This document shows, one piece after another, positions 1-64,000 of a DNA stretch of 64,000 nucleotides. Each line of letters begins with the position of its first letter. Position 1 is the first letter of the stretch. The stretch lies in the NCBI GenBank assembly GCA_963707955.1, contig OY970176.1:64001-128000 (forward strand), written 5' to 3'. Both the position numbers and the translations under genes were made by a program. The stretch comes from Candidatus Bathyarchaeota archaeon. Its GTDB lineage: Archaea > Thermoproteota > Bathyarchaeia > Bathyarchaeales > Bathycorpusculaceae. The notes beneath the pieces were generated by a model that was given only the letters and a program-made list of their open reading frames with translations, did no database searches and had not been told where the DNA came from.

Positions 1-108
1 AAAATCGTTGACCCTCCAAAGGGAGTTCTTTCCGACGAAGTGATTTTGAAGAGGATCCTCTCCAAGGTTAGACAGATAAAAAAGAAAAAGCAAGAGGAGG
101 CAGAGTAG
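1..108 (+). CDS. fwdB: 3' end of formylmethanofuran dehydrogenase subunit B (partial)
   Basis: Frame 1 reads KIVDPPKGVLSDEVILKRIL...* and ends immediately before fwdA; resembles the FwdB C-terminus. Confidence 0.65.
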   Translation, partial: KIVDPPKGVLSDEVILKRILSKVRQIKKKKQEEAE

Positions 109-1800
109 ATGGAGCTTCTGGTGAAAAACGGCTTTGTCTACGACCCAATTAACGGCATAAACGGCGAAAAGATGGACATTGCAGTCAGGGATGGAAAAAT
201 AGTTGAAAACGTGAATGAACGCAAGGCAAGGAAGCTCAACGCTTCCCGAATGATAGTCATGCCTGGCGGCGTTGACATCCACTGCCACATTGCCGGGTCA
301 GAGGTCAACACTGGGAGGCTCCTAAGGCCAGAAGACCACTTCAAAGATTTTGAAGTGAAAACATCAATAACAAGGTCCGGAGTCGGCCGCTCGATTCCGT
401 CCACTTTCACGACTGGCTACCGGTACTCCAGGATGGGTTACACGACGATAATGAACCCTTCCATGCCTCCGTTGGAAGCGAAGCACACGCATGAAGAGTT
501 AAACGACACGCCTATGGTCGACAAGAGCTCTTACCCGCTCCTCGGCGACTGGTGGTTCGTGCTCGAGTACCTCGCGCAAGGAAACATCGAAGAGTGCGCA
601 AGGCACGTAGCGTGGCTGATGGACGCGACCAAGGGATACGCGATAAAAATAGTCAACCCAGGCGGGTTGGAGGCTTGGGGATTCGGCCACAACATCAAAA
701 GCCTCGACGACCAGGTTCCGCATTTCTGCACCACTCCACGCGAGATCATCCGGGGCCTCTGTAAGGTGAACAAGCTTCTCGCATTGCCCCACACAATTCA
801 CGTCCACACGAACAACCTTGGAAAACCAGCAAACTATCTCACGGCGTTAGAAACTATGAAGTGTGTTGAAGACTTGGCCCTTGAAAACAAGCCTGTAATC
901 CACATAACACACTGCCAGTTCAGCGCCTTCAAGGGCGACGACTGGGCAACACTCGAATCCGGCGCGGAGGACATCGCAAAATATGTCAACGGGCACCATC
1001 ACGTCACTATGGACATGGGCCAAGTCATATTCACGGACACCACGACTATGACGGCCGACGGGCCATTCCAGTACGACCTCTACGGGCTCACAGGCAACAA
1101 ATGGGTAAACCATGATGTTGAAACGGAAACAAGCGCGGGCATCGTTCCCTTCCGTTACCGCCGTAAAAGCTACGTTCACGCAACACAATGGTCAATAGGC
1201 CTCGAGCTGGCCTTACTGATCAAGGATCCTTGGAAAATATTCATGACTACGGACCATCCGAACGGCGGACCGTTCACAGCGTATCCGAAGATCATCGCTT
1301 GGCTCATGAGTGGAAAAGCAAGGGAGGCAACGATGAAAAGGATCAACAGGCGGGCGAGGAGCAGAAGTCTCCTTCTCTCCATAGACCGTGAGCTAACCTT
1401 CTACGAGATCGCAGTCATGACGAGGGCCGGACAAGCTAGGGCGTTGGGCCTCAAGAATAAGGGGCATTTGGGCGTGGGAGCAGACGCTGACCTGGCAATC
1501 TATGCTGTGAACCCTGAAACAGCCGATCCGTCAAGAAAGTACAAGAGCGTGAGAAAAGCGTTCAAGAGAGCAGCATACACGATCAAAGATGGAAAAATAG
1601 TTGTTAAAAATGGAGAGATAGTGAGACACGCTGACGGCGCTACGATGTGGCTTGATGTTCACGTGTCTGAACCCGTCAGGTTGACCGATGACATGAAGAA
1701 AAGGTTCAGGGAATACTGGACGGTTGAGTATGAGAATTATCCTGTCGGTGAAGGGTGCCTTAAGGTTTCAAGGCCGATCGCTGTGAAGGCATGTGTTTAG
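109..1800 (+). CDS. fwdA: Formylmethanofuran dehydrogenase subunit A
   Basis: Amidohydrolase DIHCH motif, KIVNPGG, TTDHPNGGPF; precedes fwdC. Confidence 0.95.
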   Translation: MELLVKNGFVYDPINGINGEKMDIAVRDGKIVENVNERKARKLNASRMIVMPGGVDIHCHIAGSEVNTGRLLRPEDHFKDFEVKTSITRSGVGRSIPSTFTTGYRYSRMGYTTIMNPSMPPLEAKHTHEELNDTPMVDKSSYPLLGDWWFVLEYLAQGNIEECARHVAWLMDATKGYAIKIVNPGGLEAWGFGHNIKSLDDQVPHFCTTPREIIRGLCKVNKLLALPHTIHVHTNNLGKPANYLTALETMKCVEDLALENKPVIHITHCQFSAFKGDDWATLESGAEDIAKYVNGHHHVTMDMGQVIFTDTTTMTADGPFQYDLYGLTGNKWVNHDVETETSAGIVPFRYRRKSYVHATQWSIGLELALLIKDPWKIFMTTDHPNGGPFTAYPKIIAWLMSGKAREATMKRINRRARSRSLLLSIDRELTFYEIAVMTRAGQARALGLKNKGHLGVGADADLAIYAVNPETADPSRKYKSVRKAFKRAAYTIKDGKIVVKNGEIVRHADGATMWLDVHVSEPVRLTDDMKKRFREYWTVEYENYPVGEGCLKVSRPIAVKACV

Positions 1801-2625
1801 ATGATAAGGCTTCGACCAGCGAGAGAATTCAGGTTTCCAATAATTGCCGAGTGTATAAACCCGGATGTTTTTGAAGGCAAGAGCGCTGGCGAAATTGAAG
1901 AGTTGAAGGTCTGGGAAGGGAACAGACAGAAGAAACTGTGTGAACTTTTCAGGATTGACGAGGTCAGGGACGAAAGTACGCCGGAAAGTGTTGCCATAGC
2001 GATCCATGGGGACGTTGGCAAAGTTCGAAGGATTGGGTCATGCATGAAAAGCGGAGAAATCGTGATTAACGGGGATGCTGGCATGCACTTGGGTGAAGAA
2101 ATGAAGGGAGGCAAGATAACTGTTCATGGAAACGTCGGGGCTTGGCTTGGCTCAATGATGACTGGTGGCACTATCGAGGTTCATGGAAACGCGAGCGACT
2201 ATGTCGGCGCACCTTACCGTGGAAGCACCAAGGGCATGCATGGTGGTAAGATGACCATTTATGGAAACGTGGGAAACGAAGTTGGAGCGTGGATGAAAAA
2301 AGGCACGATCAAAGTGTACGGAAGTGCAGGCCAATTCATCGGCTTTCGCATGCGTGATGGTACGATCTACGTTCAAAACGACTGCGAAGCAAGGGCCGGC
2401 GCATGCATGACGGATGGGAAGATCGTTGCAGGCGGCTGCCTACGGTCCGTTTTGCCCAGCTTCACGATAGACAGTGTTAAGCAAAGAGTCAAGATAGAAG
2501 AGAACGAAACGGTTGAAGGGCCCTTCTATCTTTTTTTGGGAGACCTTGCCGAAGGTGGAAAAGGCAAACTGTACGTCTTTAAGAACCGGAACCCACATCT
2601 GACCTGTTATGAGAAGTTACTTTGA
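1801..2625 (+). CDS. fwdC: Formylmethanofuran dehydrogenase subunit C
   Basis: GXGXG beta-helix repeats (GxxMxGGxIxVxG), GAPYRGS. Confidence 0.93.
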   Translation: MIRLRPAREFRFPIIAECINPDVFEGKSAGEIEELKVWEGNRQKKLCELFRIDEVRDESTPESVAIAIHGDVGKVRRIGSCMKSGEIVINGDAGMHLGEEMKGGKITVHGNVGAWLGSMMTGGTIEVHGNASDYVGAPYRGSTKGMHGGKMTIYGNVGNEVGAWMKKGTIKVYGSAGQFIGFRMRDGTIYVQNDCEARAGACMTDGKIVAGGCLRSVLPSFTIDSVKQRVKIEENETVEGPFYLFLGDLAEGGKGKLYVFKNRNPHLTCYEKLL

Positions 2626-3607
2626 GGAGAAGTATCCTTTGAAAAACGCTTTAAGTGTAAACCGCTTGGCTTGGAGGCTTCTGGAAGAACTGGTCAAGAG
2701 TCCAGACTTCTACGGCGTCAAAGTGGAAAGGACGAGTAAGGGGACGATGATTGTAGATGCGGGCGTGCAGGCAAGAGGCGGCTTTGAAGCTGGCAGACTC
2801 ATCACGGAGATCTGCATGGGTGGCCTTGGAAAAGCCCAAGTATGCTCCAGAAAATACGGCGACTTGGAACTGCAGTCAATATTCGTTTACACTGACCACC
2901 CGGCAATTGCGACCCTAGGCTCGCAGTACGCTGGTTGGCAGATTAGCGAGGAGGGATACTTCGGAATAGGCTCTGGACCAGCAAGAGCATTGGCTTTGAA
3001 ACCGAAAGAAGTCTATGAGGAGATCCAGTACAAAGACGAGTGCGACAAGGCCGTTGTCATCTTGGAAACCCAGAAATTTCCACCGCCGAAATGGATAGAC
3101 CGTTTTGCAAGAGACTGCAGAGTATCGCCAGAGAACGTGGCAGTAATTCTTACCCCAACAACCAGCCTGGCCGGAGCGACTCAAGTTTCAGGAAGAATCG
3201 TTGAAACGGGAATACACAAACTGAGAAGGCTAGGGCTGGACCCCAACACGATTCTCTACGCCTGGGGATACGCACCTATCCCGCCAGTGCATCCCAAGTT
3301 CGCTGAGGCGATGGCAAGGACGAATGATGCAATCCTCTACGGCGGCACGTCCTGTTATGTTCTTGAGTGTGATGATGAAGAAAAACTCAGCGAGATAGTG
3401 AAGAAGGCTCCGTCGAAGGCGTCCAAGGCTTACGGGAAGCCTTTCAAAGAAACATTCAAAGAAGCCAAGTATGACTTCTACAAGATAGATCAGAACCTTT
3501 TTGCCCCAGCGATCATGATAGTCAACAATCGGAAGACAGGTCGCACATTCAAAGCTGGAGAAATAAACAAAGAGGTTCTGGAAACCTCATTGGGCATTAA
3601 GGCATAA
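2609..3607 (+). CDS. mch: Methenyl-H4MPT cyclohydrolase
   Basis: EICMGGLG, LGSQYAGW, GSGPARALA, TNDAILYGG, DQNLFAPA motifs. Confidence 0.95.
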   Translation: MRSYFEEKYPLKNALSVNRLAWRLLEELVKSPDFYGVKVERTSKGTMIVDAGVQARGGFEAGRLITEICMGGLGKAQVCSRKYGDLELQSIFVYTDHPAIATLGSQYAGWQISEEGYFGIGSGPARALALKPKEVYEEIQYKDECDKAVVILETQKFPPPKWIDRFARDCRVSPENVAVILTPTTSLAGATQVSGRIVETGIHKLRRLGLDPNTILYAWGYAPIPPVHPKFAEAMARTNDAILYGGTSCYVLECDDEEKLSEIVKKAPSKASKAYGKPFKETFKEAKYDFYKIDQNLFAPAIMIVNNRKTGRTFKAGEINKEVLETSLGIKA

Positions 3608-3619
3608 AGCCGATTTTGC

Positions 3620-4204
3620 TCACTTCAGCGTCTTCAGGTTGGACTCCACAATTTTCGCTAATGAATAGCCTATGGGAATTGTGTACAGTGCCAACGTGAT
3701 GTTGAAAATTATCACAAAAGGAAGAGCGGCAATTACCGCTTCTTGGGCATAACCATAGCCAACAGGCGGTGGAAAGCGAAGGAACGTGTAATTGACTAAG
3801 GCCATTAATACTGCTCTCGTGGCAACGCCCGAGGCTGTATACAGAGTCCCAACAGTGGCCTCGTGAGTCGCAGGATGTTTTCTGAGAAGAGTTTTCGTGA
3901 GACCTATTCCCAGAAGGGTGCTCAGTACCGCCGCTAAATTGTATAGTGGGCCTGTAGGAAGCGCTCCAGGATAGTAGGCAAACAACGCCAAAGTGTTCAC
4001 CATTGTTATCAGAACTCCTACTGTTGTTCCGAAAAGAAGGAATGCTGTCACTATCGGTATTTCCCATATCTGATATACTAGGTACGGCGCGTATGGTGCG
4101 GGTATTTTTATAGGAGACAAATTGAGCGCAATTGCAAGAGCGGCAAAGACTATTATTGCAGCCACAGTTTTAGTTTTCACGGCAAGCCCTCTGCTTTCAG
4201 TCAC
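3620..4204 (-). CDS. ECF transporter S component
   Basis: About 190 aa, multiple TM segments, IKIPAPYAPYLxYQIWEIP motif typical of S components. Confidence 0.7.
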   Translation of the reverse strand: MTESRGLAVKTKTVAAIIVFAALAIALNLSPIKIPAPYAPYLVYQIWEIPIVTAFLLFGTTVGVLITMVNTLALFAYYPGALPTGPLYNLAAVLSTLLGIGLTKTLLRKHPATHEATVGTLYTASGVATRAVLMALVNYTFLRFPPPVGYGYAQEAVIAALPFVIIFNITLALYTIPIGYSLAKIVESNLKTLK

Positions 4205-4324
4205 AGCCTGTGAAAGTGAAGCCTTGTGAGTTCCTATTTAAGAGTAGCTACTCATAAAAGGGTAGAGGCAACTGAGCTTGAAGCATAAATATTCCTAATG
4301 CATATCTCCTAATGGGAAAAACTA

Positions 4325-5572
4325 TTGTCTGAAGCGCTGAAATTCTCCTCAACAGAAGTTAAGGCATGGCTTGAACGCGAAACAGGGTCAATTTTCACTC
4401 CAGTCCATGCAAGGGCGCAAAAGCTGCTGAATGACGTGGGCAGAACGCTTGATAACCTTTCAGAAACTTCGAAGACTCTTTTGGACAATAGCGCAAGAGA
4501 GATCGAGAGAAGAAACATGAAGACTTACCGAAGGGCAAGAGCGATGAACAAGCTGGCCCGGCTGTTCGTCGACAGAAACCGCCAAATGAAAGTTCCTGAA
4601 AAGGTGACGTATGAGAATGCCAGCGACTTTGTCCGGGAAACTCAAAAGGGGTTTGTAGCAACAGAAATTGACATTAGAAACTGGTTTCCACGGATCTCGC
4701 CTTTTTTCATTCTTGACAGAAGAAAATTCTTAAGTGTTTTCGAGAAAGCAAAAGCCTTGTTAAAAGAGCTCGACGGTTTCGTCACCAAAGAGTACGTGAA
4801 AACCAAGACTTTGGAGGACACGTTCCAGCTGATCGAAGAGCTGTCGAGTCTTGAGGGCCAACTGAGAGTTCTGGGTGAACGAAAAGCGAAGGTTGAAAGC
4901 GCGAAAGCTTCGCTGGAGAGGGAAATAGCTGAAGCAAAACAAAGAATAGCTGACTTGAAAACGATGGGCAGCGTGGGCCAGCTGAGTCAGACGGGAACCG
5001 AGATAGAAGCCTTAAGCCTGGAAATAAAGCACAGCCTGCAACATCTTCAGAAACCTTTCATCAAGCTTCAATCCCTGGCAAGTCACGGTTCAGGAAGCGG
5101 TCTGACGCCTGAAGAATTCAATAAACTTGCCCAATACCTCGAAAACCCGTTTGAAGCTCTTTCAACAGAAGACGAAGGACACCCACTGTTGAAGCAGGTA
5201 CTTGAGAAGCTGCAAAGGTCGATTTCTGAGGACAAGCTGAAGCTAAAACCCGAAAAAGCCCGCAAAGCTGAACAAGACATAAACAACATCCTCAGGAGCA
5301 ACTCACTAGCAAGTCTGCATCAACGATGCAGGGACGCAATGAGCCGAAGAACACAACTGTCAACATCAGAAGAAGTCGCTACCACGCAGAAAGACCTCAC
5401 AAAACTTCACGAACACGTTGCAAACCTAACGAGAAGCAAAGGAGTTCTTGAGGGAGAAGAACACTCGATTAACAGAACATACGTCGAAACTGCTGACAAA
5501 ATCAAAAGTCACAAGAGCGAAATAGAGAAGAACATTTCCAGCTTCACGAGCAAGAAAGTAACGATTACATAG
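4325..5572 (+). CDS. Coiled-coil hypothetical protein
   Basis: 415 aa E/K/L-rich heptad-like ORF, no catalytic motif recognised. Confidence 0.75.
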   Translation: MSEALKFSSTEVKAWLERETGSIFTPVHARAQKLLNDVGRTLDNLSETSKTLLDNSAREIERRNMKTYRRARAMNKLARLFVDRNRQMKVPEKVTYENASDFVRETQKGFVATEIDIRNWFPRISPFFILDRRKFLSVFEKAKALLKELDGFVTKEYVKTKTLEDTFQLIEELSSLEGQLRVLGERKAKVESAKASLEREIAEAKQRIADLKTMGSVGQLSQTGTEIEALSLEIKHSLQHLQKPFIKLQSLASHGSGSGLTPEEFNKLAQYLENPFEALSTEDEGHPLLKQVLEKLQRSISEDKLKLKPEKARKAEQDINNILRSNSLASLHQRCRDAMSRRTQLSTSEEVATTQKDLTKLHEHVANLTRSKGVLEGEEHSINRTYVETADKIKSHKSEIEKNISSFTSKKVTIT

Positions 5573-5579
5573 TTTCGAA

Positions 5580-6518
5580 GTGAGCTTTTTGCAGACAGGC
5601 CTTGCGCGGACTGTGAAGGAAGCGATGGAAATCCCCGTTGATGGTTTCACCAAACTGGTCGCGGAGGCAAGGCGGTTTCTTGAAAAGGAAAACGGCAGAG
5701 TCGGCAACCTTCAAATCCTCGGAGGACTCGTCAAGATGAAGCCTTCAGGCGAAGCACTCGTGGTGGGTGATTTGCACGGCGACATTGAGAGTCTAATTCA
5801 GATACTGCAGCAAAGTGAGATTCTGCAAAGAATGGAAAAGTCTCAACTTGTCTTCCTGATCTTTCTTGGAGATTACGGTGATCGCGGCGAGTTCTCTGCA
5901 GAAGTCTACTACACGGTTCTAAGCCTGAAACTTCAACATCCAACACAGGTGGTTTTGATGCGGGGAAACCATGAGGGACCAAGAGACCTTCTAGCGTCTC
6001 CTCACGACTTGCCCGTGCAGTTTCAAAACAGGTTTGGAAAAGAATGGGCCGAAGCCTACCGCGGTATTCTCGAACTGTTTCCGCTTCTCTGCAATTCAGT
6101 GTTGGTTGAAGAACGTTACTTGATTGTTCACGCAGGCTTACCTCAGCAGGCGCGCACGATCGAGGATTTCGCGTATGCTCATACGAAGCATCCGAAGGTG
6201 ACGTTCCTTGAAGACATGCTTTGGAGCGATCCACAGGAAGCTCTTGAAGGAACATATCCTTCCACTAGAGGTGCGGGGCACATGTTCGGTAAAGACGTAA
6301 CAACCGCCGTTCTGAAAGCACTGAAAGTGAAAATACTGATACGTGGACACGAACCATGCAGCGAGGGCTTCAAAATCGACCACGACGGCAAGATCTTGAC
6401 GCTTTTTTCAAGAAAAGGTCCTCCCTACTTCAACAAGTATGGCGCCTATTTGGACGTGAACCTATCTGAGAAGTTTGGAAAGGCAACACAACTGGTTCCG
6501 TACGTTCACAAATTCTGA
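5580..6518 (+). CDS. PPP-family Ser/Thr protein phosphatase
   Basis: GDLHG, GDYGDRG, RGNHE, LWSDP, RGAG, IRGHE motifs. Confidence 0.9.
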   Translation: MSFLQTGLARTVKEAMEIPVDGFTKLVAEARRFLEKENGRVGNLQILGGLVKMKPSGEALVVGDLHGDIESLIQILQQSEILQRMEKSQLVFLIFLGDYGDRGEFSAEVYYTVLSLKLQHPTQVVLMRGNHEGPRDLLASPHDLPVQFQNRFGKEWAEAYRGILELFPLLCNSVLVEERYLIVHAGLPQQARTIEDFAYAHTKHPKVTFLEDMLWSDPQEALEGTYPSTRGAGHMFGKDVTTAVLKALKVKILIRGHEPCSEGFKIDHDGKILTLFSRKGPPYFNKYGAYLDVNLSEKFGKATQLVPYVHKF

Positions 6519-6597
6519 GCGTGCCGTAGCACAGAAACTTTAAGAAACACAGCCTACAGCATTTTTCACAGGTTGAAACCACTGGAGAGTTCCCTTT

Positions 6598-7476
6598 TTG
6601 AAATTTGGAATTGTAACGCGGAACAGAAACTCTTACAGTTCATTCCAAGTGCGCGAAGCCCTGGAAAAGCGTGCAATTCCGTATGTGTGCTTCAGCTTTC
6701 CCAGGTTGATTGCGAATGTAGGACATGCTCCGCTGGCAAGGGTCGATAACGTTGACGTGCAGAAGGAATTGGACGGGCTGATAGTTCGACCAATCGGGCG
6801 AGGCTCCCTTGAGGAGTTGGTTTTCAGGATGGATGTCCTCTACAGGCTTCAGCGTGTAGGCTTGTACATCATAAACCCGCCGGAGGCGATTGAACACTGT
6901 GCTGACAAATACGACATTTTGGCCATCTTGGAAGAAAACGGCGTACCGGTACCCCGCACAGCTGTAACCGAAAGCATTGGGGAGGCTGTGAGAGCTTTCA
7001 AGGCGTTGGGAGGCGACGTTATCGTGAAACCGATATTCGGCTCCAGAGGCATAGGGGCCACAAGGGTAAACGATTCGGAAGTGGCTGCAACGGTCTTCAG
7101 GGCTGTAACGTTCTATCACGGCGTCATTTATCTACAGCAGTTTGTTGACCACGGCTTTTCTGATATTCGCGCTTTCGTAGTTGGCAACCGAGTGGTCGCA
7201 GCAATGAAGCGTGTTGCACGCAGCTGGAAGACGAACTACAGTCAAGGCGCTAGGCCTATGAGAATAGAGCTTGAAAAAGTCCATGAAGACCTCGCCGTCA
7301 AGTCGGCCAAATCCATCGCTTGTAAGATAGCTGGAGTGGACATTCTTGAAAGCCCTTCAGGGCCTGTTGTGGTCGAAGTCAACAGTCAGCCAGGATGGCG
7401 TGGACTGCAGTCAGTTGCAGCCGTCAACATTGCGGATGAAATTGTGGACTTTGTACTATCAGAATTGAAGAAGTGA
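6598..7476 (+). CDS. RimK-family ATP-grasp alpha-L-glutamate ligase (MptN/CofF-like)
   Basis: KPIFGSRGIG, DIRAFVVG, WKTNYSQG, EVNSQPGW; near H4MPT genes. Confidence 0.88.
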   Translation: MKFGIVTRNRNSYSSFQVREALEKRAIPYVCFSFPRLIANVGHAPLARVDNVDVQKELDGLIVRPIGRGSLEELVFRMDVLYRLQRVGLYIINPPEAIEHCADKYDILAILEENGVPVPRTAVTESIGEAVRAFKALGGDVIVKPIFGSRGIGATRVNDSEVAATVFRAVTFYHGVIYLQQFVDHGFSDIRAFVVGNRVVAAMKRVARSWKTNYSQGARPMRIELEKVHEDLAVKSAKSIACKIAGVDILESPSGPVVVEVNSQPGWRGLQSVAAVNIADEIVDFVLSELKK

Positions 7477-8261
7477 GAACCGTGCGAGAAGTTGAAATTC
7501 TGAGAATCGACGTTTCCAGCGGACTAGCAAATCAGATGAAAGACTGCGTCGCGCAGGAAAAACCACTACACCTTTTCCTAAACCGAACATTGTACGCCAC
7601 CATTTTCTGCACTCCTTCAAAACTGAAGGAATTGGCAGTTGGGCACTTAGTCTCTGAGGGAATCGTAAAATCAATTGAGGAGATCGAAGAAGTAAACCTG
7701 AAAAAGGATGTTTGCAGGGTTAAGCTGACACCAAGCGTTGACCTGAACAAAAGGCTAAGCTTGTCGAAACATTTTCAACGAGTAATTCTTTCAGCCTGCG
7801 GAAGCAAGGGAACCTATACACCTACGCAGAGGTTGCCCAGAATCAAGTCAAACTTAACGATCAAAGCCGAGGCGGTGCTCGATTGCGTCAACTCTCTGAA
7901 CCGCGCCGCAGAAATCTATAGAAAAACCGGCGGAGTACACGCCGCTGCGATTTTCAGCAGTGATGGAACTCTTATGGCCTCAGCTGAGGACGTTGGTCGC
8001 CACAACGCGGTCGACAAAGTCATAGGCACCACGATGATGCGCAAGACTAATCTTGGAAAATGCATTCTCACCTTGACTGGAAGAATGACAGGCGACATAG
8101 TGATGAAAGCAGCAAGATTAAGAATGCCAGTCGTAGCTTCCATGGCAGCGGCCATTGATTCTGGAATAGCAGTTGCGAAGAAAGCCGATTTGACTCTGGT
8201 TGGGTTCGTCCGGGGGAAGCGGATGAACATTTACAACTATCCAGAGAGAATTCTTGCGTAA
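7473..8261 (+). CDS. fdhD: Formate dehydrogenase accessory sulfurtransferase
   Basis: TGGVHAAA, EDVGRHNAVDKVIG motifs. Confidence 0.93.
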   Translation: MRTVREVEILRIDVSSGLANQMKDCVAQEKPLHLFLNRTLYATIFCTPSKLKELAVGHLVSEGIVKSIEEIEEVNLKKDVCRVKLTPSVDLNKRLSLSKHFQRVILSACGSKGTYTPTQRLPRIKSNLTIKAEAVLDCVNSLNRAAEIYRKTGGVHAAAIFSSDGTLMASAEDVGRHNAVDKVIGTTMMRKTNLGKCILTLTGRMTGDIVMKAARLRMPVVASMAAAIDSGIAVAKKADLTLVGFVRGKRMNIYNYPERILA

Positions 8262-9232
8262 GGATCATCCGCATCTTCTGGAAACAATACTTCTTTTCCA
8301 TCTCTTACGAGGATGCGGCTCGTGTCTTTTGTGAAAATGCCCAAGACGTTTGCTTGAATCTTGCTTCGACGCATAGTTGTTTCGACTTTTTCTTTTGCTT
8401 TCGGACTAACACTGGCTAGGATTGTTCCAGTAGATGACATGGATAACAATTGCTTTTCCGACAGTTGGAAGTGTTTCTGCAGCGTTTTCACTTCTTTGCA
8501 GATTGGAATACTCTCAAATTCTATTCTAAAACCGACTTTGGAAGCTTCAGCCATCTCATTTAATGCTGCTGTCAAACCTCCTTCAGTGGCATCGTGCATA
8601 GCATGAATGCTGCCTGTTTCAGCAAGCAGCAACGCTTCTCTAACGCAACTCTGCATTGGAACAAGTTCTTCTAGCTCTTGCGTTTTTTGAACTCCGAAAA
8701 TCCTCTTCGCCGTATCCTCGCGGGTCAAGGCGAAGTTGACTGCAACTTCTAAGCCTATCGGTTTCATACAATAAATGTAGTCTGCAGGTTTAGCGCCGCT
8801 CGGTGTTATGAGTTTGCTTCTGTCGATTGTTCCGTAGGCTGTGCAGACCCCGACTAGGGTTGAGAGTCCATTGTAGGTTCCGGTGTGCCCTGTCACGATG
8901 GCCATTTGAAGTTCATCGGCGGCGCGGCAGGTTTGCTGCATGACCTTAAGGAAGGTCTGGGGTTTCGTCGATGGTGGACCCAAGAGATTGATAGTGCAGA
9001 ATTCTGGCTTTGCCCCAAAGAGTGCCACGTCCGAAGCAGCATAGTGAATTAGTAGCCATCCAAACCATTCTTCTGGAACGCCAATGCATGGGTCAGTGGA
9101 GATTACTAGGTACTTGTCGCCTATCTTGTGTACTCCTGAGTCGTAGCCGGCCAGTGGAGGGACGATGACTCGTGAGTCTTTTTTGATGCAGGCCAAGAGT
9201 TTTTTGAGTTCGTAGTCGGATAGTTTTCCCAT
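8237..9232 (-). CDS. AIR synthase (PurM/HypE/ThiL-like) family protein
   Basis: MGKL start, ISTDP, IVTGHT, AMHDATEGG motifs. Confidence 0.85.
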   Translation of the reverse strand: MGKLSDYELKKLLACIKKDSRVIVPPLAGYDSGVHKIGDKYLVISTDPCIGVPEEWFGWLLIHYAASDVALFGAKPEFCTINLLGPPSTKPQTFLKVMQQTCRAADELQMAIVTGHTGTYNGLSTLVGVCTAYGTIDRSKLITPSGAKPADYIYCMKPIGLEVAVNFALTREDTAKRIFGVQKTQELEELVPMQSCVREALLLAETGSIHAMHDATEGGLTAALNEMAEASKVGFRIEFESIPICKEVKTLQKHFQLSEKQLLSMSSTGTILASVSPKAKEKVETTMRRSKIQANVLGIFTKDTSRILVRDGKEVLFPEDADDPYARILSG

Positions 9233-9247
9233 GGTGTTCGCGATGCC

Positions 9248-9778
9248 TTAGAGGTAAATGTTGATGGCCTTGCTTTTCTGTAAGATGCCGATTATTATGG
9301 CGCATATTATCAAGCTTGGTATCATGTAGCTTCCGTTGTAAATTGCTGAGTAGACTAAGGGGTTCTCTCCGTTCGCGTAGTTGGACCAGTAGAGTACGCC
9401 TGAGACGAAGTGGCTTATGAATCGGCCTGTAGCGCCTACGACGACGCCTGCAACTGGGGTTTTCTGGAAAAACCCGGCGACGCCAAGCAGACCGAAGGGC
9501 AACGGGTAATCCAGGATGAATTGGGCGGGGTTGACGACGAAAGGTTCGATTGCAAGATCAACGACGCCGAACACGGCGCCTGCGAAAATCCCTATTTTTG
9601 GGCCTCTTCTGTAGGCCAGCCAGAAGATGGGTACCATTCCAATGTTGATGCTTCCGCCTTGTGGCAGGCTGAAGAAAGAATGGCTTATGAGGCTTAAGGC
9701 TCCGGCCAAGGCGACGAGCACTATTACTTCTGAGAGTATCTTGGTGCTAAAATGCCGATTTGCGGGTTTTTGATCTAT
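9248..9778 (-). CDS. thiT: Energy-coupled thiamine transporter S component; probable ATA start at 9778 (first GTG at 9721)
   Basis: LPQGGSI, QFILDYPLPF, RFISHFVSGV, YSAIYNGSY motifs; directly downstream of a TPP riboswitch. Confidence 0.88.
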   Translation of the reverse strand: MDQKPANRHFSTKILSEVIVLVALAGALSLISHSFFSLPQGGSINIGMVPIFWLAYRRGPKIGIFAGAVFGVVDLAIEPFVVNPAQFILDYPLPFGLLGVAGFFQKTPVAGVVVGATGRFISHFVSGVLYWSNYANGENPLVYSAIYNGSYMIPSLIICAIIIGILQKSKAINIYL

Positions 9779-9782
9779 TGTT

Positions 9783-9877
9783 TTTTCCCTCCGCCAGTAT
9801 TACCTGGGTCAGGTTCTAAGGGTCGACGGTGTTCAACCGTCCTCTCAGCCGGGTCACAATCCCAGCTCCCCGAAACC
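9783..9877 (-). ncRNA. TPP (THI-box) riboswitch
   Basis: Minus strand GGGGAGCT...GCTGAGAG...GACCCTTAGAACCTGACCCAGGTAATACTGGCGGAGGGAA matches the TPP aptamer consensus; upstream of thiT; TATA-like TTTTATA near 9905-9912. Confidence 0.93.
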
Positions 9878-10038
9878 TATGAAGGGTAATTGTTATCTAT
9901 GCGTATAAAAGCGTTCTGGATGACACTTTAGATTACGCAACAACGAAAATGCGTTGCTTGGGAGATCGTGATCTGTCGCTGCTTCTTGCCAGTCAGACAT
10001 GCTTAAGAACTTCGTTGATCAATTAGTCTTGATGTTTC

Positions 10039-10602
10039 ATGGACAGACCAATCAAGATTCTGGGTTTTGCGGGGAGCTTGCGAAAAGATTCGTACAATAA
10101 AGCACTGCTACGTGCCGCTGTTGAACTGGCACCAAAGAGTGCTGTGATTGAGACCTTCGACCTTGAAGGTATTCCGCTGTTCAATCAGGACTTGGAGACT
10201 CAACTGCCACAGAAGGTCAAGGACTTCAAGGCCAAGATCAGAGCCGCAGATGCAATACTGATCGTCACTCCCGAATACAACTATTCTATTCCCGGCGTTC
10301 TCAAGAACGCGATCGACTGGGCTTCAAGACCATATCCAGACAACGCGTTTGAAGGTAAACCCGTGGCCGTTATGGGAGCATCGATAGGCATGCTGGGCAC
10401 AGCGAGGGCACAGTATCACCTGCGCCAATGCTTCGTTTTCCTCAACATGCATCCAATCAACGTTCCCGAAGTCTTCCTAGCCTACGCACAGGAAAAGTTT
10501 GATGAAAACGGCGGGTTGAAAGACGAAAACACCAAGAAACTTATAGTTAAGACGCTTGAAAACCTGACCTCTTGGACTCTGAGATTGAGAAAAGATGAGT
10601 GA
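10039..10602 (+). CDS. NADPH-dependent FMN reductase
   Basis: GSLRKDSYN, TPEYNYSIPGVLKNAIDWASR motifs. Confidence 0.93.
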   Translation: MDRPIKILGFAGSLRKDSYNKALLRAAVELAPKSAVIETFDLEGIPLFNQDLETQLPQKVKDFKAKIRAADAILIVTPEYNYSIPGVLKNAIDWASRPYPDNAFEGKPVAVMGASIGMLGTARAQYHLRQCFVFLNMHPINVPEVFLAYAQEKFDENGGLKDENTKKLIVKTLENLTSWTLRLRKDE

Positions 10603-10873
10603 GTTCCACCTACAAGAAGGTTCGTAGGCGGTTTATCGCAAATCCAACGCGAATCGCCCGCATTCGCCAACAGGGCAAAGTCTGCTGCTTCTATAGAACA
10701 GAGAAGGCAGCAGTGTTATCGATCGATAAGCACGGCCTAGATCGTAGCTATGACCTGGAAAAGCGGCGCTGGTCTGGGGCTTGGTTGCAAAGCTCTTGTT
10801 CAAGTATGAAACATACGCAAAGTTCCTTAGCATGCGCTTCCATTTTGAAGCTTTAAAAAAAAAAAGAGGGAGA

Positions 10874-11500
10874 CTAAGCGAAGATGGCCCATATGCTCAC
10901 TGTCCAACTGCCTGTCGACGCTGAGAGCGCTGCGTCATTGAACTGAACTGTTACTGCTGAACTGTCGTAGTAACCAACGTTTGCCGTGAACGCGTCTGAA
11001 TAGCCTATTAGGGAATTTTCAGTCTCATTGTAGGCAAGGTTAACGGTTTTGCCGCGGAAAGTCAATGTAACCATGTCTGGAGTCAGCTGGTTAAAAGCGC
11101 TATAATTGAACGGAAGCACACCCACAACTGGCGTAGAAACGGGACCTGATACGTTGTTTGTTGGCACCAATGGATACGGTAGGTAGATCCACTCTTGTTG
11201 TGAAATATCAAAGACTATTTTGATCGTATAGGACTCTGCCGGGTTCAGGTTCTCTGTCACAACATGGAATGTGTATGGAACGCCCGAAAAGATTTCGCTG
11301 GGTATGTCGCCAACTTTGGTGAGCCTTATTGGAGAATTCAAGCTTGTGTAACTGTCTAACTCGTTGCTTGCACGTTGCCCAGAAAGAACGGCAGAAGCGA
11401 CGAAGACTACTCCGATCAGCGCCAGTGTCGTCAGCGCAGCTACAATGGCTATCCTCTCTTTCCTCATAGAGTCATCAAAGATAAATCGGAGTGCAGACAC
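10874..11500 (-). CDS. Hypothetical membrane-anchored/secreted protein
   Basis: N-terminal TM helix followed by an S/T/N-rich beta domain. Confidence 0.7.
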   Translation of the reverse strand: MSALRFIFDDSMRKERIAIVAALTTLALIGVVFVASAVLSGQRASNELDSYTSLNSPIRLTKVGDIPSEIFSGVPYTFHVVTENLNPAESYTIKIVFDISQQEWIYLPYPLVPTNNVSGPVSTPVVGVLPFNYSAFNQLTPDMVTLTFRGKTVNLAYNETENSLIGYSDAFTANVGYYDSSAVTVQFNDAALSASTGSWTVSIWAIFA

Positions 11501-11504
11501 TTAA

Positions 11505-11570
11505 TGCCAAGCATTAGTACATTTGATACCAAGCACTGGTACATTTAGTACCAAGCATTGGTACACGACA
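11505..11570. repeat. Three tandem 22-bp repeats containing the palindrome GTACCAAGCATTGGTAC
   Basis: TGCCAAGCATTAGTACATTTGA / TACCAAGCACTGGTACATTTAG / TACCAAGCATTGGTACACGACA. Confidence 0.85.
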
Positions 11571-11726
11571 GCACATGCTAGTTCTATGTTTTTTAACACT
11601 GTGATTTTCTCAAGCTAACCATTCCAAAACTGCTTACGGGATCTAGACCGATATTGGCGGACACACATTAGGAAAAACCTCTGAGAGTTAGCAGGTTTTT
11701 TAAGACCGCAAGAATTAACAGAACCG

Positions 11727-11775
11727 TTTTGGGGTAAAGTTTTATCCCCAAACCCAAACCCCAAACACACACAAA
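11727..11775. repeat. Palindromic motif GGGGTAAAGTTTTATCCCC followed by (CCCAAA)n and (CA)n; copy 1 of 4
   Basis: Read directly; related copies at 14771, 18411 and 20827. Confidence 0.8.
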
Positions 11776-11815
11776 AATTATTAGCTTTACAATACAAGCC
11801 TTGTAGGGGGTTGAT

Positions 11816-12451
11816 GTGTCATTCAACGTCCTAGGCATGATTGAAGATAAACGAGCGGTTAAGCCCTCACGATGGAACAGGGTCTTCCGCATAAGCCTCA
11901 AGCAACTTCTCGTCCTGATTCTTGTCATTGTTGCGGCTTTAGCCTCATTTGGTTGGGCTTCCGATAGAATTGAAACTCACAAACGTTGGGCATCGATGGT
12001 CGAGACATCACAGGAATTTGGTATTGTTTTCTCTGAGGTATACGTCCGTCTTCCTAGCATCACGGAAAACGCAACGACTGACCCCACACATTTCTGGTTT
12101 ACGAACGAGTTGGATTTTGCAAGTTGGACACTTAGCCAATTGGTTAAGGTTGACGAGGCACATGAGAGTGAACTCTATTGGATAGAAGATTTGATCGTTA
12201 CCTTACGTGACGCGAGCATAAATGGAGTACTGTTGAACGACTCCCAGTTTTGGAATTTGAGTAACGGTATTAAACTTATTGCAATTGAGCTTCCTGAAGC
12301 ATACTGGAATCCTCTCAACACCACGAGTGTAAACAGCGAGACTGGACCTCCCTTCTGGTATTTCGGGCCCTCACCACCTGACGAAACTATGTTGCAAACA
12401 GTAGCAACCCTCGCCATGCAACTAACAGAAACTATCCCAAAATCGACTTAG
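11816..12451 (+). CDS. Hypothetical single-TM protein
   Basis: 211 aa ORF with N-terminal hydrophobic helix; stop codon overlaps GCGCGCGC. Confidence 0.7.
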   Translation: MSFNVLGMIEDKRAVKPSRWNRVFRISLKQLLVLILVIVAALASFGWASDRIETHKRWASMVETSQEFGIVFSEVYVRLPSITENATTDPTHFWFTNELDFASWTLSQLVKVDEAHESELYWIEDLIVTLRDASINGVLLNDSQFWNLSNGIKLIAIELPEAYWNPLNTTSVNSETGPPFWYFGPSPPDETMLQTVATLAMQLTETIPKST

Positions 12452-12619
12452 CGCGCGCACGGTGAAATTCGAGGCGGAAACATTTATTTTCTAATATCCA
12501 TATAAATCGACTTCAGCGTCGTCAGTTTCACTCTCATGTACCAAACCCAAGGGATTAACGCACGCGCCCAATAACACCCATGGTTATGAACAGAAGTCCT
12601 GAATCAATGTCGCCAACCG

Positions 12620-13036
12620 TCAAACTACTGCTGCGTTTATTGGTATCGGTTGGCCAGCATATAATGTCCAATATGGCTCCGTTGATGGTGGCATGGTAAA
12701 TTTAGTGTAGTTAGTCGGTATCGTACTGTACATCTCTCCGTATATCACGGTACTACCTTCTTTGGGGAGTGGTGGGATGAAAGTAACACTGTTCGAAGGG
12801 AGTGTTTCGTTGGGAGTTAGCAGCCAATATGTTGTTGAAAAACTTCCATTGGCAAATCGAACTTCAAAATGACCGTAGGGCGTTGGTCTGTCGCTGTATG
12901 TGTTTCCGTCTATGACGATTGTATATGGTAGAGAAGATACGTGTTGCAATCTGATGACGTAGAAAATTCCAGCCAATACTGAGGAAGCAATTATGACCAG
13001 AACGAGAAAGGCAACCCGTATTTTCGTTATTTTCAA
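12620..13036 (-). CDS. Hypothetical single-TM protein
   Basis: 138 aa ORF with N-terminal TM and P/T/Y-rich ectodomain. Confidence 0.65.
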   Translation of the reverse strand: MKITKIRVAFLVLVIIASSVLAGIFYVIRLQHVSSLPYTIVIDGNTYSDRPTPYGHFEVRFANGSFSTTYWLLTPNETLPSNSVTFIPPLPKEGSTVIYGEMYSTIPTNYTKFTMPPSTEPYWTLYAGQPIPINAAVV

Positions 13037-13168
13037 GGTTTCCCCTATTCTTTGATAGTAGAGAGTGGGAATTTAAGATTTCTGTCTTTGTCTTTTGGTG
13101 AAAGACCGGTTATTGGGAAGAGACAAAGGCTAACGCTAATCAATGATTGAATAGTTAAACATAGTCAT

Positions 13169-13369
13169 TCATGTAACAGATACGATTCTAGGAACCCAAT
13201 TTCTTTTTTCATTCCTCAAATATTGAGCAAACAGCAAAGCCTCTTCATTGATTAACGTCTCAATTTCCTGACGCTTACCACTTCTGATTCTGGGAACAGA
13301 AACTCAACTCATAAAAAATCGATCTAAACCTTTGACCAGACTGCGAGTTAGAAAGTCATTCAAGTATTC
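13169..13369 (-). pseudogene. cas1-like 3' remnant (solo Cas1/casposase type), internal stop
   Basis: Translates EYLNDFLTRSLVKGLDRFFMS*VSVPRIRSGKRQEIETLINEEALLFAQYLRNEKRNWVPRIVSVT*; fits the Cas1 C-terminal helices; paralogous piece at 16699. Confidence 0.65.
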
Positions 13370-13429
13370 TCAAGGGAAACATATAAACGATTACTCGTCT
13401 TATGCAAGGAAAAGGGCGGTTCTCCCTGC

Positions 13430-14254
13430 ATGAAATGTGAAGTGTGTGGCCAAGAAATATTCCTACCGTTCCGATGCCCATACTGCAACGGGCAATTCTG
13501 CGAAGCTCATCGTTTGCCAGAAAACCATAATTGTCCAAATATACATCTTGCCCGCGCACCGAAACAGGAAGGAGACGTTGTTGTTTCGAGACCGGCAACG
13601 TCGGCCACGTATGATTACAGAATTACTCTTGGACCACCTCGACAACATAAAGGACGAGTTTATTTCAGCCCGAAAGAAGTTAAGCATTTGGCCATAGCTG
13701 CGTTGCTCGTCATCGCTGTCGGGATGCTGTCCGTTCTCTACGGCAGCATTATACCTGGGCCTAATTTGACCATCTCCGTCGTCGCTTTCACCATCATCCT
13801 GACCATGTCTTTTTTCATCCATGAAATGGCACATAAAATAACCGCTCAGAGAAGGGGTCTCTGGTCAGAATTCAGGTTGACACTCTGGGGCTCCGTTGTG
13901 ACTCTAATCTTTGCGTTTCTGCCGATCAAATTTATTTCTCCGGGCGCCGTGATGATCGCCGGAGCCGCTGATAGCAAAGAAATAGGAGAAATATCCATAG
14001 CTGGACCCATCGTCAACATCGTCTTGTCAATGCTGTTCCTCGGCACAGCATTCGTATCACGCTCCTATTCCTCAATCTTCATCTTCAGCAGCTTCTTCAA
14101 TGCGTACATAGCCGGATTTAACCTCTTACCAGTCGGAATTTTCGACGGACACAAAATATTCAACTGGAGCAAAATGATCTGGGTCTGCGCCTTCGCCATA
14201 AGCGCAGCCTTAACGGCAATCGGCTACATAATGTACTTACCTTACCTGCAGTGA
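13430..14254 (+). CDS. AN1 zinc finger + M50 site-2 metalloprotease
   Basis: CxxC...CPYC...FCEAHRLPENHNC; HEMAH; FNLLPxxxFDG. Confidence 0.9.
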   Translation: MKCEVCGQEIFLPFRCPYCNGQFCEAHRLPENHNCPNIHLARAPKQEGDVVVSRPATSATYDYRITLGPPRQHKGRVYFSPKEVKHLAIAALLVIAVGMLSVLYGSIIPGPNLTISVVAFTIILTMSFFIHEMAHKITAQRRGLWSEFRLTLWGSVVTLIFAFLPIKFISPGAVMIAGAADSKEIGEISIAGPIVNIVLSMLFLGTAFVSRSYSSIFIFSSFFNAYIAGFNLLPVGIFDGHKIFNWSKMIWVCAFAISAALTAIGYIMYLPYLQ

Positions 14255-14534
14255 AAGACTTAAAAAGCTGGCAGCGCGACGTCCCCAGCTAGCACGAAGG
14301 CTTCCGGAAACGATGTATTTCAGTCGTTCTCCAGTTTTGATCTCGCATGTGCTGTCCACGCTGAACGCGCGCATGAGGGATGACGCATTCCTCCGAGCCA
14401 CAACATTACTTTAACTCCACTCTCTCCACTTTTCCAGAACGTCGCATTGACAAACGCCTTTTAACTCTGAAACTCGACGTTTCAACCGTAGCAAATCTTT
14501 CCTTCACCAGGCGAACCTGATGTCTAATGACTGC

Positions 14535-14693
14535 TTGACCAAACCATGCAACCTGTGCGGCAACCGCATTCAAGGCGCCAACTACCATTGCCCAACGTGC
14601 AAGATCTGCATCTGCTTCGGCTGCGGACTGAAAATGGTCAACAAAGAAAACTACCCCCTAAGATGCCCAAGGTGCGGCGCAAAACTAGAGTAA
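14535..14693 (+). CDS. Small Cys-rich zinc-finger protein (52 aa, below the ORF track cutoff)
   Basis: MTKPCNLCGNRIQGANYHCPTCKICICFGCGLKMVNKENYPLRCPRCGAKLE; four CxxC pairs. Confidence 0.7.
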   Translation: MTKPCNLCGNRIQGANYHCPTCKICICFGCGLKMVNKENYPLRCPRCGAKLE

Positions 14694-14750
14694 CAAGCTG
14701 TCAAGGTCATTTCCTCAACACGCTATCAGCGATCGCTAGATTGACAAACA

Positions 14751-14790
14751 CCGTTTTTTGGTGGTTTGTTGGGGTAAAGTTGTATCTTTC
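14751..14790. repeat. GGGGTAAAGTTGTATC motif preceded by a G/T-rich tract; copy 2 of 4
   Basis: CCGTTTTTTGGTGGTTTGTTGGGGTAAAGTTGTATC resembles 11724-11746. Confidence 0.6.
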
Positions 14791-15320
14791 TCTTTTCACG
14801 AGAGCGAACTTATTCTCCAGCGCATCGTTGCTTAGCCAAAGAATTGAAGATCTGTTAGGGCCCTGAGCTGGAAATAGAAGTTACAGATGCACTGAAGAAG
14901 AGGGCCATCTTGCTGACCAAGATCACGGAAGTCATCCCGGAAGGTTTCGGAGTAGCAAAGAAGCGCGCGCAAAACAACTTGCTATACTTTACCATTCAAC
15001 ATAGGCAGAAGGGAGTCATTTTCTAATAATTGTCACGAAACAGTCGTAGAAAAGAAATTTTTTTGACGATTTGTTACGCACGCGCGGTATCGGTTTTAGC
15101 TTCTCTCATAAACGACTGCAATACTGTGATTTACGGATTCGGTTTCTGGCTCACGCTTCTTTCAGTACTTCCGTTGTCGGTAGCAGCAGTCATCAGCGTC
15201 ATTGAAGCTCCAACGGGCTCCTGCCTGCTTAGGTTTTCTTGGGCAGCGTCTAAGGCCAATGTGAAAGCTCTGTCGTTAGCACTGACTTATTGAATTGTAT
15301 CTGAAAGGTTGGTTGGTCCT

Positions 15321-16391
15321 CTATTTCAGCTGGTTTTTCTTTCTCTTGAGGAGGGCGGTTGCGAGCAGTGTTGCGGCGAAGGGTATTGCTAGGATTGCGG
15401 TTGATGGAAACTCTGGAACTGTTGGGGTCTGATAATTCTGTAGCATGGGGTTTCCTTGTTGTGACTGGTACACGGAAGCTGGAATTGAGCCTGAACCTGA
15501 AGCTGCTGTCGCTGTTCCTCCTTCTTCCGGTAGGGCACTGACGCCGAGGGGCACGACCCAGTAGTTAGGTTGCTGAACGCTTAGGGTGATGGAAGTATTG
15601 TTTTCTGGAGGGATCACAAATGCTGATCCGGCTAGGCCGACGTATGTTGGTTGCCAGTAGACTGTGACGTTGACTTGTTCGCCGGCGACTGTGACTTGGA
15701 CGGTTGTCATGTTGCTCGGTAGGTTGACGTATATCCAATCCCATGCGTTGATTTGAACGGGAGCTTGAGGTGTAATAAGCGTGGCTGAACCGTCAGCTTG
15801 GGTCGATGTCCAAAGTTGGAGGTTTTCTCCGTAGTCCCAGTAGTACCAGGATCCCAGTATGGAGGCGGAAACTGAGGCGCCCTCAGCTGCGGTGCCATTG
15901 GCATAAGTGACTTCTACGGTTATTGTGGTTTCGGGAAACGATGTGACGTTTTGCGTTTGGATCGTGAATGCTGTTGAGCCGGATATCTGGTCGTTCGAGT
16001 AGCCGTATTCTGTGACAGGCGTTGCGTAGTATGGCATCGTGTAGACGCCTTGGATGGCATTTGATGTCTGATATGCGTCATAGTAGGCTGTTGCGGTGAA
16101 AACGTATTGTCCGTCGGGCAGTTCGAAGGAGGCTGCCGCATATTGGGTTTGGCATGAGGCAAGCAGGTAGCCGCTCATGTTAAAGGCTGAGACGGTGAAG
16201 CTGTAGGGAAGGTTGTTCTGAGTCTGGATGGTTATGCGAACGTTGCTATATGAAGCTGCTCGAGTAAGCGGCAGTGAGCACAACACGATTGCTGTGAGAC
16301 TCAAGATCAAGAAGGCGGCTGAAAAATAAAGGAATGCCTTTGGTTTGTTCACGGAATTCTCTCCGTCAATATCAACCAGAACCTTGCACAC
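15321..16391 (-). CDS. Secreted surface protein with PEF-CTERM-like sorting signal
   Basis: Signal/TM N-terminus, T/S/Y-rich body, C-terminal VPEFP + hydrophobic helix + KRKK. Confidence 0.8.
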   Translation of the reverse strand: MCKVLVDIDGENSVNKPKAFLYFSAAFLILSLTAIVLCSLPLTRAASYSNVRITIQTQNNLPYSFTVSAFNMSGYLLASCQTQYAAASFELPDGQYVFTATAYYDAYQTSNAIQGVYTMPYYATPVTEYGYSNDQISGSTAFTIQTQNVTSFPETTITVEVTYANGTAAEGASVSASILGSWYYWDYGENLQLWTSTQADGSATLITPQAPVQINAWDWIYVNLPSNMTTVQVTVAGEQVNVTVYWQPTYVGLAGSAFVIPPENNTSITLSVQQPNYWVVPLGVSALPEEGGTATAASGSGSIPASVYQSQQGNPMLQNYQTPTVPEFPSTAILAIPFAATLLATALLKRKKNQLK

Positions 16392-16698
16392 ATATAAACA
16401 TCGTGCGCGCGCTAGATTTCTGTGTAATGTGGTTTAGAGTGGAAAGAGAGACTGGATTTAGTAGTAGTATGTTATTGTTGTGACTTACATCTCATTTAAT
16501 TATCGATAAGTATAATTGGCTCTACTCTTATCGTCCAAGAAGCAAGGGCAGTACCGTTATAGTAACAGTTCAAGTCTACACTTGTCGAAGATTGACCGTC
16601 AATCCCCCAAAGTGTGCTATTTGCTATTTGGTGTTACCTCTGTATCTACAGCTAAAGAGCCCTCATTATGATAAGCTTCCACATGAAAGAAAGCATAT

Positions 16699-16825
16699 GT
16701 TTCAAGGGTGAGGATGGGTAAGCGTCAGGAAATTGAAACTCGGATTAACGAAGAAGCCCTATTATTTGCTCAATACCTGAGAGATGAAAAAAACTTGGAT
16801 TCCCATAGTTGTCAATTTGAATTAA
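16699..16825 (+). pseudogene. Second cas1-like 3' remnant, frameshifted in an A-run
   Basis: VSRVRMGKRQEIETRINEEALLFAQYLRDEK/TWIPIVVNLN*; shares GGTAAGCGTCAGGAAATTGA exactly with the 13169-13369 copy. Confidence 0.62.
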
Positions 16826-16880
16826 TCTACTTTCTGTATTGCGCGCGCTTTTATATCGTTGATAAGACAAGTTAAGACTT

Positions 16881-17447
16881 GTGACTCTGAAGATGAAAAC
16901 GGAATCTGCAATAGGCAGTATTCTTTCCGCAGCAGCGGGGCTTGTTCTGTTTTCTGCTTTCTTTCTTTCCTTTCTAATAACTGTAGGTACGTTTGGCGAG
17001 GAGTGGCGTACAGTACTTACACTTGAATCAACTGCTAATTCCTACACGCAATGGACGTGGCTTACTCTTGAATTGGGCATTTTGCCAATTGCGATAGGTC
17101 TAGTCTTATGTGCAATTGATTTCATGCTACACGAGAAAACTCGTACAAAAAGCCTAAACCAACTTCTACTCTGTGTCGCTGGTGGCATCTTCGCCGCTTG
17201 GGGGATCTACTATTTCCTTCGCGCATGTTCTAGTTATAACGTGGCAATTGGTTTAGCTGATCACTGGAACTTTGGCATCGGGGGGCAACCTAGGATAATA
17301 GCGTCACTTACGGTAATCGGGGAACTCAGGACAATCTATGCAGGATATAAGTTGGTCGGCATTCTTTGGCTCGTTCTGGGGATATTTCTTTCAGCAACTT
17401 CTGGTTACATTATGGCGCGGGCTCCAAATCACGTGGTTCGATCTTGA
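16881..17447 (+). CDS. Hypothetical 4-TM membrane protein
   Basis: Four hydrophobic segments. Confidence 0.7.
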   Translation: MTLKMKTESAIGSILSAAAGLVLFSAFFLSFLITVGTFGEEWRTVLTLESTANSYTQWTWLTLELGILPIAIGLVLCAIDFMLHEKTRTKSLNQLLLCVAGGIFAAWGIYYFLRACSSYNVAIGLADHWNFGIGGQPRIIASLTVIGELRTIYAGYKLVGILWLVLGIFLSATSGYIMARAPNHVVRS

Positions 17448-17673
17448 ACCAAGTCAGTTTTCGTTCAACTTTTGGCGTAGAATGCCTTTGGACAAGGCAA
17501 AGCAAAATCCTGCACTACAGGTAAGCTTTTCATCATCTAATCCCTTCGTCGTTTCAACAAGCATGGCAAGGTTTGCATTTTACAATTGTGTAGAACTCGA
17601 GACCTCTCACGTCTCGTTCGCCGACGCTTTCCCCAAATAATCAGGTGTTCAACCCGCTTATTTAATACTTCTT

Positions 17674-17761
17674 TATCTGTCTGCTTGTCTGTCTGTCTGC
17701 CTGTCGGTCTGGGTCTGTCAGAGAGAGGTATAGTAAAGGTAGAGGAAAAAAGTAGAAAGGT
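17674..17761. repeat. Low-complexity element A copy 1: (TCTG)n-GGGTCTGTCAGAGAGAG-ATAGTA...GTAGAAAGGT
   Basis: Aligns with 20705-20812. Confidence 0.85.
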
Positions 17762-17792
17762 AGCGCGCGCGTTAGATTTAGTTCTGCTGTCT

Positions 17793-18290
17793 CTAGACTT
17801 TTCCCATTTCAAGAAAGCGCTCACTGTCTTCATCAGTCTTGTCCAAAGTGCCTTCTGCTTCCCAATGAGTCCCCACAACCTTGCTGACGTATCCATCAAT
17901 AAAACAGTACACTACGAAGAGAATCATAGCTGTAGGCAAGTTCGCCGAATAGAAGATTATGATTACTGACGGGATGGACACCATTAAAAGCGCGATGAAC
18001 AGCACAAACCCATGAACCAGCAATTTTTTCCAGTGATCATCTACTGGGATGCTCCATATCTTCTCTATAAGAAAACTGTTGACAGCACCAAAAATGAAGA
18101 ACAAGACAAGAAAGCCGATTATCAACCCTATAATAGCACCGAAAACAATTAAGCCAACAAGCATCGGGCCCAAGACGATACCCATAGTCAATTCGAATAT
18201 GCTGAAAAGAAGACCGTGACCAAAATATCTTGGCAGCAGATGGCCCAGTGAGGATTCTTTCGAGTCTCTCGTTGTCCCTTTCCAACACAT
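17793..18290 (-). CDS. Hypothetical multi-TM membrane protein
   Basis: Four hydrophobic segments; start uncertain. Confidence 0.7.
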   Translation of the reverse strand: MCWKGTTRDSKESSLGHLLPRYFGHGLLFSIFELTMGIVLGPMLVGLIVFGAIIGLIIGFLVLFFIFGAVNSFLIEKIWSIPVDDHWKKLLVHGFVLFIALLMVSIPSVIIIFYSANLPTAMILFVVYCFIDGYVSKVVGTHWEAEGTLDKTDEDSERFLEMGKV

Positions 18291-18391
18291 TCCACCTGCC
18301 GACTGCTTTACTTTCAGCTCGTTTCCACACGCAAGCTTAAATATGACACGTCAAGCAAAGACTCCTTCAAGATTATGTATCAGCTCGATTA

Positions 18392-18563
18392 TTTTGGGTT
18401 TTGGGTTTTGGAGGTAAAGTTTTACCCAACCAACTACAACTCTACTACGGTCACCAACCTAACTCTGTGACCACTCACTCCTTCTCCTACATACCCTCCT
18501 ATATACCCTCACACACGCACGCACACGCACACGGAGTGAGTGAGAAGGATAAGCGTGCGCTAA
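18392..18563. repeat. Low-complexity element B copy 1: (TTTTGGG)n-GGTAAAGTTTTACCC-C/A-rich tract-(CACG)n
   Basis: Same architecture as 20811-20980; includes the 12-bp duplication CTCCTA(C/T)ATACC. Confidence 0.8.
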
Positions 18564-18624
18564 TCAGAGCAATGTCTTCAAAGCGCCAAAAGAGATTGTT
18601 TCTGAAATCTCTTCCACGAATCTG

Positions 18625-19026
18625 ATGTGCTCTGCATCAATCCAAGAATTTATGGAACGCTGGAAAACAACAGGCTTTCTCTCTCGGTTAATTCCGTTTA
18701 GCTTTAAACACAGCACAGCCACGCAGAACAGGATAGTGAACAACCTAGAAAACAAGGTTTCGGACACAATACGTAATCATCCATACGTGATTAACAAGAA
18801 TCCTTCACCTGTCAAAACTTCCCCTGTCCTTTTACATCAACTTTCCATTTATGGTGAGGCACTAGGAAAGGAAACGCGTGCCATGCCCTATCGAGCAGAC
18901 ATACAATTGCATACTCTCGCTGAAGCACTCGCGATAATTGAAAACTCCAACGAGCTAACGCAAGGGCACGTTGACAGAATCGTTAACCTGCTCCGCTATG
19001 TGAATTATGATTTCAACGATATTTGA
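18625..19026 (+). CDS. Hypothetical protein, possibly a C-terminal fragment of an AAA+/helicase-like MGE protein
   Basis: GFLSRLIPF resembles an arginine-finger segment followed by a helical lid; no Walker A present. Confidence 0.4.
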   Translation: MCSASIQEFMERWKTTGFLSRLIPFSFKHSTATQNRIVNNLENKVSDTIRNHPYVINKNPSPVKTSPVLLHQLSIYGEALGKETRAMPYRADIQLHTLAEALAIIENSNELTQGHVDRIVNLLRYVNYDFNDI

Positions 19027-19511
19027 GAGGTGAGAGAGTGACAAAAACTAAACGTGTTTCAAAACGACAAATCAGCGCAATCAGAAGTTACGCTCGCAAA
19101 GGCTACTCTGCAAACAAGATTCAACACAAACTGAGACAAAGACACATGGGAATGAGGCGCACAAAACTTCTGAGCTACGTGAGGAAATACAAGCACAAAC
19201 AACCAAAAGCTCACCCTGAAAAACACATACGCAAAAAATACAGAAAATCAACATACCAAGCAAGACCAACTGGAAAACCAGCAATAGGACTGTTTCAGAA
19301 ACAGATTGCTTGCTACGGTTCAGAGCATGGAAAATCTAAAAGGATACAGATGAGTGGAAGCGGAAGACAACTGTATCAAGCCATGCAGATAGTTTCTAAG
19401 CATCCGCCCAAAAAACAGTTTCTAACCGTAAGTCCTGAGGCTTTGTTAGAAGACCCAGAAGAATATCTTGAAAGGGGACACTGGGATGCTAGGCCAAAAG
19501 TTGAAAGTTAA
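19023..19511 (+). CDS. Highly basic putative nucleic-acid-binding protein
   Basis: K/R-rich; GYSANKIQHKLR helix-turn-helix-like segment. Confidence 0.6.
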   Translation: MRGERVTKTKRVSKRQISAIRSYARKGYSANKIQHKLRQRHMGMRRTKLLSYVRKYKHKQPKAHPEKHIRKKYRKSTYQARPTGKPAIGLFQKQIACYGSEHGKSKRIQMSGSGRQLYQAMQIVSKHPPKKQFLTVSPEALLEDPEEYLERGHWDARPKVES

Positions 19512-19986
19512 TACTTCTCTGGTCTGGGGAGACTGGGACACAGAAACCATTAGGTTAGACTGGGATGACGCCCCTTCATTAGACGAAGTAAAACTCTGGT
19601 CTTACAGAGCAACCTTCTTTTTCAAACTGGAAGGATTCATAATCTCGGAATCAAGCCACAAAAACTATGTTGTGACACAGAAAAGAAAAATCTTTTTCAA
19701 ACTCAGAAAGGCAAGTTATCATGTAGTTTTTAATCGCCCAGTCGATTGGAGCTTAAACGTTCACGTTATGAACTGGGTTGCCTTGGAAAGCGGAAACGAG
19801 AACTTGCAGAAATATGTTAGGATGCAGTGCATCAAGGAAACTTCAACCGTGAGGATGTCAAGGAAGGGTAAGAAACCTATTCCAAAAATTATCTTCAGCT
19901 ATGGTCTGCAAGACAAGATGATTAAGAAGTATCTGGGAAATCGCAGTTTCATACTCAATTTTCTCAGGAAGGAAAGGAGGCGATAA
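19468..19986 (+). CDS. Small AEP (primase-polymerase)-like protein
   Basis: IRLDWDD (motif I DxD) and SESS...SYHVVF (motif II His) in AEP-like order. Confidence 0.5.
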   Translation: MKGDTGMLGQKLKVNTSLVWGDWDTETIRLDWDDAPSLDEVKLWSYRATFFFKLEGFIISESSHKNYVVTQKRKIFFKLRKASYHVVFNRPVDWSLNVHVMNWVALESGNENLQKYVRMQCIKETSTVRMSRKGKKPIPKIIFSYGLQDKMIKKYLGNRSFILNFLRKERRR

Positions 19987-19988
19987 CA

Positions 19989-20165
19989 ATGGTTTGGAAA
20001 GACTGTGGCTATTTGAGTTTAACTAAGGATGGAAAGAAAGTGGCTGTCGTAGTTAAGAAGGCTCGGTACATAGCAAAACTTGAAGAACTACGAAAGGTTC
20101 TTGATGGGAAACAAAGCTACACTTACATCCTTGAACCTTCTTCAGAAAAAAGAGAGAAAATTTGA
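19989..20165 (+). CDS. Small hypothetical protein (58 aa)
   Basis: MVWKDCGYLSLTKDGKKVAVVVKKARYIAKLEELRKVLDGKQSYTYILEPSSEKREKI; SD-like GGAGG upstream; 2 nt after the previous stop. Confidence 0.7.
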   Translation: MVWKDCGYLSLTKDGKKVAVVVKKARYIAKLEELRKVLDGKQSYTYILEPSSEKREKI

Positions 20166-20188
20166 AACTTTTGAGGGCGCGCGCTAAT

Positions 20189-20611
20189 CTAGGTCGCTGA
20201 TTTACCCGCTTTGAAGAGAAAGGCTTCTATCTGCTCTTTCGTCATGATGCCTTCTGCGATTTCGCCAGAATCAGCAACCAACGCTGGAAGAGTCTTGATT
20301 TTTTTAGAGTGGTCAAATTTCCAGTTTGAGAAGGCACTCTCCTTCGTTAGGTCAACCACCGTCAAAACGAAACCGTGCTCTGAGGCAAGCTCTGTGGCTT
20401 CTTCGACCATTCTCATTTGGTCTTCAGGAAGTACAAAATCGTATTCAATGACGGTTTCTTGGTCATAATATGAGTGCGCTCTCTGTGGCACCCCATAGAA
20501 TCTTGACAGAACCTCTCCCTGCTTGGGAACAAACACCTGCACATTTCTTTTAGGAATCTTAGCACTTCTCACGTAGAGAATGATTTCGGAGCTCATGCTC
20601 TTCGCCTTCAA
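20189..20611 (-). CDS. Hypothetical protein with thioredoxin-like C-terminus
   Basis: VVDL...IKTLPALV...GIMTKEQIEAFL pattern without CxxC. Confidence 0.6.
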   Translation of the reverse strand: MKAKSMSSEIILYVRSAKIPKRNVQVFVPKQGEVLSRFYGVPQRAHSYYDQETVIEYDFVLPEDQMRMVEEATELASEHGFVLTVVDLTKESAFSNWKFDHSKKIKTLPALVADSGEIAEGIMTKEQIEAFLFKAGKSAT

Positions 20612-20704
20612 GTATTCTTTCTACCATGCTCCGAAAAAAAGTTTGCGTATCAAGTACGCGCCGTTTATCCATCTCTTTTTCTTTGCGCGATATCTCGCTA
20701 TCTC

Positions 20705-20980
20705 TATCTGTCTGTGTGTCTGTCTGCCTGCCTGTCTGGGTCTGTCAGAGAGAGAGGGATAGTATAGGTGAATAGTGGAAAGGCACAGTCGTAGTCGTGG
20801 TCGTAGAAAGGTTTGGGTTTGGGTTTGGGGGGTAAAGTTTAATCTTCCTAAATCTCTCTCTCGATTTCTTATGCACGCGACGACGCTCTAACTCTGACGC
20901 TCTAACTCTGACGCTCTAACTCTACCCCCTACTCACTCACTCTACACACGCACACACACACGCACACAAAAAAACACGCA
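20705..20980. repeat. Contiguous low-complexity element A+B copy 2: (TCTG)n, (GA)n, (GGGTTT)n, GGTAAAGTTTAAT, (GACGCTCTAACTCT)x3 at 20882-20923, (CA)n
   Basis: Read directly; homologous to 17674-17761 plus 18392-18563. Confidence 0.85.
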
Positions 20981-21229
20981 GAAGTCAGAGAAACTTCGGG
21001 TTTCATCGGGCTTTCTCTGTTTCTCATATTCCTCTTTCAGTTTGACTAGAGCGCGCGTTACTCTGCACAATAACTTTTGCAATCACTCGAGCGCGCGTGT
21101 GCTCAGGGTTTAGACAGAATCGCTATTTTGGATTCATAACGCTTTTCTAATGCGCGCTAGGAAATAGCATATGAGCAAAATGTCTATTTGGTGATCTTGT
21201 TGTCTCACAGTGAAGAGAGAGTTGAGGGA

Positions 21230-21709
21230 ATGACTGAGAAAGAGACCAACGTGACTCTAACAGTCGAGGACGTGATGGTCAAGGAAGTAATAAAGATAAA
21301 CGAGGACGTCATGGTCAAAGAAGCCGCTAAATTAATGAACAAGTATGAAATCGGCTGCTTGATAGCTCTTAAGAAGGGCAAGGTCTCGGGAATTTTGACA
21401 GAGAGAGACTTGTTGAAAAGGGTGGTTGCTGAGGCGAAGGATGCGTCCAAAATAAGAGTCAAAGATGTGATGACGAGTCCTTTGGTTGTTGCTGAACCAA
21501 AGATGGATCTTGTTGAAGGTGTGAGATTGATGTTTCAGATGAAGATAAAGAAGTTGCCTGTGGTCGAAGACAAGCGCTTAATGGGTCTATTGAGTTTGAC
21601 TGACATTGCTCGTTTCCAACCTCAAATGATGGTGCTGGTCAGACTACTTGCCGCCAATCAGACCACACCAAAAAGCATGCAAAAAGTAATCGACCGCTAC
21701 ATTATCTAG
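21230..21709 (+). CDS. CBS domain pair protein
   Basis: VEDVM...GILTERDLL...VKDVMTSP...IKKLPVV...GLLSLTDI. Confidence 0.92.
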   Translation: MTEKETNVTLTVEDVMVKEVIKINEDVMVKEAAKLMNKYEIGCLIALKKGKVSGILTERDLLKRVVAEAKDASKIRVKDVMTSPLVVAEPKMDLVEGVRLMFQMKIKKLPVVEDKRLMGLLSLTDIARFQPQMMVLVRLLAANQTTPKSMQKVIDRYII

Positions 21710-21914
21710 CGCGCACACCATCGCAATCTCACCTTCTCATACCTGTCCAGACATGCTCTGCAAACCCTACAAAAAAGGAACGAGTCTAGTCAACTTACGC
21801 GCGCTAATCTTCTTAGAACCTCAAAGCTAATCCTGAAATGATCCTTCCAAAGCAAGTGCTTGCACAAACTGTGACGAAAGCCGTTTAGCTCGCGCCAAAA
21901 GAAGAAACTTTTTT

Positions 21915-22142
21915 CTATCCTTCATGCGCGATCATCGTTATTGTTGATTTAACTCTCTCCAGTCTCCTTATCTTGTCATGTGATTCTTTGAGCCTGTCCA
22001 TAGTATCCGCTCTTGTTCTTACAATGATGTCATAGACGCCGTAGACAGGATAAGCTTCTTCAACTCCCTTAATCTCCCTCAATGCTTTCATCAACATCGG
22101 GTGATATTCTTCTGAATTTATCAACAAATATGCCGTAGGCAT
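21915..22142 (-). CDS. Stand-alone Lrp/AsnC ligand-binding domain protein
   Basis: AYLLIN...GVEEAYPVYGVYDIIV...IRRLERVKSTITMI. Confidence 0.88.
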   Translation of the reverse strand: MPTAYLLINSEEYHPMLMKALREIKGVEEAYPVYGVYDIIVRTRADTMDRLKESHDKIRRLERVKSTITMIAHEG

Positions 22143-22282
22143 CCAAATCACCTTTTACTCTCTCTGAACACTTGGCTTTTAGCTTTTGGGCGCGCGCTAG
22201 CAGAAGCAGAGTTTCCTTCACTATCCGAGATTCATAACATTTTTACATCATTTTCTCTAGTTAGCTAAAAGGGAATTTGAAG

Positions 22283-22450
22283 ATGGTTAATTGTCCAGAA
22301 TGTGGGAAACTATTGAAAAAGGGCTCGCGCAAGAAAAGGTACTGCTGCGAAAACAGCGCTTGTTCCGTTATATTTGTTCTTCATCCTGACAATCAATCAT
22401 TAATGGAGATAAAATACAAGGCCAGCGCGAGCTCTAAGGCTTCCGTATGA
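22283..22450 (+). CDS. Small zinc-ribbon protein (55 aa)
   Basis: MVNCPECGKLL...YCCENSAC. Confidence 0.6.
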   Translation: MVNCPECGKLLKKGSRKKRYCCENSACSVIFVLHPDNQSLMEIKYKASASSKASV

Positions 22451-22744
22451 AGCGACCCGTCTTAAGGTAGCGCGCGCTAACTTAAGGAGCGAGATTGCCC
22501 TTTGCAAGGTTCGAAGCAAAGTAGTTCAAGCGCCGCGCAGTACTGAAGTCAGATTTGGCTTTTGACAAGGGCATGCCAAAATTTCTTGCTTCCACGAACT
22601 TTGCCCAAAAAATTTCTCAACCAGTAGCGTGCACTGATTCGGTTTCCAACGTGCTTCAAGAGAAAAGAGGGGATTTGCGGGAGACATCGCCTTAATTAGG
22701 AAGATATTTACTTTTCCTAGCCATAGTTCGCAATTTGCGTCAGG

Positions 22745-25219
22745 ATGCTGTTGAGTGTAATGAAGAGACTGCCAAAAGTGCTCAGTATTTCGGCGATTGA
22801 GAAGAAGTGGCAGGGCGAATGGGAAAAGATGGGGACGTACCGTTTCGACTGGAAGGATAGTGGAAGCCCTAGGTTCAGCATTGACACGCCTCCGCCGTAC
22901 GCGTCTGGAGAGTTCCACATGGGAACGGTTCTCAACTGGACATACTTTGACATCGTGGCCCGTTACAAGCGCATGGACGGCTACAACGTTCACTTTCCAC
23001 AAGGATGGGACTGTCACGGTTTGCCCGTTGAGGTGGAAGTTGAAAAGGAGCACGGGATCAAGAAAACGGACATTCCTCCCGACCATTTCAGGAAGCTATG
23101 TGAAAAGCTCGTGAACGAATACATTGGTTCCATGAAGGCTGACATGACCCGCCTTGGATATTCGATGGATTGGACGACGGAGTACAAGACGATGGACCCG
23201 GACTACTGGAGACGCACCCAGCTCTCGTTCATTCTCCTCTACAACAAAGGCTTCATCTACCGTGGAACGCATCCTGTGAACTGGTGTCCAAGATGCGAAA
23301 CCGCGATCGCTGACGCCGAAGTCGAACACGAAACAAGAAACGCCGAGTTGCATTACATCAAGTTCGAGCTTGAAGAGGGCGGTTTCCTCGAGATAGCCAC
23401 GACAAGACCCGAGCTCATTCCAGCCTGTGTAACAGTGGCTGTGAACCCTGACGACGAACGATACAAACAGTACGTCGGAAAGAGGGTTAAGGTGCCAACA
23501 ACGAACAGAACGGTTGAAGTTGTAACTGACGAAATGGTCGACCCGAAGTTCGGCACTGGAGCAGTGATGATCTGCACGTACGGCGACAAGGCTGACGTCA
23601 AGAGCGTCGCAGTGCATCATCTACCTGCCATAGTGTGCATAGACGAAAAGGGCAGAATGACCGAAAACGCCGGAAAATACGCTGGCATGCAGACTGAAGA
23701 GGCCAAGGAGGCCATTCTCAAAGACCTGCGGAATGATGGGCGGCTAGGAAAGACTGAAACTCTCAAGCAGGAGGTGAGCATCTGCTGGAGATGCAAGACT
23801 CCGATAGAAATCCTTGAGAGGGAACAGTGGTTCATGAAGACACGTGTCCTCACCGACAAGGTCGAAAAGAACGCTTTAGAGATCAAGTGGTATCCTGACT
23901 ACATGAAGCATCGCCTGATCGACTGGGCAAAGTCGCTTGAGTGGGACTGGGTAATATCGCGGCAGAGAGTGTTCGCAACGCCGATACCCATCTGGTACTG
24001 CAAAAAATGCGGTGAAATAATCCTTGCCGAACCTGAGTGGGTGCCGATAGACCCGCGGCTAGAAAGCCCGAGAACTGCGAAGTGTCCGAAATGCGGCCAC
24101 GGGGAGTTTAAGCCAGAGACAGATGTGCTGGATACCTGGTTTGACTCGTCGATAACGTGTGCGGTGCACGCTGGGTGGCCTGACAAGAAAGACTGGAGAA
24201 GACTGTTCCCAGCGGACATGCACCCTTCAGGCGTAGACATCATCCGTACGTGGGCCTACTATTTGATGGTCAGGCACTTGGCCCTGTTTGACGAAAAACC
24301 GTACAGGAGCTGCTTGATCAACGGCATGGTGCTGGGAACAGACGGCCGCGAGATGCACAAGTCTTTGGGCAATTATGTGTCATCTGAAGAAGTTCTTGAG
24401 AAGTACGGAGCAGACGCGACGAGGCAGTGGGCCGCAGGCGGCGGCGCCACGGGTTCAGACATTCCGTTCCGATGGCCGGATGTGGAATATGGCTGGCGCT
24501 TCTTGATCAAACTGTGGAACGCATCGAGCTTCGTGAGCAACTTGTTGAAGGACTATGCGCCGACTGAGAAGTCCAGAGACAATCTTCAGCCCTTGGATAA
24601 GTGGATACTGAGCAAGGCTGAAAAGGTTACTGAAAAGGTGACTGAGGCTCTAGAGAACTGTCAGTTCAACACGGCTTTGGAAGAAACTCGCAATTTCACC
24701 TGGCACATCTTCTGCGACTGCTACTTAGAGGCTGTGAAAGACCGCCTTTACAGGCCAGAAATCTACGGAGAAGACAAGAAAAGGGCGGCGCAGTACGCGT
24801 TACACGTTGTCTTGAACAGAATCCTGCATCTTCTGGCACCGATAACACCTCACGTTACAGAAGAGATCTATCAAACTCTGTACGCGGAAGAGGAAAAGCA
24901 AGGAAGCATCCATCGTTCTTCCTGGCCACGAGTTGACAAAACGCGTTTTGATGAAGAAGCGGAAACGCGTGGAGACCTAATCATGGCAATCATCACAGAG
25001 GTTCGAAGGGAGAAAGCTGAAAAGCATCTGCCATTGAATGCACCAATCAAGAAGCTCACGATCTACGCTGGAGAAAAAAGCTTTGGAGAAACAATTGCTG
25101 AAGGCAAGGAGGACATATCTGGTTCTTGCAAGGTCGCAGACCTGAAGATTCTGCCAGACAAGGGTGAGGGCAGAGAGGCCAAACCGTTCAACGTCAGCTT
25201 CATCACAGATTATCAGTGA
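22745..25219 (+). CDS. valS: Valine--tRNA ligase
   Basis: DTPPPY, GWDCHGLP, DWVISRQR, DVLDTWFDS, DIIRTWAYY; HIGH site reads HMGT and KMSKS site reads EMHKS. Confidence 0.95.
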   Translation: MLLSVMKRLPKVLSISAIEKKWQGEWEKMGTYRFDWKDSGSPRFSIDTPPPYASGEFHMGTVLNWTYFDIVARYKRMDGYNVHFPQGWDCHGLPVEVEVEKEHGIKKTDIPPDHFRKLCEKLVNEYIGSMKADMTRLGYSMDWTTEYKTMDPDYWRRTQLSFILLYNKGFIYRGTHPVNWCPRCETAIADAEVEHETRNAELHYIKFELEEGGFLEIATTRPELIPACVTVAVNPDDERYKQYVGKRVKVPTTNRTVEVVTDEMVDPKFGTGAVMICTYGDKADVKSVAVHHLPAIVCIDEKGRMTENAGKYAGMQTEEAKEAILKDLRNDGRLGKTETLKQEVSICWRCKTPIEILEREQWFMKTRVLTDKVEKNALEIKWYPDYMKHRLIDWAKSLEWDWVISRQRVFATPIPIWYCKKCGEIILAEPEWVPIDPRLESPRTAKCPKCGHGEFKPETDVLDTWFDSSITCAVHAGWPDKKDWRRLFPADMHPSGVDIIRTWAYYLMVRHLALFDEKPYRSCLINGMVLGTDGREMHKSLGNYVSSEEVLEKYGADATRQWAAGGGATGSDIPFRWPDVEYGWRFLIKLWNASSFVSNLLKDYAPTEKSRDNLQPLDKWILSKAEKVTEKVTEALENCQFNTALEETRNFTWHIFCDCYLEAVKDRLYRPEIYGEDKKRAAQYALHVVLNRILHLLAPITPHVTEEIYQTLYAEEEKQGSIHRSSWPRVDKTRFDEEAETRGDLIMAIITEVRREKAEKHLPLNAPIKKLTIYAGEKSFGETIAEGKEDISGSCKVADLKILPDKGEGREAKPFNVSFITDYQ

Positions 25220-25238
25220 CCCTCGGAAGCGGTGGACA

Positions 25239-25979
25239 GTGAAGAGAGTTGGGATAATAGGGTGCGGCGTAATCGGCACTGTAATCGCAAAAGCAGTTGA
25301 TGAAGGGATTGTTAAGTGTGACGAGCTCATTCTCTACGACTGCAATCACGAGAAGGCGGAGAACCTTCGAAAATCTCTGCGCGTCGACGTCGAAGTCGTC
25401 AGAAGCCTTGAAGAAATGCTTAGAATCAAACCTGCAGTGATCGTGGAGGCAGCGTCACAGCAAGCTGTCAAAGAATACCTTCCGAGGATCCTAGCGGAGA
25501 ACGTTGAACTCATAGTCATGAGCGTGGGTGCGCTTCTTGAAATGGACGTCAGAAGCCGTAAAATTCACGTGCCCTCAGGAGCTATAGGCGGCTTAGACGC
25601 AGTTTCCAGTGCAGCGCTCGCTGGGATTGACGAGGTCACCCTGACTACGAGAAAGAACCCTCAGACTCTTGACTTGAACAATCAAGGAGAAAAGGTTGCT
25701 TACGATGGGTATGCTGAGGAGGCTGTCAGGCTTTTTCCAAGAGAGATGAACGTCGCTGCAACCCTGGCTTTGGCTGTCAGGCCAAAGAAAGTGATGGTCA
25801 AAGTAATATCAGACCCCAAAGTGAACAGGAACATCCATGAGGTCAAAGTCGCTTGGAAACATGGCGATATGCTTTTGAGGTTTGAAAACGACTCGTATCC
25901 AGACAACCCTAAGACAAGTGCTCTTGCAGCGTGGTCCGCGATAAAGCTACTGAACGAAGTGCTGGAAAAAACATTTTAG
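25239..25979 (+). CDS. nadX: L-aspartate dehydrogenase
   Basis: GIIGCGVIG, VEAASQQA, PSGAIGGLD, NPKTSALAAWS. Confidence 0.88.
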   Translation: MKRVGIIGCGVIGTVIAKAVDEGIVKCDELILYDCNHEKAENLRKSLRVDVEVVRSLEEMLRIKPAVIVEAASQQAVKEYLPRILAENVELIVMSVGALLEMDVRSRKIHVPSGAIGGLDAVSSAALAGIDEVTLTTRKNPQTLDLNNQGEKVAYDGYAEEAVRLFPREMNVAATLALAVRPKKVMVKVISDPKVNRNIHEVKVAWKHGDMLLRFENDSYPDNPKTSALAAWSAIKLLNEVLEKTF

Positions 25980-25981
25980 CC

Positions 25982-26782
25982 TCACGGTCTTAACCCCGTG
26001 CCCACGTCTATCCAGAGTCTTTCGCCGATTTTTCTATAACCGATCTTTTCATAAACCCTGATTGCAGGATAATTGTCTGACCTCACGAACAAAACCGCCG
26101 CTTCCGCCTGCCTCAACGCTTCTTCGGTAACTGCAGACGTGGCTAGGAGTGCGTACCCTTTGTTCCTGTAGTTGGGGTCAGTGTAGACTCCTCCTATCAT
26201 CCAGACCTGGGGCAGCTGAATGAAGGAACCGGCATACGAGACCAGCACGTCTTTCTTGAAGACGCCGTAGATCGGCAACTTCGCTACCCATTCAATGTAC
26301 CTCTTCATCATTCTCTTGGGACGATCCGTCCTTTGGAGAAGGAGTCTAGCTAGCATCGCCGCGTCCTCTTCGGTGACCAATCGCTTCACAAGTCTTGAAT
26401 TGTAAAAGATTGCTTCAGGCTTTCTTATCAGCATCCAGTTTTCGGTGTAGTCTTTTGCGTTAGAAAGATTATTCTTTATGACTGGCAGAAGGTTTGGTGT
26501 CGCATGCATTATGAAGTGGTTCTCGGGTGCATGGACAATCAGCGTTTCAGCAGCATCTTCTTCGGATTCTAGGATTACGCTTGGAACGTCGGCGGCGGTG
26601 TAGGTGAGGATGTATCCAATCACGCGGTTTTTTTGGAAGGCCGCGTAGGTTGTCGTGTGTTCAGGGTCGTACTGAACATCGTAGAAAGCGAAAACATGTT
26701 TGATGACGTCTGACTTAACACATTCAACGAAGCGCTGTTTGTTTCCCTCATCAATCTTCTCAACTTTGAACATTAAACTCAC
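25982..26782 (-). CDS. GNAT family acetyltransferase
   Basis: GGVYTDPNYRNKGYA, NYPAIRVYEKIGY. Confidence 0.9.
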   Translation of the reverse strand: MSLMFKVEKIDEGNKQRFVECVKSDVIKHVFAFYDVQYDPEHTTTYAAFQKNRVIGYILTYTAADVPSVILESEEDAAETLIVHAPENHFIMHATPNLLPVIKNNLSNAKDYTENWMLIRKPEAIFYNSRLVKRLVTEEDAAMLARLLLQRTDRPKRMMKRYIEWVAKLPIYGVFKKDVLVSYAGSFIQLPQVWMIGGVYTDPNYRNKGYALLATSAVTEEALRQAEAAVLFVRSDNYPAIRVYEKIGYRKIGERLWIDVGTGLRP

Positions 26783-26821
26783 GGTACAACAATGTTAATT
26801 ATCAATGTTAATTATCGCGCA

Positions 26822-27967
26822 CTAGTCCTTCAGTTTCTTGATTTCTTCTATGAGCTTGTCAATTTCTTCCTCTGTGTTGTAAAAATGTGGTGAGACCCTT
26901 ATTCCATTGGCTCTAGCAGACACGACTATGCCTTTCTTGTTCAGCCTATCCGTTACCTTCTGCGGTTTTCCAATCTTGAAGTTCACTATTCCAGAGCGGC
27001 ATTGCTTCTGTTCCGGCGTTTGAAGTTCAAGCCCTAGATCCTTGACTGAATCTATCAGACGATCTGTAAGCTTGATGATTATTCGTTTGACATTTTCAGT
27101 TCCGCAGTTCAGCAGCATCTTCATCGCTTCCGCCGCGCCCACGAAGCTTATCGTTGACGGCGAGCCCACTTCGAAACGACTTGCCGTCTTAGAGAGTTTC
27201 AGGTTCCAGATGTCCCAAAAATCTGTCGTTTTAAATACCTCTGGCCTCACACTTGCCCAACCGACGTAGGGTGGTTCAAACTCTTCAATGAGTTCGTCCT
27301 TCACGTACAGGTAGGCTGCTCCTGAAGGGCTCAGCAGCCACTTGTAGCAGGCGGCCATGAGGAAGTCAACATCATCAGTTTTGACGTTGATCGGCATGGT
27401 TCCAACAGATTGTATTGCGTCAACGATTAGGTAGGCTCCGTGTTCATGGGCCACTTCGCTTAGAACTCGCAGGTTGTGGCGGAAACCGTTGACGTATTCA
27501 ACGTGGCTTATAGCAACGGCAACAGTCTTATCGTCAACAGCCTTTTCCATGTCGTCCAACGATACTTTTCCGTCGACGCTCTTGACATAGTGGACTTTTG
27601 CCCCGAGGTTCTTGCGGAGCCAAGGATAAACCACAGAAGGATACTCCAAGTCTGTCGTGACCATCTTCGAACCTGGCGGGTATTGAAGGACGCTTGCGGC
27701 TATGTTCAAGCCTACCGAGGTGTTTTCGATCAGCGCTATTTCCTCAGACCTAGCGCCGATGAGTTTGGCGAAGTGGGGTTTGCCCCACCTGTCACATTCG
27801 ATCAAGCTTGTTCCAAACTTGGAGAAGTCATCTGTGTATCTGTGAATCGCATCAGCGACTGGTTTGGGCAGTGGAGACTGCGCGGCATGATTCAAAAAGA
27901 CTTTGCTCTCGGTGATTGGAAACTGTTCACGGATTTTCCGGACATTATCCATACGATCTACGCCCAC
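26822..27967 (-). CDS. Class V PLP-dependent aminotransferase (cysteine desulfurase-like)
   Basis: FLNHAAQSP, VDAIQSVG, YKWLLSP, IRVSPHFYN. Confidence 0.9.
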   Translation of the reverse strand: MGVDRMDNVRKIREQFPITESKVFLNHAAQSPLPKPVADAIHRYTDDFSKFGTSLIECDRWGKPHFAKLIGARSEEIALIENTSVGLNIAASVLQYPPGSKMVTTDLEYPSVVYPWLRKNLGAKVHYVKSVDGKVSLDDMEKAVDDKTVAVAISHVEYVNGFRHNLRVLSEVAHEHGAYLIVDAIQSVGTMPINVKTDDVDFLMAACYKWLLSPSGAAYLYVKDELIEEFEPPYVGWASVRPEVFKTTDFWDIWNLKLSKTASRFEVGSPSTISFVGAAEAMKMLLNCGTENVKRIIIKLTDRLIDSVKDLGLELQTPEQKQCRSGIVNFKIGKPQKVTDRLNKKGIVVSARANGIRVSPHFYNTEEEIDKLIEEIKKLKD

Positions 27968-28052
27968 TGCTATGCTGGCAAGCCTAGACTATTAGCTTCT
28001 GAGTATTAAAGCCTCAAGGTTTACGCGGGGCCATTGGCAATGTTTTTGGCGC

Positions 28053-29183
28053 CTATTGTAAGCCTGAAATCGAGAAGCCTTCGAAACACGCCCAGTTTTT
28101 TCTCAGCAGTCTCTTCAGCTCGTCAATAGTGTTTGCGACGATGCGCCGACAGTCAGGGGGACTCTTCGGCGGAGCATAGGGCTCCGTGACAGTCATCTTC
28201 TCTATGCCGACTATGCCTGCTACGAGCGCGTACCAGCAGAGCGGCAGAACTTTCGGGTTGTATCCGCTTCCAGGCATCATCACGAGCTTTCCACCACAGA
28301 CTCTATCTGCAGTCTCTCTGATCACGTTGGACAGTTCAAAAAAGCCGTTGACAGTCAACGCTAAGCCTCCGAGCGTGTCTGCAAAATGTGGGTCGCTTCC
28401 TCCGTTGGTGATGATGATCTCGGGCTTGAACTCCTCTGCCAACGGGACAAAAATCTCATTTAACGCGTACAGATACGTGCTGTCGCCCGTTCCCGGTGGC
28501 AACGGTACGTTGACGTTGTAGCCTTCTCCTCTTCCTTCTCCGATCTGCCAGGTGAAGCCTGTTCCAGGATAGATCGTTCTCGGGTCCTGATGCAAAGATA
28601 TGTAGAGCACCGTTGGGTCATCGTAGTAGATGCTGCTCGTACCGTTTCCAAAGTGAACATCATGGTCCAGGATCAAAAACCTTCGAACACCGTGTTCAGC
28701 TCTCAAGTACTCAGTCAGAACTGCGACATCATTGAACAAGCAGAATCCTCCTCCGTAGTTTTTTCCAGCGTGATGATAACCCCCACCTAGGGAAACTGCT
28801 CTTCCAGCTCTATTCTCAACAACTGCCTTGCCGCATTCAATTGCGTTCCCACAGACAATTAGTGCTGCTTCAAGAATCTCTGGAGAGACAGGTGTCTCAA
28901 TATCGTAAGCTCTGTCCTCTTTTGCGAGGCCAAAGATCAAGTCGACGTATTCCTCATCGTGAACCCTCAACAAGTCTTTTCGAGAGGCTGGCTCAGGTTG
29001 AACAAGAACGATTCCAGGATGGCTGAACAAGCCTTGTGCACGAAAGAATTCCATTGCGTTAACAAAGCGGTCGCCTCTGAACGGATGCCCTTCGCCCAGA
29101 TCGTACTGTTTCATTTTTTCATGAAAACCGATGATGATCCTCTCAGCCAATTGCAGAACATCCTCAACCCGAAATGAATGCAA
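28053..29183 (-). CDS. Histone deacetylase-family (AcuC-like) protein
   Basis: GGYHHA, GFCLFND, DHDVHFGNGT, SLHQ, GGSDPH. Confidence 0.92.
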   Translation of the reverse strand: MHSFRVEDVLQLAERIIIGFHEKMKQYDLGEGHPFRGDRFVNAMEFFRAQGLFSHPGIVLVQPEPASRKDLLRVHDEEYVDLIFGLAKEDRAYDIETPVSPEILEAALIVCGNAIECGKAVVENRAGRAVSLGGGYHHAGKNYGGGFCLFNDVAVLTEYLRAEHGVRRFLILDHDVHFGNGTSSIYYDDPTVLYISLHQDPRTIYPGTGFTWQIGEGRGEGYNVNVPLPPGTGDSTYLYALNEIFVPLAEEFKPEIIITNGGSDPHFADTLGGLALTVNGFFELSNVIRETADRVCGGKLVMMPGSGYNPKVLPLCWYALVAGIVGIEKMTVTEPYAPPKSPPDCRRIVANTIDELKRLLRKNWACFEGFSISGLQ

Positions 29184-29254
29184 ACCAGTATAAAATCCTG
29201 CATGGCCCGTGTGGACACGTTTGAACAGAAAAAGAAAGGAGAATAGTGGCCTTG

Positions 29255-29854
29255 TTAAGCTTCTGGTTTTTCTTCAGCCTTAGCCTTGACTTCTGGCGAC
29301 TCAGCCTGTGCTGTACACACTACTGATTGAACCACGGTTTCCTTGCTATGCCCAGAAGGGTCTTTTTCCTCTGAAGGAGGCGACTCCTCCAAGAATCTGA
29401 CTTCTTGCTGAGTAGCTTCGCTTTCCTTGGAAACCTGTCCAGCCTCTCGGTCCATCGTCAATCCGCCACCGGCAAGCTCGTCTGCCGCTTCCTTGACTTC
29501 GTCTAGTTCACGTTTCGTCGTTTCAAGTCCCACAGAAAGAAGGTCGTTCTCCCGCTGATAGACCTGATCATCTATCTCGCCTGTCACATGTCCAATCTCA
29601 AAGTTGGCTAGAAGAACCTCCAGAGTTTTCACCTGTCCCTCGAGTTCGACTACTTTAGCAGCCATCTTTTCCAACAAAGCCTTTTCTTCCTTCTCGACTT
29701 CAGCGAGTGCATCTTCTATCTCTTGATTGAACACGTCGAAAGTCGACTGCGAAATTCTGTCCTTTTTCAGCAAATTGTCCAAAGCTTGTTTCTTTTTCCT
29801 CGCCACCTCGTATTCTTCGCTTAATCTCTTAAAAGAATGCTTCCACGAGATCAA
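29255..29854 (-). CDS. CdvA-like coiled-coil protein
   Basis: ISWKHSF...KKKQALDNLL...ISQSTF coiled coil with acidic tail; probable TTG start at 29854. Confidence 0.65.
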   Translation of the reverse strand: MISWKHSFKRLSEEYEVARKKKQALDNLLKKDRISQSTFDVFNQEIEDALAEVEKEEKALLEKMAAKVVELEGQVKTLEVLLANFEIGHVTGEIDDQVYQRENDLLSVGLETTKRELDEVKEAADELAGGGLTMDREAGQVSKESEATQQEVRFLEESPPSEEKDPSGHSKETVVQSVVCTAQAESPEVKAKAEEKPEA

Positions 29855-30133
29855 TTTCTGCACCTGCAACTTTCTCGATTTGAAGTGACAAATAACCTTT
29901 GTTAATATGCAGATATATCGCAGACTGTTAAAAATGGCTTCTTTCGCCATTTACTAGAAAGATTGAGGTCTAAAAACGCGATGTCTGAATGGTGTTATCT
30001 AGCTTTGAAAAGAGCAATATGTACAAGCGCTGAACGAGGCCTCGGTCACCTTCCCTTTGAAAGGAATGAACCTAATAGAAACACTAAAGAACACCTTCCC
30101 TGCCTCTCAGTAAGCGAAAGATCAGCCCAGAAT

Positions 30134-30232
30134 GGGCCCGTAGCTCAGTAAGGACAGAGCACCGGGCTTTTAAGCAAAAAGCTTTGCGTGGAAACCCGGG
30201 GGTCCCGGGTTCAATTCCCGGCGGGCCCGCCA
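30134..30232 (+). tRNA. tRNA-Lys(TTT) with a 21-nt intron at 37/38 (30173-30193), encoded CCA
   Basis: Cloverleaf: GGGCCCG/CGGGCCC acceptor, CCGGG-CT-TTT-A|intron|A-CCCGG, GGTTCAATTCC. Confidence 0.93.
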
Positions 30233-30559
30233 TTAGACCCGAAGCCGTTTGGGTATTGGTCCCCTCGTGCAAAATCCTCATTTGGTGCAATTTCGGAAAT
30301 GCATGTGTCAATTATCTTCTCTTTCCCAGACGAAAAGGCTCTTTTTGATTCTAATGCGCGTTCCAGAAGTCGACATCGGACTTCAAAGAATACCTATTAT
30401 TCTACTTGAGATAGGGATTTTCGTAAAGGAATCTTTACCAATAGGCCTTCTACCAAAGTCAATGCGCCGATCCACGTTCCTTTAGAACGTGCCGAAAGCG
30501 CCAATTCATGGTGACAACATGCGTTTCTTTCGCAAGACCAGTCTAATAGGCCATCATAT

Positions 30560-30826
30560 TTGGATCCAAATATCCATGGTACATTGAAACCGAGGAGGGG
30601 TACCCACCACCATCCCACCTTCACACTCATACAAAAAAGACTCACCGCCATCGCAGACAAATACAGCCTCGATATGCAAAACGTCAGGTTCCAACTGATC
30701 CTCGAACTCAAAGCCCTCACCGAACTCGCACAACAAAAAGCCATAGACACTCACCTCGCGAAAGAAGAAACCAAACAAAACTGGATCCGCCTCGCCGCAT
30801 ACATCGACCAAATCATAAACGAATAG
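30560..30826 (+). CDS. Hypothetical helical protein, possibly a truncated remnant
   Basis: ORF just downstream of tRNA-Lys ending WIRLAAYIDQIINE. Confidence 0.4.
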   Translation: MDPNIHGTLKPRRGTHHHPTFTLIQKRLTAIADKYSLDMQNVRFQLILELKALTELAQQKAIDTHLAKEETKQNWIRLAAYIDQIINE

Positions 30827-31034
30827 GCAAAACCATCAGCGCTGAAGTCATCTAGAGGAATGCCTAGCGAATGGCTTCAGATATTAGTCGACAAGAGCGC
30901 GAATGAGGAAGCAATAGGGCCTGTCGCTGTCATTTGGTCGTCGTAAAGGAATGCTGTTATAGAGGATTTCTCCATAAGGCTTTATTTACAGAGAGAACTC
31001 TTAACCATGTGGTGAGGGAGAAGTAGAAGCAGGC

Positions 31035-31295
31035 TTGGAACAAGGAGGTGAACGTGTGGAGATTTCGATAAACGCAAAGCAGATAATCGCTGTGGTCTGG
31101 ACAATAATCGCTGTGGTGATATCGCTGATAATAGTGCTTGCACTGGGCTATCCCACGTTTGGCACGTACAGTGTCTTCGGTGGCCCATGGCAGTACTTGG
31201 TAGCATTGTTCTTCGGCCTCTTCTTGGTAATAACCGTTCCAGTCTACTTGCTCATAGCCCTTTGGCACATAGTTTCCAAGTGGGACACTACATAG
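31035..31295 (+). CDS. Small 2-TM membrane protein
   Basis: Two hydrophobic helices; GGAGGTGA SD-like site upstream of an internal GTG. Confidence 0.65.
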   Translation: MEQGGERVEISINAKQIIAVVWTIIAVVISLIIVLALGYPTFGTYSVFGGPWQYLVALFFGLFLVITVPVYLLIALWHIVSKWDTT

Positions 31296-31579
31296 GTCGG
31301 AGGGCTGCCAGTGTGCAAGCGCTGTGTTAAACACGTCGCACCGAAGTGGGTTCTATCAAGATTTCACCACAAATTGACCGAAGATTTATACCTATTCATA
31401 GACCTCTCGGTTTCTCAGATCTAATCTGCTCATCAGTGATTTGTCTAATTGAGATTATGAGTGCCGCTTTGTTCAGCTGCGTGACATTTCTAAAAAAAAT
31501 ATGCTCACGATCGGCTACTGAAGGACTACTACATAACAGATAAATGAAACCTCTGACCTACAAAAGCTCGGGATAGAAT

Positions 31580-31789
31580 TTGAGCCTTGACGAAATTGAG
31601 GCCTTCGCTAGTTCTTTGAAGAACTGTCCAAAATGCGGTTCAGGCGAAGGATTTTGGCTCGCTGCAAACCGCGAAAGGAGTTATGTCCAATGCAAGCACT
31701 GCGGCGCCATTTTGGAGTTTTGCGAGGTTCTATCACATCCAGAAAAGGCCAAAGGCTCAAAAAGCGCCTTCAGAAAACTAAGGCTATAG
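31580..31789 (+). CDS. Small zinc-ribbon protein
   Basis: CPKCGS...QCKHCG. Confidence 0.7.
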   Translation: MSLDEIEAFASSLKNCPKCGSGEGFWLAANRERSYVQCKHCGAILEFCEVLSHPEKAKGSKSAFRKLRL

Positions 31790-32248
31790 CGTGAGAACTG
31801 AACGTTCTGCTTTTCTCTTCTCGAACCTGATTGTTCACACAAAATCCAAAGCAAATTCGAGTTCTAAATGATAACAGGCTTAAATGCCTTGGTTCTGGAG
31901 ATGCTTTGGACCTCGGACAGACGGAAATTAAAGTCGCCTTCTCCTTTTCTTCCTCTCAGGTCAAAAGTTAACAATGTATATCTCCATTAAAACGTTTACT
32001 GCACCGTTCAACATATGTCGCTTTTTTACGTATATCCCCTTTCCACTTCATTTCGGACAGCGCAATCTTCCTCTTAACCCTCAAATAGAGCATTAATGAT
32101 TGAGTGGTCTTGACAAGCGCGCGCTAACCTGTTCACAGCACTCTCCTATTCTCATCTTCAAAAATGGTTGCGCGTACCGTAAGGATCGTTGCCAGAAAGT
32201 TTTTAGGCCCGCTCTCCGCTAGACTACTTGAGAATCTTATCGGTGGGC

Positions 32249-33160
32249 ATGGCCATCAAAAGAGGCATTATTTTTGATATCAAAAAATTCGCAATTGATG
32301 ACGGACCTGGGATACGCACAACCATATTCTTCAAGGGTTGTCTTCTGCGCTGCTGGTGGTGCCACAACCCCGAGGGTCAGCTGCCGACATCGGAATTGAT
32401 GTACAGAAGAACTAGGTGTGACAGCTGTGCCGAGTGTGTAAGGATCTGTCCGGAAGAAGCAATTTCATGCTCTCTCAAAAGAATATCCATAAATAGGGAT
32501 CACTGCAATCTGTGCGGAAAGTGTTGCCAGGTATGTCCAACAGGGGCCCTAACGATTGTTGGAAAGCAAGTGAGTCTAGAAGAGGTCTTGAGAGAGATTG
32601 ACAAGGACTCGATTTTCTACGATGAGTCACAGGGCGGCGTGACAGCTTCTGGAGGAGAACCCCTTTTGCAGCTCGATTTTCTAAACGCGCTTCTCAAAGA
32701 GTGCAAAGACAGAGACATTCGCACCGCAGTCGATACTTGTGGCTACGCCTCGCATGACGCCATCGACAAAATCAGCGATAAGGTAGACCTTTTCCTGTAT
32801 GACATCAAGACTATGGATGAGAAAAAACATATGAAATACACTGGCGTATCAAACAAGCCAATTCTCGAAAATCTCAAGAGATTAGCCGAAAATGGAAGTA
32901 ACATTCAGATTCGTTTTCCCATTATCCCAGGAATCAACGATGACAAGGAAAACGTCACCGAAACAGCTGAATTTGTGGCTTCGTGCAGAATAAAGAACAT
33001 AAGTCTTCTTCCTTACCACCGAGCGGGAATCGAGAAGTACAAGAGCCTAAGTAGGACATACAAGTTGAAAAAGATCCAAACGCCATCGGACCAAGACCTA
33101 AGTCTAATCGAAGAAGAACTTGAGGCTTTTGGGTTGAAAGTGAAGATAGGGGGAGGATAG
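32249..33160 (+). CDS. Glycyl-radical enzyme activating protein (radical SAM with ferredoxin insert)
   Basis: DGPGIRT, CLLRCWWCHNPE, two CxxCxxC clusters, SGGEP, LLPYH. Confidence 0.95.
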   Translation: MAIKRGIIFDIKKFAIDDGPGIRTTIFFKGCLLRCWWCHNPEGQLPTSELMYRRTRCDSCAECVRICPEEAISCSLKRISINRDHCNLCGKCCQVCPTGALTIVGKQVSLEEVLREIDKDSIFYDESQGGVTASGGEPLLQLDFLNALLKECKDRDIRTAVDTCGYASHDAIDKISDKVDLFLYDIKTMDEKKHMKYTGVSNKPILENLKRLAENGSNIQIRFPIIPGINDDKENVTETAEFVASCRIKNISLLPYHRAGIEKYKSLSRTYKLKKIQTPSDQDLSLIEEELEAFGLKVKIGGG

Positions 33161-33161
33161 C

Positions 33162-35525
33162 ATGAATGAAAGGGTTAGGAAACTGAGGGAACAGAGCATT
33201 AAGACGAAGCCGTATATCACAGCTGAAAGAGCGGTTCTTGTAACGGGGTTTTATGAGAGCGGCGTGGCGAGCCAGCTTTCTGAGCCTGTGCGAAGGGCAC
33301 TTGCGTTCAAGCATGTTCTTGAAAATAAGAAAATCTACGTCGGTCAAGAGGAGCTGATTGTCGGTGAGAGAGGGCCCGCTCCTAAGGCGGTTTCTACGTA
33401 CCCCGAAATATGTTGCCATAGCCTTGAAGACCTCGAAATCCTTAGCACGAGAAAAAAGACGCCATATGCAGTTAATGAGGAAACAAAGAGAACATACAAG
33501 GAAAAGATCATTCCGTTCTGGAAAGGTAGGTCAATAAGAGAGACAATATTCAGTGAGATGTCTCAAGAATGGAAGACCGCTTATCAAGCAGGGGTGTTCA
33601 CTGAATTTCTGGAGCAGAGAGCTCCGGGGCACACGGCTCTAGACAACAAGATTTACGGAAAAGGATTGGTTGATTTCAAGAAAGACATCGCAAGGAGCAT
33701 GCAAAGCCTCGATTTCTTGAATGATCCGAGAGCACACGAAAAGATGGAAGAACTCAGAGCCATGGACATTGTCGCGGACGCTCTTATCTGCTACGGAGCA
33801 AGATACGCTGAAAAGGCGAGAGAACTGCAAAAAAAGGAAAAGAATCAAGCGAGAAGAAAGGAACTGAAGAAGATGGCTGACGTGTGCACTCGTGTGCCAG
33901 CTCACGCGCCACGAGACTTCTGGGAAGCCTTGCAGCACTACTGGTTCATTCACCTCGGAGTAATAACAGAGCTCAACCCTTGGGACGCGTTCAACCCTGG
34001 CAGGCTCGACCAACATCTCTACTCTTTCTACACGAAGGGTTTTGACGACGGAACTTTGACGAAGGAAAGTGCAAAAGAACTCCTGCAGCTGCTTTGGATA
34101 AAGTTCAACAACCAGCCAGCTCCGCCGAAGGTGGGAGTCACGGCAGAAGAAAGCAACACGTACAATGATTTCGCGCTGATAAACACGGGCGGAGTCAAGG
34201 CTGACGGTTCAGACGGAGTGAACGAACTTTCCTATCTGATACTTGACGTCATAGAGGAAATGAGGATTCCTCAGCCTAGTTCGATGGTTCAGATTAGCAA
34301 AAAGACTCCTGACAGTTTCTTGAAAAGAGCATTGAGAATCATAAGGACAGGCTTTGGGCAACCATCAGTGTTTAACACTGACGTCATAATTCAAGAGCTT
34401 CTGAGGCAGGGAAAAAGAATCGAAGATGCGAGAAACGGAGGCGCAAGTGGGTGCGTGGAGACAGGAGCCTTTGGCAAAGAGTGCTACATTCTCACGGGGT
34501 ATTTCAACTTGGTCAAAGTGCTCGAGACCACTTTGAACAACGGTCTGGACCCGAGAACAGGTCAAAAGATTGGACTCGAAACAGGCGACCCCACTAAGTT
34601 CAGTTCTTTTGACGAAGTTTTCGATGCGTTCAAGAGGCAACTCAACTACTTTGTCGATCTCAAGATTAAGGGAAACAACATAATAGAAAGATTGTATGCC
34701 GAACACTTGCCTGTGCCTTTCTTGTCCCTCCTCATAGACGATTGCATATCGAAAGGCAAGGACTACAACGATGGAGGAGCTCGATACAATACGAGCTACA
34801 TTCAAGGCGTGGGACTTGGCACGGTAACAGACTCGCTCGCAGCAATAAGCTATCAAGTTTTCGACACGAAACAGATCGCCATGAGAGAGTTACTCAAGGC
34901 CCTAAAAGCGGACTTCAACGGGTACGAAACCCTCCGTCAGATACTCCTGAACAAAACGCCGAAATATGGAAACGATGACGATTATGCGGACGATGTGATG
35001 AAAGCCGTTTTTGAAGCCTACTACGAGGCAATAGAAGGAAGACCCAGCACGAAAGGCGGCAACTACAGAATAAACCTGTTACCAACGACGGTACACGTCT
35101 ATTTCGGAAGGGTCACAGGGGCCACGGCCGACGGGAGAAAAGCGTTGGAACCATTGTCTGAGGGAGTGTCGCCGGTCCAAGGAGCCGATAGAAAAGGCCC
35201 CACAGCGGTGATAAAATCCGTCTCCAAAATAGACCATGCAAGAACAGGCGGAACCCTGCTTAACCAGAAATTCGCCCCTGAACTCTTGGCCGATGAAGAA
35301 GGATTAGACAAGCTGGCCCATCTCATTCGCACGTATTTCAAACTAGATGGACACCATATTCAATTCAACGTGGTGAATGCTGAGACTTTGCGTGATGCAC
35401 AGAAACATCCCGAAAAATACGGAGATCTCTTGGTAAGGGTCGCAGGATACAGTGATTACTTTGTTAATCTCAGTGTAGAACTGCAGAACGAAATAATCAA
35501 GAGAACTGAACACAAATCCTTCTGA
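33162..35525 (+). CDS. hypD: Glycyl radical enzyme, trans-4-hydroxy-L-proline dehydratase type
   Basis: EQRAPGH, WDAFNPGR, FNNQPAPPKVG, ESNTYNDF, SGCVETG, LPTTVH, RVAGYS; single active-site Cys. Confidence 0.88.
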   Translation: MNERVRKLREQSIKTKPYITAERAVLVTGFYESGVASQLSEPVRRALAFKHVLENKKIYVGQEELIVGERGPAPKAVSTYPEICCHSLEDLEILSTRKKTPYAVNEETKRTYKEKIIPFWKGRSIRETIFSEMSQEWKTAYQAGVFTEFLEQRAPGHTALDNKIYGKGLVDFKKDIARSMQSLDFLNDPRAHEKMEELRAMDIVADALICYGARYAEKARELQKKEKNQARRKELKKMADVCTRVPAHAPRDFWEALQHYWFIHLGVITELNPWDAFNPGRLDQHLYSFYTKGFDDGTLTKESAKELLQLLWIKFNNQPAPPKVGVTAEESNTYNDFALINTGGVKADGSDGVNELSYLILDVIEEMRIPQPSSMVQISKKTPDSFLKRALRIIRTGFGQPSVFNTDVIIQELLRQGKRIEDARNGGASGCVETGAFGKECYILTGYFNLVKVLETTLNNGLDPRTGQKIGLETGDPTKFSSFDEVFDAFKRQLNYFVDLKIKGNNIIERLYAEHLPVPFLSLLIDDCISKGKDYNDGGARYNTSYIQGVGLGTVTDSLAAISYQVFDTKQIAMRELLKALKADFNGYETLRQILLNKTPKYGNDDDYADDVMKAVFEAYYEAIEGRPSTKGGNYRINLLPTTVHVYFGRVTGATADGRKALEPLSEGVSPVQGADRKGPTAVIKSVSKIDHARTGGTLLNQKFAPELLADEEGLDKLAHLIRTYFKLDGHHIQFNVVNAETLRDAQKHPEKYGDLLVRVAGYSDYFVNLSVELQNEIIKRTEHKSF

Positions 35526-35834
35526 AAGAATCCCGTTACATCTCAATCGAACAATAACCTCAACCCTTTTATTTGTCTCCAGCAAGAAATCAATCGAATC
35601 CATACGCTGAAAATGCTGTACATAAGTCCTGTGAGAAGTGACGTCTTCGATTGACCCATATTCTCTGTCAAAGTGAAAGTGCTTTGAAGAGAACAGCTGT
35701 ATTACCCTTTTCGTCTTCCATATCTTGTAGGCTTGCTTGCTCTTCTTTCTCTTAGAGTGCACTTCATCCCAGACAATCCGCGTGCCTGCGAAGACTTATT
35801 AGACTAGGAATGTAGAACAGAAACAAGTGAAATT

Positions 35835-36758
35835 ATGTCTAGTGAGCAGGTTTTCAAGAAAGTTCTAGTTGCTATTGATGGCTCACTTCCGTCTGTTATT
35901 GCTGAAGAACTAACAGTCTTCATGGCTAAGAAACTTGATTCAAATGTGACGGTTCTTCACGTAATATCCCATGAGTTCATGGGTTCCCAGCTTGAGAAAT
36001 ATATTCCAATACTCTACAAGGATGTGCCTCTAGGCACTGGAGGTGCTCTCGAAGAACGTGTTTCTGCAGTGCCAGCCTCGGGCGCACAAGAAGCTGTTGC
36101 AAAAGAGATCACGATGTCATATAGACAAAGAGGCACAGACGTGATTGAAGAGGCTGCAGCCCTCTTCAAAGAAGAAGGCATACCGGTGGATCAGAAGCTT
36201 TTAGAGCATGCTGATCCAGCCGAAAGTATAATAAGAGAGGCTGAAAAGGGAAACTACGATTTAGTAGTTATTGGGTCCAGTGGAGAGGAAGAGAAGAAGC
36301 CGCATTTAGGAAGCGTTGCTAAAAAAGCAGCGTTATACGCCAAAACCTCTGTCCTGATCGCCAGAGAAAAAAGACAGATATCAAGAATAATAGTTCCAGT
36401 CGACGGCTCTGAGCATTCAAAAAAGGTTGTCCATTATGCCGCAATTCTGGCTAAAAAGTTGGGCGTTGAAGTGGCATTACTTCATGTTCAAGAGCCTGAT
36501 TTGCCTCCCAGAATCATGAAAGAAATAGGAACCCGAATACTATCCGAAGCAGCTGGCCAATTTGAAGGTATAAAGCCAGATCAGAAGCTGGCATCGGGCG
36601 ATCCAGCCAAGACTATTATTCAAACGGCAAAAAAAGGGGACTACGACCTGATCCTAATGGGACACAAAGGGCATGGCGTCGTTGCCCAATTTTTACTGGG
36701 AAGTGTAAGCGACCACGTAATCCAATACATAGACCGTTCAGTACTCCTAATAAGATGA
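35835..36758 (+). CDS. Tandem universal stress protein
   Basis: Two USP domains (VAIDGS, VPVDGS, LGSV). Confidence 0.92.
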   Translation: MSSEQVFKKVLVAIDGSLPSVIAEELTVFMAKKLDSNVTVLHVISHEFMGSQLEKYIPILYKDVPLGTGGALEERVSAVPASGAQEAVAKEITMSYRQRGTDVIEEAAALFKEEGIPVDQKLLEHADPAESIIREAEKGNYDLVVIGSSGEEEKKPHLGSVAKKAALYAKTSVLIAREKRQISRIIVPVDGSEHSKKVVHYAAILAKKLGVEVALLHVQEPDLPPRIMKEIGTRILSEAAGQFEGIKPDQKLASGDPAKTIIQTAKKGDYDLILMGHKGHGVVAQFLLGSVSDHVIQYIDRSVLLIR

Positions 36759-36830
36759 GAAATCCTTAACCGGCGCGCGCTGGACAAGATTTTTATTCAC
36801 ATAAACATATTCTCAGATGGGTGAAAGAAT

Positions 36831-37872
36831 TTGTCTTGGTACATAGAATTAGGAAAAGCTGCAGACACTTTGGTAAATTACGTTCTAAAAGTAAAGAAAG
36901 AAGAGGACGTTCTCATATATGGAGATGACATTGTCGATGCTGCCGTACTGAATGCAACAGCGGCAGCAGTCAAATCCGCAGGAGCGACGCCCACCATAGT
37001 CATTCACGAGACGCGAGAAATCTCTTTCACTGAACCTCCTAAGCCTCTTGCCGCAGCAATGATGGACTCTGATGTCACGGTGGAATTCTCAGCTAGGGCC
37101 ATATTATATACCAGTGCGCAGACAAACGCCCTGAAGCGGAACCGGGCCTACATTTGTCTAACGTCCCTTGACCGTGAAGCAATGGTTCGAACCTTAGGTT
37201 GGGTGAACTATCCGAAAATGGTTGAGTTGGGAGACAAACTTGCAGAAATGACTACAAAGGCTGATGAAATCAGGATAACCAGCCCCTCAGGAACGAACTT
37301 TTCCGCCAAAATTGGCGGACGAAAGTTCGAGAATTTCGGAAGCACTGCTGACAAAAGAAAAGTGATAATGTTAGGTGGACAGACGGGCGGTTCTCCCATC
37401 GAGGAGACCGAAAATGGCCTGTTAGCATTTGACGGAAATGTGTGGCCTCCAGACGAGATCAAATCGAACATAAGGACCCCGATAAAATGCAAGGTTGACA
37501 AAGGCGTATTAACTGAAATTTCTGGCGGCGTAGAGGCTGACATACTCCGGAGGTATTTAGCAAGCCTTAAAGATCGCAATATGTACCGGATAGCTCACAT
37601 CTGCTACGGATACCATCCTAAGGCAAGAGTAACAGGCGACATATCAGAGGTCGAGAGAGTCTGGGGTTGCTTCCAAGTAGGTCTGGGGTTCCCAAGGGCC
37701 GCTTCTGAGACCAGACCTTAAAGGCGCCTTTGGATGGAGAGCTGCATCGCACGACGACGGCATCATACTGAAGGCATCGATATACCTTGACGGTGAACCC
37801 GTGCAGAAAGATGGAAAGTTCGTCCACCCTGAGTTGTTGCCAATCATAAAAGAGATGGGCGTTGAACAATAA
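36831..37872 (+). pseudogene. M29/leucyl aminopeptidase-like protein, +1 frameshift near 37686-37689
   Basis: ORF stops at 37721 but the shifted frame continues ...ASHDDGIILKASIYLDG...VHPEL...* to 37872, matching paralog 46837-47883. Confidence 0.8.
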
Positions 37873-38102
37873 GATCGCAAATCCTCTTTTCTTTTTAGCG
37901 CGAGACATGAGGTTTTGGAAAACCTCTTTCGCTCTTCCTAATGATTGCTTGAACCACTTGAATGCACGTAAACAGTGATCGAGAGCGTTTTAGCGCGCGC
38001 GAGGATCTATCGTGAAATGCCCTGCATGCGAATTTAGGAACAGGCATACGCGCTCAAGTTTAAATAGCCTCTTTGATCTAAGGAGGCGTGTGGTGAATCG
38101 GT

Positions 38103-38816
38103 TTGCTGAAGATCTTGTTCATAAACCCTGTCGGAACTAGCGCCCTAGATGAGCACATGCTGGAGACGATAAATGAGGTTAAGAGACCGGACGTAAAACC
38201 TAAGGTCGTTCATTTGTGCAAGGGTCCAGTCCACTTGGAGTACCACTACTATGAACATCTGAATCTTGATGAAACTCTAGAGTGGGTGAAGTGGGCGGAG
38301 AAAGAGGAGTACGATGCGGTGGTCATTGGCTGCTTCTATGATCCGGGAGTAAGAGAGGCCAGAGAGCTTGTTTCGATTCCGGTGATTGTTCCGGCAGAGG
38401 CTACGATGCACGTTGCCGCGACTCTTGGGCACAAGTTTTCCGTAATTGTGGGCAGACGGAAGTCGATTCCCAGGATGGAGAGCAATGTGTACGTCTATGG
38501 GCTTGAGAGGAAGCTTGCCTCTTTTAGGACTATAGAGTTCACGGTTCCGAGGATGGGTTCTGAGCCTGAGAAGCTGAAAAAGGCGATATTGACGGAGGCT
38601 AAGAAGGCTGTTGAGGAGGACGGTGCGGAAGTCATAGTCTTAGGATGCACGATGGAATCTGGATTCATGAAGGAGCTGACAAACAAGCTGAAAGTGCCTG
38701 TTCTGGATGCCGTGGTTACTTCGTGGAAGTACGCTGAAATGATGGCTGACTTGTATCGCAAGGTTGGCCTAGCGCACTCGAAGCTCTACGGGTACGAACC
38801 TCCACCGGACGTCTAA
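38103..38816 (+). CDS. Asp/Glu/hydantoin racemase family protein
   Basis: ILFINP, VIGCFYDPG, VLGCT. Confidence 0.9.
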   Translation: MLKILFINPVGTSALDEHMLETINEVKRPDVKPKVVHLCKGPVHLEYHYYEHLNLDETLEWVKWAEKEEYDAVVIGCFYDPGVREARELVSIPVIVPAEATMHVAATLGHKFSVIVGRRKSIPRMESNVYVYGLERKLASFRTIEFTVPRMGSEPEKLKKAILTEAKKAVEEDGAEVIVLGCTMESGFMKELTNKLKVPVLDAVVTSWKYAEMMADLYRKVGLAHSKLYGYEPPPDV

Positions 38817-38945
38817 ATTGACAATTCGCCAAAAATGGGCAAAATATGTGTTGGCACTATGTTACGACTGCACACTTGAGAACCCACCCATGCAGAAAAA
38901 CATATATCGTGTATCATAGCTACAGTGCTCCTAAGGAGGAAAAAA

Positions 38946-40595
38946 ATGAAGTCTTTCTTAAGCAGATCAGCTATTTCAAAAGTATACGCCGCTATCCTTG
39001 CAATAATCATCATCGTAGCTATAATTGTAGGCTCGCTGTACGCCGCAGGTTATTTTCCCAGTTCGACACCAACTGCTAGGATACTGCGTTTCACTCATCC
39101 TGCCCCATGGCACATTGACCCAGCCGTCGGCTCAGACCTAGCCAGCGCGTCTTCTCTCATAAACCTGTACGATCCGCTGGTTTTCCCACAGACTGTGGCA
39201 GAGGGCTCAGGCGTTAAACCCTGGATCGCTACAGTCTGGTCGTCTTCGGCAGATGGTCTAACGTGGACTTTTACAATCAGGCAGGGCGTATTGTTCCACT
39301 CAGGGAATGAGCTGAACGCTACGGACGTTGCCTTTAGCATGAACAGACTTCTGACGATAGGCCAGGGGTACTCATACTTATTCACCCCCTACGTGAGCTC
39401 TGCAAATGCAACAGGCCCGTGGACAGTCGTATTCACGCTTGGCAAACCTTTTGCACCGTTCCTACTTTCGCTCGTTAGGCTGTGGATACTTGACTCCAAA
39501 ACAGTGATTGCCCACGAGACGAGTGGTTCCTACGGCGCAAACGGTGACTACGGCATGGGCTGGCTTGATATTTACGATGCTGGTTCGGGTCCGTTCACGG
39601 TCAAATCAAACTCAGTAACGCTTCTGACCATGACATTCTTCTCGAAATACTGGGGAACTGTTGCACCTCTGCACCCAACTGAAGTTGACCTTATCGCAGA
39701 ACCGACCTCAACGACGGAAATAAGCATGATGGATACAGCCCAGCTGGAGATAACATCGCCTTGGCTTTCAGACCTGCAGTATGGGTCTCTGAATGGTACG
39801 AATGGTATCTACATAGCAAACGTTCCTGAACCCAACGAGTATTATTACATGATGAACACCCTGAAGCCTCCATTAGATGACATACATGTGAGGGAAGCAC
39901 TGGCCTACTGTTTGAACTATACGGGCATGATTGCAGGGTTGTATCCACTAAGCGCAGTGTCTACAAGCTGCGTGCCCGCGAGCGTTGCAGGATACCTCGA
40001 CTGTTCACCCTACTATTACAACGTGACCAAAGCCAAAGAGGAACTCGCGATGTCCAAGTACGCTAATAACATCAGTAGCTATTCCATTGACTTCGATTGG
40101 ATCAACACGGTTCCTATAAGGGAACTAGACGCGGAATACTTCGCAAGTTGCGCAAATGCAATAGGCATAAAAATCAACGTTGTCAGTGAAACATGGATCA
40201 AGTTCGAGTCGGACGTCGGTAGCAAAGCCACGTGCCCCGGCATGGCAAACGTTGAGGTGGATTCGGATTACACTGAGGCAGGCTCACTTCTAGAGGCCCG
40301 GTACAGCTCAGCGTCTATGGGAACATGGGAACAGATGGAATGGCTTAATGACTCAACGTATGATAGTATGTTGGAGCAGGCTCTGGGAACGCTCAACCAA
40401 ACCCAAAGATACGCCCTGTATGGAGAGCTGCAGCAATACATAATGAACCTATGCCCAAGCATGTTCATCTTCGACTATACAATGATTTGCGCAGCTCAAA
40501 AGTACGTCAGCTGGCCTATGGCCAACGTAAGCCAGTCTGTTCCATCGATGGGTTATAACTACGACGGAAGGCTGATACAGATACTGGCGCATTAG
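38946..40595 (+). CDS. Peptide ABC transporter substrate-binding protein (family 5)
   Basis: WTFTIRQGVLFHSG, GSGPF, VREALAY; N-terminal TM anchor. Confidence 0.92.
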   Translation: MKSFLSRSAISKVYAAILAIIIIVAIIVGSLYAAGYFPSSTPTARILRFTHPAPWHIDPAVGSDLASASSLINLYDPLVFPQTVAEGSGVKPWIATVWSSSADGLTWTFTIRQGVLFHSGNELNATDVAFSMNRLLTIGQGYSYLFTPYVSSANATGPWTVVFTLGKPFAPFLLSLVRLWILDSKTVIAHETSGSYGANGDYGMGWLDIYDAGSGPFTVKSNSVTLLTMTFFSKYWGTVAPLHPTEVDLIAEPTSTTEISMMDTAQLEITSPWLSDLQYGSLNGTNGIYIANVPEPNEYYYMMNTLKPPLDDIHVREALAYCLNYTGMIAGLYPLSAVSTSCVPASVAGYLDCSPYYYNVTKAKEELAMSKYANNISSYSIDFDWINTVPIRELDAEYFASCANAIGIKINVVSETWIKFESDVGSKATCPGMANVEVDSDYTEAGSLLEARYSSASMGTWEQMEWLNDSTYDSMLEQALGTLNQTQRYALYGELQQYIMNLCPSMFIFDYTMICAAQKYVSWPMANVSQSVPSMGYNYDGRLIQILAH

Positions 40596-40745
40596 TCAAC
40601 GCGAAGCATGTGACACGCAAATACTCTTCCTCACCCTTTTTCTTTGGTAATAGTCTGATTCTAAGAAGACAGCTACGCGCGCAGGCTAAAGTTTTTTAAA
40701 GGTGGGTTTAACGTAAACATATACAAGTTGAAAGCGGGTTAACTG

Positions 40746-41766
40746 ATGAAGTTTTCATCATACATAGCGAGGAGAATTGTATACATTGTATTCAGTTTAT
40801 TCGGTTTGTCTGTGCTAGTTTTCGTGTTAGCGAGGGTGTTGCCAGGGGATGTGGCGCGAATGACTCTCGGACCGAGAGCCCCCCAATTTGCTGTTGACGC
40901 CCTGCGAAAGCAGCTGAGACTGGATGAACCTCTTCCCGTGCAATATTTTTACTGGTTGATTGACCTTTTTCACGGTAATTTGGGCTTCTCTACGTATACC
41001 CGGGGCAGTGTCACAGCAGTCTGTCTTGGAATACCTTCCTGTGTCGCTTGAGTTGATAACGCTGGCAGCGATATTCAATATTTTAGGAGCATTCCTTCTC
41101 GGCGTGATAGCCGGCAGATACTCCTTCAAGTGGCCTGACAACCTTGTCAGAATTGTTTCTTACGTTGGAATATCCGTTCCGGCTTTCGTGATGGCCATAA
41201 TACTCGAACTGCTTTTCGGTTGGTGGTTGCGTATCTTTCCTGTATCAGGAAACCTAAGCGTTGCTGCTCCTACAAGGATAACGGGGTTTGTTACAATTGA
41301 CTCTTTGATAACCGGGAGATTCGACGCATTCGTCGATGTCCTGTGGCACATGGTGTTGCCTGCGCTCGCGCTGTGCATAGGAGGAATGATGCAAGACGCG
41401 AGAATAATAAGGGCAGGCATGGTTGAAAACCAGGACAAGGACTACGTAACGATGGCGAAATGTGAAGGCTTACCCGAACGGCAAGTCATGTTCAAGTACC
41501 TCCTCAAACCGTCGGTCATACCGGCGATAACAGTTATGGGAATGGACATAGCCGCGCTACTTTCGAATGCCTTCCTTGTAGAGATGGTCTTCAATTGGCC
41601 TGGGTTCTCAAGGCTGGGCATCGCATTCATGTTGAACAAAGACCTCAATGGGATAGTCGCCCTTGTCTTAATAATAGGCATAATATATGCCGTAATAAAC
41701 GTCGTCACGGACATCATTGTTGCCTATCTAGATCCAAGAATCAGGCTGATGGAGAGGGGAGAGTAG
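40746..41766 (+). pseudogene. Peptide ABC permease (DppB-like), split by a +1 frameshift near 41001-41017
   Basis: N-part 40746 (LDEPLPVQY) and C-part (LEYLPVSLEL...DYVTMAKCEGL...LDPRIR) in different frames. Confidence 0.82.
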
Positions 41767-41767
41767 G

Positions 41768-42658
41768 TTGAGAGTGGATCTGCTTAACGTGCTGAAACAA
41801 CTGCCTCGAAGGTTGGATTTGAAACGCAGGTGGTACAGGTTCTCAAGAAGCCCCTTATCCATAATGGGACTAATAATCGCAGTCGGGTCCATCGCGATTG
41901 CCCTGTCTGCTCCCTTCATCGCTCCCGATCCGAAAAGCGCAGGTATGTATGTCAACCTTGATGCCCGCCTCCAACCTCCGAGCTGGAGCCATTTTTTCGG
42001 CACGGACGATTTGGGAAGGGACATTTTCAGCAGAACCCTTTTTGGGTTTCAGTATTCTCTTGTGATGGCCGCTGTTGTTATCGCCCTTGTGGCACCGCTA
42101 GGCATAGTTCTTGGTCTTGTCGCAGGCTACTATAGGGGGAAATGGCTTGACACGGTAATAATGAGAATAGCTGACATATTCATTGCTGTTCCCCCATTAG
42201 TCTTGGCCTTGGCAGTGGCTTCGCTGCTGACCCCAAGCGCGTTCAATGCAATGATGGCTGTTTCTTTGATGTGGTGGCCATGGTATACTCGTCTAACATA
42301 CAGCACTTCATCGGCGTTGAGGAATGAGTACTTCGTGCAGGCGGCGGAGGTCATGGGCGCCAGCCCAGGCCACATAATGTTCAGCGAAATCCTTCCAAAC
42401 TGCCTTGGCCCTATTCTGACAAAACTAACACTTGACGTGGGCTGGGTGATACTGCTGGGGTCGGCACTGAACTTCGTAGGGCTTGGCGCACAGGACCCGA
42501 CTGCTGATCTTGGAACAATGGTCTCCAAAGGAGCACAGTACATGCCTCAATATTGGTGGTTGACCATTTTTCCGGCGCTTGCGATAGTCTTCATAATCCT
42601 AGGATTCAACCTGTTAGGTGACGGCATCCGAGACATGTTCACGGAAGAGTCGAGGTAG
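41768..42658 (+). CDS. Peptide ABC permease (DppC-like)
   Basis: HFFGTDDLGRDIFSR, EILPN, GFNLLGDGIRD. Confidence 0.93.
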   Translation: MRVDLLNVLKQLPRRLDLKRRWYRFSRSPLSIMGLIIAVGSIAIALSAPFIAPDPKSAGMYVNLDARLQPPSWSHFFGTDDLGRDIFSRTLFGFQYSLVMAAVVIALVAPLGIVLGLVAGYYRGKWLDTVIMRIADIFIAVPPLVLALAVASLLTPSAFNAMMAVSLMWWPWYTRLTYSTSSALRNEYFVQAAEVMGASPGHIMFSEILPNCLGPILTKLTLDVGWVILLGSALNFVGLGAQDPTADLGTMVSKGAQYMPQYWWLTIFPALAIVFIILGFNLLGDGIRDMFTEESR

Positions 42659-42662
42659 CAAA

Positions 42663-43640
42663 ATGGAACTGTTAGACATCAAAGACCTCATCGTCGGCTA
42701 CAATACATACAGAGGTAAACTAAAGGTATTGAACGGCGTACACTTGACAGTGAATGAGGGAGAAAAGGTTGGGGTAATAGGCGAGTCGGGCTGCGGAAAG
42801 ACCACCACCATGAGGACAATTCTGAGAATCCTAGCTAACAACGCTGTTGTCGACTCGGGCGAGATTCTCTTCAAGGGTGAAGATCTGCTTAAGATGAGTA
42901 ACAAAGAAATGACCGATGTAAGAAGAAAGCACATAACCATGATATTTCAAGATCCGACGGCGGCTCTCAACCCAGTGTTTAAAGTTGAAACACAGTTGAT
43001 GGACGTCATCAGGTATTCAGGAACGATAAAGGACGAGAAGGTTACGAAGGAGAAGCTCATGGCCAAGTCTCTGTTACTACTCAAAGAGGTGGCGCTACCA
43101 GATCCGGAAAGAGTGTTGGATAACTTCCCATTCCAACTGAGCGGAGGCATGAAACAGAGAATCTGCATCGCAATGTCATTGGCTACGTCTGGCGATCTTC
43201 TGATAGCCGACGAGCCCACAACAAGTCTTGACGTGACAATACAGGATCAGGTTTTTCGGCTCATGAAGAGCCTCGTGGAGAAGAGGAATCTGTCGGTCAT
43301 TCTGATATCTCACGCGCTCGGCGCCGTACGAGGAACCGTCAACAGGGTCTATGTGATGTACGCTGGAGACATGATTGAAACTGCAGAAACTGAGGAGTTA
43401 TTCACAAACCCGTGGCACCCCTACACACAAGAACTCATAAAATCCGTTCCGAAACTGACGGGAACTGGCTTTTCAGAAGGCATAAAAGGCAGGATTCCAG
43501 ACTACATGAACCCTCCGCCCGGGTGCAGGTTCAATCCCCGCTGTCCCTACGCACTTGACAGGTGTCTAAAGGAGAAGACACAGCTCTTGGGCGAAAGCGG
43601 CGGACACCAAGCAGCTTGCTGGCTGTACGACAAGAGGTGA
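42663..43640 (+). CDS. Peptide ABC ATPase (DppD-like)
   Basis: GESGCGKT, LSGGMKQR, ADEPTT, GCRFNPRC. Confidence 0.93.
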   Translation: MELLDIKDLIVGYNTYRGKLKVLNGVHLTVNEGEKVGVIGESGCGKTTTMRTILRILANNAVVDSGEILFKGEDLLKMSNKEMTDVRRKHITMIFQDPTAALNPVFKVETQLMDVIRYSGTIKDEKVTKEKLMAKSLLLLKEVALPDPERVLDNFPFQLSGGMKQRICIAMSLATSGDLLIADEPTTSLDVTIQDQVFRLMKSLVEKRNLSVILISHALGAVRGTVNRVYVMYAGDMIETAETEELFTNPWHPYTQELIKSVPKLTGTGFSEGIKGRIPDYMNPPPGCRFNPRCPYALDRCLKEKTQLLGESGGHQAACWLYDKR

Positions 43641-43645
43641 ACTCA

Positions 43646-44617
43646 ATGGAAAGAAAAGAAGACTTACTCGTCGTACAAGACTTGACTAAACACTTCAAAA
43701 CTCCTCACGGCGTCGTCAGAGCAATTGACGGTATAAACTTCAATATTAAGCTAGGCGAAACCTTTGGCCTGGTAGGAGAATCGGGCTCTGGCAAAAGCAC
43801 AACGGGCTATGTAATAATGGGAATCTACACACCGACATCGGGCAAGATACTTTTCAAGGGCAATGACATTTCGGTGCACGTAAAGCAGCGCCCCAAAAGC
43901 GTCAAAAAAGAGATGGCAATAGTCTTCCAAGATCCAGCCTCATCACTGAACTCCACGAAAACCGTCAAAGACATAGTCGGCTTGCCCCTGAAAGTGCACA
44001 AAATGGTCAAGAATGACGAAGAATTGAATAAAAGAGTGACCGAGCTCTGTGAGGCTGTTGAGCTGCCCGCTGAAGATTTCATGTATCGACGACCGAGAGA
44101 TCTCGGAGGCGGTGAAAAACAGGCCGTCGCCGTCGCGCGTGCCATTGCCACAAACCCATCATTCATAGTTCTAGACGAACCCACATCAGCATTGGACGTT
44201 TCAATTCAGGCAAAAATCATGAAGGTCCTGATGAAGCTGCAACAGGAGCTCAACCTGTCCTACTTGTTCATAACCCACGACCTGAGCCTCATGAGAAACG
44301 TGTCCTCCAGAGTGGCAATAATGTATCTGGCAGAGATCGTCGAGTATGCACCTACACCAATCTTCTTCAAAAACCCCGTGCACCCCTACACTCAGATGCT
44401 GCTCTCTTCCGTGCCAGTAATGACAAAAGAGGAGGAGAAGCTCAAACCCAAGGGAGTGACATCAAAAGGCGAAGTCCCCAGCGCCATTAACCCACCGCCA
44501 GGCTGCCGCTTCCACACCAGATGCTCCCTTGCCAATGCGACGTGCAAGACAAAAGAACCTGCCTTCGTGATGGTAGAACCTGAGCACTTCGTAGCATGCC
44601 ACATGGTGGCAAAGTAA
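43646..44617 (+). CDS. Peptide ABC ATPase (DppF-like)
   Basis: [27 protein letters not shown]. Confidence 0.93.
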
Positions 44618-44650
44618 ACCGTCGTGCGCGCTAACGCACGTGGTCTCTGG

Positions 44651-45844
44651 TTACGAACCGGTTTCTTTCAGCATCAAGCCGCAGACTGCCTCGGCACCGG
44701 TGAAGGCGGTGCACATGATGACTGCTGGCGTGAAGGATCCGGTGGCCGTGGAGAGATAGCCCGCCAACCAGGGAGCGATAATGGCTCCGATGTATCCTCC
44801 GACGAGTGTTAGCCCGCCTGCAGTTGCTGAGTATGACGCTCCCATGAGCTCAACAGGCATCGCTAGGATTATGGGTGCCATGCTTCCGATGAGGAAACCA
44901 TAAACTATCGCTGATGTCCACAGTGGAAGGCCTAGGGTTGTTCCGGTGAAATAGAGTGCGACTGCAGCGGCGATGGACGTAACCCATATGAAGGGTTTCC
45001 TTATGTGCACGCGGTCAGAGATCATGGGCGTGATGAAACTGCCCGGAACCATACACAACATTATCATCAATGTTACGAGTCCCGCAGCAGTCCCATCCAT
45101 TCCCTTCTGTGTTAATATTAGTTGAAGAAATCCGAACAGGCCAATTTGAGGTGCGAGGAGAAATAGACATGTAATCATCACTATCCACATCTGCTTGCTT
45201 CTAAGCACAACGAAAAGAGACTTTTTGAAAGGAACCCCCTGCTCTTCGCTGGAGAGCATATTCTCATCGGTCCTCAAATTGACTGGTCTTTCCTTTGCTA
45301 ACAATATCCACACTAGGGTCATAGCCAAAGCAAGAATGCCGACGGCGAAGAAAACGCCTTGCCAAGATCCAGTGAGAGGAAGCAGCACGACTGGAGTCAA
45401 TACGAAAGAGGATGCCATGCCGACCTCCATACCCGTGAATATGATGCCGCTGGCTAACGCGTATTGTTTGTATGGGAACCATACGCCCGTCACTTTGGGC
45501 ATGTTCGGGTAGGCAATAGCGTAGCCTGACCCGCACAAAAACATCGTTGTCGCCAGCATGGGGAAACTTGTCGCGAACGCCCTTAGAAGCCCAAAGACAC
45601 CCATTATCAGTCCGCCCATTAGGACGGTTCGTCTAACGCCGAATCGGTCTGCAAACAGACCTGTTGGAATGCAGAGTATAACCAGGGCTAGTGGAACTAG
45701 CGCTAGTAGGAACCCATATTGCGCATCAGTTATGCCTAGCGTCTTCTCTATTGGCGTGATGCAGAACCAAGAAAGTCCCAGAGAGAACATCATCAGCCAT
45801 GTCAGGGCTACCATCGCCCATCGATAAGACGAAACTTCAGTCAT
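44651..45844 (-). CDS. MFS transporter
   Basis: About 12 TM segments, GLFADRFGVRR motif A. Confidence 0.9.
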   Translation of the reverse strand: MTEVSSYRWAMVALTWLMMFSLGLSWFCITPIEKTLGITDAQYGFLLALVPLALVILCIPTGLFADRFGVRRTVLMGGLIMGVFGLLRAFATSFPMLATTMFLCGSGYAIAYPNMPKVTGVWFPYKQYALASGIIFTGMEVGMASSFVLTPVVLLPLTGSWQGVFFAVGILALAMTLVWILLAKERPVNLRTDENMLSSEEQGVPFKKSLFVVLRSKQMWIVMITCLFLLAPQIGLFGFLQLILTQKGMDGTAAGLVTLMIMLCMVPGSFITPMISDRVHIRKPFIWVTSIAAAVALYFTGTTLGLPLWTSAIVYGFLIGSMAPIILAMPVELMGASYSATAGGLTLVGGYIGAIIAPWLAGYLSTATGSFTPAVIMCTAFTGAEAVCGLMLKETGS

Positions 45845-45867
45845 CTTTTGCCTTCCAATTCGGTGAG

Positions 45868-46197
45868 CTAGCTTTCACGTTGTTTTGAGTCCAAGTATCT
45901 TGCTTTGAGTTCTCTTGCAAACTCCTCAACTATTTCGTCGATGGCTTTCTTGAAGCCTTCCACATCATACATAACAAGAAACTTCTTCTTATCCACTATG
46001 GCCTTTATCCCCTTCAAAAACGGGTCAGGAGCCAATCCTGTGACGTAATTCGGAAGCTCGGCTAGCTTGCTCAAGGCGTCAAGAAGCCTGAAAGGTCCGT
46101 AGAGCGGCGGCTCATTCAGACAGCCCTGCGCACTCGTTGCCAGAAAGACGGCTATTTCCAGTAAATAGTCATTTCCAGTAGCTTTCTTCTCGGACAT
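45868..46197 (-). CDS. Small helical protein (DUF6092-like)
   Basis: SAQGCLNEPPLYGPFRLLDALSKL motif. Confidence 0.7.
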   Translation of the reverse strand: MSEKKATGNDYLLEIAVFLATSAQGCLNEPPLYGPFRLLDALSKLAELPNYVTGLAPDPFLKGIKAIVDKKKFLVMYDVEGFKKAIDEIVEEFARELKARYLDSKQRES

Positions 46198-46203
46198 TTC
46201 TCA

Positions 46204-46752
46204 TCAGTCCAGACTAGTTGGAAACTTGCGACCATACTTGTTCAGAAAAGCGATCTCCCTCAACGGAATCCGCGCGGGCGGCTTTGGAGCCTGTGCTGCA
46301 TAGCCAACTACCACCAAAAGCTCAGGCTCTACACCGTCAGGAATTTCAAGCATTTCTTTCACGGCGAATCGGGAAAAAGATTTCACTACGCACGTTCCCA
46401 AGCCAAGCGCGTGGGCTGCCAAAAGCATGTTTTCAACAGCCATCGAACAGTCTGCCACTGACATGTAATCCCTTCCCAGGGTTCCACCGTCCCTGTACTC
46501 TTTCTCCCTGTCTGAACAGACAAGTATTGCTAGCGGGGTTTCTCCAAGGTAGCCGGGCGACATTTTTCGAATAACCTCAAGAAGATTCCTATCGCTTACC
46601 ACGATGAATTTCCAAGGTTGAATGTTGCTTCCCGAAGGAGCCCAACGTGCTGCATCCAGTATTTTCTCTATAAACTTTTCAGGCACAGGATTCGCCTTAT
46701 ACCGGCGAACGCTTCTCCGACCAAGAATAGCTTCAAAAACATCCATTTTCAT
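46204..46752 (-). CDS. Nitroreductase family protein
   Basis: RRSVRRY, APSGSNIQPW, LAAHALGLGTC. Confidence 0.93.
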   Translation of the reverse strand: MKMDVFEAILGRRSVRRYKANPVPEKFIEKILDAARWAPSGSNIQPWKFIVVSDRNLLEVIRKMSPGYLGETPLAILVCSDREKEYRDGGTLGRDYMSVADCSMAVENMLLAAHALGLGTCVVKSFSRFAVKEMLEIPDGVEPELLVVVGYAAQAPKPPARIPLREIAFLNKYGRKFPTSLD

Positions 46753-46836
46753 CCATCCGCTTCTGGCATGTGAGTTCTTCAGAAAGTCTTATATTAATTT
46801 TCCAAAGAATACTGGTAATCTGAAAGGTGAAAGAAA

Positions 46837-47883
46837 ATGCCACAGTTTTACGAATACGAGTTGACAAGAGCAGCGCACAAGCTGGTCGCTGAAATGTTCA
46901 AGTTGAAGAAGGACGAAACCTTTGTGATAACTGCGGACACCGAATCAGACCCTCGGGTGGTTGAGGCAACCGCTGGGGCAGCATTCGCTGTCGGAGCCAA
47001 ACCCATGGTCATTTGGACGGCGTCACCCTTGGGCGTAGGCAAAGCGGCAGACCCGATGCTCCCAGTAGAAGCGTTGACGGTTGCGTTGAACAAGGCTGAC
47101 GCGTGGGTTGAATACAACAACGAGTGGCTCCTGTACTCAACGCCGTACGAAAGGGCAATGAAGGAAAACAAGAAGCTCAGGCATATGTGCTTGGTCGGCA
47201 TGAACGTTGACATGATGGTCAGAGTCATTGCGAGAGTCGACCTGCCCACGTTAGGCAAGTTCCAAGACAAGCTGATCGCTCTGACAAAGGCTGCCAAACA
47301 CGTCAAAATGACGACACCTGCAGGAGAAAACATTGAATTTAGCAATGACCCCAAGAGACCGATGATATGCGAAGTCGGATACGCTGACACGCCAGGATCC
47401 CACATGCTCGGTGGCCAAATAGGCTGGTCGCCGATCTTCAAATCTATCAACGGGGTCATAGCCTTCGACGGCTCAGTCGTGCCCCCAATCGGCCTAACAA
47501 AGGCTCCCATAAAACTTCACGTCAAAGAAGGAAACATTGTCAAAATAGAAGGCGGAAAAGACGCACAGACCTTCGAAGCTTGGCTAAAGAGCTTCAAGAG
47601 TCCACTAATGCTACGAATAGCTCACGTCTGCTACGGGGTCAACCCAGGTGCCAAGCTGACTGGAAACATAGTTGAAGACGAGAGAGTCTGGGGAGGCACC
47701 GAATGGGGAATAGGCTACGTTGGTCAAATGCTGACGGGCGGCGAACCGATTCAGGCGCCCTCTCACACGGACGGCATATGCTTGAACACCTCAGTTTGGC
47801 TCGACGGTAAACAGATCTTTGACAAGGGCATGGTAGTTCACCCAGAGCTCGCCAAACTTGCAAAGAAACTCGGGAAATCCTAG
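46837..47883 (+). CDS. M29/leucyl aminopeptidase-like (NicX-like) metalloprotein
   Basis: IAHVCYGVNP, VEDERVWG, SHTDG. Confidence 0.8.
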   Translation: MPQFYEYELTRAAHKLVAEMFKLKKDETFVITADTESDPRVVEATAGAAFAVGAKPMVIWTASPLGVGKAADPMLPVEALTVALNKADAWVEYNNEWLLYSTPYERAMKENKKLRHMCLVGMNVDMMVRVIARVDLPTLGKFQDKLIALTKAAKHVKMTTPAGENIEFSNDPKRPMICEVGYADTPGSHMLGGQIGWSPIFKSINGVIAFDGSVVPPIGLTKAPIKLHVKEGNIVKIEGGKDAQTFEAWLKSFKSPLMLRIAHVCYGVNPGAKLTGNIVEDERVWGGTEWGIGYVGQMLTGGEPIQAPSHTDGICLNTSVWLDGKQIFDKGMVVHPELAKLAKKLGKS

Positions 47884-47912
47884 TTCCTTTCCGTTTTCAT
47901 GGTCTGCAAACG

Positions 47913-48962
47913 GTGAGATGTATGATTGACAAGAAGAAATTGGCTGATGGCGCTGTGAACATGCTCAAAGTGAACATGGGACTCAAGAGAGGCGAAAAAC
48001 TCCTGGTCGTCACAGACATCCCGACAGTTGCGGAGTGGGAATCAAAAGACAGCGCCAAGTTGACAGAGGCATTGGAAAGATCGCTTCTAGCCAAAACAGT
48101 GAGCGAAATCGCTGGTGAAAAGTTTCCAGACTGCAAAGTTGAGTTCTACGTTTATCCGTCCATAGGTAAACACGGCACGTACCCGGGAAAAGAAGTTGAA
48201 GAAAAAATGAAAGCCGCTGATGTGGACATTGCAATAACCACTTACTCGCTGACACACACCGACGCTCGGGTAAACTCCTGCAAAGCAGGCGCTCGAGTTG
48301 CAAGCATGCCCATGTTTGTTGCAGAAATGTTCTATACCGGCGGACCGATGGCATCCGATTATCGTGAAATAGACAAAGAAACGAAGAAAATCGCGAACCT
48401 AATCACAGGAACTAACGAAGCGAAAGTAACGTCTCCAGGAGGGACAGACATCACTTTCAGTTTGAAAGGCAGAAAAGGAATGGTTGACGCTGGAATCTTC
48501 ACTGAGAAAGGCTCTTGGGGCAACCTTCCGTCAGGAGAAGCCTACTGCGCGCCCGTCGAAGGATCCGCCAACGGTAGGCTCGTCGTAGAAGCCAACTGGT
48601 ACCCAGACCTCAAGGAAAAGATGACGCTGAAATTCCAGAACGGTTACGTCACCGAGATAATTGGCGGGGGAAAAATCGGCGACGAATACAGAGGCCTACT
48701 CGACTTTAGCAAAAAAGCAGAACCCTACACTTCCAGAAGGAACCTCGCAGAGCTTGGGATAGGAACAAACCCAAATGCGAAACGGCCTGACAACATTTTA
48801 GAATCCGAAAAGATCAAGGGAACCGTTCACTTAGCCATCGGCGATAACTCTCACATGGGAGGCAAAGTGTCCGCAGACCTGCATCAGGACTTCATTATTC
48901 CAAAGCCCACATGGATGCTCGACGGAAAAGCCATGATGAAAGATGGGAAACTCGTAATATAA
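47913..48962 (+). CDS. M29 aminopeptidase-like protein
   Basis: NLPSGEAY, LAELGIGTNP, LESEKIKGTVHLAIG, LHQD. Confidence 0.85.
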   Translation: MRCMIDKKKLADGAVNMLKVNMGLKRGEKLLVVTDIPTVAEWESKDSAKLTEALERSLLAKTVSEIAGEKFPDCKVEFYVYPSIGKHGTYPGKEVEEKMKAADVDIAITTYSLTHTDARVNSCKAGARVASMPMFVAEMFYTGGPMASDYREIDKETKKIANLITGTNEAKVTSPGGTDITFSLKGRKGMVDAGIFTEKGSWGNLPSGEAYCAPVEGSANGRLVVEANWYPDLKEKMTLKFQNGYVTEIIGGGKIGDEYRGLLDFSKKAEPYTSRRNLAELGIGTNPNAKRPDNILESEKIKGTVHLAIGDNSHMGGKVSADLHQDFIIPKPTWMLDGKAMMKDGKLVI

Positions 48963-49377
48963 AGCGAACTTCATTCTCCATTTCTTTTTCAATTCTGAAT
49001 TCTGTTCCTCATCAGCTTTTTCCAAGTTCTTATGAAAAAATGTCGCCATATCCCAACTGGAAATCATTTTTCATCTCACCCTCTATGATTCTCTGTAACG
49101 AGAAATCATCCGAATCCGTTCGCGCGCACGTGAAACTGGCTTCGTTGAGAATGAGGGGTTTGACATTGCGGAAGTTTGAGAGGATTTATCGTAAGCTTCT
49201 CCTGCTTAGCCTACGTGGAGTTTCGTTGGCGCGTCAGAAAGGCGTTGCCTCAGAGTGCGCGGTTTCGTTTGGTTTGGTTGATAAGACCTTGCGAAAGCTT
49301 AAGCTCCCTCGGCACTCGCTTTGCCAACGAATTAAGGTTATATACTATTTCGTTTTTTGTTATTCTCGGTCGGGCAC

Positions 49378-49593
49378 CGGGCGGTAGCTCAGCCTGGCAG
49401 AGCTTCCGAGTCAGCATAGCGCCAAACACTGGCTGACGGAGACGCTGTAGAAGCCTACCAAAGGTGGGCATCACCCAGCCTACCAGGCTAACAGGCAGAA
49501 ACCGGATCGCCGCAGGAGAGTTGGAGTATTACCTTCAGCTCGGCGATTTCAAAATGAGGGTTTAGCTTCATGAAAGTCCTGCCCGCCCGACCA
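49378..49593 (+). tRNA. tRNA-Tyr(GTA) with four introns (30/31, 37/38, 53/54, 59/60), encoded CCA
   Basis: Exons 49378-49408, 49444-49450, 49501-49516, 49548-49553 and 49577-49593 join into a complete 77-nt cloverleaf with C1-G72, A73 and BHB-type junctions; TATA-like TTATATA near 49338. Confidence 0.88.
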
Positions 49594-49594
49594 A

Positions 49595-49925
49595 CACAAT
49601 CCATTAGACGTAGTAGGCGACGCAGACGCGGAACGTTATCGACTTGCATTAAACGCTGTTTCCTCGGATCCAAACGTTGGAATAATTCTGGTGATCGTAC
49701 TTCTTCAAACATCCTACATTGAGTCGGATGTGGTTGACGCAATAACTGAATCGCAAGTAACCTACGGCAAAGCCGTGATCGTATGCACTATAGGAGGAGA
49801 CTTCGCACAAACATTGGTCAAAATGTCAGAGGAAGACCGCATACCATCATACAAAAACCCCGGAGAGGGCAGTCAACGCGTTAAACGCGCTTATCAAATA
49901 CGGCAAAGCGCTGGAAGACAAATAA
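49595..49925 (+). pseudogene. C-terminal remnant of acetate/acyl-CoA ligase (ADP-forming) alpha subunit
   Basis: HNPLDVVGDADAERY...IPSYK/PERAVNAL; lacks the N-terminus; frameshift near 49852-49861. Confidence 0.75.
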
Positions 49926-49964
49926 AAGAGAAAGATCGGGGCACACTGAAATTAACCCCACAAC

Positions 49965-51218
49965 TCATGTTATTTGCCTGTAATCGAAGTCGTCTTCCAG
50001 AAGATGATTCTTGTACTTTGTGACGTCGGTCTCTTGTTGCATTAATCTAGTCAAGGTCGACGTGCCTTTTCTGTCTCCTAGAAGGATTGCTCCTACGATT
50101 TTGCCTTGGTCCAGAACGATCTTCTTGTAGACGCCTCTTTGCTTGTCGATTCTTTTGATCTCCTCGTATTGGGGTCCTTCGGGGCTCACCAGTCCCATTG
50201 AAGTTAGACTTATTCCCGCGATTTTTAACGTCGTGGACTGTATTGTGCCGTTGTAAACATGTTTTTCGCCTTCAAGCATGTTTGCAGCTGCTACTCTTGC
50301 TTGCTCAATAGCCGGAGGGATTATGCCGTAAACCTTTCTATGAAACTCCAGTACGTCTCTAGCAGCATAGACTTCATCAGCGCTGGTTCGCAGGTAATCA
50401 TCGACGACTACTCCCTTGTTTACTTTGATCCCCGCGTCTGCAGCGAGTCGGATGTCAGATCTCACGCCTGCTGATATCAAAATGAGCTCGCCTGAAACTT
50501 CCTTTTCATTATCAAGTGCTACTCCAGCAACTGCCTCTTTGCCAAGGATTTCGGTTGTTTTTACGCCAAGCTGCATGCCTATACCAAGTTTTCTAAGGTC
50601 ATTCTCCAGAATCGATGAGCCGTCTTGATCTAACTGCCTCGGTAGCAACATGGGGAAAATTTCTACAACTTCGACTTTTTGGCCCAGCTTCATTAAGCAA
50701 TCGGCAAATTCTATGCCTAGAAGTCCACCTCCGATGACTATTGCTTCCCTTGTCTTCGTTGCATATTGCTTTATAGCGATGGCATCTTCAACGGTGCGAA
50801 GAGTAAAAATTCCCTTCTTCTCTATGCCCGCTATAGGTGGAACGAATGCGTGGGCTCCGTTTGCCAAGAGAAGTCTGTCGTAGTTTGCTTTTAGGCCACC
50901 TTCAAGCGTGATTTCTTTATTCGCTGGGTCTATCCGCATGATTTTCTTGCCTAGTTGAACCTTAATGCCGAGCTTCTCATACCACTTCGGCGCATAGGAG
51001 TAGATCTCTTGCGGTTCTTTTTCTCCCGAAAGAACCTCGTATAGTCTCGGTCGAGGATAGTACAGATGATTTTCATCTGTGTAGACTGTAACTTCGTGTT
51101 CAGGAGCAGCATTTTGCCTTATGGCCCTTGCTGCTGTGACGCCTGCCACTCCGCAACCGATGATCGCGATACGCATAGGAATGCTCACCGAATCCTTGAT
51201 TGAGATTCCGTTAAGCAA
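49965..51218 (-). CDS. NAD(P)/FAD-dependent oxidoreductase (rubredoxin reductase/NirB-N-like); likely start 51176
   Basis: GCGVAG, GGGLLG; second FAD motif reads YAARD instead of YAAGD. Confidence 0.88.
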   Translation of the reverse strand: MLNGISIKDSVSIPMRIAIIGCGVAGVTAARAIRQNAAPEHEVTVYTDENHLYYPRPRLYEVLSGEKEPQEIYSYAPKWYEKLGIKVQLGKKIMRIDPANKEITLEGGLKANYDRLLLANGAHAFVPPIAGIEKKGIFTLRTVEDAIAIKQYATKTREAIVIGGGLLGIEFADCLMKLGQKVEVVEIFPMLLPRQLDQDGSSILENDLRKLGIGMQLGVKTTEILGKEAVAGVALDNEKEVSGELILISAGVRSDIRLAADAGIKVNKGVVVDDYLRTSADEVYAARDVLEFHRKVYGIIPPAIEQARVAAANMLEGEKHVYNGTIQSTTLKIAGISLTSMGLVSPEGPQYEEIKRIDKQRGVYKKIVLDQGKIVGAILLGDRKGTSTLTRLMQQETDVTKYKNHLLEDDFDYRQIT

Positions 51219-51239
51219 CCTCTTCTTAAATGTGGTTCG

Positions 51240-52649
51240 TCATTTTTTGGTGAGCTCTGAAAGCTCTCTGATGTCATGTATCTCGATCAGGTTGCTAGAA
51301 TGCTGTTTGGACGTTCTGAAGGCTGCGGTGAAAAGAATTGTGTCTCGGTCGCGGATGATGCCCATTGAATGAAGCTTGTTTGCGGTCGCAAGAATGTGGT
51401 CTTTCTCTTTAACGTAGTTGATGTGCACAGGATAGACGCCGAAAGACAGTTCAAGTTGTCTCTTCACGCGGTTATCAGGTGTAACGGCGATTATTGGTTG
51501 TATGAGCTTGAATCTTGAGATCATTCGAGCTGTGTAGCCTGATCGGGTTAGTGTGACAACTTTGTCTATGGGCATTTCTTGGCATATCCTTTGAACGGCT
51601 TTGCTTATCGTGTCTGAGGTGTTGATGAACCCTTCGTCTTCGACGTGGCTTTCGATTGCCTTTTCAGTTTCGTTCGCAATTCTTGACATCATAGAGACAG
51701 ATTCTACAGGGTACTGCCCTACTGCTGTCTCTCCTGAAAGCATGGTTACTTCTGTTCCATCCAATATTGCGTTTGCGACGTCGCTGACTTCGGCTCTTGT
51801 TGGACTCGGCTGGTGTGTCATCGATTCAAGCATTTCTGTTGCAGTCACAACGGTCTTTCCTCTCTGATTGCATTTTCTTATTATTGATTTCTGGAGCTGC
51901 GGGACTTTTTCTGGTTCTATTTCAACGCCCAGGTCGCCTCTTGCCACCATGATTCCGTCTGCAGCGTCGAGGATCTGATTGAAGTTTTCGACACCTTCCG
52001 AATTTTCTATCTTGGCGATGACTGCGCCTTTGAACCCGTCGGCCTCTTTCTTCAGGGTGTTCACGTCCTGAGCATTTCTTGTGAATGAAAGGGCTATAAA
52101 CTCAACATCACTCTCCTTTGCGAGATCTATTATTTTCAGGTCTTTGCTGGAGAGGGTTGGAACTGTCAGTTTCTTGTTCGGGATGTTGACTCCTTTTCCG
52201 TCGTCTATTTCACCGCTCGTTGTCGCAAGCAGTTTCAGGGTATCTTTCCGTTTTTCTTTGACTGTGGTTCTCAGCCTGCCGTTGTCGATAAGAACAGTGT
52301 CTCCGACATGCATTTCTTCATAGATGTTGTTATTGAAGCCTATTTTTTCGTTTCTGCCTACGTCAAGAGTGTCGCCTTTGTTGACAGTTTTTCTGCCCAT
52401 TGCTTTGAGCCTTATTTCAGGGCCCTTCACGTCGATGATTATTGGAATGTCTGCTACTTCTCGAAGACTGCTAATCATGATCCTGTACTGATCAAGCGTC
52501 CCATAAGCAGTGTTTATTCTGGCACCGTTCATACCTGAACGGTACATTTTTCTAAGCGTGTTTCTGGAAATGCTAGCTGGACCGATCGTGCAGATGATCT
52601 TGGTTTTCTTCACCCACTCATACTCCAATGCCATTTCAAAAGGCGCCAC
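51240..52649 (-). CDS. pyk: Pyruvate kinase
   Basis: TKIICTIGPAS, AKIEN, MVARGDLGVE, PTRAEVSDVANA, MLSGETA. Confidence 0.96.
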   Translation of the reverse strand: MAPFEMALEYEWVKKTKIICTIGPASISRNTLRKMYRSGMNGARINTAYGTLDQYRIMISSLREVADIPIIIDVKGPEIRLKAMGRKTVNKGDTLDVGRNEKIGFNNNIYEEMHVGDTVLIDNGRLRTTVKEKRKDTLKLLATTSGEIDDGKGVNIPNKKLTVPTLSSKDLKIIDLAKESDVEFIALSFTRNAQDVNTLKKEADGFKGAVIAKIENSEGVENFNQILDAADGIMVARGDLGVEIEPEKVPQLQKSIIRKCNQRGKTVVTATEMLESMTHQPSPTRAEVSDVANAILDGTEVTMLSGETAVGQYPVESVSMMSRIANETEKAIESHVEDEGFINTSDTISKAVQRICQEMPIDKVVTLTRSGYTARMISRFKLIQPIIAVTPDNRVKRQLELSFGVYPVHINYVKEKDHILATANKLHSMGIIRDRDTILFTAAFRTSKQHSSNLIEIHDIRELSELTKK

Positions 52650-52719
52650 TTGGAGTTCACAGTGAAGAAAAGTGATAAGTCCTATTAGAAGATTACACTA
52701 GTGTATATGGAGGATTTTC

Positions 52720-53409
52720 ATGATCTGCAATCTGTTTGTCTTTAGGCATGCTGAAACAACTGATAACAGCCGTGGAATATTCTCAGGTTGGCGAGACTCA
52801 GAACTTACCTTGAAAGGACTCTCGCAAGCACAGGAGATTGCAGAGCAACTAAGGCGAGAGAAAATTGACTATGCGTTCACCTCACATCTTAAGAGAGCTC
52901 GAAAAACTCTTGAAATAGTCCTTGAAAAGCATCCTGCTATCCCTGTTTTTACGGATGACGGGCTCATCGAACGTTGCTACGGCTTGCTTCAGGGCAAAAG
53001 CAAGAGAAGGGTTGCTGAGGAAAGGCCTGAATGGTTCGCTCAAATTCACAGGGGCTATGATTTTCCGCCGCCAGAGGGAGAAAGTTTAAAGATGGTTGAA
53101 AATCGAACGTTGCCCTTCTTGTTGCAGCTTCAAGAATGGCTCCGACAGAACCCGGCTAACGTGGCAATCTCGTGCCATGGTAACTCTCTGCGCCCAATTC
53201 GTCGAGTCTTCGAGCATCTGAGCTTAAAACAGATGCTTCAGATTGAGAATCCCCAAGATCGTGCAATGTCTTATGCCCTTCATGTTCACAGTGTTAATAT
53301 TGGAGGCCCTAGAAGAAACACCGTTAAAGCGGACTGGCAAGGCATACTGGTTCCTCAGCAAGTAAGATTGGCAACAGATCAGCGAAACCCATTGAAGAGA
53401 TATTACTAG
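52720..53409 (+). CDS. Histidine phosphatase, dPGM-like phosphoglycerate mutase
   Basis: FRHAET, FSGWRD, ERCYGLLQG, PPPEGESL, HGNSLR. Confidence 0.85.
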   Translation: MICNLFVFRHAETTDNSRGIFSGWRDSELTLKGLSQAQEIAEQLRREKIDYAFTSHLKRARKTLEIVLEKHPAIPVFTDDGLIERCYGLLQGKSKRRVAEERPEWFAQIHRGYDFPPPEGESLKMVENRTLPFLLQLQEWLRQNPANVAISCHGNSLRPIRRVFEHLSLKQMLQIENPQDRAMSYALHVHSVNIGGPRRNTVKADWQGILVPQQVRLATDQRNPLKRYY

Positions 53410-53580
53410 TTCCCAATAATGCTGCGCCGGAAGATCACTAGTGCACCTTGGCGCTTGCAATACAAAATTAGCGCGCTATCTTGTCTCTTCATTATGAAGA
53501 ATGTTGGTGAGATGGTTTGTCGGATAACTTCGGAAAGTTTAATTTGCTTGAGAAGATTAACAAGTTTAACGTGTTGAGAA

Positions 53581-53721
53581 ATGATGAAACCGAGAGAAGA
53601 AGAACAGATATGTGAGCGATGCGGTTATCCCATCGATGACTACAAATGTGTTTGCCCATACTGCGGTAAATCTTTTGGTTGCGATTGCTGCATAGGCCCT
53701 GACGCGGTAACTGGCGGTTAG
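53581..53721 (+). CDS. Small Cys-rich protein (46 aa) ending in Gly-Gly
   Basis: MMKPREEEQICERCGYPIDDYKCVCPYCGKSFGCDCCIGPDAVTGG; TATA-like AAAGTTTAAT upstream. Confidence 0.65.
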   Translation: MMKPREEEQICERCGYPIDDYKCVCPYCGKSFGCDCCIGPDAVTGG

Positions 53722-53757
53722 AAGCCGAAGCTTTATCCTGAGATATTTGTTTGGTGA

Positions 53758-56641
<2,884 letters not shown>

Positions 56642-56849
56642 GAGCAACTAAGAACTGGCATCTCATTCTCGTCCCTTTTTTGTTGCCAACTGCAAAATAG
56701 GAACAACTTGCTATTAGACTATCCGTCTGCCGTCAACAAAATGTCGTTCAGTCATGCAGTCGGCTGCGTAACGCGCGCGCTAATTCTGACGCAAAACTGG
56801 AGTTTCGTTCCTTCTAAGTAACCCGATGCTTCGGACAGAAATGCGCAGA

Positions 56850-57488
56850 CTATTTGATCTTGAGAGGTCTGCAATAGAACTGGTTGAAGCCCGCAAGCAG
56901 AGAGGAACCGCTCTTGAGGCCCGTGTAACAGTGTTCTTCGATCGTTAAATCATCGATCATGCGGTGTTTCTGGTAGGATTCTTGACTTTTCCATCCCATG
57001 AATCCCACGAACTCAGCAGGGTTGTAGTAATTGTAGAAAGTGCGGCAGAATCCCAGTCCTCCAACCGAACGCAGATCCTTTAACAGTTCACGTACCATTT
57101 TGTTCCAGGGGACCAGTTTTTTCATGGCCACTAATCCATGGCAGATTACAACCATTTCAGGCGGGTTTTCACTAGGCTTGGCGTAGGAGACTTCATCAAT
57201 TTCCCTGCAGAAGATTTCAAAGTACAGTCCTGGCTGAAAGTAGGCTGCGCCAATCCTGTCGTCTCTTCTCACCTTCATAATGCCTTGAGCAGCATCGTTG
57301 TGAGCTTTCTCCACTGTCCACTTGGTGTTACTCCAGATGATGTGCGGCTGCTGGATGCACTGGTAAAAATCTCTCTCCAGCACGCCTATTTCTCGGGTGA
57401 ACCTCTTCTCGGCTTCACGAAAACCATTGACCTGCTTCTCAAGTTCACCCTCGGGTACAATCGCAGTGCAAATAGTAAACATGGGCAT
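56850..57488 (-). CDS. Hypothetical protein with a duplicated ABM-like dimeric barrel pattern
   Basis: Two repeats ending W-x-S/V-x-x-x-H/Y; fold is an inference. Confidence 0.55.
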   Translation of the reverse strand: MPMFTICTAIVPEGELEKQVNGFREAEKRFTREIGVLERDFYQCIQQPHIIWSNTKWTVEKAHNDAAQGIMKVRRDDRIGAAYFQPGLYFEIFCREIDEVSYAKPSENPPEMVVICHGLVAMKKLVPWNKMVRELLKDLRSVGGLGFCRTFYNYYNPAEFVGFMGWKSQESYQKHRMIDDLTIEEHCYTGLKSGSSLLAGFNQFYCRPLKIK

Positions 57489-57827
57489 ACCTTTCCCACC
57501 AAACGTTTTTCAGTATTAGCGATTCATGCAAGATAAGAATTTTGCGTTCTTCCTCTGTGAAGATGCAAAGAATTTAGATCTTGTAAGAGTCTCTTCTGCC
57601 CATCTATGGGGCTTTCGTCAGGAAAACTGGTGAGCGCTGCCAGTCACTCTATGTCGTTTTGGATGAGGATTTCCATGATTTCTTGAAGGCTACGACCGAA
57701 ACATCGGGTCTTCCAGTTTCATGAAGATTAAGTGCTTTCATTTGTGACGTTGGCCTGGTTCACAGGCTAATTCTTATATTACTTTCTGCGTGAATACGTT
57801 TTCAAAGACTTTGAACAGGTCTGTCAG

Positions 57828-58994
57828 ATGGCATCTAATGGTTCTAGAAGAGTTGGGTTGATAAAGCCTTCAGCAATCCGTAGAATGCTCGAGCTTTCAG
57901 CAAGAGTAAAGAATGTGATTCATCTGGAGCAGGGTGAACCGGATTTCGTAACTCCAGGGCACATATTGGATGCGGCTGTTCAGGCGGCCAAGAAGGGTTT
58001 CACGCATTACACGGAAATTGACGGAACAATGGAGCTGCGTGAAGCCATAGCTGAAAAACTTGCGAGGGAGAACGGTATCGACGTTGACCCGCAAACAGAG
58101 GTCACGGTGACTGCTGGCTCTCAAGAAGCCATGTTTATCACTGCCCTCGGTTTTCTAAACGCTGGTGATGAAGCCCTAATCCTCGACCCCTACTATCCAG
58201 CGTATTTTGAGGACACTCTCCTAGCAGAAGCCTTGCCGGTTTCCGTGCAGCTTGATGAAAAGAAGGACTATGCAATAGACGTTAGACTCTTGGAAAACCA
58301 GCTGACAAAGAAAACTAGAATGATCTGGATGTGCAATCCTTCGAACCCAACGGGACACGTGTTCTCAGGACAGGACCTCGAAATCATAGCTGAATTCGCC
58401 AAACAGCATGATTTGATCGTCTTCTCTGACGAAATATACGAGAAGATCATCTACGATGATGCGAAACACATCAGCATAGGCTCGTTGCCAAGCATGGAAG
58501 ACAGAACGATAACAGTGAATGGTTTTTCAAAAGCATATGCTATGACAGGCTGGCGAATCGGATACGTAGCGGCTGAAGAGGGGCTGTCTGCCACCCTGCG
58601 CAAACTGCACTATTACGCAACGCTGTGTCCAAACGCACTCTCGCAAAAGGCAGCCTTTGCTGCACTAGCAGGTCCTCAAGACTGCGTTCAAAGAATGGTT
58701 GAAGAGTACGACAGAAGAAGAAGATGCGTGCTCAATGAACTCGACAAAGTTAAGGCCGTATCGTGCAGTCGACCGAAAGGGGCATTCTATGTTTTTCCAG
58801 ACTTTTCAAGCTTCGAAGAGTCTGATGAGGCGCTTGCCTCGTATCTGTTGAAGGACGCTGGGGTGGCGACTGCACCGGGTTCGGGTTTCGGGAAAGCAGG
58901 AGAGGGTCATCTGAGAATATCCTACTCAGTCTCCTATGAGCAAGCCAAAAAGGGAATAAAAAGCATCAGAGAAAGCTTAGAACGTAAAATGTGA
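57828..58994 (+). CDS. Class I/II PLP aminotransferase
   Basis: GEPDF, NPSNPTG, SDEIY, FSKAYAMTGWRIG. Confidence 0.94.
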   Translation: MASNGSRRVGLIKPSAIRRMLELSARVKNVIHLEQGEPDFVTPGHILDAAVQAAKKGFTHYTEIDGTMELREAIAEKLARENGIDVDPQTEVTVTAGSQEAMFITALGFLNAGDEALILDPYYPAYFEDTLLAEALPVSVQLDEKKDYAIDVRLLENQLTKKTRMIWMCNPSNPTGHVFSGQDLEIIAEFAKQHDLIVFSDEIYEKIIYDDAKHISIGSLPSMEDRTITVNGFSKAYAMTGWRIGYVAAEEGLSATLRKLHYYATLCPNALSQKAAFAALAGPQDCVQRMVEEYDRRRRCVLNELDKVKAVSCSRPKGAFYVFPDFSSFEESDEALASYLLKDAGVATAPGSGFGKAGEGHLRISYSVSYEQAKKGIKSIRESLERKM

Positions 58995-59389
58995 CCTGCA
59001 CACGCTTATTGGTGTGTATCGTACGCTTGTGGTTAAGACAGTCCATAGAATTCTGGTAGCCACCGATTTTTTAGCGCGCATGCTTGTTCCTAAATTGCGT
59101 TCAAGAGGCGGGTATAGCGTTTTCCGATGGGGGATTGTTACTGTCACGGTTCGAGCTGGGTGGTCTCGTGCTTACACCCTCCCCCCCGGGTATCGTATAT
59201 GGTCCAAATATGTTTGAAGAGTAAAATGAGTAGCGCAAGCTGCTTCCCGAAAGAATTCAGGAACACGCTAGCGCGCTACTCAGAATATGCGGCTGAAGGG
59301 AAAGAACCAAAGAGTTGGTTGAAAAGCATCCGCCAGACGGGTAGACAGAACGTGCGCTTATTAGTAGAAAAGTCTATTTCGTTATTGTC

Positions 59390-60295
59390 ATGTCGTCGGC
59401 CGATGTCGCAGTAAAAGTGTTTCGTGAACTGGAAAGCGAAGACCTTCGAGTGTTGCAGGCCATAGAAACTGCGATGAGTCAACACGAGTTCGCTCCGAAA
59501 GAGCAGATCGCAAAGTTCACAAGGTATGACTTGGCCCGAGACACAGACTTCAGGCTAACTCGAGTCCACAAGTTGGGCCTAATTTATCAGAAGCGCGGCG
59601 CCTACGTCGGCTACACCCTGAATTACGCCGGATACGATTGCTTATCGATAAACGCCTTAGTCAAAGCCGGAGTGCTTGAGGCGTTTGGCAAGCCGTTGGG
59701 CGTAGGCAAAGAAACCGATGTCTATGATGCTTTGGACCCTAAAGGCAAGCGAATCGCCGTCAAGTTTCATAGACTGGGAAGGATCAGTTTTCGACAGACA
59801 ACACGCAAAAGAAGCTACACGACCGAGCGTAGTGCAGGATGGCTTTATGAGTCACGACTCGCGGCGGAAAGGGAATTCCAGGCTCTTAAGCTTCTTTTTC
59901 CTTGTGGAGTAGCTGTGCCGGAGCCGTTGAATCAAAATCGTCACGTCGTAGTCATGGGGATGATTGAGGGTGCAGAACTCGGTAATTGGAAAAGGTTGGC
60001 CAGGCCCGATAGAATTCTTCGAGAAATTCTGCGCAATGTTCGGAAAGCCTTCTTGAAGGCAGGCGTTATTCATGCTGACCTGAGCGAGTACAACATCATC
60101 GTGAAACCTGATAAGCACATCTTGATAATTGATTGGCCACAGTACGTTAAGAGGGATCACCCTAACGCTGAAGAGTTGCTGAAACGCGATGTCCAGAACG
60201 TTCTGCAGTATTTTGAACGCAAGCATCGGCTAAGTGTAAAAATTCAAGAATGCTTGAATTATGTTACTGGAGAGAGTAGGACCATTATCTTATAG
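59390..60295 (+). CDS. rio2: Rio2-type atypical Ser/Thr kinase
   Basis: N-terminal winged helix, GVGKETDVY, KFHRLGRISF, IHADLSEYN, IIDWPQ. Confidence 0.93.
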   Translation: MSSADVAVKVFRELESEDLRVLQAIETAMSQHEFAPKEQIAKFTRYDLARDTDFRLTRVHKLGLIYQKRGAYVGYTLNYAGYDCLSINALVKAGVLEAFGKPLGVGKETDVYDALDPKGKRIAVKFHRLGRISFRQTTRKRSYTTERSAGWLYESRLAAEREFQALKLLFPCGVAVPEPLNQNRHVVVMGMIEGAELGNWKRLARPDRILREILRNVRKAFLKAGVIHADLSEYNIIVKPDKHILIIDWPQYVKRDHPNAEELLKRDVQNVLQYFERKHRLSVKIQECLNYVTGESRTIIL

Positions 60296-60524
60296 GAATG
60301 TCAAGCATTATGTAGAGAACGTTGTTGCCGCGCAACAGGACGTTTCCGTAGTTCGTGATCAGCTGGTCGTCCTTGGACTCGGTGGCCCCTTCCAACAGAA
60401 TGTTCATGTGGCCATCGCACTTGATCATCTTGCCCTTGTACTCGCCGCCGTTCTTCAGCACGACTGCGATTTCTGCGTTCAGCTGCTTGATGAGGACGTT
60501 TAGCGGTTTCTTGCTGGGTTCCAT
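60285..60524 (-). CDS. Sm-like (LSm) protein
   Basis: DGHMNILL (Sm1) and LLRGNNV (Sm2). Confidence 0.92.
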   Translation of the reverse strand: MEPSKKPLNVLIKQLNAEIAVVLKNGGEYKGKMIKCDGHMNILLEGATESKDDQLITNYGNVLLRGNNVLYIMLDIPIR

Positions 60525-60777
60525 TTGAGCACCTTGGTCTCTGAACGTGATCACACATAAGCTCAAGTCATCACGTATAAAAGCCTTATGAAAGGCAACC
60601 TCGCAACCGCAAGACGCGAAACTGTTTCGAACAGAGTTGAAGCGGTGCTGCATAAATCAGAAATGACCCTCACGTGCCATCGACCTTTTCACTGTCCATT
60701 CGCGATCGTAAGCCACAGGAAAATCCGGTTTTCTGTAGAATAAAGACTTAAGTGACTTTCCACATGGTAGGAAATGA

Positions 60778-61722
60778 TTGAAAATGAAGATAGTCGTCTT
60801 AGACCATGTTTACCTGGAAGAGAAGCACGTCAAAAGACTGCGGTCGCTCGGCGACTTGAAAGTTTTTGAAGAGCCGCCTAAGACTAGTGAAGAATTGAAG
60901 GAGAGAATAAGAGAAGCAGAGGTGGTCATAGTTGGGTGGAGCAACCTGACCAGAAGTGTCATGGATTCGGCTGAGAGACTGCGAATGATTTCGATATGGG
61001 CCACGACTTGCCACTACGCTGACCTTGAAGCGGCAAGAGAAAGAGGAATCGTGGTGACTCATGTTCCAGGCTACGCTACGGAAGCCGTCGCGGAGTATAC
61101 CTTCGCTTTGCTGTTGGCGGCGGTCAGAAGACTGACGCTAGCAGATAAGCATGTCAGAGAGGGAAAATTCGACTGGAGTCCCTTCGCAGGCAGCGAATTA
61201 GCTGGGAAGACTCTCGGAGTGGTCGGCACGGGAGCTATCGGTTGCCGAGTGGCTGAGATAGGCCGCGCCTTAAGAATGCACGTGCTGGGCTTTGACAAGT
61301 ATCCTAATCTCAAGAGAGCAAAAGAGGTTGGTATGAGCTATGCTGATCTGAAGACGTTGCTGAGAGAGAGCGATGTGGTAACTTTGCATGTTACTTTGAC
61401 GTCGGAAACGGAGAAGCTATTGGGAAAAAAGGAGATCGCAACCATGAAAGATGGAGCGGTGATTATTAACACGTCCCAGGGAAGGGTGATAGATCAGGAG
61501 GCTCTGGTTGAAGCGTTGAGGTCAGGAAAACTGTCCTACGCAGGATTGGACGTCTTTGAGGATGAACCGCCAGCCAAGAACAATCCTCTTTTCAAGCTTG
61601 GCAACACTGTGCTTTCTCCGCACATCGGTTTCAACACTGTCGAAGCAGAGGCAAGATGCACGGACATCTGTGTCGACAACGTTGCAAAGTTTCTTGAAGG
61701 AAAACCGCAAAACGTTTGCTGA
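60778..61722 (+). CDS. D-2-hydroxyacid dehydrogenase
   Basis: EAVAE, GVVGTGAIG, LDVFEDEP, SPHIG. Confidence 0.9.
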   Translation: MKMKIVVLDHVYLEEKHVKRLRSLGDLKVFEEPPKTSEELKERIREAEVVIVGWSNLTRSVMDSAERLRMISIWATTCHYADLEAARERGIVVTHVPGYATEAVAEYTFALLLAAVRRLTLADKHVREGKFDWSPFAGSELAGKTLGVVGTGAIGCRVAEIGRALRMHVLGFDKYPNLKRAKEVGMSYADLKTLLRESDVVTLHVTLTSETEKLLGKKEIATMKDGAVIINTSQGRVIDQEALVEALRSGKLSYAGLDVFEDEPPAKNNPLFKLGNTVLSPHIGFNTVEAEARCTDICVDNVAKFLEGKPQNVC

Positions 61723-61753
61723 GAGGCATGAGCTTGTTTCAAGGTGAGTTAAC

Positions 61754-62962
61754 ATGCGTCTGACCAAAGAAGAAGAGCAAATGCTCAACGGAGAATGGGG
61801 TGCAGGAACGCAGAAAGCGATGGAGTTGCTCTTGGCAATAGGAGAAGCGTATGACGCGGAAAGGATGATTCCTGTGAGTCGTGCGCACGCTGCTTCAAGC
61901 GGCCAAGAGGGAGACTTGTACTTCGTGGAGCTCTTGGCTGATGGAGGCGCAAGATGCCGAGTGCCGACCAGCACGAACCCGGTTTATGACATAGGTTATT
62001 TTCACGGTTTTTTTGACAACATTCCGAGAGACGAGGCTGAAGTAGCTCGGAGAGTGATGGAAGCCTACAAACGAGTGGGCGCCATGCTGACCTGGAGCTG
62101 CGTGCCCTACATGTCAGAAAACATACCGTTGTACGGTGAGACCGTCGCCTTTTCGGAATCGAGCGCCACGCCGTACGTGAATTCCGTCATCGGCGCAAAG
62201 ACGAATCGCGAAGCAGCTCAGAGCGCGCTGGCCGCCGGAGTGATCGGCAAAACTCCTGAATACGGCCTGCACATCAAAGAAAATCGCAGAGGCACGGTTC
62301 TCATCGACGTCGAAGCTTCCCTGAAAGACGAGTTTGATTACAGTCTGCTAGGCTACTGCGTTGGCAAGGCCGTGGGCTATGGAATCCCAGTGCTGACTGG
62401 AATAGCTAGACGTCCGAGTACGGAGGAATTGATAAACTTCTGTGCGATGTCCAACACGTCCGGTGCCATATCCATGTTTTACATGCCCGGACTCACGGTG
62501 CAGGCCTCAACGGTTCAGGAAACCTTCCAAGGCGACGTTCCAGAGGAAAAGATCGTTGTTACGGACAAGGAGCTTAAGATGGTCATTGAAGAACTTCAAA
62601 CGGCGAGTGGAAGAATCGATTTCGTTCAGCTTGGATGTCCCCATTACACTCTTAAACAGGTTGGGGAGGTCGCAGAGCTCTTGAGCGGAAAAAAGGTGCA
62701 CAAAGACGTGTCTTTCTGGGTCTGCACGTCGGCGACAACGAAAATGCTGGCCGACAGGGTCGGCTACACACGCGCGATAGAGGAAGCTGGTGGGCACGTT
62801 GTGGTTGACACGTGCATAGACGAGCCTTGCTGGGTCACGTACAAAGACAAAGTGGGCGTGACGGACTCGCCTAAGTGCGCCTACTATCGTAGATTCAAGG
62901 ACGTCAAGGTGATGAGGCTTCGTGACTGCATTGACGCTGCGGTCGAGGGCAGGTCGAGATGA
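61754..62962 (+). CDS. Aconitase X large (catalytic) subunit
   Basis: WSCVPY, SESSA, NSVIGAKTN, LGCPH, VDTC, TDSPK. Confidence 0.9.
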   Translation: MRLTKEEEQMLNGEWGAGTQKAMELLLAIGEAYDAERMIPVSRAHAASSGQEGDLYFVELLADGGARCRVPTSTNPVYDIGYFHGFFDNIPRDEAEVARRVMEAYKRVGAMLTWSCVPYMSENIPLYGETVAFSESSATPYVNSVIGAKTNREAAQSALAAGVIGKTPEYGLHIKENRRGTVLIDVEASLKDEFDYSLLGYCVGKAVGYGIPVLTGIARRPSTEELINFCAMSNTSGAISMFYMPGLTVQASTVQETFQGDVPEEKIVVTDKELKMVIEELQTASGRIDFVQLGCPHYTLKQVGEVAELLSGKKVHKDVSFWVCTSATTKMLADRVGYTRAIEEAGGHVVVDTCIDEPCWVTYKDKVGVTDSPKCAYYRRFKDVKVMRLRDCIDAAVEGRSR

Positions 62963-63384
62963 GAAGCTTGGAGACGTTATTGAAGTGTCACAGGATCATA
63001 GGAGGACGCGGAGAGGGTGAGGCTCTGGTGTCTCATGAGCCGATCTGCTTCTACCTTACGGACCCTAAGACCGGAGTCGTCAGGGAGAAAACGCATGAGC
63101 TGGCCGGGATGAACATTGCGAACAAGGTGCTCGTATTTCCGTCGGGCAAGGCCAGCTCCGTGGTTCAGATAGACGGTTTGTTCAAGCTGGCGTCACACGG
63201 CCTTGCTCCGAGGGCGATGATTGTCAAGGATGTTGAAACGGTGCTCATCGTGAGTGCATTCATAGCAAAAGTGCCTCTTGTAGACAGGTTGGAAAAGAAT
63301 CCGTTCGAGACTATTCACAATGGCGACTTTGTCACGGTAGACGCGGACAAAGGAATTGTTACGGTGGCAAGCCGAAGAGGTTAA
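62959..63384 (+). CDS. Aconitase X small (swivel, DUF126) subunit
   Basis: GEALVS, DPKTG, LVFPSGKASS. Confidence 0.9.
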   Translation: MRSLETLLKCHRIIGGRGEGEALVSHEPICFYLTDPKTGVVREKTHELAGMNIANKVLVFPSGKASSVVQIDGLFKLASHGLAPRAMIVKDVETVLIVSAFIAKVPLVDRLEKNPFETIHNGDFVTVDADKGIVTVASRRG

Positions 63385-63954
63385 CATTCCTCAGTTCGCG
63401 TTTTCACTCTTCTAAGACGCTTACGTTTTATTGCACCTGGTTGTTCCGAAATTGAAGAGGACGGCCGTTTTTGTGGAAAAAAAATAATTTTTTTTGAGCG
63501 TTCAGGCTTGCGCAGAGTGCTGTTTGAACAGCGTCTCATGGAACCGTCTTGAGACCTCAGAGCTAGTCTTGCTTGCAAGTCCTTTTCGAGTGGCACTGGA
63601 ATTTAGAGAAAATCATGCGCACAAGAGAATGGAAATTTCTTCTGGAATTTGTTGACAAAATTTTTATTCAAGGCTTAGGTCTCAAGCGCGCTTTTGTTCT
63701 CTTTTAGTTACTCAACAAGACTAGAAAGCATCGTGTCCAGAAGGTCTATTTCCTCAGAAGGTTCTCCCTTGACTTTGCTTTTCTTCATGTTTTCCACCTT
63801 TAGCAAGATAGCCCTGCTCAGATAATCAATTCATGATTATCGTGCGTGCGCTAGGTGCCATGTACTTTGATCGAACAGAATCCTCAAGCATGAAATTTTT
63901 AAATGTTGTTTGAGTGTACTCTTACCCAGAAACCAGGTCAAACAAGTGGCACTT

Positions 63955-64000
63955 ATGAGGGAAGAACCCCGAGTTGTCGTGGTGGGAGCTGGAGCGATCG
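63955..64000 (+). CDS. 5' start of a Rossmann-fold protein (possibly ketopantoate reductase), partial
   Basis: MREEPRVVVVGAGAI at the window edge. Confidence 0.55.
   Translation, partial: MREEPRVVVVGAGAI

Follow-up and report, generated by a model that had tools for sequence, protein, structure and literature searches.

Casposases generate target-site duplications of 14–15 bp, and tandem casposons can be parted only by a common 14-bp duplication, as described in the available portions of two reports (PMC6614799, PMC4779613); the family 2 casposons of Methanosarcina are arranged in tandem with such a common 14-bp target-site duplication (Krupovic et al. 2016, PMC4779613). The 14-base core GGTAAAGTTTTATC, which recurs in a 64,000-nt stretch of a Bathyarchaeia genome (the window), is best explained, at about even confidence, as the duplicated target common to tandem insertions of casposon-like elements without a polymerase, to which Cas1 would be linked. 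As far as the available text of the Methanosarcina study goes, the resemblance takes in site-specific insertion, a duplicated 14-bp target, neighbors parted by the common duplication, inactivated copies, solo ends, island building at one site and an element-borne cas1. Those casposons have as their target the end of a tRNA or elongation-factor gene, whereas here it is a single conserved word that looks like a promoter, and each near-complete genome of the genus studied here has 27–43 copies of it, distributed over many islands. The element ends differ as well, falling into several sub-families of low-complexity, G-poor sequence. Among the features that define casposons, a Cas1-family gene (in one module), terminal inverted repeats and 14-bp flanking direct repeats are present here, whereas the family B DNA polymerase domain of self-synthesizing elements was found neither among 117 island ORFs nor among 13 ORFs flanking cas1 in the comparison genome G001, and cas1 is missing from most modules.

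The casposase of Aciduliprofundum boonei likewise makes a 14–15-bp duplication, recognizes its target by sequence and requires of the end no more than its final few 3' nucleotides, according to the accessible part of Béguin et al. 2019 (PMC6614799). There, the end is TCCCC-3' and the target lies at tRNA-Pro with a required leader motif; here, GG-3' closes the modules on both strands. T4-type phages have PeSL cassettes which, as presented in parts of PMC2839356 and PMC4122927, resemble the present system: their ORFan modules, located in hyperplastic regions, are bordered by a short conserved regulatory motif that is found at the seams of insertion, deletion and replacement. PeSLs, however, are promoter-plus-terminator units co-oriented with genes, whereas the genes here are oriented nearly at random and the two kinds of end mirror each other. 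A CRISPR array, the repeat of which is duplicated by Cas1-Cas2 at each acquisition, shares with the core arrays direct repeats in one orientation, unrelated inserts, nearby Cas1-family genes and a repeat that would double with each integration; that identity was nevertheless rejected, the repeat being 14 bp rather than 24–40 bp, the inserts 0.4–14 kb of genes rather than 30–40 bp, and the spacing irregular (3040, 3640 and 2418 nt from core to core in the window), with no cas2 or effector genes here. Archaeal BRE/TATA promoters lie about 25 nt upstream of the transcript start. The core is like them in having an A-rich block followed by a T/A-rich 7–8-mer, 15 bp in total and similar to the host tRNA promoters, and unlike them in being near-invariant over 14 positions, apparently independent of gene direction and placed ahead of genes that have a TATA box of their own.

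A directional 14-bp word in an accessory island

With up to three mismatches allowed, the 16-mer GGGGTAAAGTTTTATC matched the window four times, always on the forward strand, at 11731, 14771, 18411 and 20829 (0.44 expected by chance), and four or more copies were reached in none of 100 dinucleotide-preserving shuffles. The first-pass annotation had listed the same four co-oriented copies, the fourth with a start at 20827, which is the beginning of a longer G run. It had also called the motif a palindrome; the symmetry is only approximate: the 14-mer and its reverse complement are not identical, and the motif has a direction. The strand asymmetry it described holds at every copy, the left side being G-rich and C-free and the right side C-rich and G-free. 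The left flanks are GTTTTGG, TTTTTTGGTGGTTTGTTGG, TTTTGGGTTTTGGGTTTTGGA and GGTTTGGGTTTGGGTTTGGGG. To the right, copy 1 is followed by (CCCAAA)n and then (CA)n, copy 2 by merely ~14 nt of TTTCTCTTTT, copy 3 by CAACCAAC and a G-poor run of ~110 nt that ends in CACGCACAC, and copy 4 by a run of ~150 nt that passes from CT-rich to CA-rich. Relatives of this last end sequence adjoin cores at genome position 2293588, in G001 and in G007, and part of the sequence left of core 4 is repeated at 17671–17727.

All four copies lie within a single block (Table 1) that is absent as a whole from two genomes of the same genus, G003 and G004, in which the site is empty, so the label "accessory island" was correct. 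Elsewhere, the site holds 1 kb (G009), 3.07 kb (G001) or ~3.4 kb (G007). No core was present at the outer borders of the window's island or at the empty sites of G003 and G004. The first module contains a 211-aa ORF (11816–12451), a 138-aa ORF on the reverse strand, a Cas1 stub, a zf-AN1/M50 gene (13430–14254) and a small zinc-ribbon ORF (14520–14693), and is classed as a mosaic because its two ends have no homology to each other. The second contains a 356-aa ORF on the reverse strand, the other Cas1 stub and ORFan genes. The third contains four forward-strand ORFs (18625–20165), relatives of which adjoin an intact cas1 in G001 (contig C28).

Table 1. Coordinates of the island, cores, modules, end sequences and Cas1 remnants (window positions unless marked as genome)
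Feature	Coordinates	Strand	Description
Insertion island	9908..22703		Between thiamine-transporter/TPP-riboswitch unit and class I tRNA synthetase gene
Core copy 1	11733..11746	+	Exact GGTAAAGTTTTATC
Core copy 2	14773..14786	+	1 mismatch
Core copy 3	18413..18426	+	1 mismatch
Core copy 4	20831..20844	+	1 mismatch
Module 1 (cores 1–2)	11747..14772		Mosaic
Module 2 (cores 2–3)	14787..18412		Mosaic, ends without homology
Module 3 (cores 3–4)	18427..20830		Both ends G-poor when read inwards
Cas1-solo C-terminal stub, 44 codons	13172..13303	-	65% identity to residues 304–346 of intact G001 Cas1, E 1e-19
Second Cas1-solo C-terminal stub	16698..16792	+	70% identity to residues 310–336 of intact G001 Cas1, E 6e-12
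Mirror-image G-poor end sequence left of core 4	20698..20830	-	Read on - strand
G-poor low-complexity end sequence right of core 4	20845..20985	+	CT-rich, CTAACTCT repeats, CA-rich
Complete element, 3.6 kb	genome 2258291–2261921 (module 2258305–2261907)		14-bp direct repeats of core and inverted ends

Interspecies homology breaks at the core edges

Among 109 core copies from three species (for G001 and G007, only the stretches around known copies were taken in), the downstream sequence is common to 39 pairs and the upstream sequence to 18, and no pair has both flanks in common. In the 15 pairs inspected, six of the upstream and nine of the downstream type, identity reaches one edge of the 14-mer and vanishes past the other. 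At window copy 2, the match to G007 contig C11 stops at 14786 and the match to G007 contig C4, which has no core, begins at 14785. A G007 locus of the form A-core-B has as its G001 counterpart A-core-2.6 kb-core-1.2 kb-core-B. Neighboring cores up to 15 kb apart point in the same direction in 41 cases and in opposite directions in 19. A near-identical pair of filled and empty sites was sought, and none was found. Crossover between dispersed cores would yield identical breakpoints.

Mirror-image ends and a complete core-flanked element

Comparison of the right 200 nt of cores with the inward-read left 200 nt of other cores gave 49 matching pairs, 27 of them at least 60 nt and 13 at least 90 nt long; the reversed-sequence control gave 11, 2 and 0, respectively. 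Judged from these alignments, both sides of the core are abutted by the same sequence families, in mirror orientation. The first-pass annotation had suggested element ends or integration sites, and both the breaks at the core edges and the behavior of the flanks as mirror-image element ends speak in its favor.

One complete example was found (Table 1). Its direct repeats, which read GATAAAACTTTACC and GACAAAACTTTACC along the top strand, are 14 bp long and one mismatch apart, and flush with them lie 94-nt inverted ends that are 88% identical. A cas1 pseudogene (124.7 bits to PF01867, one internal TAA) comes first, followed by three unique ORFs without a Pfam match. A G007 module of 2163 nt is flanked on both sides by the same rare core variant, GGTAAGGTTTTATC, and its left end falls in the 94-nt end family of the cas1 module. 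Identical variant cores flank 2 of 49 modules (permutation mean 0.28, P 0.03). Long inverted ends occur in one module of the 49, and an inverted-end match of any kind in four, against none in direct orientation; tip matching within modules is marginal (8.39 vs 7.85, P about 0.05).

Cas1 remnants cluster near cores

Both cas1 stubs reported near the window copies proved to be C-terminal remnants of Cas1-solo, inverted relative to each other. The co-localization of Cas1 with the motif is real: of nine stubs genome-wide, eight are no more than 2.0 kb away from a core, and one module combines cas1, 94-nt inverted ends and core repeats. That module is the only core-flanked one that carries cas1, the window modules holding C-terminal stubs only. 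Intact Cas1-solo genes, encoding a protein of 347 aa, are present in G001, where a core is either at least 3.4 kb away or absent within 7.7 kb; no 94-nt end was found beside any cas1 copy other than that of the complete element. A Cas1-solo that is 50% identical occurs in G014, the genus of which has the motif at background level.

Proposed target duplication and competing explanations

We propose, with the case for and against nearly balanced, that the core is the exact seam between adjoining inserted modules, a target doubled at each insertion of an element with inverted ends that are G-poor when read inwards. An integrase would attach the two 3' termini of a linear element, in a staggered fashion, at either border of the 14-bp target, and gap repair would leave one target copy on either side of the element. 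Because every new copy of the core would be a new target, insertions would accumulate next to one another in the same direction, and islands would grow. Subsequent deletions and exchanges would give rise to mosaics that enclose cas1 remnants, the three modules of the window being examples, and the G/T-rich left and C-rich right flanks of a core would be the tips of two adjoining elements. Staggered integration of this kind would explain the duplication of the target, and the 14-bp repeats around the cas1 module would have originated in the same way. Tentatively, the responsible enzyme may be the Cas1-solo protein of the genus, acting on a casposon-like element without a polymerase gene; the claim is directly testable, since the 14-bp target is defined and an intact Cas1-solo gene is known. 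If the proposal as a whole is true, one short word accounts for flexible-island assembly across a whole Bathyarchaeia genus and provides a simple marker of cassette borders in metagenome bins, and Cas1-mediated integration extends to cargo elements that have no polymerase and multiply a dedicated target of their own, with a bearing on how a transposon target could become a CRISPR repeat.

By its sequence, the core also resembles a host BRE/TATA promoter. This likeness may be why it became a target, or the core may have promoter activity as well. In a bolder version, which we consider doubtful, a Cas1-solo transposon family that lost or never had a polymerase targets a promoter-like 14-bp word and, by duplicating it, builds kilobase-scale "repeat-cassette" cargo arrays; the target would perhaps be TBP-bent DNA, and each repeat might give the next cassette a promoter. 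Casposons and CRISPR arrays would thereby be bridged by a living intermediate.

The strongest competing explanation, itself rather unlikely, is that a strong BRE/TATA promoter heads small regulatory or gene cassettes that are shuffled by crossover in their sole common sequence, recombination being a by-product; the core would then mark an archaeal counterpart of phage PeSL cassettes. The succession of AAAG and TTTTAT fits the local layout: GGTAAAG and TTTTATC in the core, read as BRE plus TATA, compare with CGAAAG and CTYTAAAT at tRNA genes, and the words enriched ahead of genes include TTTAAAT, TTTATAT and AAACTTA. On the downstream side, homology begins at the core, which is followed at a fixed distance by a conserved 150–200-nt non-coding element with no other TATA box. 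The core upstream of the 211-aa gene of module 1 is kept at two G009 loci (72% identity); of 107 copies, 15 have ACGACG 10–35 nt past the core and none has it upstream; a few single-mismatch copies lie 37–43 nt ahead of start codons, like real promoters; and the genome encodes four TBPs and three TFBs, the genus having 3–5 TBP genes against 1–2 in most sister genera. However, of 28 intergenic copies, with gene contexts taken from a crude purpose-made gene caller, only 16 have a co-oriented gene downstream, and the arrangements (8 divergent, 15 tandem, 5 convergent) are near random. Moreover, several downstream genes have a TATA box of their own 25–40 nt before the start (genome copies 394456, 1280959, 2033863, 2053418 and 2270563), and in the 211-aa family a AAAATTATTA box stays constant at ~40 nt from the start, the core-to-start distance being 69 vs 50 nt. 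Given this near-random orientation and these separate TATA boxes, the core does not behave as an ordinary gene promoter, and its role as the promoter of the adjacent gene was rejected. Nor does promoter shuffling account for the same end families on both sides in mirror image, for the right-hand core of the cas1 module, which would drive only antisense transcription, or for the one recombination partner without a core. The BRE/TATA alternative of the first-pass annotation is thus retained as a possible secondary property and dropped as the main explanation.

It is improbable that the core is an att- or integron-like crossover site of a tyrosine recombinase, at which circular one-core cassettes integrate into a resident core. 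The short inverted arms and asymmetric AT-rich center of GGGGTAAA and GGGGATAA have the layout of recombinase core sites, and the direct repeats, the arrays and the filled and single sites agree with such an enzyme; at genome 551 kb, an integrase gene has a variant site with repeat-type flanks ~270 nt away, and the copy at 654371 is 0.9 kb from another integrase gene. Yet six of eight genome core clusters have no integrase-family gene nearby, mirror-image ends are not expected of circular cassettes, and the core-less partner again does not fit. Quite improbable, too, is a binding site for a genus-specific DNA-binding protein, a silencer or boundary of foreign DNA that marks islands without a role in recombination: conservation in every genome of the genus, directionality and confinement to accessory DNA and viral contigs would suit it, but the breaks at both core edges, the mirror ends and the identical variant pairs would be left unexplained. 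That the 19-mer is a casposon inverted terminal repeat, or a hairpin-telomere resolution site at a head-to-head telomere junction, was already disfavored and is highly improbable: for all its GGGG...CCCC quasi-symmetry, its telomere-like flanks and the TCCCC-3' end given for the A. boonei casposon in the available part of PMC6614799, copies bound modules in direct, not inverted, orientation, and the two flanks of a copy do not exceed shuffled pairs in complementarity (3.88 vs 4.37 at shift 0, 5.44 vs 5.77 at the best shift). A hairpin or cruciform was rejected on the same shuffled pairings over 107 copies, and an inverted terminal repeat on the placement of the motif, which flanks modules as a direct repeat, like a target-site duplication. 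The similarity to casposon termini raised in the first-pass annotation had a basis in that published 3' pentamer, which does not amount to an alignment.

Distribution across the genus and viral contigs

A count over the whole genome gave 14 exact matches to the 14-mer and none to the reversed word; with at most one mismatch allowed, there were 34 matches, against three for the reversed control. The motif is present in all ten other genomes of the genus and at background level in other genera, and is thus specific to one genus. The islands of this genus hold defense genes, parts of proviruses and ORFan genes. Among 11 viral-collection contigs with the 17-mer, seven show the motif together with the same type of flank, and in one of these the motif adjoins a terminase gene.

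A directional 14-mer with asymmetric flanks

The window contains four copies of a 14-mer, GGTAAAGTTTTATC (the core), all on the same strand, usually with GG on the 5' side and C on the 3' side (see the table of features). The first-pass annotation had noticed four motif copies in the same orientation, and the count was confirmed: with at most 3 mismatches, its 16-mer matched four times in the window compared to 0.44 expected, and none of 100 shuffled sequences yielded at least four matches. The flip in strand composition described there was equally evident, the left flanks of the window cores being G/T-rich and free of C, and the right flanks C-rich and free of G, with low-complexity, G-poor sequence extending over ~110 nt at copy 3 and ~150 nt at copy 4.

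The window covers positions 64001-128000 of a single 2.35-Mb contig with 47.9% G+C, and its MCH and CdvA genes fit Bathyarchaeia. Genome-wide, the exact 14-mer was found 14 times and the reversed word 0 times; with up to one mismatch, the counts were 34 and 3, respectively. The motif is present in all 10 further genomes of the genus, with 43 copies in G001, 42 in G009, 35 in G007, 28 in G008, 27 in G003, 23 in G004, and 3-5 in the less complete genomes; the 30 genomes of other genera contain 0-9 copies (controls, 0-5). In a viral collection, the exact 17-mer was detected in 11 contigs; repeat-type flanks of the same kind surround it in 7 of these, and a terminase operon follows one copy. The titles and opening lines of abstracts on Bathyarchaeia promoters or TATA boxes and on Bathyarchaeota casposons contain nothing on this motif.

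Across 107 aligned copies from genomes G000, G001, and G007, the conserved signal consists of ~13 nt free of C, the 14-mer, and ~12 nt free of G, with nothing beyond. The left flanks come as (GGGTTT)n, (GGTT)n, (GT)n, or purine runs with an AAAAAG end, and the right flanks as (CCCAAA)n, (CAAC)n, (CA)n, or (CT)n. When flanks were scanned for with the centre ignored, such repeat-type flanks were almost confined to the surroundings of this core (on the strand scanned, a flag was set at 23 of 142 sites; many of the others, by eye and uncounted, carry the reverse complement). A hairpin or cruciform at the core is excluded as a selected feature because the flanks of one copy are no more complementary than those of different copies (3.88 within copies vs 4.37 between copies at shift 0; 5.44 vs 5.77 at the best shift).

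Two other words were recorded. The commonest 10-mer of the genome is AGCGCGCGCT (228 counts on both strands; in the window, e.g., at 21050-21058, 21090-21098, and 21153-21160), and CGCGCGC shows a 4.8-fold excess in intergenic DNA upstream of genes (274 vs 57.4 expected), often with a G-poor end sequence on one side and the TATA box of the gene itself on the other.

Coordinates of cores, Cas1-solo stubs, and conserved non-coding elements (window positions unless marked)
Feature	Location	Strand	Remarks
TPP riboswitch	9768-9882	-	68.3 bits; before thiamine-transporter gene
Core 1	11733		exact
Core 2	14773		one mismatch
Core 3	18413		one mismatch
Core 4	20831		one mismatch
Cas1-solo stub	13172-13303	-	E 1e-19 vs intact G001 protein
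Cas1-solo stub	16698-16792	+	E 6e-12 vs intact G001 protein
Conserved element	genome 394067-394270		
Conserved element	genome 2263455-2263600		
Conserved element	genome 654111-654360	-	
Conserved element	G007 loci L138, L139, L142		
Conserved element	G001 locus L126		

Homology breaks at the core edges

Comparison of the 300 nt on either side of 109 core copies revealed a common downstream side in 39 pairs, a common upstream side in 18 pairs, and both sides in none. In 15 pairs inspected base by base, 85-96% identity extends as far as one edge of the 14-mer but is gone beyond the other; therefore, each flank moves with the module on its own side, a module being the stretch between two neighbouring cores. 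Homology thus switches at the 14-mer edges in the comparisons of G000, G001, and G007, with breaks in all 15 inspected pairs, which supports the suggestion in the first-pass annotation that the motif may mark element ends or integration sites.

At core 2, the sequence 13368-14786 is homologous to contig C11 of G007, stopping at the last base of the core, and homology to contig C4 of the same genome, where the partner sequence lacks a core, runs from 14785 onwards. An A-core-B arrangement in G007 corresponds to A-core-2.6 kb-core-1.2 kb-core-B in G001; a 415-bp unit between two cores (genome 394041-394469) is found again in G007 in another setting; and segment ends cluster likewise around the cores of a second island. 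The genomes beyond the window's own were compared as stretches, and no filled/empty pair of recent origin was found. A link to tyrosine recombinases was rejected, the 9 gene matches in the genome showing no consistent association with core clusters.

Two genomes, G003 and G004, have the end of the TPP riboswitch (9907) directly adjoining the tRNA synthetase upstream region (22704), and therefore the intervening 12.8 kb of the window is inserted DNA. At the same site, the insert measures 1 kb in G009, 3.07 kb in G001, and ~3.4 kb in G007. The outer borders of this island do not lie at cores, and the empty sites are free of cores, which counts against a model that requires a core for every event. 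The TPP riboswitch forms the left border of this insertion hot spot; the Rfam search of 9000-24000 otherwise yielded only a sub-threshold chance match.

Mirror-image ends and module structure

When the 200 nt right of each core were compared with the inward-read 200 nt left of the others, 49 pairs matched, 27 of them over 60 nt or more and 13 over 90 nt or more. Reversed, uncomplemented sequence, a control that retains composition and simple repeats and so addresses the inflation of alignments by low-complexity sequence, gave 11 pairs (2 and 0, respectively). On both sides, 8 of the 53 alignments begin no more than 5 nt from the core. Sequences abutting the core on either side thus belong to the same end families, read away from the core, as is characteristic of the inverted terminal repeats of transposons.

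Only one complete element was found, a 3.6-kb module (genome 2258291-2261921) bounded by top-strand direct repeats of the core, GATAAAACTTTACC and GACAAAACTTTACC; its inverted ends, 94 nt long with 88% identity, directly adjoin the core repeats. Its first gene is a cas1 frame (124.7 bits) with one TAA, followed by three ORFs without relatives in the genome or the fetched loci; the 94-nt end was sought beside other cas1 copies and not found. A 2163-nt module of G007, with the rare core variant GGTAAGGTTTTATC at each border, has a left end of the same 94-nt family (87-94% identity) and encodes a helix-turn-helix regulator and two small paralogues, without a transposase; no empty site for it was found in five genomes. 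Among 49 modules between neighbouring cores of the same orientation, two have identical variant cores at both ends (permutation mean 0.28, P 0.03), and four show any inverted-end match vs none in direct orientation; tip matching within modules is marginal overall (P about 0.05). Neighbouring cores point in the same direction in 41 cases and in opposite directions in 19.

Cas1 remnants and intact genes

The cas1 stubs mentioned in the first-pass annotation proved real. The two window stubs encode, at 13172-13303 and 16708-16791, the final 27-43 residues of Cas1-solo, a Cas1-family protein of the genus, a region beyond the reach of the Pfam Cas1 model, which had no match in the window and hit four fragments in the rest of the genome. 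Including seven outside the window, the genome contains nine stubs, eight of them within 2.0 kb of a core, so that the proposed genome-wide co-localisation of motif and cas1 holds. All that remains in these stubs is the last ~45 codons of decayed Cas1-solo genes, at 70-85% DNA identity, with homology stopping at the stop codon.

Intact Cas1-solo copies (347 aa) are present in G001 together with a 235-aa partner gene; they are not adjacent to cores, and no polymerase was found near them. A homologue with 50% identity is encoded in a genus without the motif. The link to Cas1 therefore consists of co-localisation and one structured element. Structural relatives were discarded as a discriminator, the nearest solved structures being CRISPR Cas1 proteins and the M. 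mazei casposase, with similar weak scores. In G001, the neighbours of an intact Cas1-solo gene (locus L127, 4404-5447) include, at 6708-10099, a fusion of prokaryotic E2 and ThiF (E1-like) along with proteasome-like and DUF7665 genes; ubiquitin-like conjugation sets of this type are seen in defence islands.

The core and transcription

Three sequence patterns favour a possible promoter role for the core: a conserved non-coding element follows it at a fixed distance, without another TATA box; of 107 copies, 15 have ACGACG at 10-35 nt past the core and none has it upstream; and two single-mismatch copies are followed by a start codon after 37 and 43 nt. The conserved element, 150-200 nt long and beginning ~13 nt after the core, has no match in Rfam. 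The consensus fold of six copies contains a single conserved long-range helix with 11 pairs, in which the invariant GTATAC..TTCAG pairs with GGAATCGAGTATAC; no compensatory changes were found among the six copies, and the element is a candidate RNA with a predicted helix that lacks covariation. Part of its "terminator" T-runs can be read as the coding strand of a putative zinc-ribbon ORF of ~40 codons in the opposite direction.

The first-pass annotation had offered a BRE/TATA promoter as the alternative explanation of the motif. The resemblance on which this alternative draws stands, tRNA genes carrying CGAAAG followed by CTYTAAAT, and TTTAAAT, TTTATAT, and AAACTTA being the most enriched upstream words, but three results argue against an ordinary promoter. 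According to our own rough gene calls, 28 of the 34 copies are intergenic, and the gene on the downstream side is co-oriented in 16 of these, with 8 divergent, 15 tandem, and 5 convergent contexts, near the random 1:2:1. Several downstream genes possess a separate TATA box at 25-40 nt from the start. Among relatives of the 211-aa gene in module 1 (11747..14772, between cores 1 and 2), a AAAATTATTA box keeps a constant distance to the start codon, whereas the distance from core to start varies (69 nt in the window vs 50 nt in G009).

The genome encodes four TBPs (genome 872209, 1416562, 694856, and 839939) and three TFBs (1613118, 525893, and 1664485), and genomes of the genus have 3-5 TBP genes vs 1-2 in most sister genera. 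This excess was rejected as a motif-specific trait, being seen also in G030 and G040, motif-free genomes of other genera. The core at 874118 is followed, at ~1.4 kb, by an operon that includes one of the TBP genes.

Relationship to casposons

Tested casposases, as described in PMC6614799, duplicate 14-15 bp at a sequence-defined target and require no more of the element end than its five 3'-terminal nucleotides (TCCCC in A. boonei, compared to GG-3' at the module tips here); PMC4779613 likens tandem casposons with nothing but a shared 14-bp duplication between them to Tn7-type island building. The system in the window's genome is built in the same way, with differences in the tens of target copies per genome, the conserved promoter-like word that serves as target, the low-complexity ends, the majority of modules without cas1, and the absence of polymerase B among the ORFs examined; for want of this polymerase, the system is filed as casposon-like, not as a full casposon. 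The first-pass annotation had likened the motif to casposon terminal repeats, a reading that is not supported because the word stands as a direct repeat between elements. For the rival reading, in which the core would be a promoter shuffled together with its cassettes, the best analogue is the phage PeSL cassettes (PMC2839356 and PMC4122927).

The core as an integration site is supported. As for mechanism, the most likely one, in our estimate as probable as all others combined, is site-specific insertion, whereby elements would integrate at the core and the 14-mer would be duplicated by the insertion. The integrating enzyme might be Cas1-solo, an assignment that we consider tentative and rather doubtful.

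Other features of the island and of core-rich regions

Short multi-copy repeats of ~245 nt and ~125 nt, at 22190-22437 and 14838-15085, both have many copies in G001, G003, G004, G007, and G009 and are possible miniature transposable elements. Just 5' of the first ORF of module 3 (18427..20830, between cores 3 and 4), a 75-nt stretch (18562-18636) is 99% identical to G007:C1:261923-261997, well above its surroundings. Zinc-ribbon ORFs adjoin cores at 14520-14693 (57 codons, multi-copy in G001 and G007) and at genome ~394290-394420 (- strand, ~40 codons). Core-rich islands at genome 2250001-2305000 and 2020001-2060000 contain defence-type genes (pPIWI-associated nuclease, SIR2-like, PLD-like, HD, and NYN) along with a terminase-portal pair, an IS-type transposase, GNAT paralogues, and large NosD/beta-helix proteins.

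Follow-up and report, generated by a model that had tools for sequence, protein, structure and literature searches.

A tRNA-Tyr(GUA) gene with four introns, recurrent among Bathyarchaeia, and a covarying helix between its second intron and the D-arm

The interruption of archaeal tRNA genes by several introns has been described in different lineages, and a 'maximum of three introns' per gene is given in the excerpted text of a 2014 review (PMC4033280), as is 'up to three' in that of the paper on tRNAscan-SE 2.0 (PMC8450103). The multi-intron tRNA genes of the Thermoproteales (Sugahara et al., 2008, cited in PMC4033280) resemble the gene described here in several aspects, as far as the excerpts of these sources extend: the introns are short, of the bulge-helix-bulge (BHB) type and located at canonical and non-canonical positions including 59/60-like sites in the T-loop, the host splicing endonuclease EndA consists of two paralogues, the genes are missed by tRNA scanners and neighbouring introns need stepwise removal (PMC8450103). 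On the other hand, the maximum for the Thermoproteales in these excerpts is three introns, whereas the present gene possesses four, belongs to the Bathyarchaeia, includes exons of only 6 and 7 nt, has its introns organised as two pairs and shows covariation of intron 2 with the D-arm. Equally, heavily interrupted tRNA genes with more than three intervening sequences per gene, many of them missed by annotation, have been found in Asgard archaea; the majority of the tRNA genes in three Asgard genomes are multi-intron according to the excerpt of a 2024 report (Nat Commun, PMC11291895), and as many as five intervening sequences within a single tRNA gene are reported for this group in the accessible part of an October 2026 preprint (bioRxiv 10.64898/2026.10.13.758758), a part in which neither Bathyarchaeia nor tRNA-Tyr is mentioned. 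Asgard archaea constitute a different phylum, however, and the interruption in the genome analysed here is gene-specific. A eukaryotic three-intron tRNA, in the portion of its description at hand, equally carries introns in several arms, the T-loop included, and RT-PCR intermediates show an order of removal with the intron at 37/38 leaving last, which matches the order proposed below for introns 1 and 2; unlike in the present gene, a helix between intron and D-arm is not described in that portion.

The gene reported here is a multi-intron archaeal tRNA gene with one intron above the reviewed maximum and is recurrent in its class. Our literature search retrieved no paper on four-intron tRNA genes in Bathyarchaeia. 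An earlier note on this DNA had suggested that a four-intron gene may be at or beyond the known range; set against the excerpted statements of the review and the tRNAscan-SE paper, with three introns each (PMC4033280, PMC8450103), the assessment stands, but it is qualified by the five intervening sequences reported for Asgard archaea in the accessible part of the preprint. Four introns move the archaeal per-gene limit of three as stated in reviews and in the paper of the standard tRNA finder.

The window, a stretch of 64,000 nucleotides from the genome of a Candidatus Bathyarchaeota archaeon (G000; a single 2.35-Mb contig with a marker-based completeness of 97%), harbours the tRNA-Tyr(GUA) gene at 49378-49593 on the forward strand (Table 1). 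Cut by coordinates, the gene falls into five exons of 31, 7, 16, 6 and 17 nt separated by four introns of 35, 50, 31 and 23 nt at positions 30/31, 37/38, 53/54 and 59/60. The reading of a tRNA-Tyr(GUA) with four BHB-type introns at these positions, put forward in the earlier note, holds, and its exon and intron coordinates and lengths were exactly reproduced by reading and coordinate cutting. Upon joining of the exons in silico and submission to a tRNA finder, as had been proposed, ARAGORN calls a perfect 77-nt tRNA-Tyr(gta) without a defect in any of its four stems (acceptor, D, anticodon, T), in the cloverleaf of which the anticodon GUA, C1-G72, A73 and an encoded CCA are present. Anticodon GUA, the C1-G72 pair and discriminator base A73 define the archaeal/eukaryotic identity type of tRNA-Tyr.

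Table 1. Features of the tRNA-Tyr(GUA) locus and of the adjoining 3.9-kb block in window coordinates.
Feature	Position	Strand	Size and site	Description
TATA-box-like element TTATATA	49338..49344	+	~35 nt 5' of mature end	read from the sequence
Exon 1	49378..49408	+		acceptor 5' strand, D-arm, anticodon-stem positions 27-30
Long-range helix, 5' strand	49392..49400	+		D-loop and D-stem 3' strand; partner is the intron 2 tail
Intron 1	49409..49443	+	35 nt, 30/31	central CTTC/GGAG, inner 6 bp, outer 2 bp
Exon 2	49444..49450	+	7 nt	position 31 and anticodon-loop 32-37, anticodon GTA
Intron 2	49451..49500	+	50 nt, canonical 37/38	5' hairpin, conserved 3' tail, central CTGT/GCAG
Long-range helix, 3' strand	49480..49488	+		intron 2 tail; partner is the D-arm
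Exon 3	49501..49516	+		positions 38-53: anticodon-stem 3' strand, variable loop, T-stem 5' strand
Intron 3	49517..49547	+	31 nt, 53/54	central CGCA/GGCG, inner 9 bp, outer none
Exon 4	49548..49553	+	6 nt	T-loop positions 54-59
Intron 4	49554..49576	+	23 nt, 59/60	central TTCA/TGAA, inner 5 bp
Exon 5	49577..49593	+		position 60, T-stem 3' strand, acceptor 3' strand, A73, encoded CCA
Oxidoreductase	49965-51218	-		3.9-kb block
Pyruvate kinase	51240-52649	-		3.9-kb block
Histidine phosphatase	52720-53409	+		3.9-kb block

The TTATATA element upstream of exon 1 is the probable archaeal promoter of the tRNA-Tyr gene. Inspection by eye located an A/T-rich ATAAAT- or TATATA-like element at a similar upstream distance in 20/20 loci, and CCA is encoded in 20/20 tRNA-Tyr loci inspected. 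A scan of the locus for promoters and terminators of the bacterial type was uninformative, the model being bacterial and the host archaeal.

That standard tRNA scanners would likely miss such a gene had been anticipated and holds for ARAGORN and the Rfam tRNA model: in the window as well as in the genome, the unspliced gene is detected neither by ARAGORN with and without intron search nor by the Rfam tRNA model at the gathering threshold, and a permissive Rfam scan of 49300-49700 gave only a chance Y-RNA-like match (E 9.7). A tRNA-Tyr is absent among the 40 ARAGORN calls and the 36 Rfam matches across the G000 genome. Similarity search with the locus identifies a single matching place in G000, and the exact words of its exons occur once; the check for another tRNA-Tyr in the genome, recommended in the earlier note, thus found none by ARAGORN, Rfam, similarity or exact exon words. 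As 26/40 ARAGORN tRNA genes in G000 are also recovered by the intron-free search of the program, the interruption is gene-specific and not genome-wide in G000. On the level of expression, one metatranscriptome run contained 5% of the sampled words of 47000-52000, with contigs 85-95% alike that represent neighbouring genes only and leave 49004-50339 with zero cover in this run. In Bathyarchaeia, an essential tRNA can seem to be missing from a genome, which affects annotation and completeness estimates of a very abundant uncultured group.

Additional RNA genes were observed alongside. The window contains a tRNA-Lys(UUU) gene at 30134-30229 (+), scored with 59.4 bits by the Rfam tRNA model and interrupted by one intron that ARAGORN reports as 21 nt long, at position 40 in its own numbering, and, in this archaeal genome, a TPP riboswitch at 9768-9882 (-) (RF00059, 68.3 bits, above the gathering score). 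Four further tRNA-like loci of 97-121 nt with paired acceptor, U8, intact T-arm and CCA reside outside the window in G000 (C1:595141-595249 (+), 1526864-1526977 (-), 550538-550661 (-) and 524173-524272 (-)). All four are missed by ARAGORN; the last one is partly matched by Rfam (32.2 bits) and reads by eye as tRNA-Gln(UUG). More hidden tRNA genes are likely in this genome, given that Phe, Met, Glu(CUC) and further tRNAs are absent from the ARAGORN list of G000.

The distribution of introns among relatives was assessed in an unselected sample of G000 and 40 relatives, in which tRNA-Tyr was located by spliced alignment in 31/41 genomes; among the ten other genomes, eight were without a match and in two (G014, G023) the match is another tRNA. 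One intron, at 37/38 only, is present in 4/31 genomes (G022, G026, G036, G037), two introns, at 30/31 and 37/38, in 21/31, three introns in 3/31 (G028, G033 and G038, the latter without intron 1) and four introns in another 3/31 (G000, G034, G035), which represent three families. In the genus of the window, the gene was located in 7/10 relatives and is of the two-intron type in all seven. The 3' part of the gene is one uninterrupted 36-nt stretch in 7/7 congeners, with 32-36/36 positions the same as in the joined exons 3-5 (identical in L002 and L003, and with 2-4 differences in the variable loop in L004-L008). Given this contiguous 3' part, introns 3 and 4 are true insertions, the gene being unchanged apart from them, and, as the nearest relatives are without them, they are dispensable for the gene. 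Spliced alignment recovered the same exons in all 19 relatives' loci compared; orthologues with the same exons exclude chance for the five-exon gene.

A class-wide pattern scan, together with the first 20 loci, yielded at least 140 loci, 132 of them cleanly aligned. The scan required introns 1 and 2 and is uninformative on the frequency of these two introns; the loci stem from metagenome-assembled genomes of Candidatus Bathyarchaeia/Bathyarchaeota, with a few labelled Nitrososphaeria or Thaumarchaeota. Among the matches listed, the 132 cleanly aligned loci comprise 89 with two, 13 with three and 30 with four introns. Viewed by eye, L097 more likely has three introns, which sets the four-intron count at 29-30/132 among the matches listed, a figure in which the locus of the window and the duplicates L012 and L075 are counted. 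Of the two T-arm introns, 12 loci contain intron 4 without intron 3 and a single locus (L043) contains intron 3 without intron 4, again among the matches listed. Eight loci were set aside, two cut by contig ends (L062, L132), three with gaps of 202-248 nt (L066, L119, L131) and three (L085, L093, L126) that are three-intron genes by eye, while L057 and L059 are by eye ordinary four-intron genes wrongly cut by the aligner. With 3/31 sample genomes and 29-30/132 of the listed class-wide loci, the four-intron tRNA-Tyr is recurrent and not a singularity. The one- to four-intron alleles among close relatives provide a natural series for the study of intron gain, loss and retention.

Two peculiarities were noticed among these loci. 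In L126 and L097, a variant third intron is situated in the variable loop (at about 45/46 or 46/47); these tRNA-Tyr genes belong to a sub-lineage with an acceptor stem that begins with CCCGCGG. Locus L164 (G020:C3:66589-67517) is a second, degenerate two-intron tRNA-Tyr with mismatches in the acceptor, D- and T-arm, which looks like a pseudogene; the intact copy of the same genome is L010.

In a BHB motif, a central helix of 4 bp is flanked by a 3-nt bulge on either strand, and each of the two cuts falls behind the second base of its bulge. The register of the motifs was set by the exon ends, with four central pairs followed by a 5' bulge of two exon bases and one intron base, mirrored on the 3' side. 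The central helix of intron 1 is formed by 4/4 pairs in G000 and in 123/124 distinct sequences among the matches listed. Equally, that of intron 2 has 4/4 pairs in G000, one of them G-U, and 4/4 in 121/124, and an inner helix adjacent to it is missing in G000 as well as in 99/124 sequences among the matches listed. The central helix of intron 3 has 3/4 pairs in G000 and thus represents, with its A.G mismatch, a relaxed BHB form; relatives among the matches listed show 4/4 pairs in 9/27 and 3/4 in 18/27 sequences, the position of the mismatch is A-U in five relatives, and the inner helix extends over at least 5 bp in 25/27 of the matches listed. For intron 4, 4/4 central pairs in G000 are accompanied by 4/4 in 30/39 and 3/4 in 9/39 relatives, and by an inner helix of at least 4 bp in 38/39, among the matches listed. 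In G000, the inner helices of introns 1-4 measure 6, 0, 9 and 5 bp and the outer helices in the unspliced RNA 2, 1, 0 and 0 bp; 5-bp outer helices become available to intron 2 (anticodon stem) and intron 4 (T-stem) only upon removal of, or by pairing across, the respective upstream intron. With flanking helices that are missing or conditional in comparison with the strict hBHBh' form, all four introns constitute relaxed or conditional motifs. The BHB details of the earlier note are in agreement with this analysis for all four introns, including the mismatch in intron 3 and the relaxed intron 2. Removal of the four introns restores the canonical cloverleaf, as judged by ARAGORN and by the contiguous 3' part in the seven congeners.

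Conservation extends over the central as well as the inner helices of the splicing motifs, and the latter covary. Inner-helix pairs changed on both sides amount to 6/6 for intron 1, 5/6 for intron 3 and 4/5 for intron 4. A structure with intron 1 and the long-range helix described below has 95.5% of cells paired in the 124 listed sequences versus 32-46% in slid controls, in which partners were moved by one to three columns, and a structure with introns 3 and 4 has 93.3% versus 30-42%. The observed covariation score was reached by 0/500 shuffles in both alignments. Further pair types in the alignment of introns 3 and 4 were not above the shuffles, 466/500 of which reached the observed value.

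The introns are arranged as two pairs, one per arm. In each pair, one member interrupts loop position 6/7 (37/38, 59/60) and the other lies at the 5' junction of stem and loop (30/31, 53/54), a layout that leaves the first six or seven loop bases as a micro-exon. The upstream intron of either pair forms its central helix with positions (25-28 / 48-51) that overlap the stem (27-31 / 49-53) needed by the downstream intron as outer helix; furthermore, positions 32-33 take part in the outer helix of intron 1 as well as in the central helix of intron 2. Because of the bases shared within each pair, the two full motifs are mutually exclusive and removal would have to proceed via alternative folds. 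The use of exon 2 by the motifs of both intron 1 and intron 2, already pointed out in the earlier note, is confirmed by the sequence, and the full motifs cannot coexist. The cost of forcing each splicing motif was estimated with a folding model (ViennaRNA, 37 C). In the model, the motif of intron 2 costs 5.1 kcal/mol in the full precursor and 1.9 after removal of intron 1, and the motif of intron 1 costs 4.1 kcal/mol in the full precursor and 4.9-5.9 after removal of intron 2. These modelled differences are small and let us lean towards removal of intron 1 before intron 2. In any state, the modelled cost is 1.8-2.6 kcal/mol for the motif of intron 4 and 5.5-7.0 kcal/mol for that of intron 3; the latter value counts against the explanation preferred below, and the folding figures say nothing firm on the order in which introns 3 and 4 might be removed. 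The T-stem would become the outer helix of intron 4 upon removal or looping away of intron 3.

Conservation is far higher in the 3' part of intron 2 than in the other introns, and this part is complementary to the D-loop and the 3' strand of the D-stem. In the 124 distinct sequences among the matches listed, 98.5% of the cells of this nine-pair D-arm/intron 2 helix are paired. The helix column pair 17/141 is U-A in 69, C-G in 53 and other in 2 of the matches listed, and a second helix pair is U-A in 82, C-G in 26, U-G in 8 and unpaired in 8 of them. The helix is predicted unprompted by RNAalifold, in the structure of which it continues unbroken into the outer helix of intron 1 (pairs 24-77 and 25-76). 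In G000, 8/9 pairs are formed between 49392-49400 and 49480-49488, with C.A at 49398/49482. As intron 2 tail and helix are retained in four relatives without intron 1, the helix does not solely act on intron 1, and its first role is to be sought with intron 2 or with the D-arm itself. Upon formation, the helix would fold away 25-30 nt that are otherwise located between the hairpin of intron 2 and its central helix, and would block formation of the D-stem in the precursor. Where intron 1 is present, the helix would in addition lengthen the outer helix of this intron, and with its outer helix extended in this way intron 1 might tend to leave before intron 2. The class-wide covarying helix is probably a scaffold on which introns 1 and 2 are spliced. 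The covarying helix between D-arm and intron 2 tail across the class is new here; a limited literature search found no description of a helix between intron and D-arm. We consider this helix the part most worth following up, as it may show an intron that shapes the folding and the processing order of its own precursor.

The inventory for splicing is encoded in G000. Two EndA paralogues possess both Pfam domains each; in the paralogue of 185 aa (best matches 2cv8_A, 3p1z_B and 3ajv_B), Tyr, His and Lys are by eye in the expected places, and the paralogue of 189 aa is without the corresponding His. RtcB is equally encoded. The two paralogues would fit an EndA of the heterotetrameric type, an assembly state suggested by the presence of the paralogue pair. 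Heterotetrameric and epsilon2 EndA are the only types that cut non-canonical introns according to the excerpted text of PMC5829648. We consider it highly probable that the locus is a functional single-copy Bathyarchaeia tRNA-Tyr(GUA) gene, the four BHB introns of which are cut by EndA and the exons of which are joined by RtcB, with two intron pairs that need alternative folds and a D-arm/intron 2 helix that aids the order of events; the gene itself is real and almost certainly functional. Against this explanation speak the A.G mismatch and the missing outer helix of intron 3, the missing inner helix of intron 2, the C.A mismatch in the long-range helix of G000, the retention of this helix in relatives that have no intron 1 and the lack of introns 3 and 4 in the nearest relatives. 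Transcription from its own promoter would give rise to a precursor of ~216 nt plus leader, in which the archaeal splicing endonuclease would cut out the four introns at their BHB motifs before RtcB would join the five exons. Gene anatomy, conservation, covariation and the genes for the enzymes are shown by these data; that the gene is transcribed and cleaved at the predicted sites, in which order the introns leave and what the long-range helix does are what we infer.

A decaying relic, with the tyrosine codons read by another, hidden tRNA-Tyr gene, is a very remote alternative to a functional gene. The locus has no cover in the one metatranscriptome run found, G020 exemplifies a genome with a second, degenerate copy (L164), and a hidden copy is conceivable in so far as scanners miss other tRNA genes in G000, with four more candidates unseen by ARAGORN. 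However, the four stems are preserved, as are the identity elements, CCA and each of the four splicing motifs, the exons are near-invariant across the class and a second match to the gene is absent in G000; the covariation of the intron helices requires selection for splicing, which argues against decay. Archaeal tRNA introns are often circularised after excision, and the tRNA-Trp intron of Haloferax reportedly guides 2'-O-methylation. The D-arm/intron 2 pairing might not be for splicing at all, and the excised, circularised intron 2 might act in trans on D-arms as a guide or decoy. The retention of the helix where intron 1 is absent and its length of 9-10 bp, similar to a guide duplex, would be compatible with such an activity, but neither a C box nor a D box is visible by eye in intron 2, upon which a reading as box C/D guide was rejected, RNAalifold stacks the helix continuously with the outer helix of intron 1 and the folding model couples the helix with the splicing motifs, so that we regard action in trans as unlikely. 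Staying with a role in splicing, we tentatively suggest, as one possibility and with more doubt than conviction, that the intron 2 tail is a built-in folding device: pairing with the D-arm might hold a non-cloverleaf fold that presents the sites of introns 1 and 2 in turn, the D-arm might form only after splicing, tRNA-Tyr might depend class-wide on an intron for its ordered maturation, and introns 3 and 4 might be a later mobile copy of the paired arrangement, spreading or lost between lineages. If true, intron-dependent ordered maturation would explain why the canonical intron is never lost.

With respect to the origin of introns 3 and 4 in this particular gene, non-vertical acquisition is conceivable, though we would hesitate to favour it, namely recombination with DNA of a four-intron Bathyarchaeia lineage that brought in both introns together with a 3.9-kb block 3' of CCA. 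All seven located congeners are two-intron, including G007 with flanking genes 96% identical in protein, and synteny with G007 breaks directly after CCA, where G000 has 3,878 nt (49594-53471) and G007 141 nt. Identity to the counterparts in G007, G001 and G008 alike is 79-82% for the pyruvate kinase of the block and 87-89% for its histidine phosphatase; kinase and phosphatase of G007, with 79% and 88% protein identity, are situated elsewhere, with flanks that map to 1.562-1.569 Mb of G000. Moreover, introns 3 and 4 share ~83% identity with a subfamily that is present in both intron-2 lineage types. These block and synteny data are consistent with a replacement of the 3' part of the gene or of the whole gene, in either case along with the block, by DNA of a more distant relative. 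Yet an integrase, a LAGLIDADG gene and a left-behind back half of the tRNA were all not found in G000, the block consists of ordinary metabolic genes, block genes are located beside tRNA-Tyr in 0/139 other listed loci and a repeated precise loss in the congeners is possible. Unconstrained sequence has diverged everywhere between G000 and G007, so that a lower identity of the introns proves little.

Mobile elements were considered at the locus as well and rejected. For an integrated element at the 3' end of the tRNA, the block at 49594-53471 is without an integrase, and a second copy of the last 12-14 nt of the tRNA or of the 3' 100 nt is not found in the genome. A homing-endonuclease cassette with a spare back half was not seen at the G000 locus, and LAGLIDADG_3 has no match in the G000 genome. 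A second pyruvate kinase, 66% identical, is encoded elsewhere in G000. Among the intron-bearing loci checked, a second copy of the last 14 nt of tRNA-Tyr is present only in L080, a three-intron tRNA-Tyr locus, 1073 nt downstream. An identical 23-nt intron 4 is shared by eight loci (L021, L022, L029, L039, L060, L063, L103 and L135), the introns 1-3 of which differ, which reflects either an unusually strong constraint or a recent spread between lineages; the intron 4 of the window differs from this shared copy at 3 bases.
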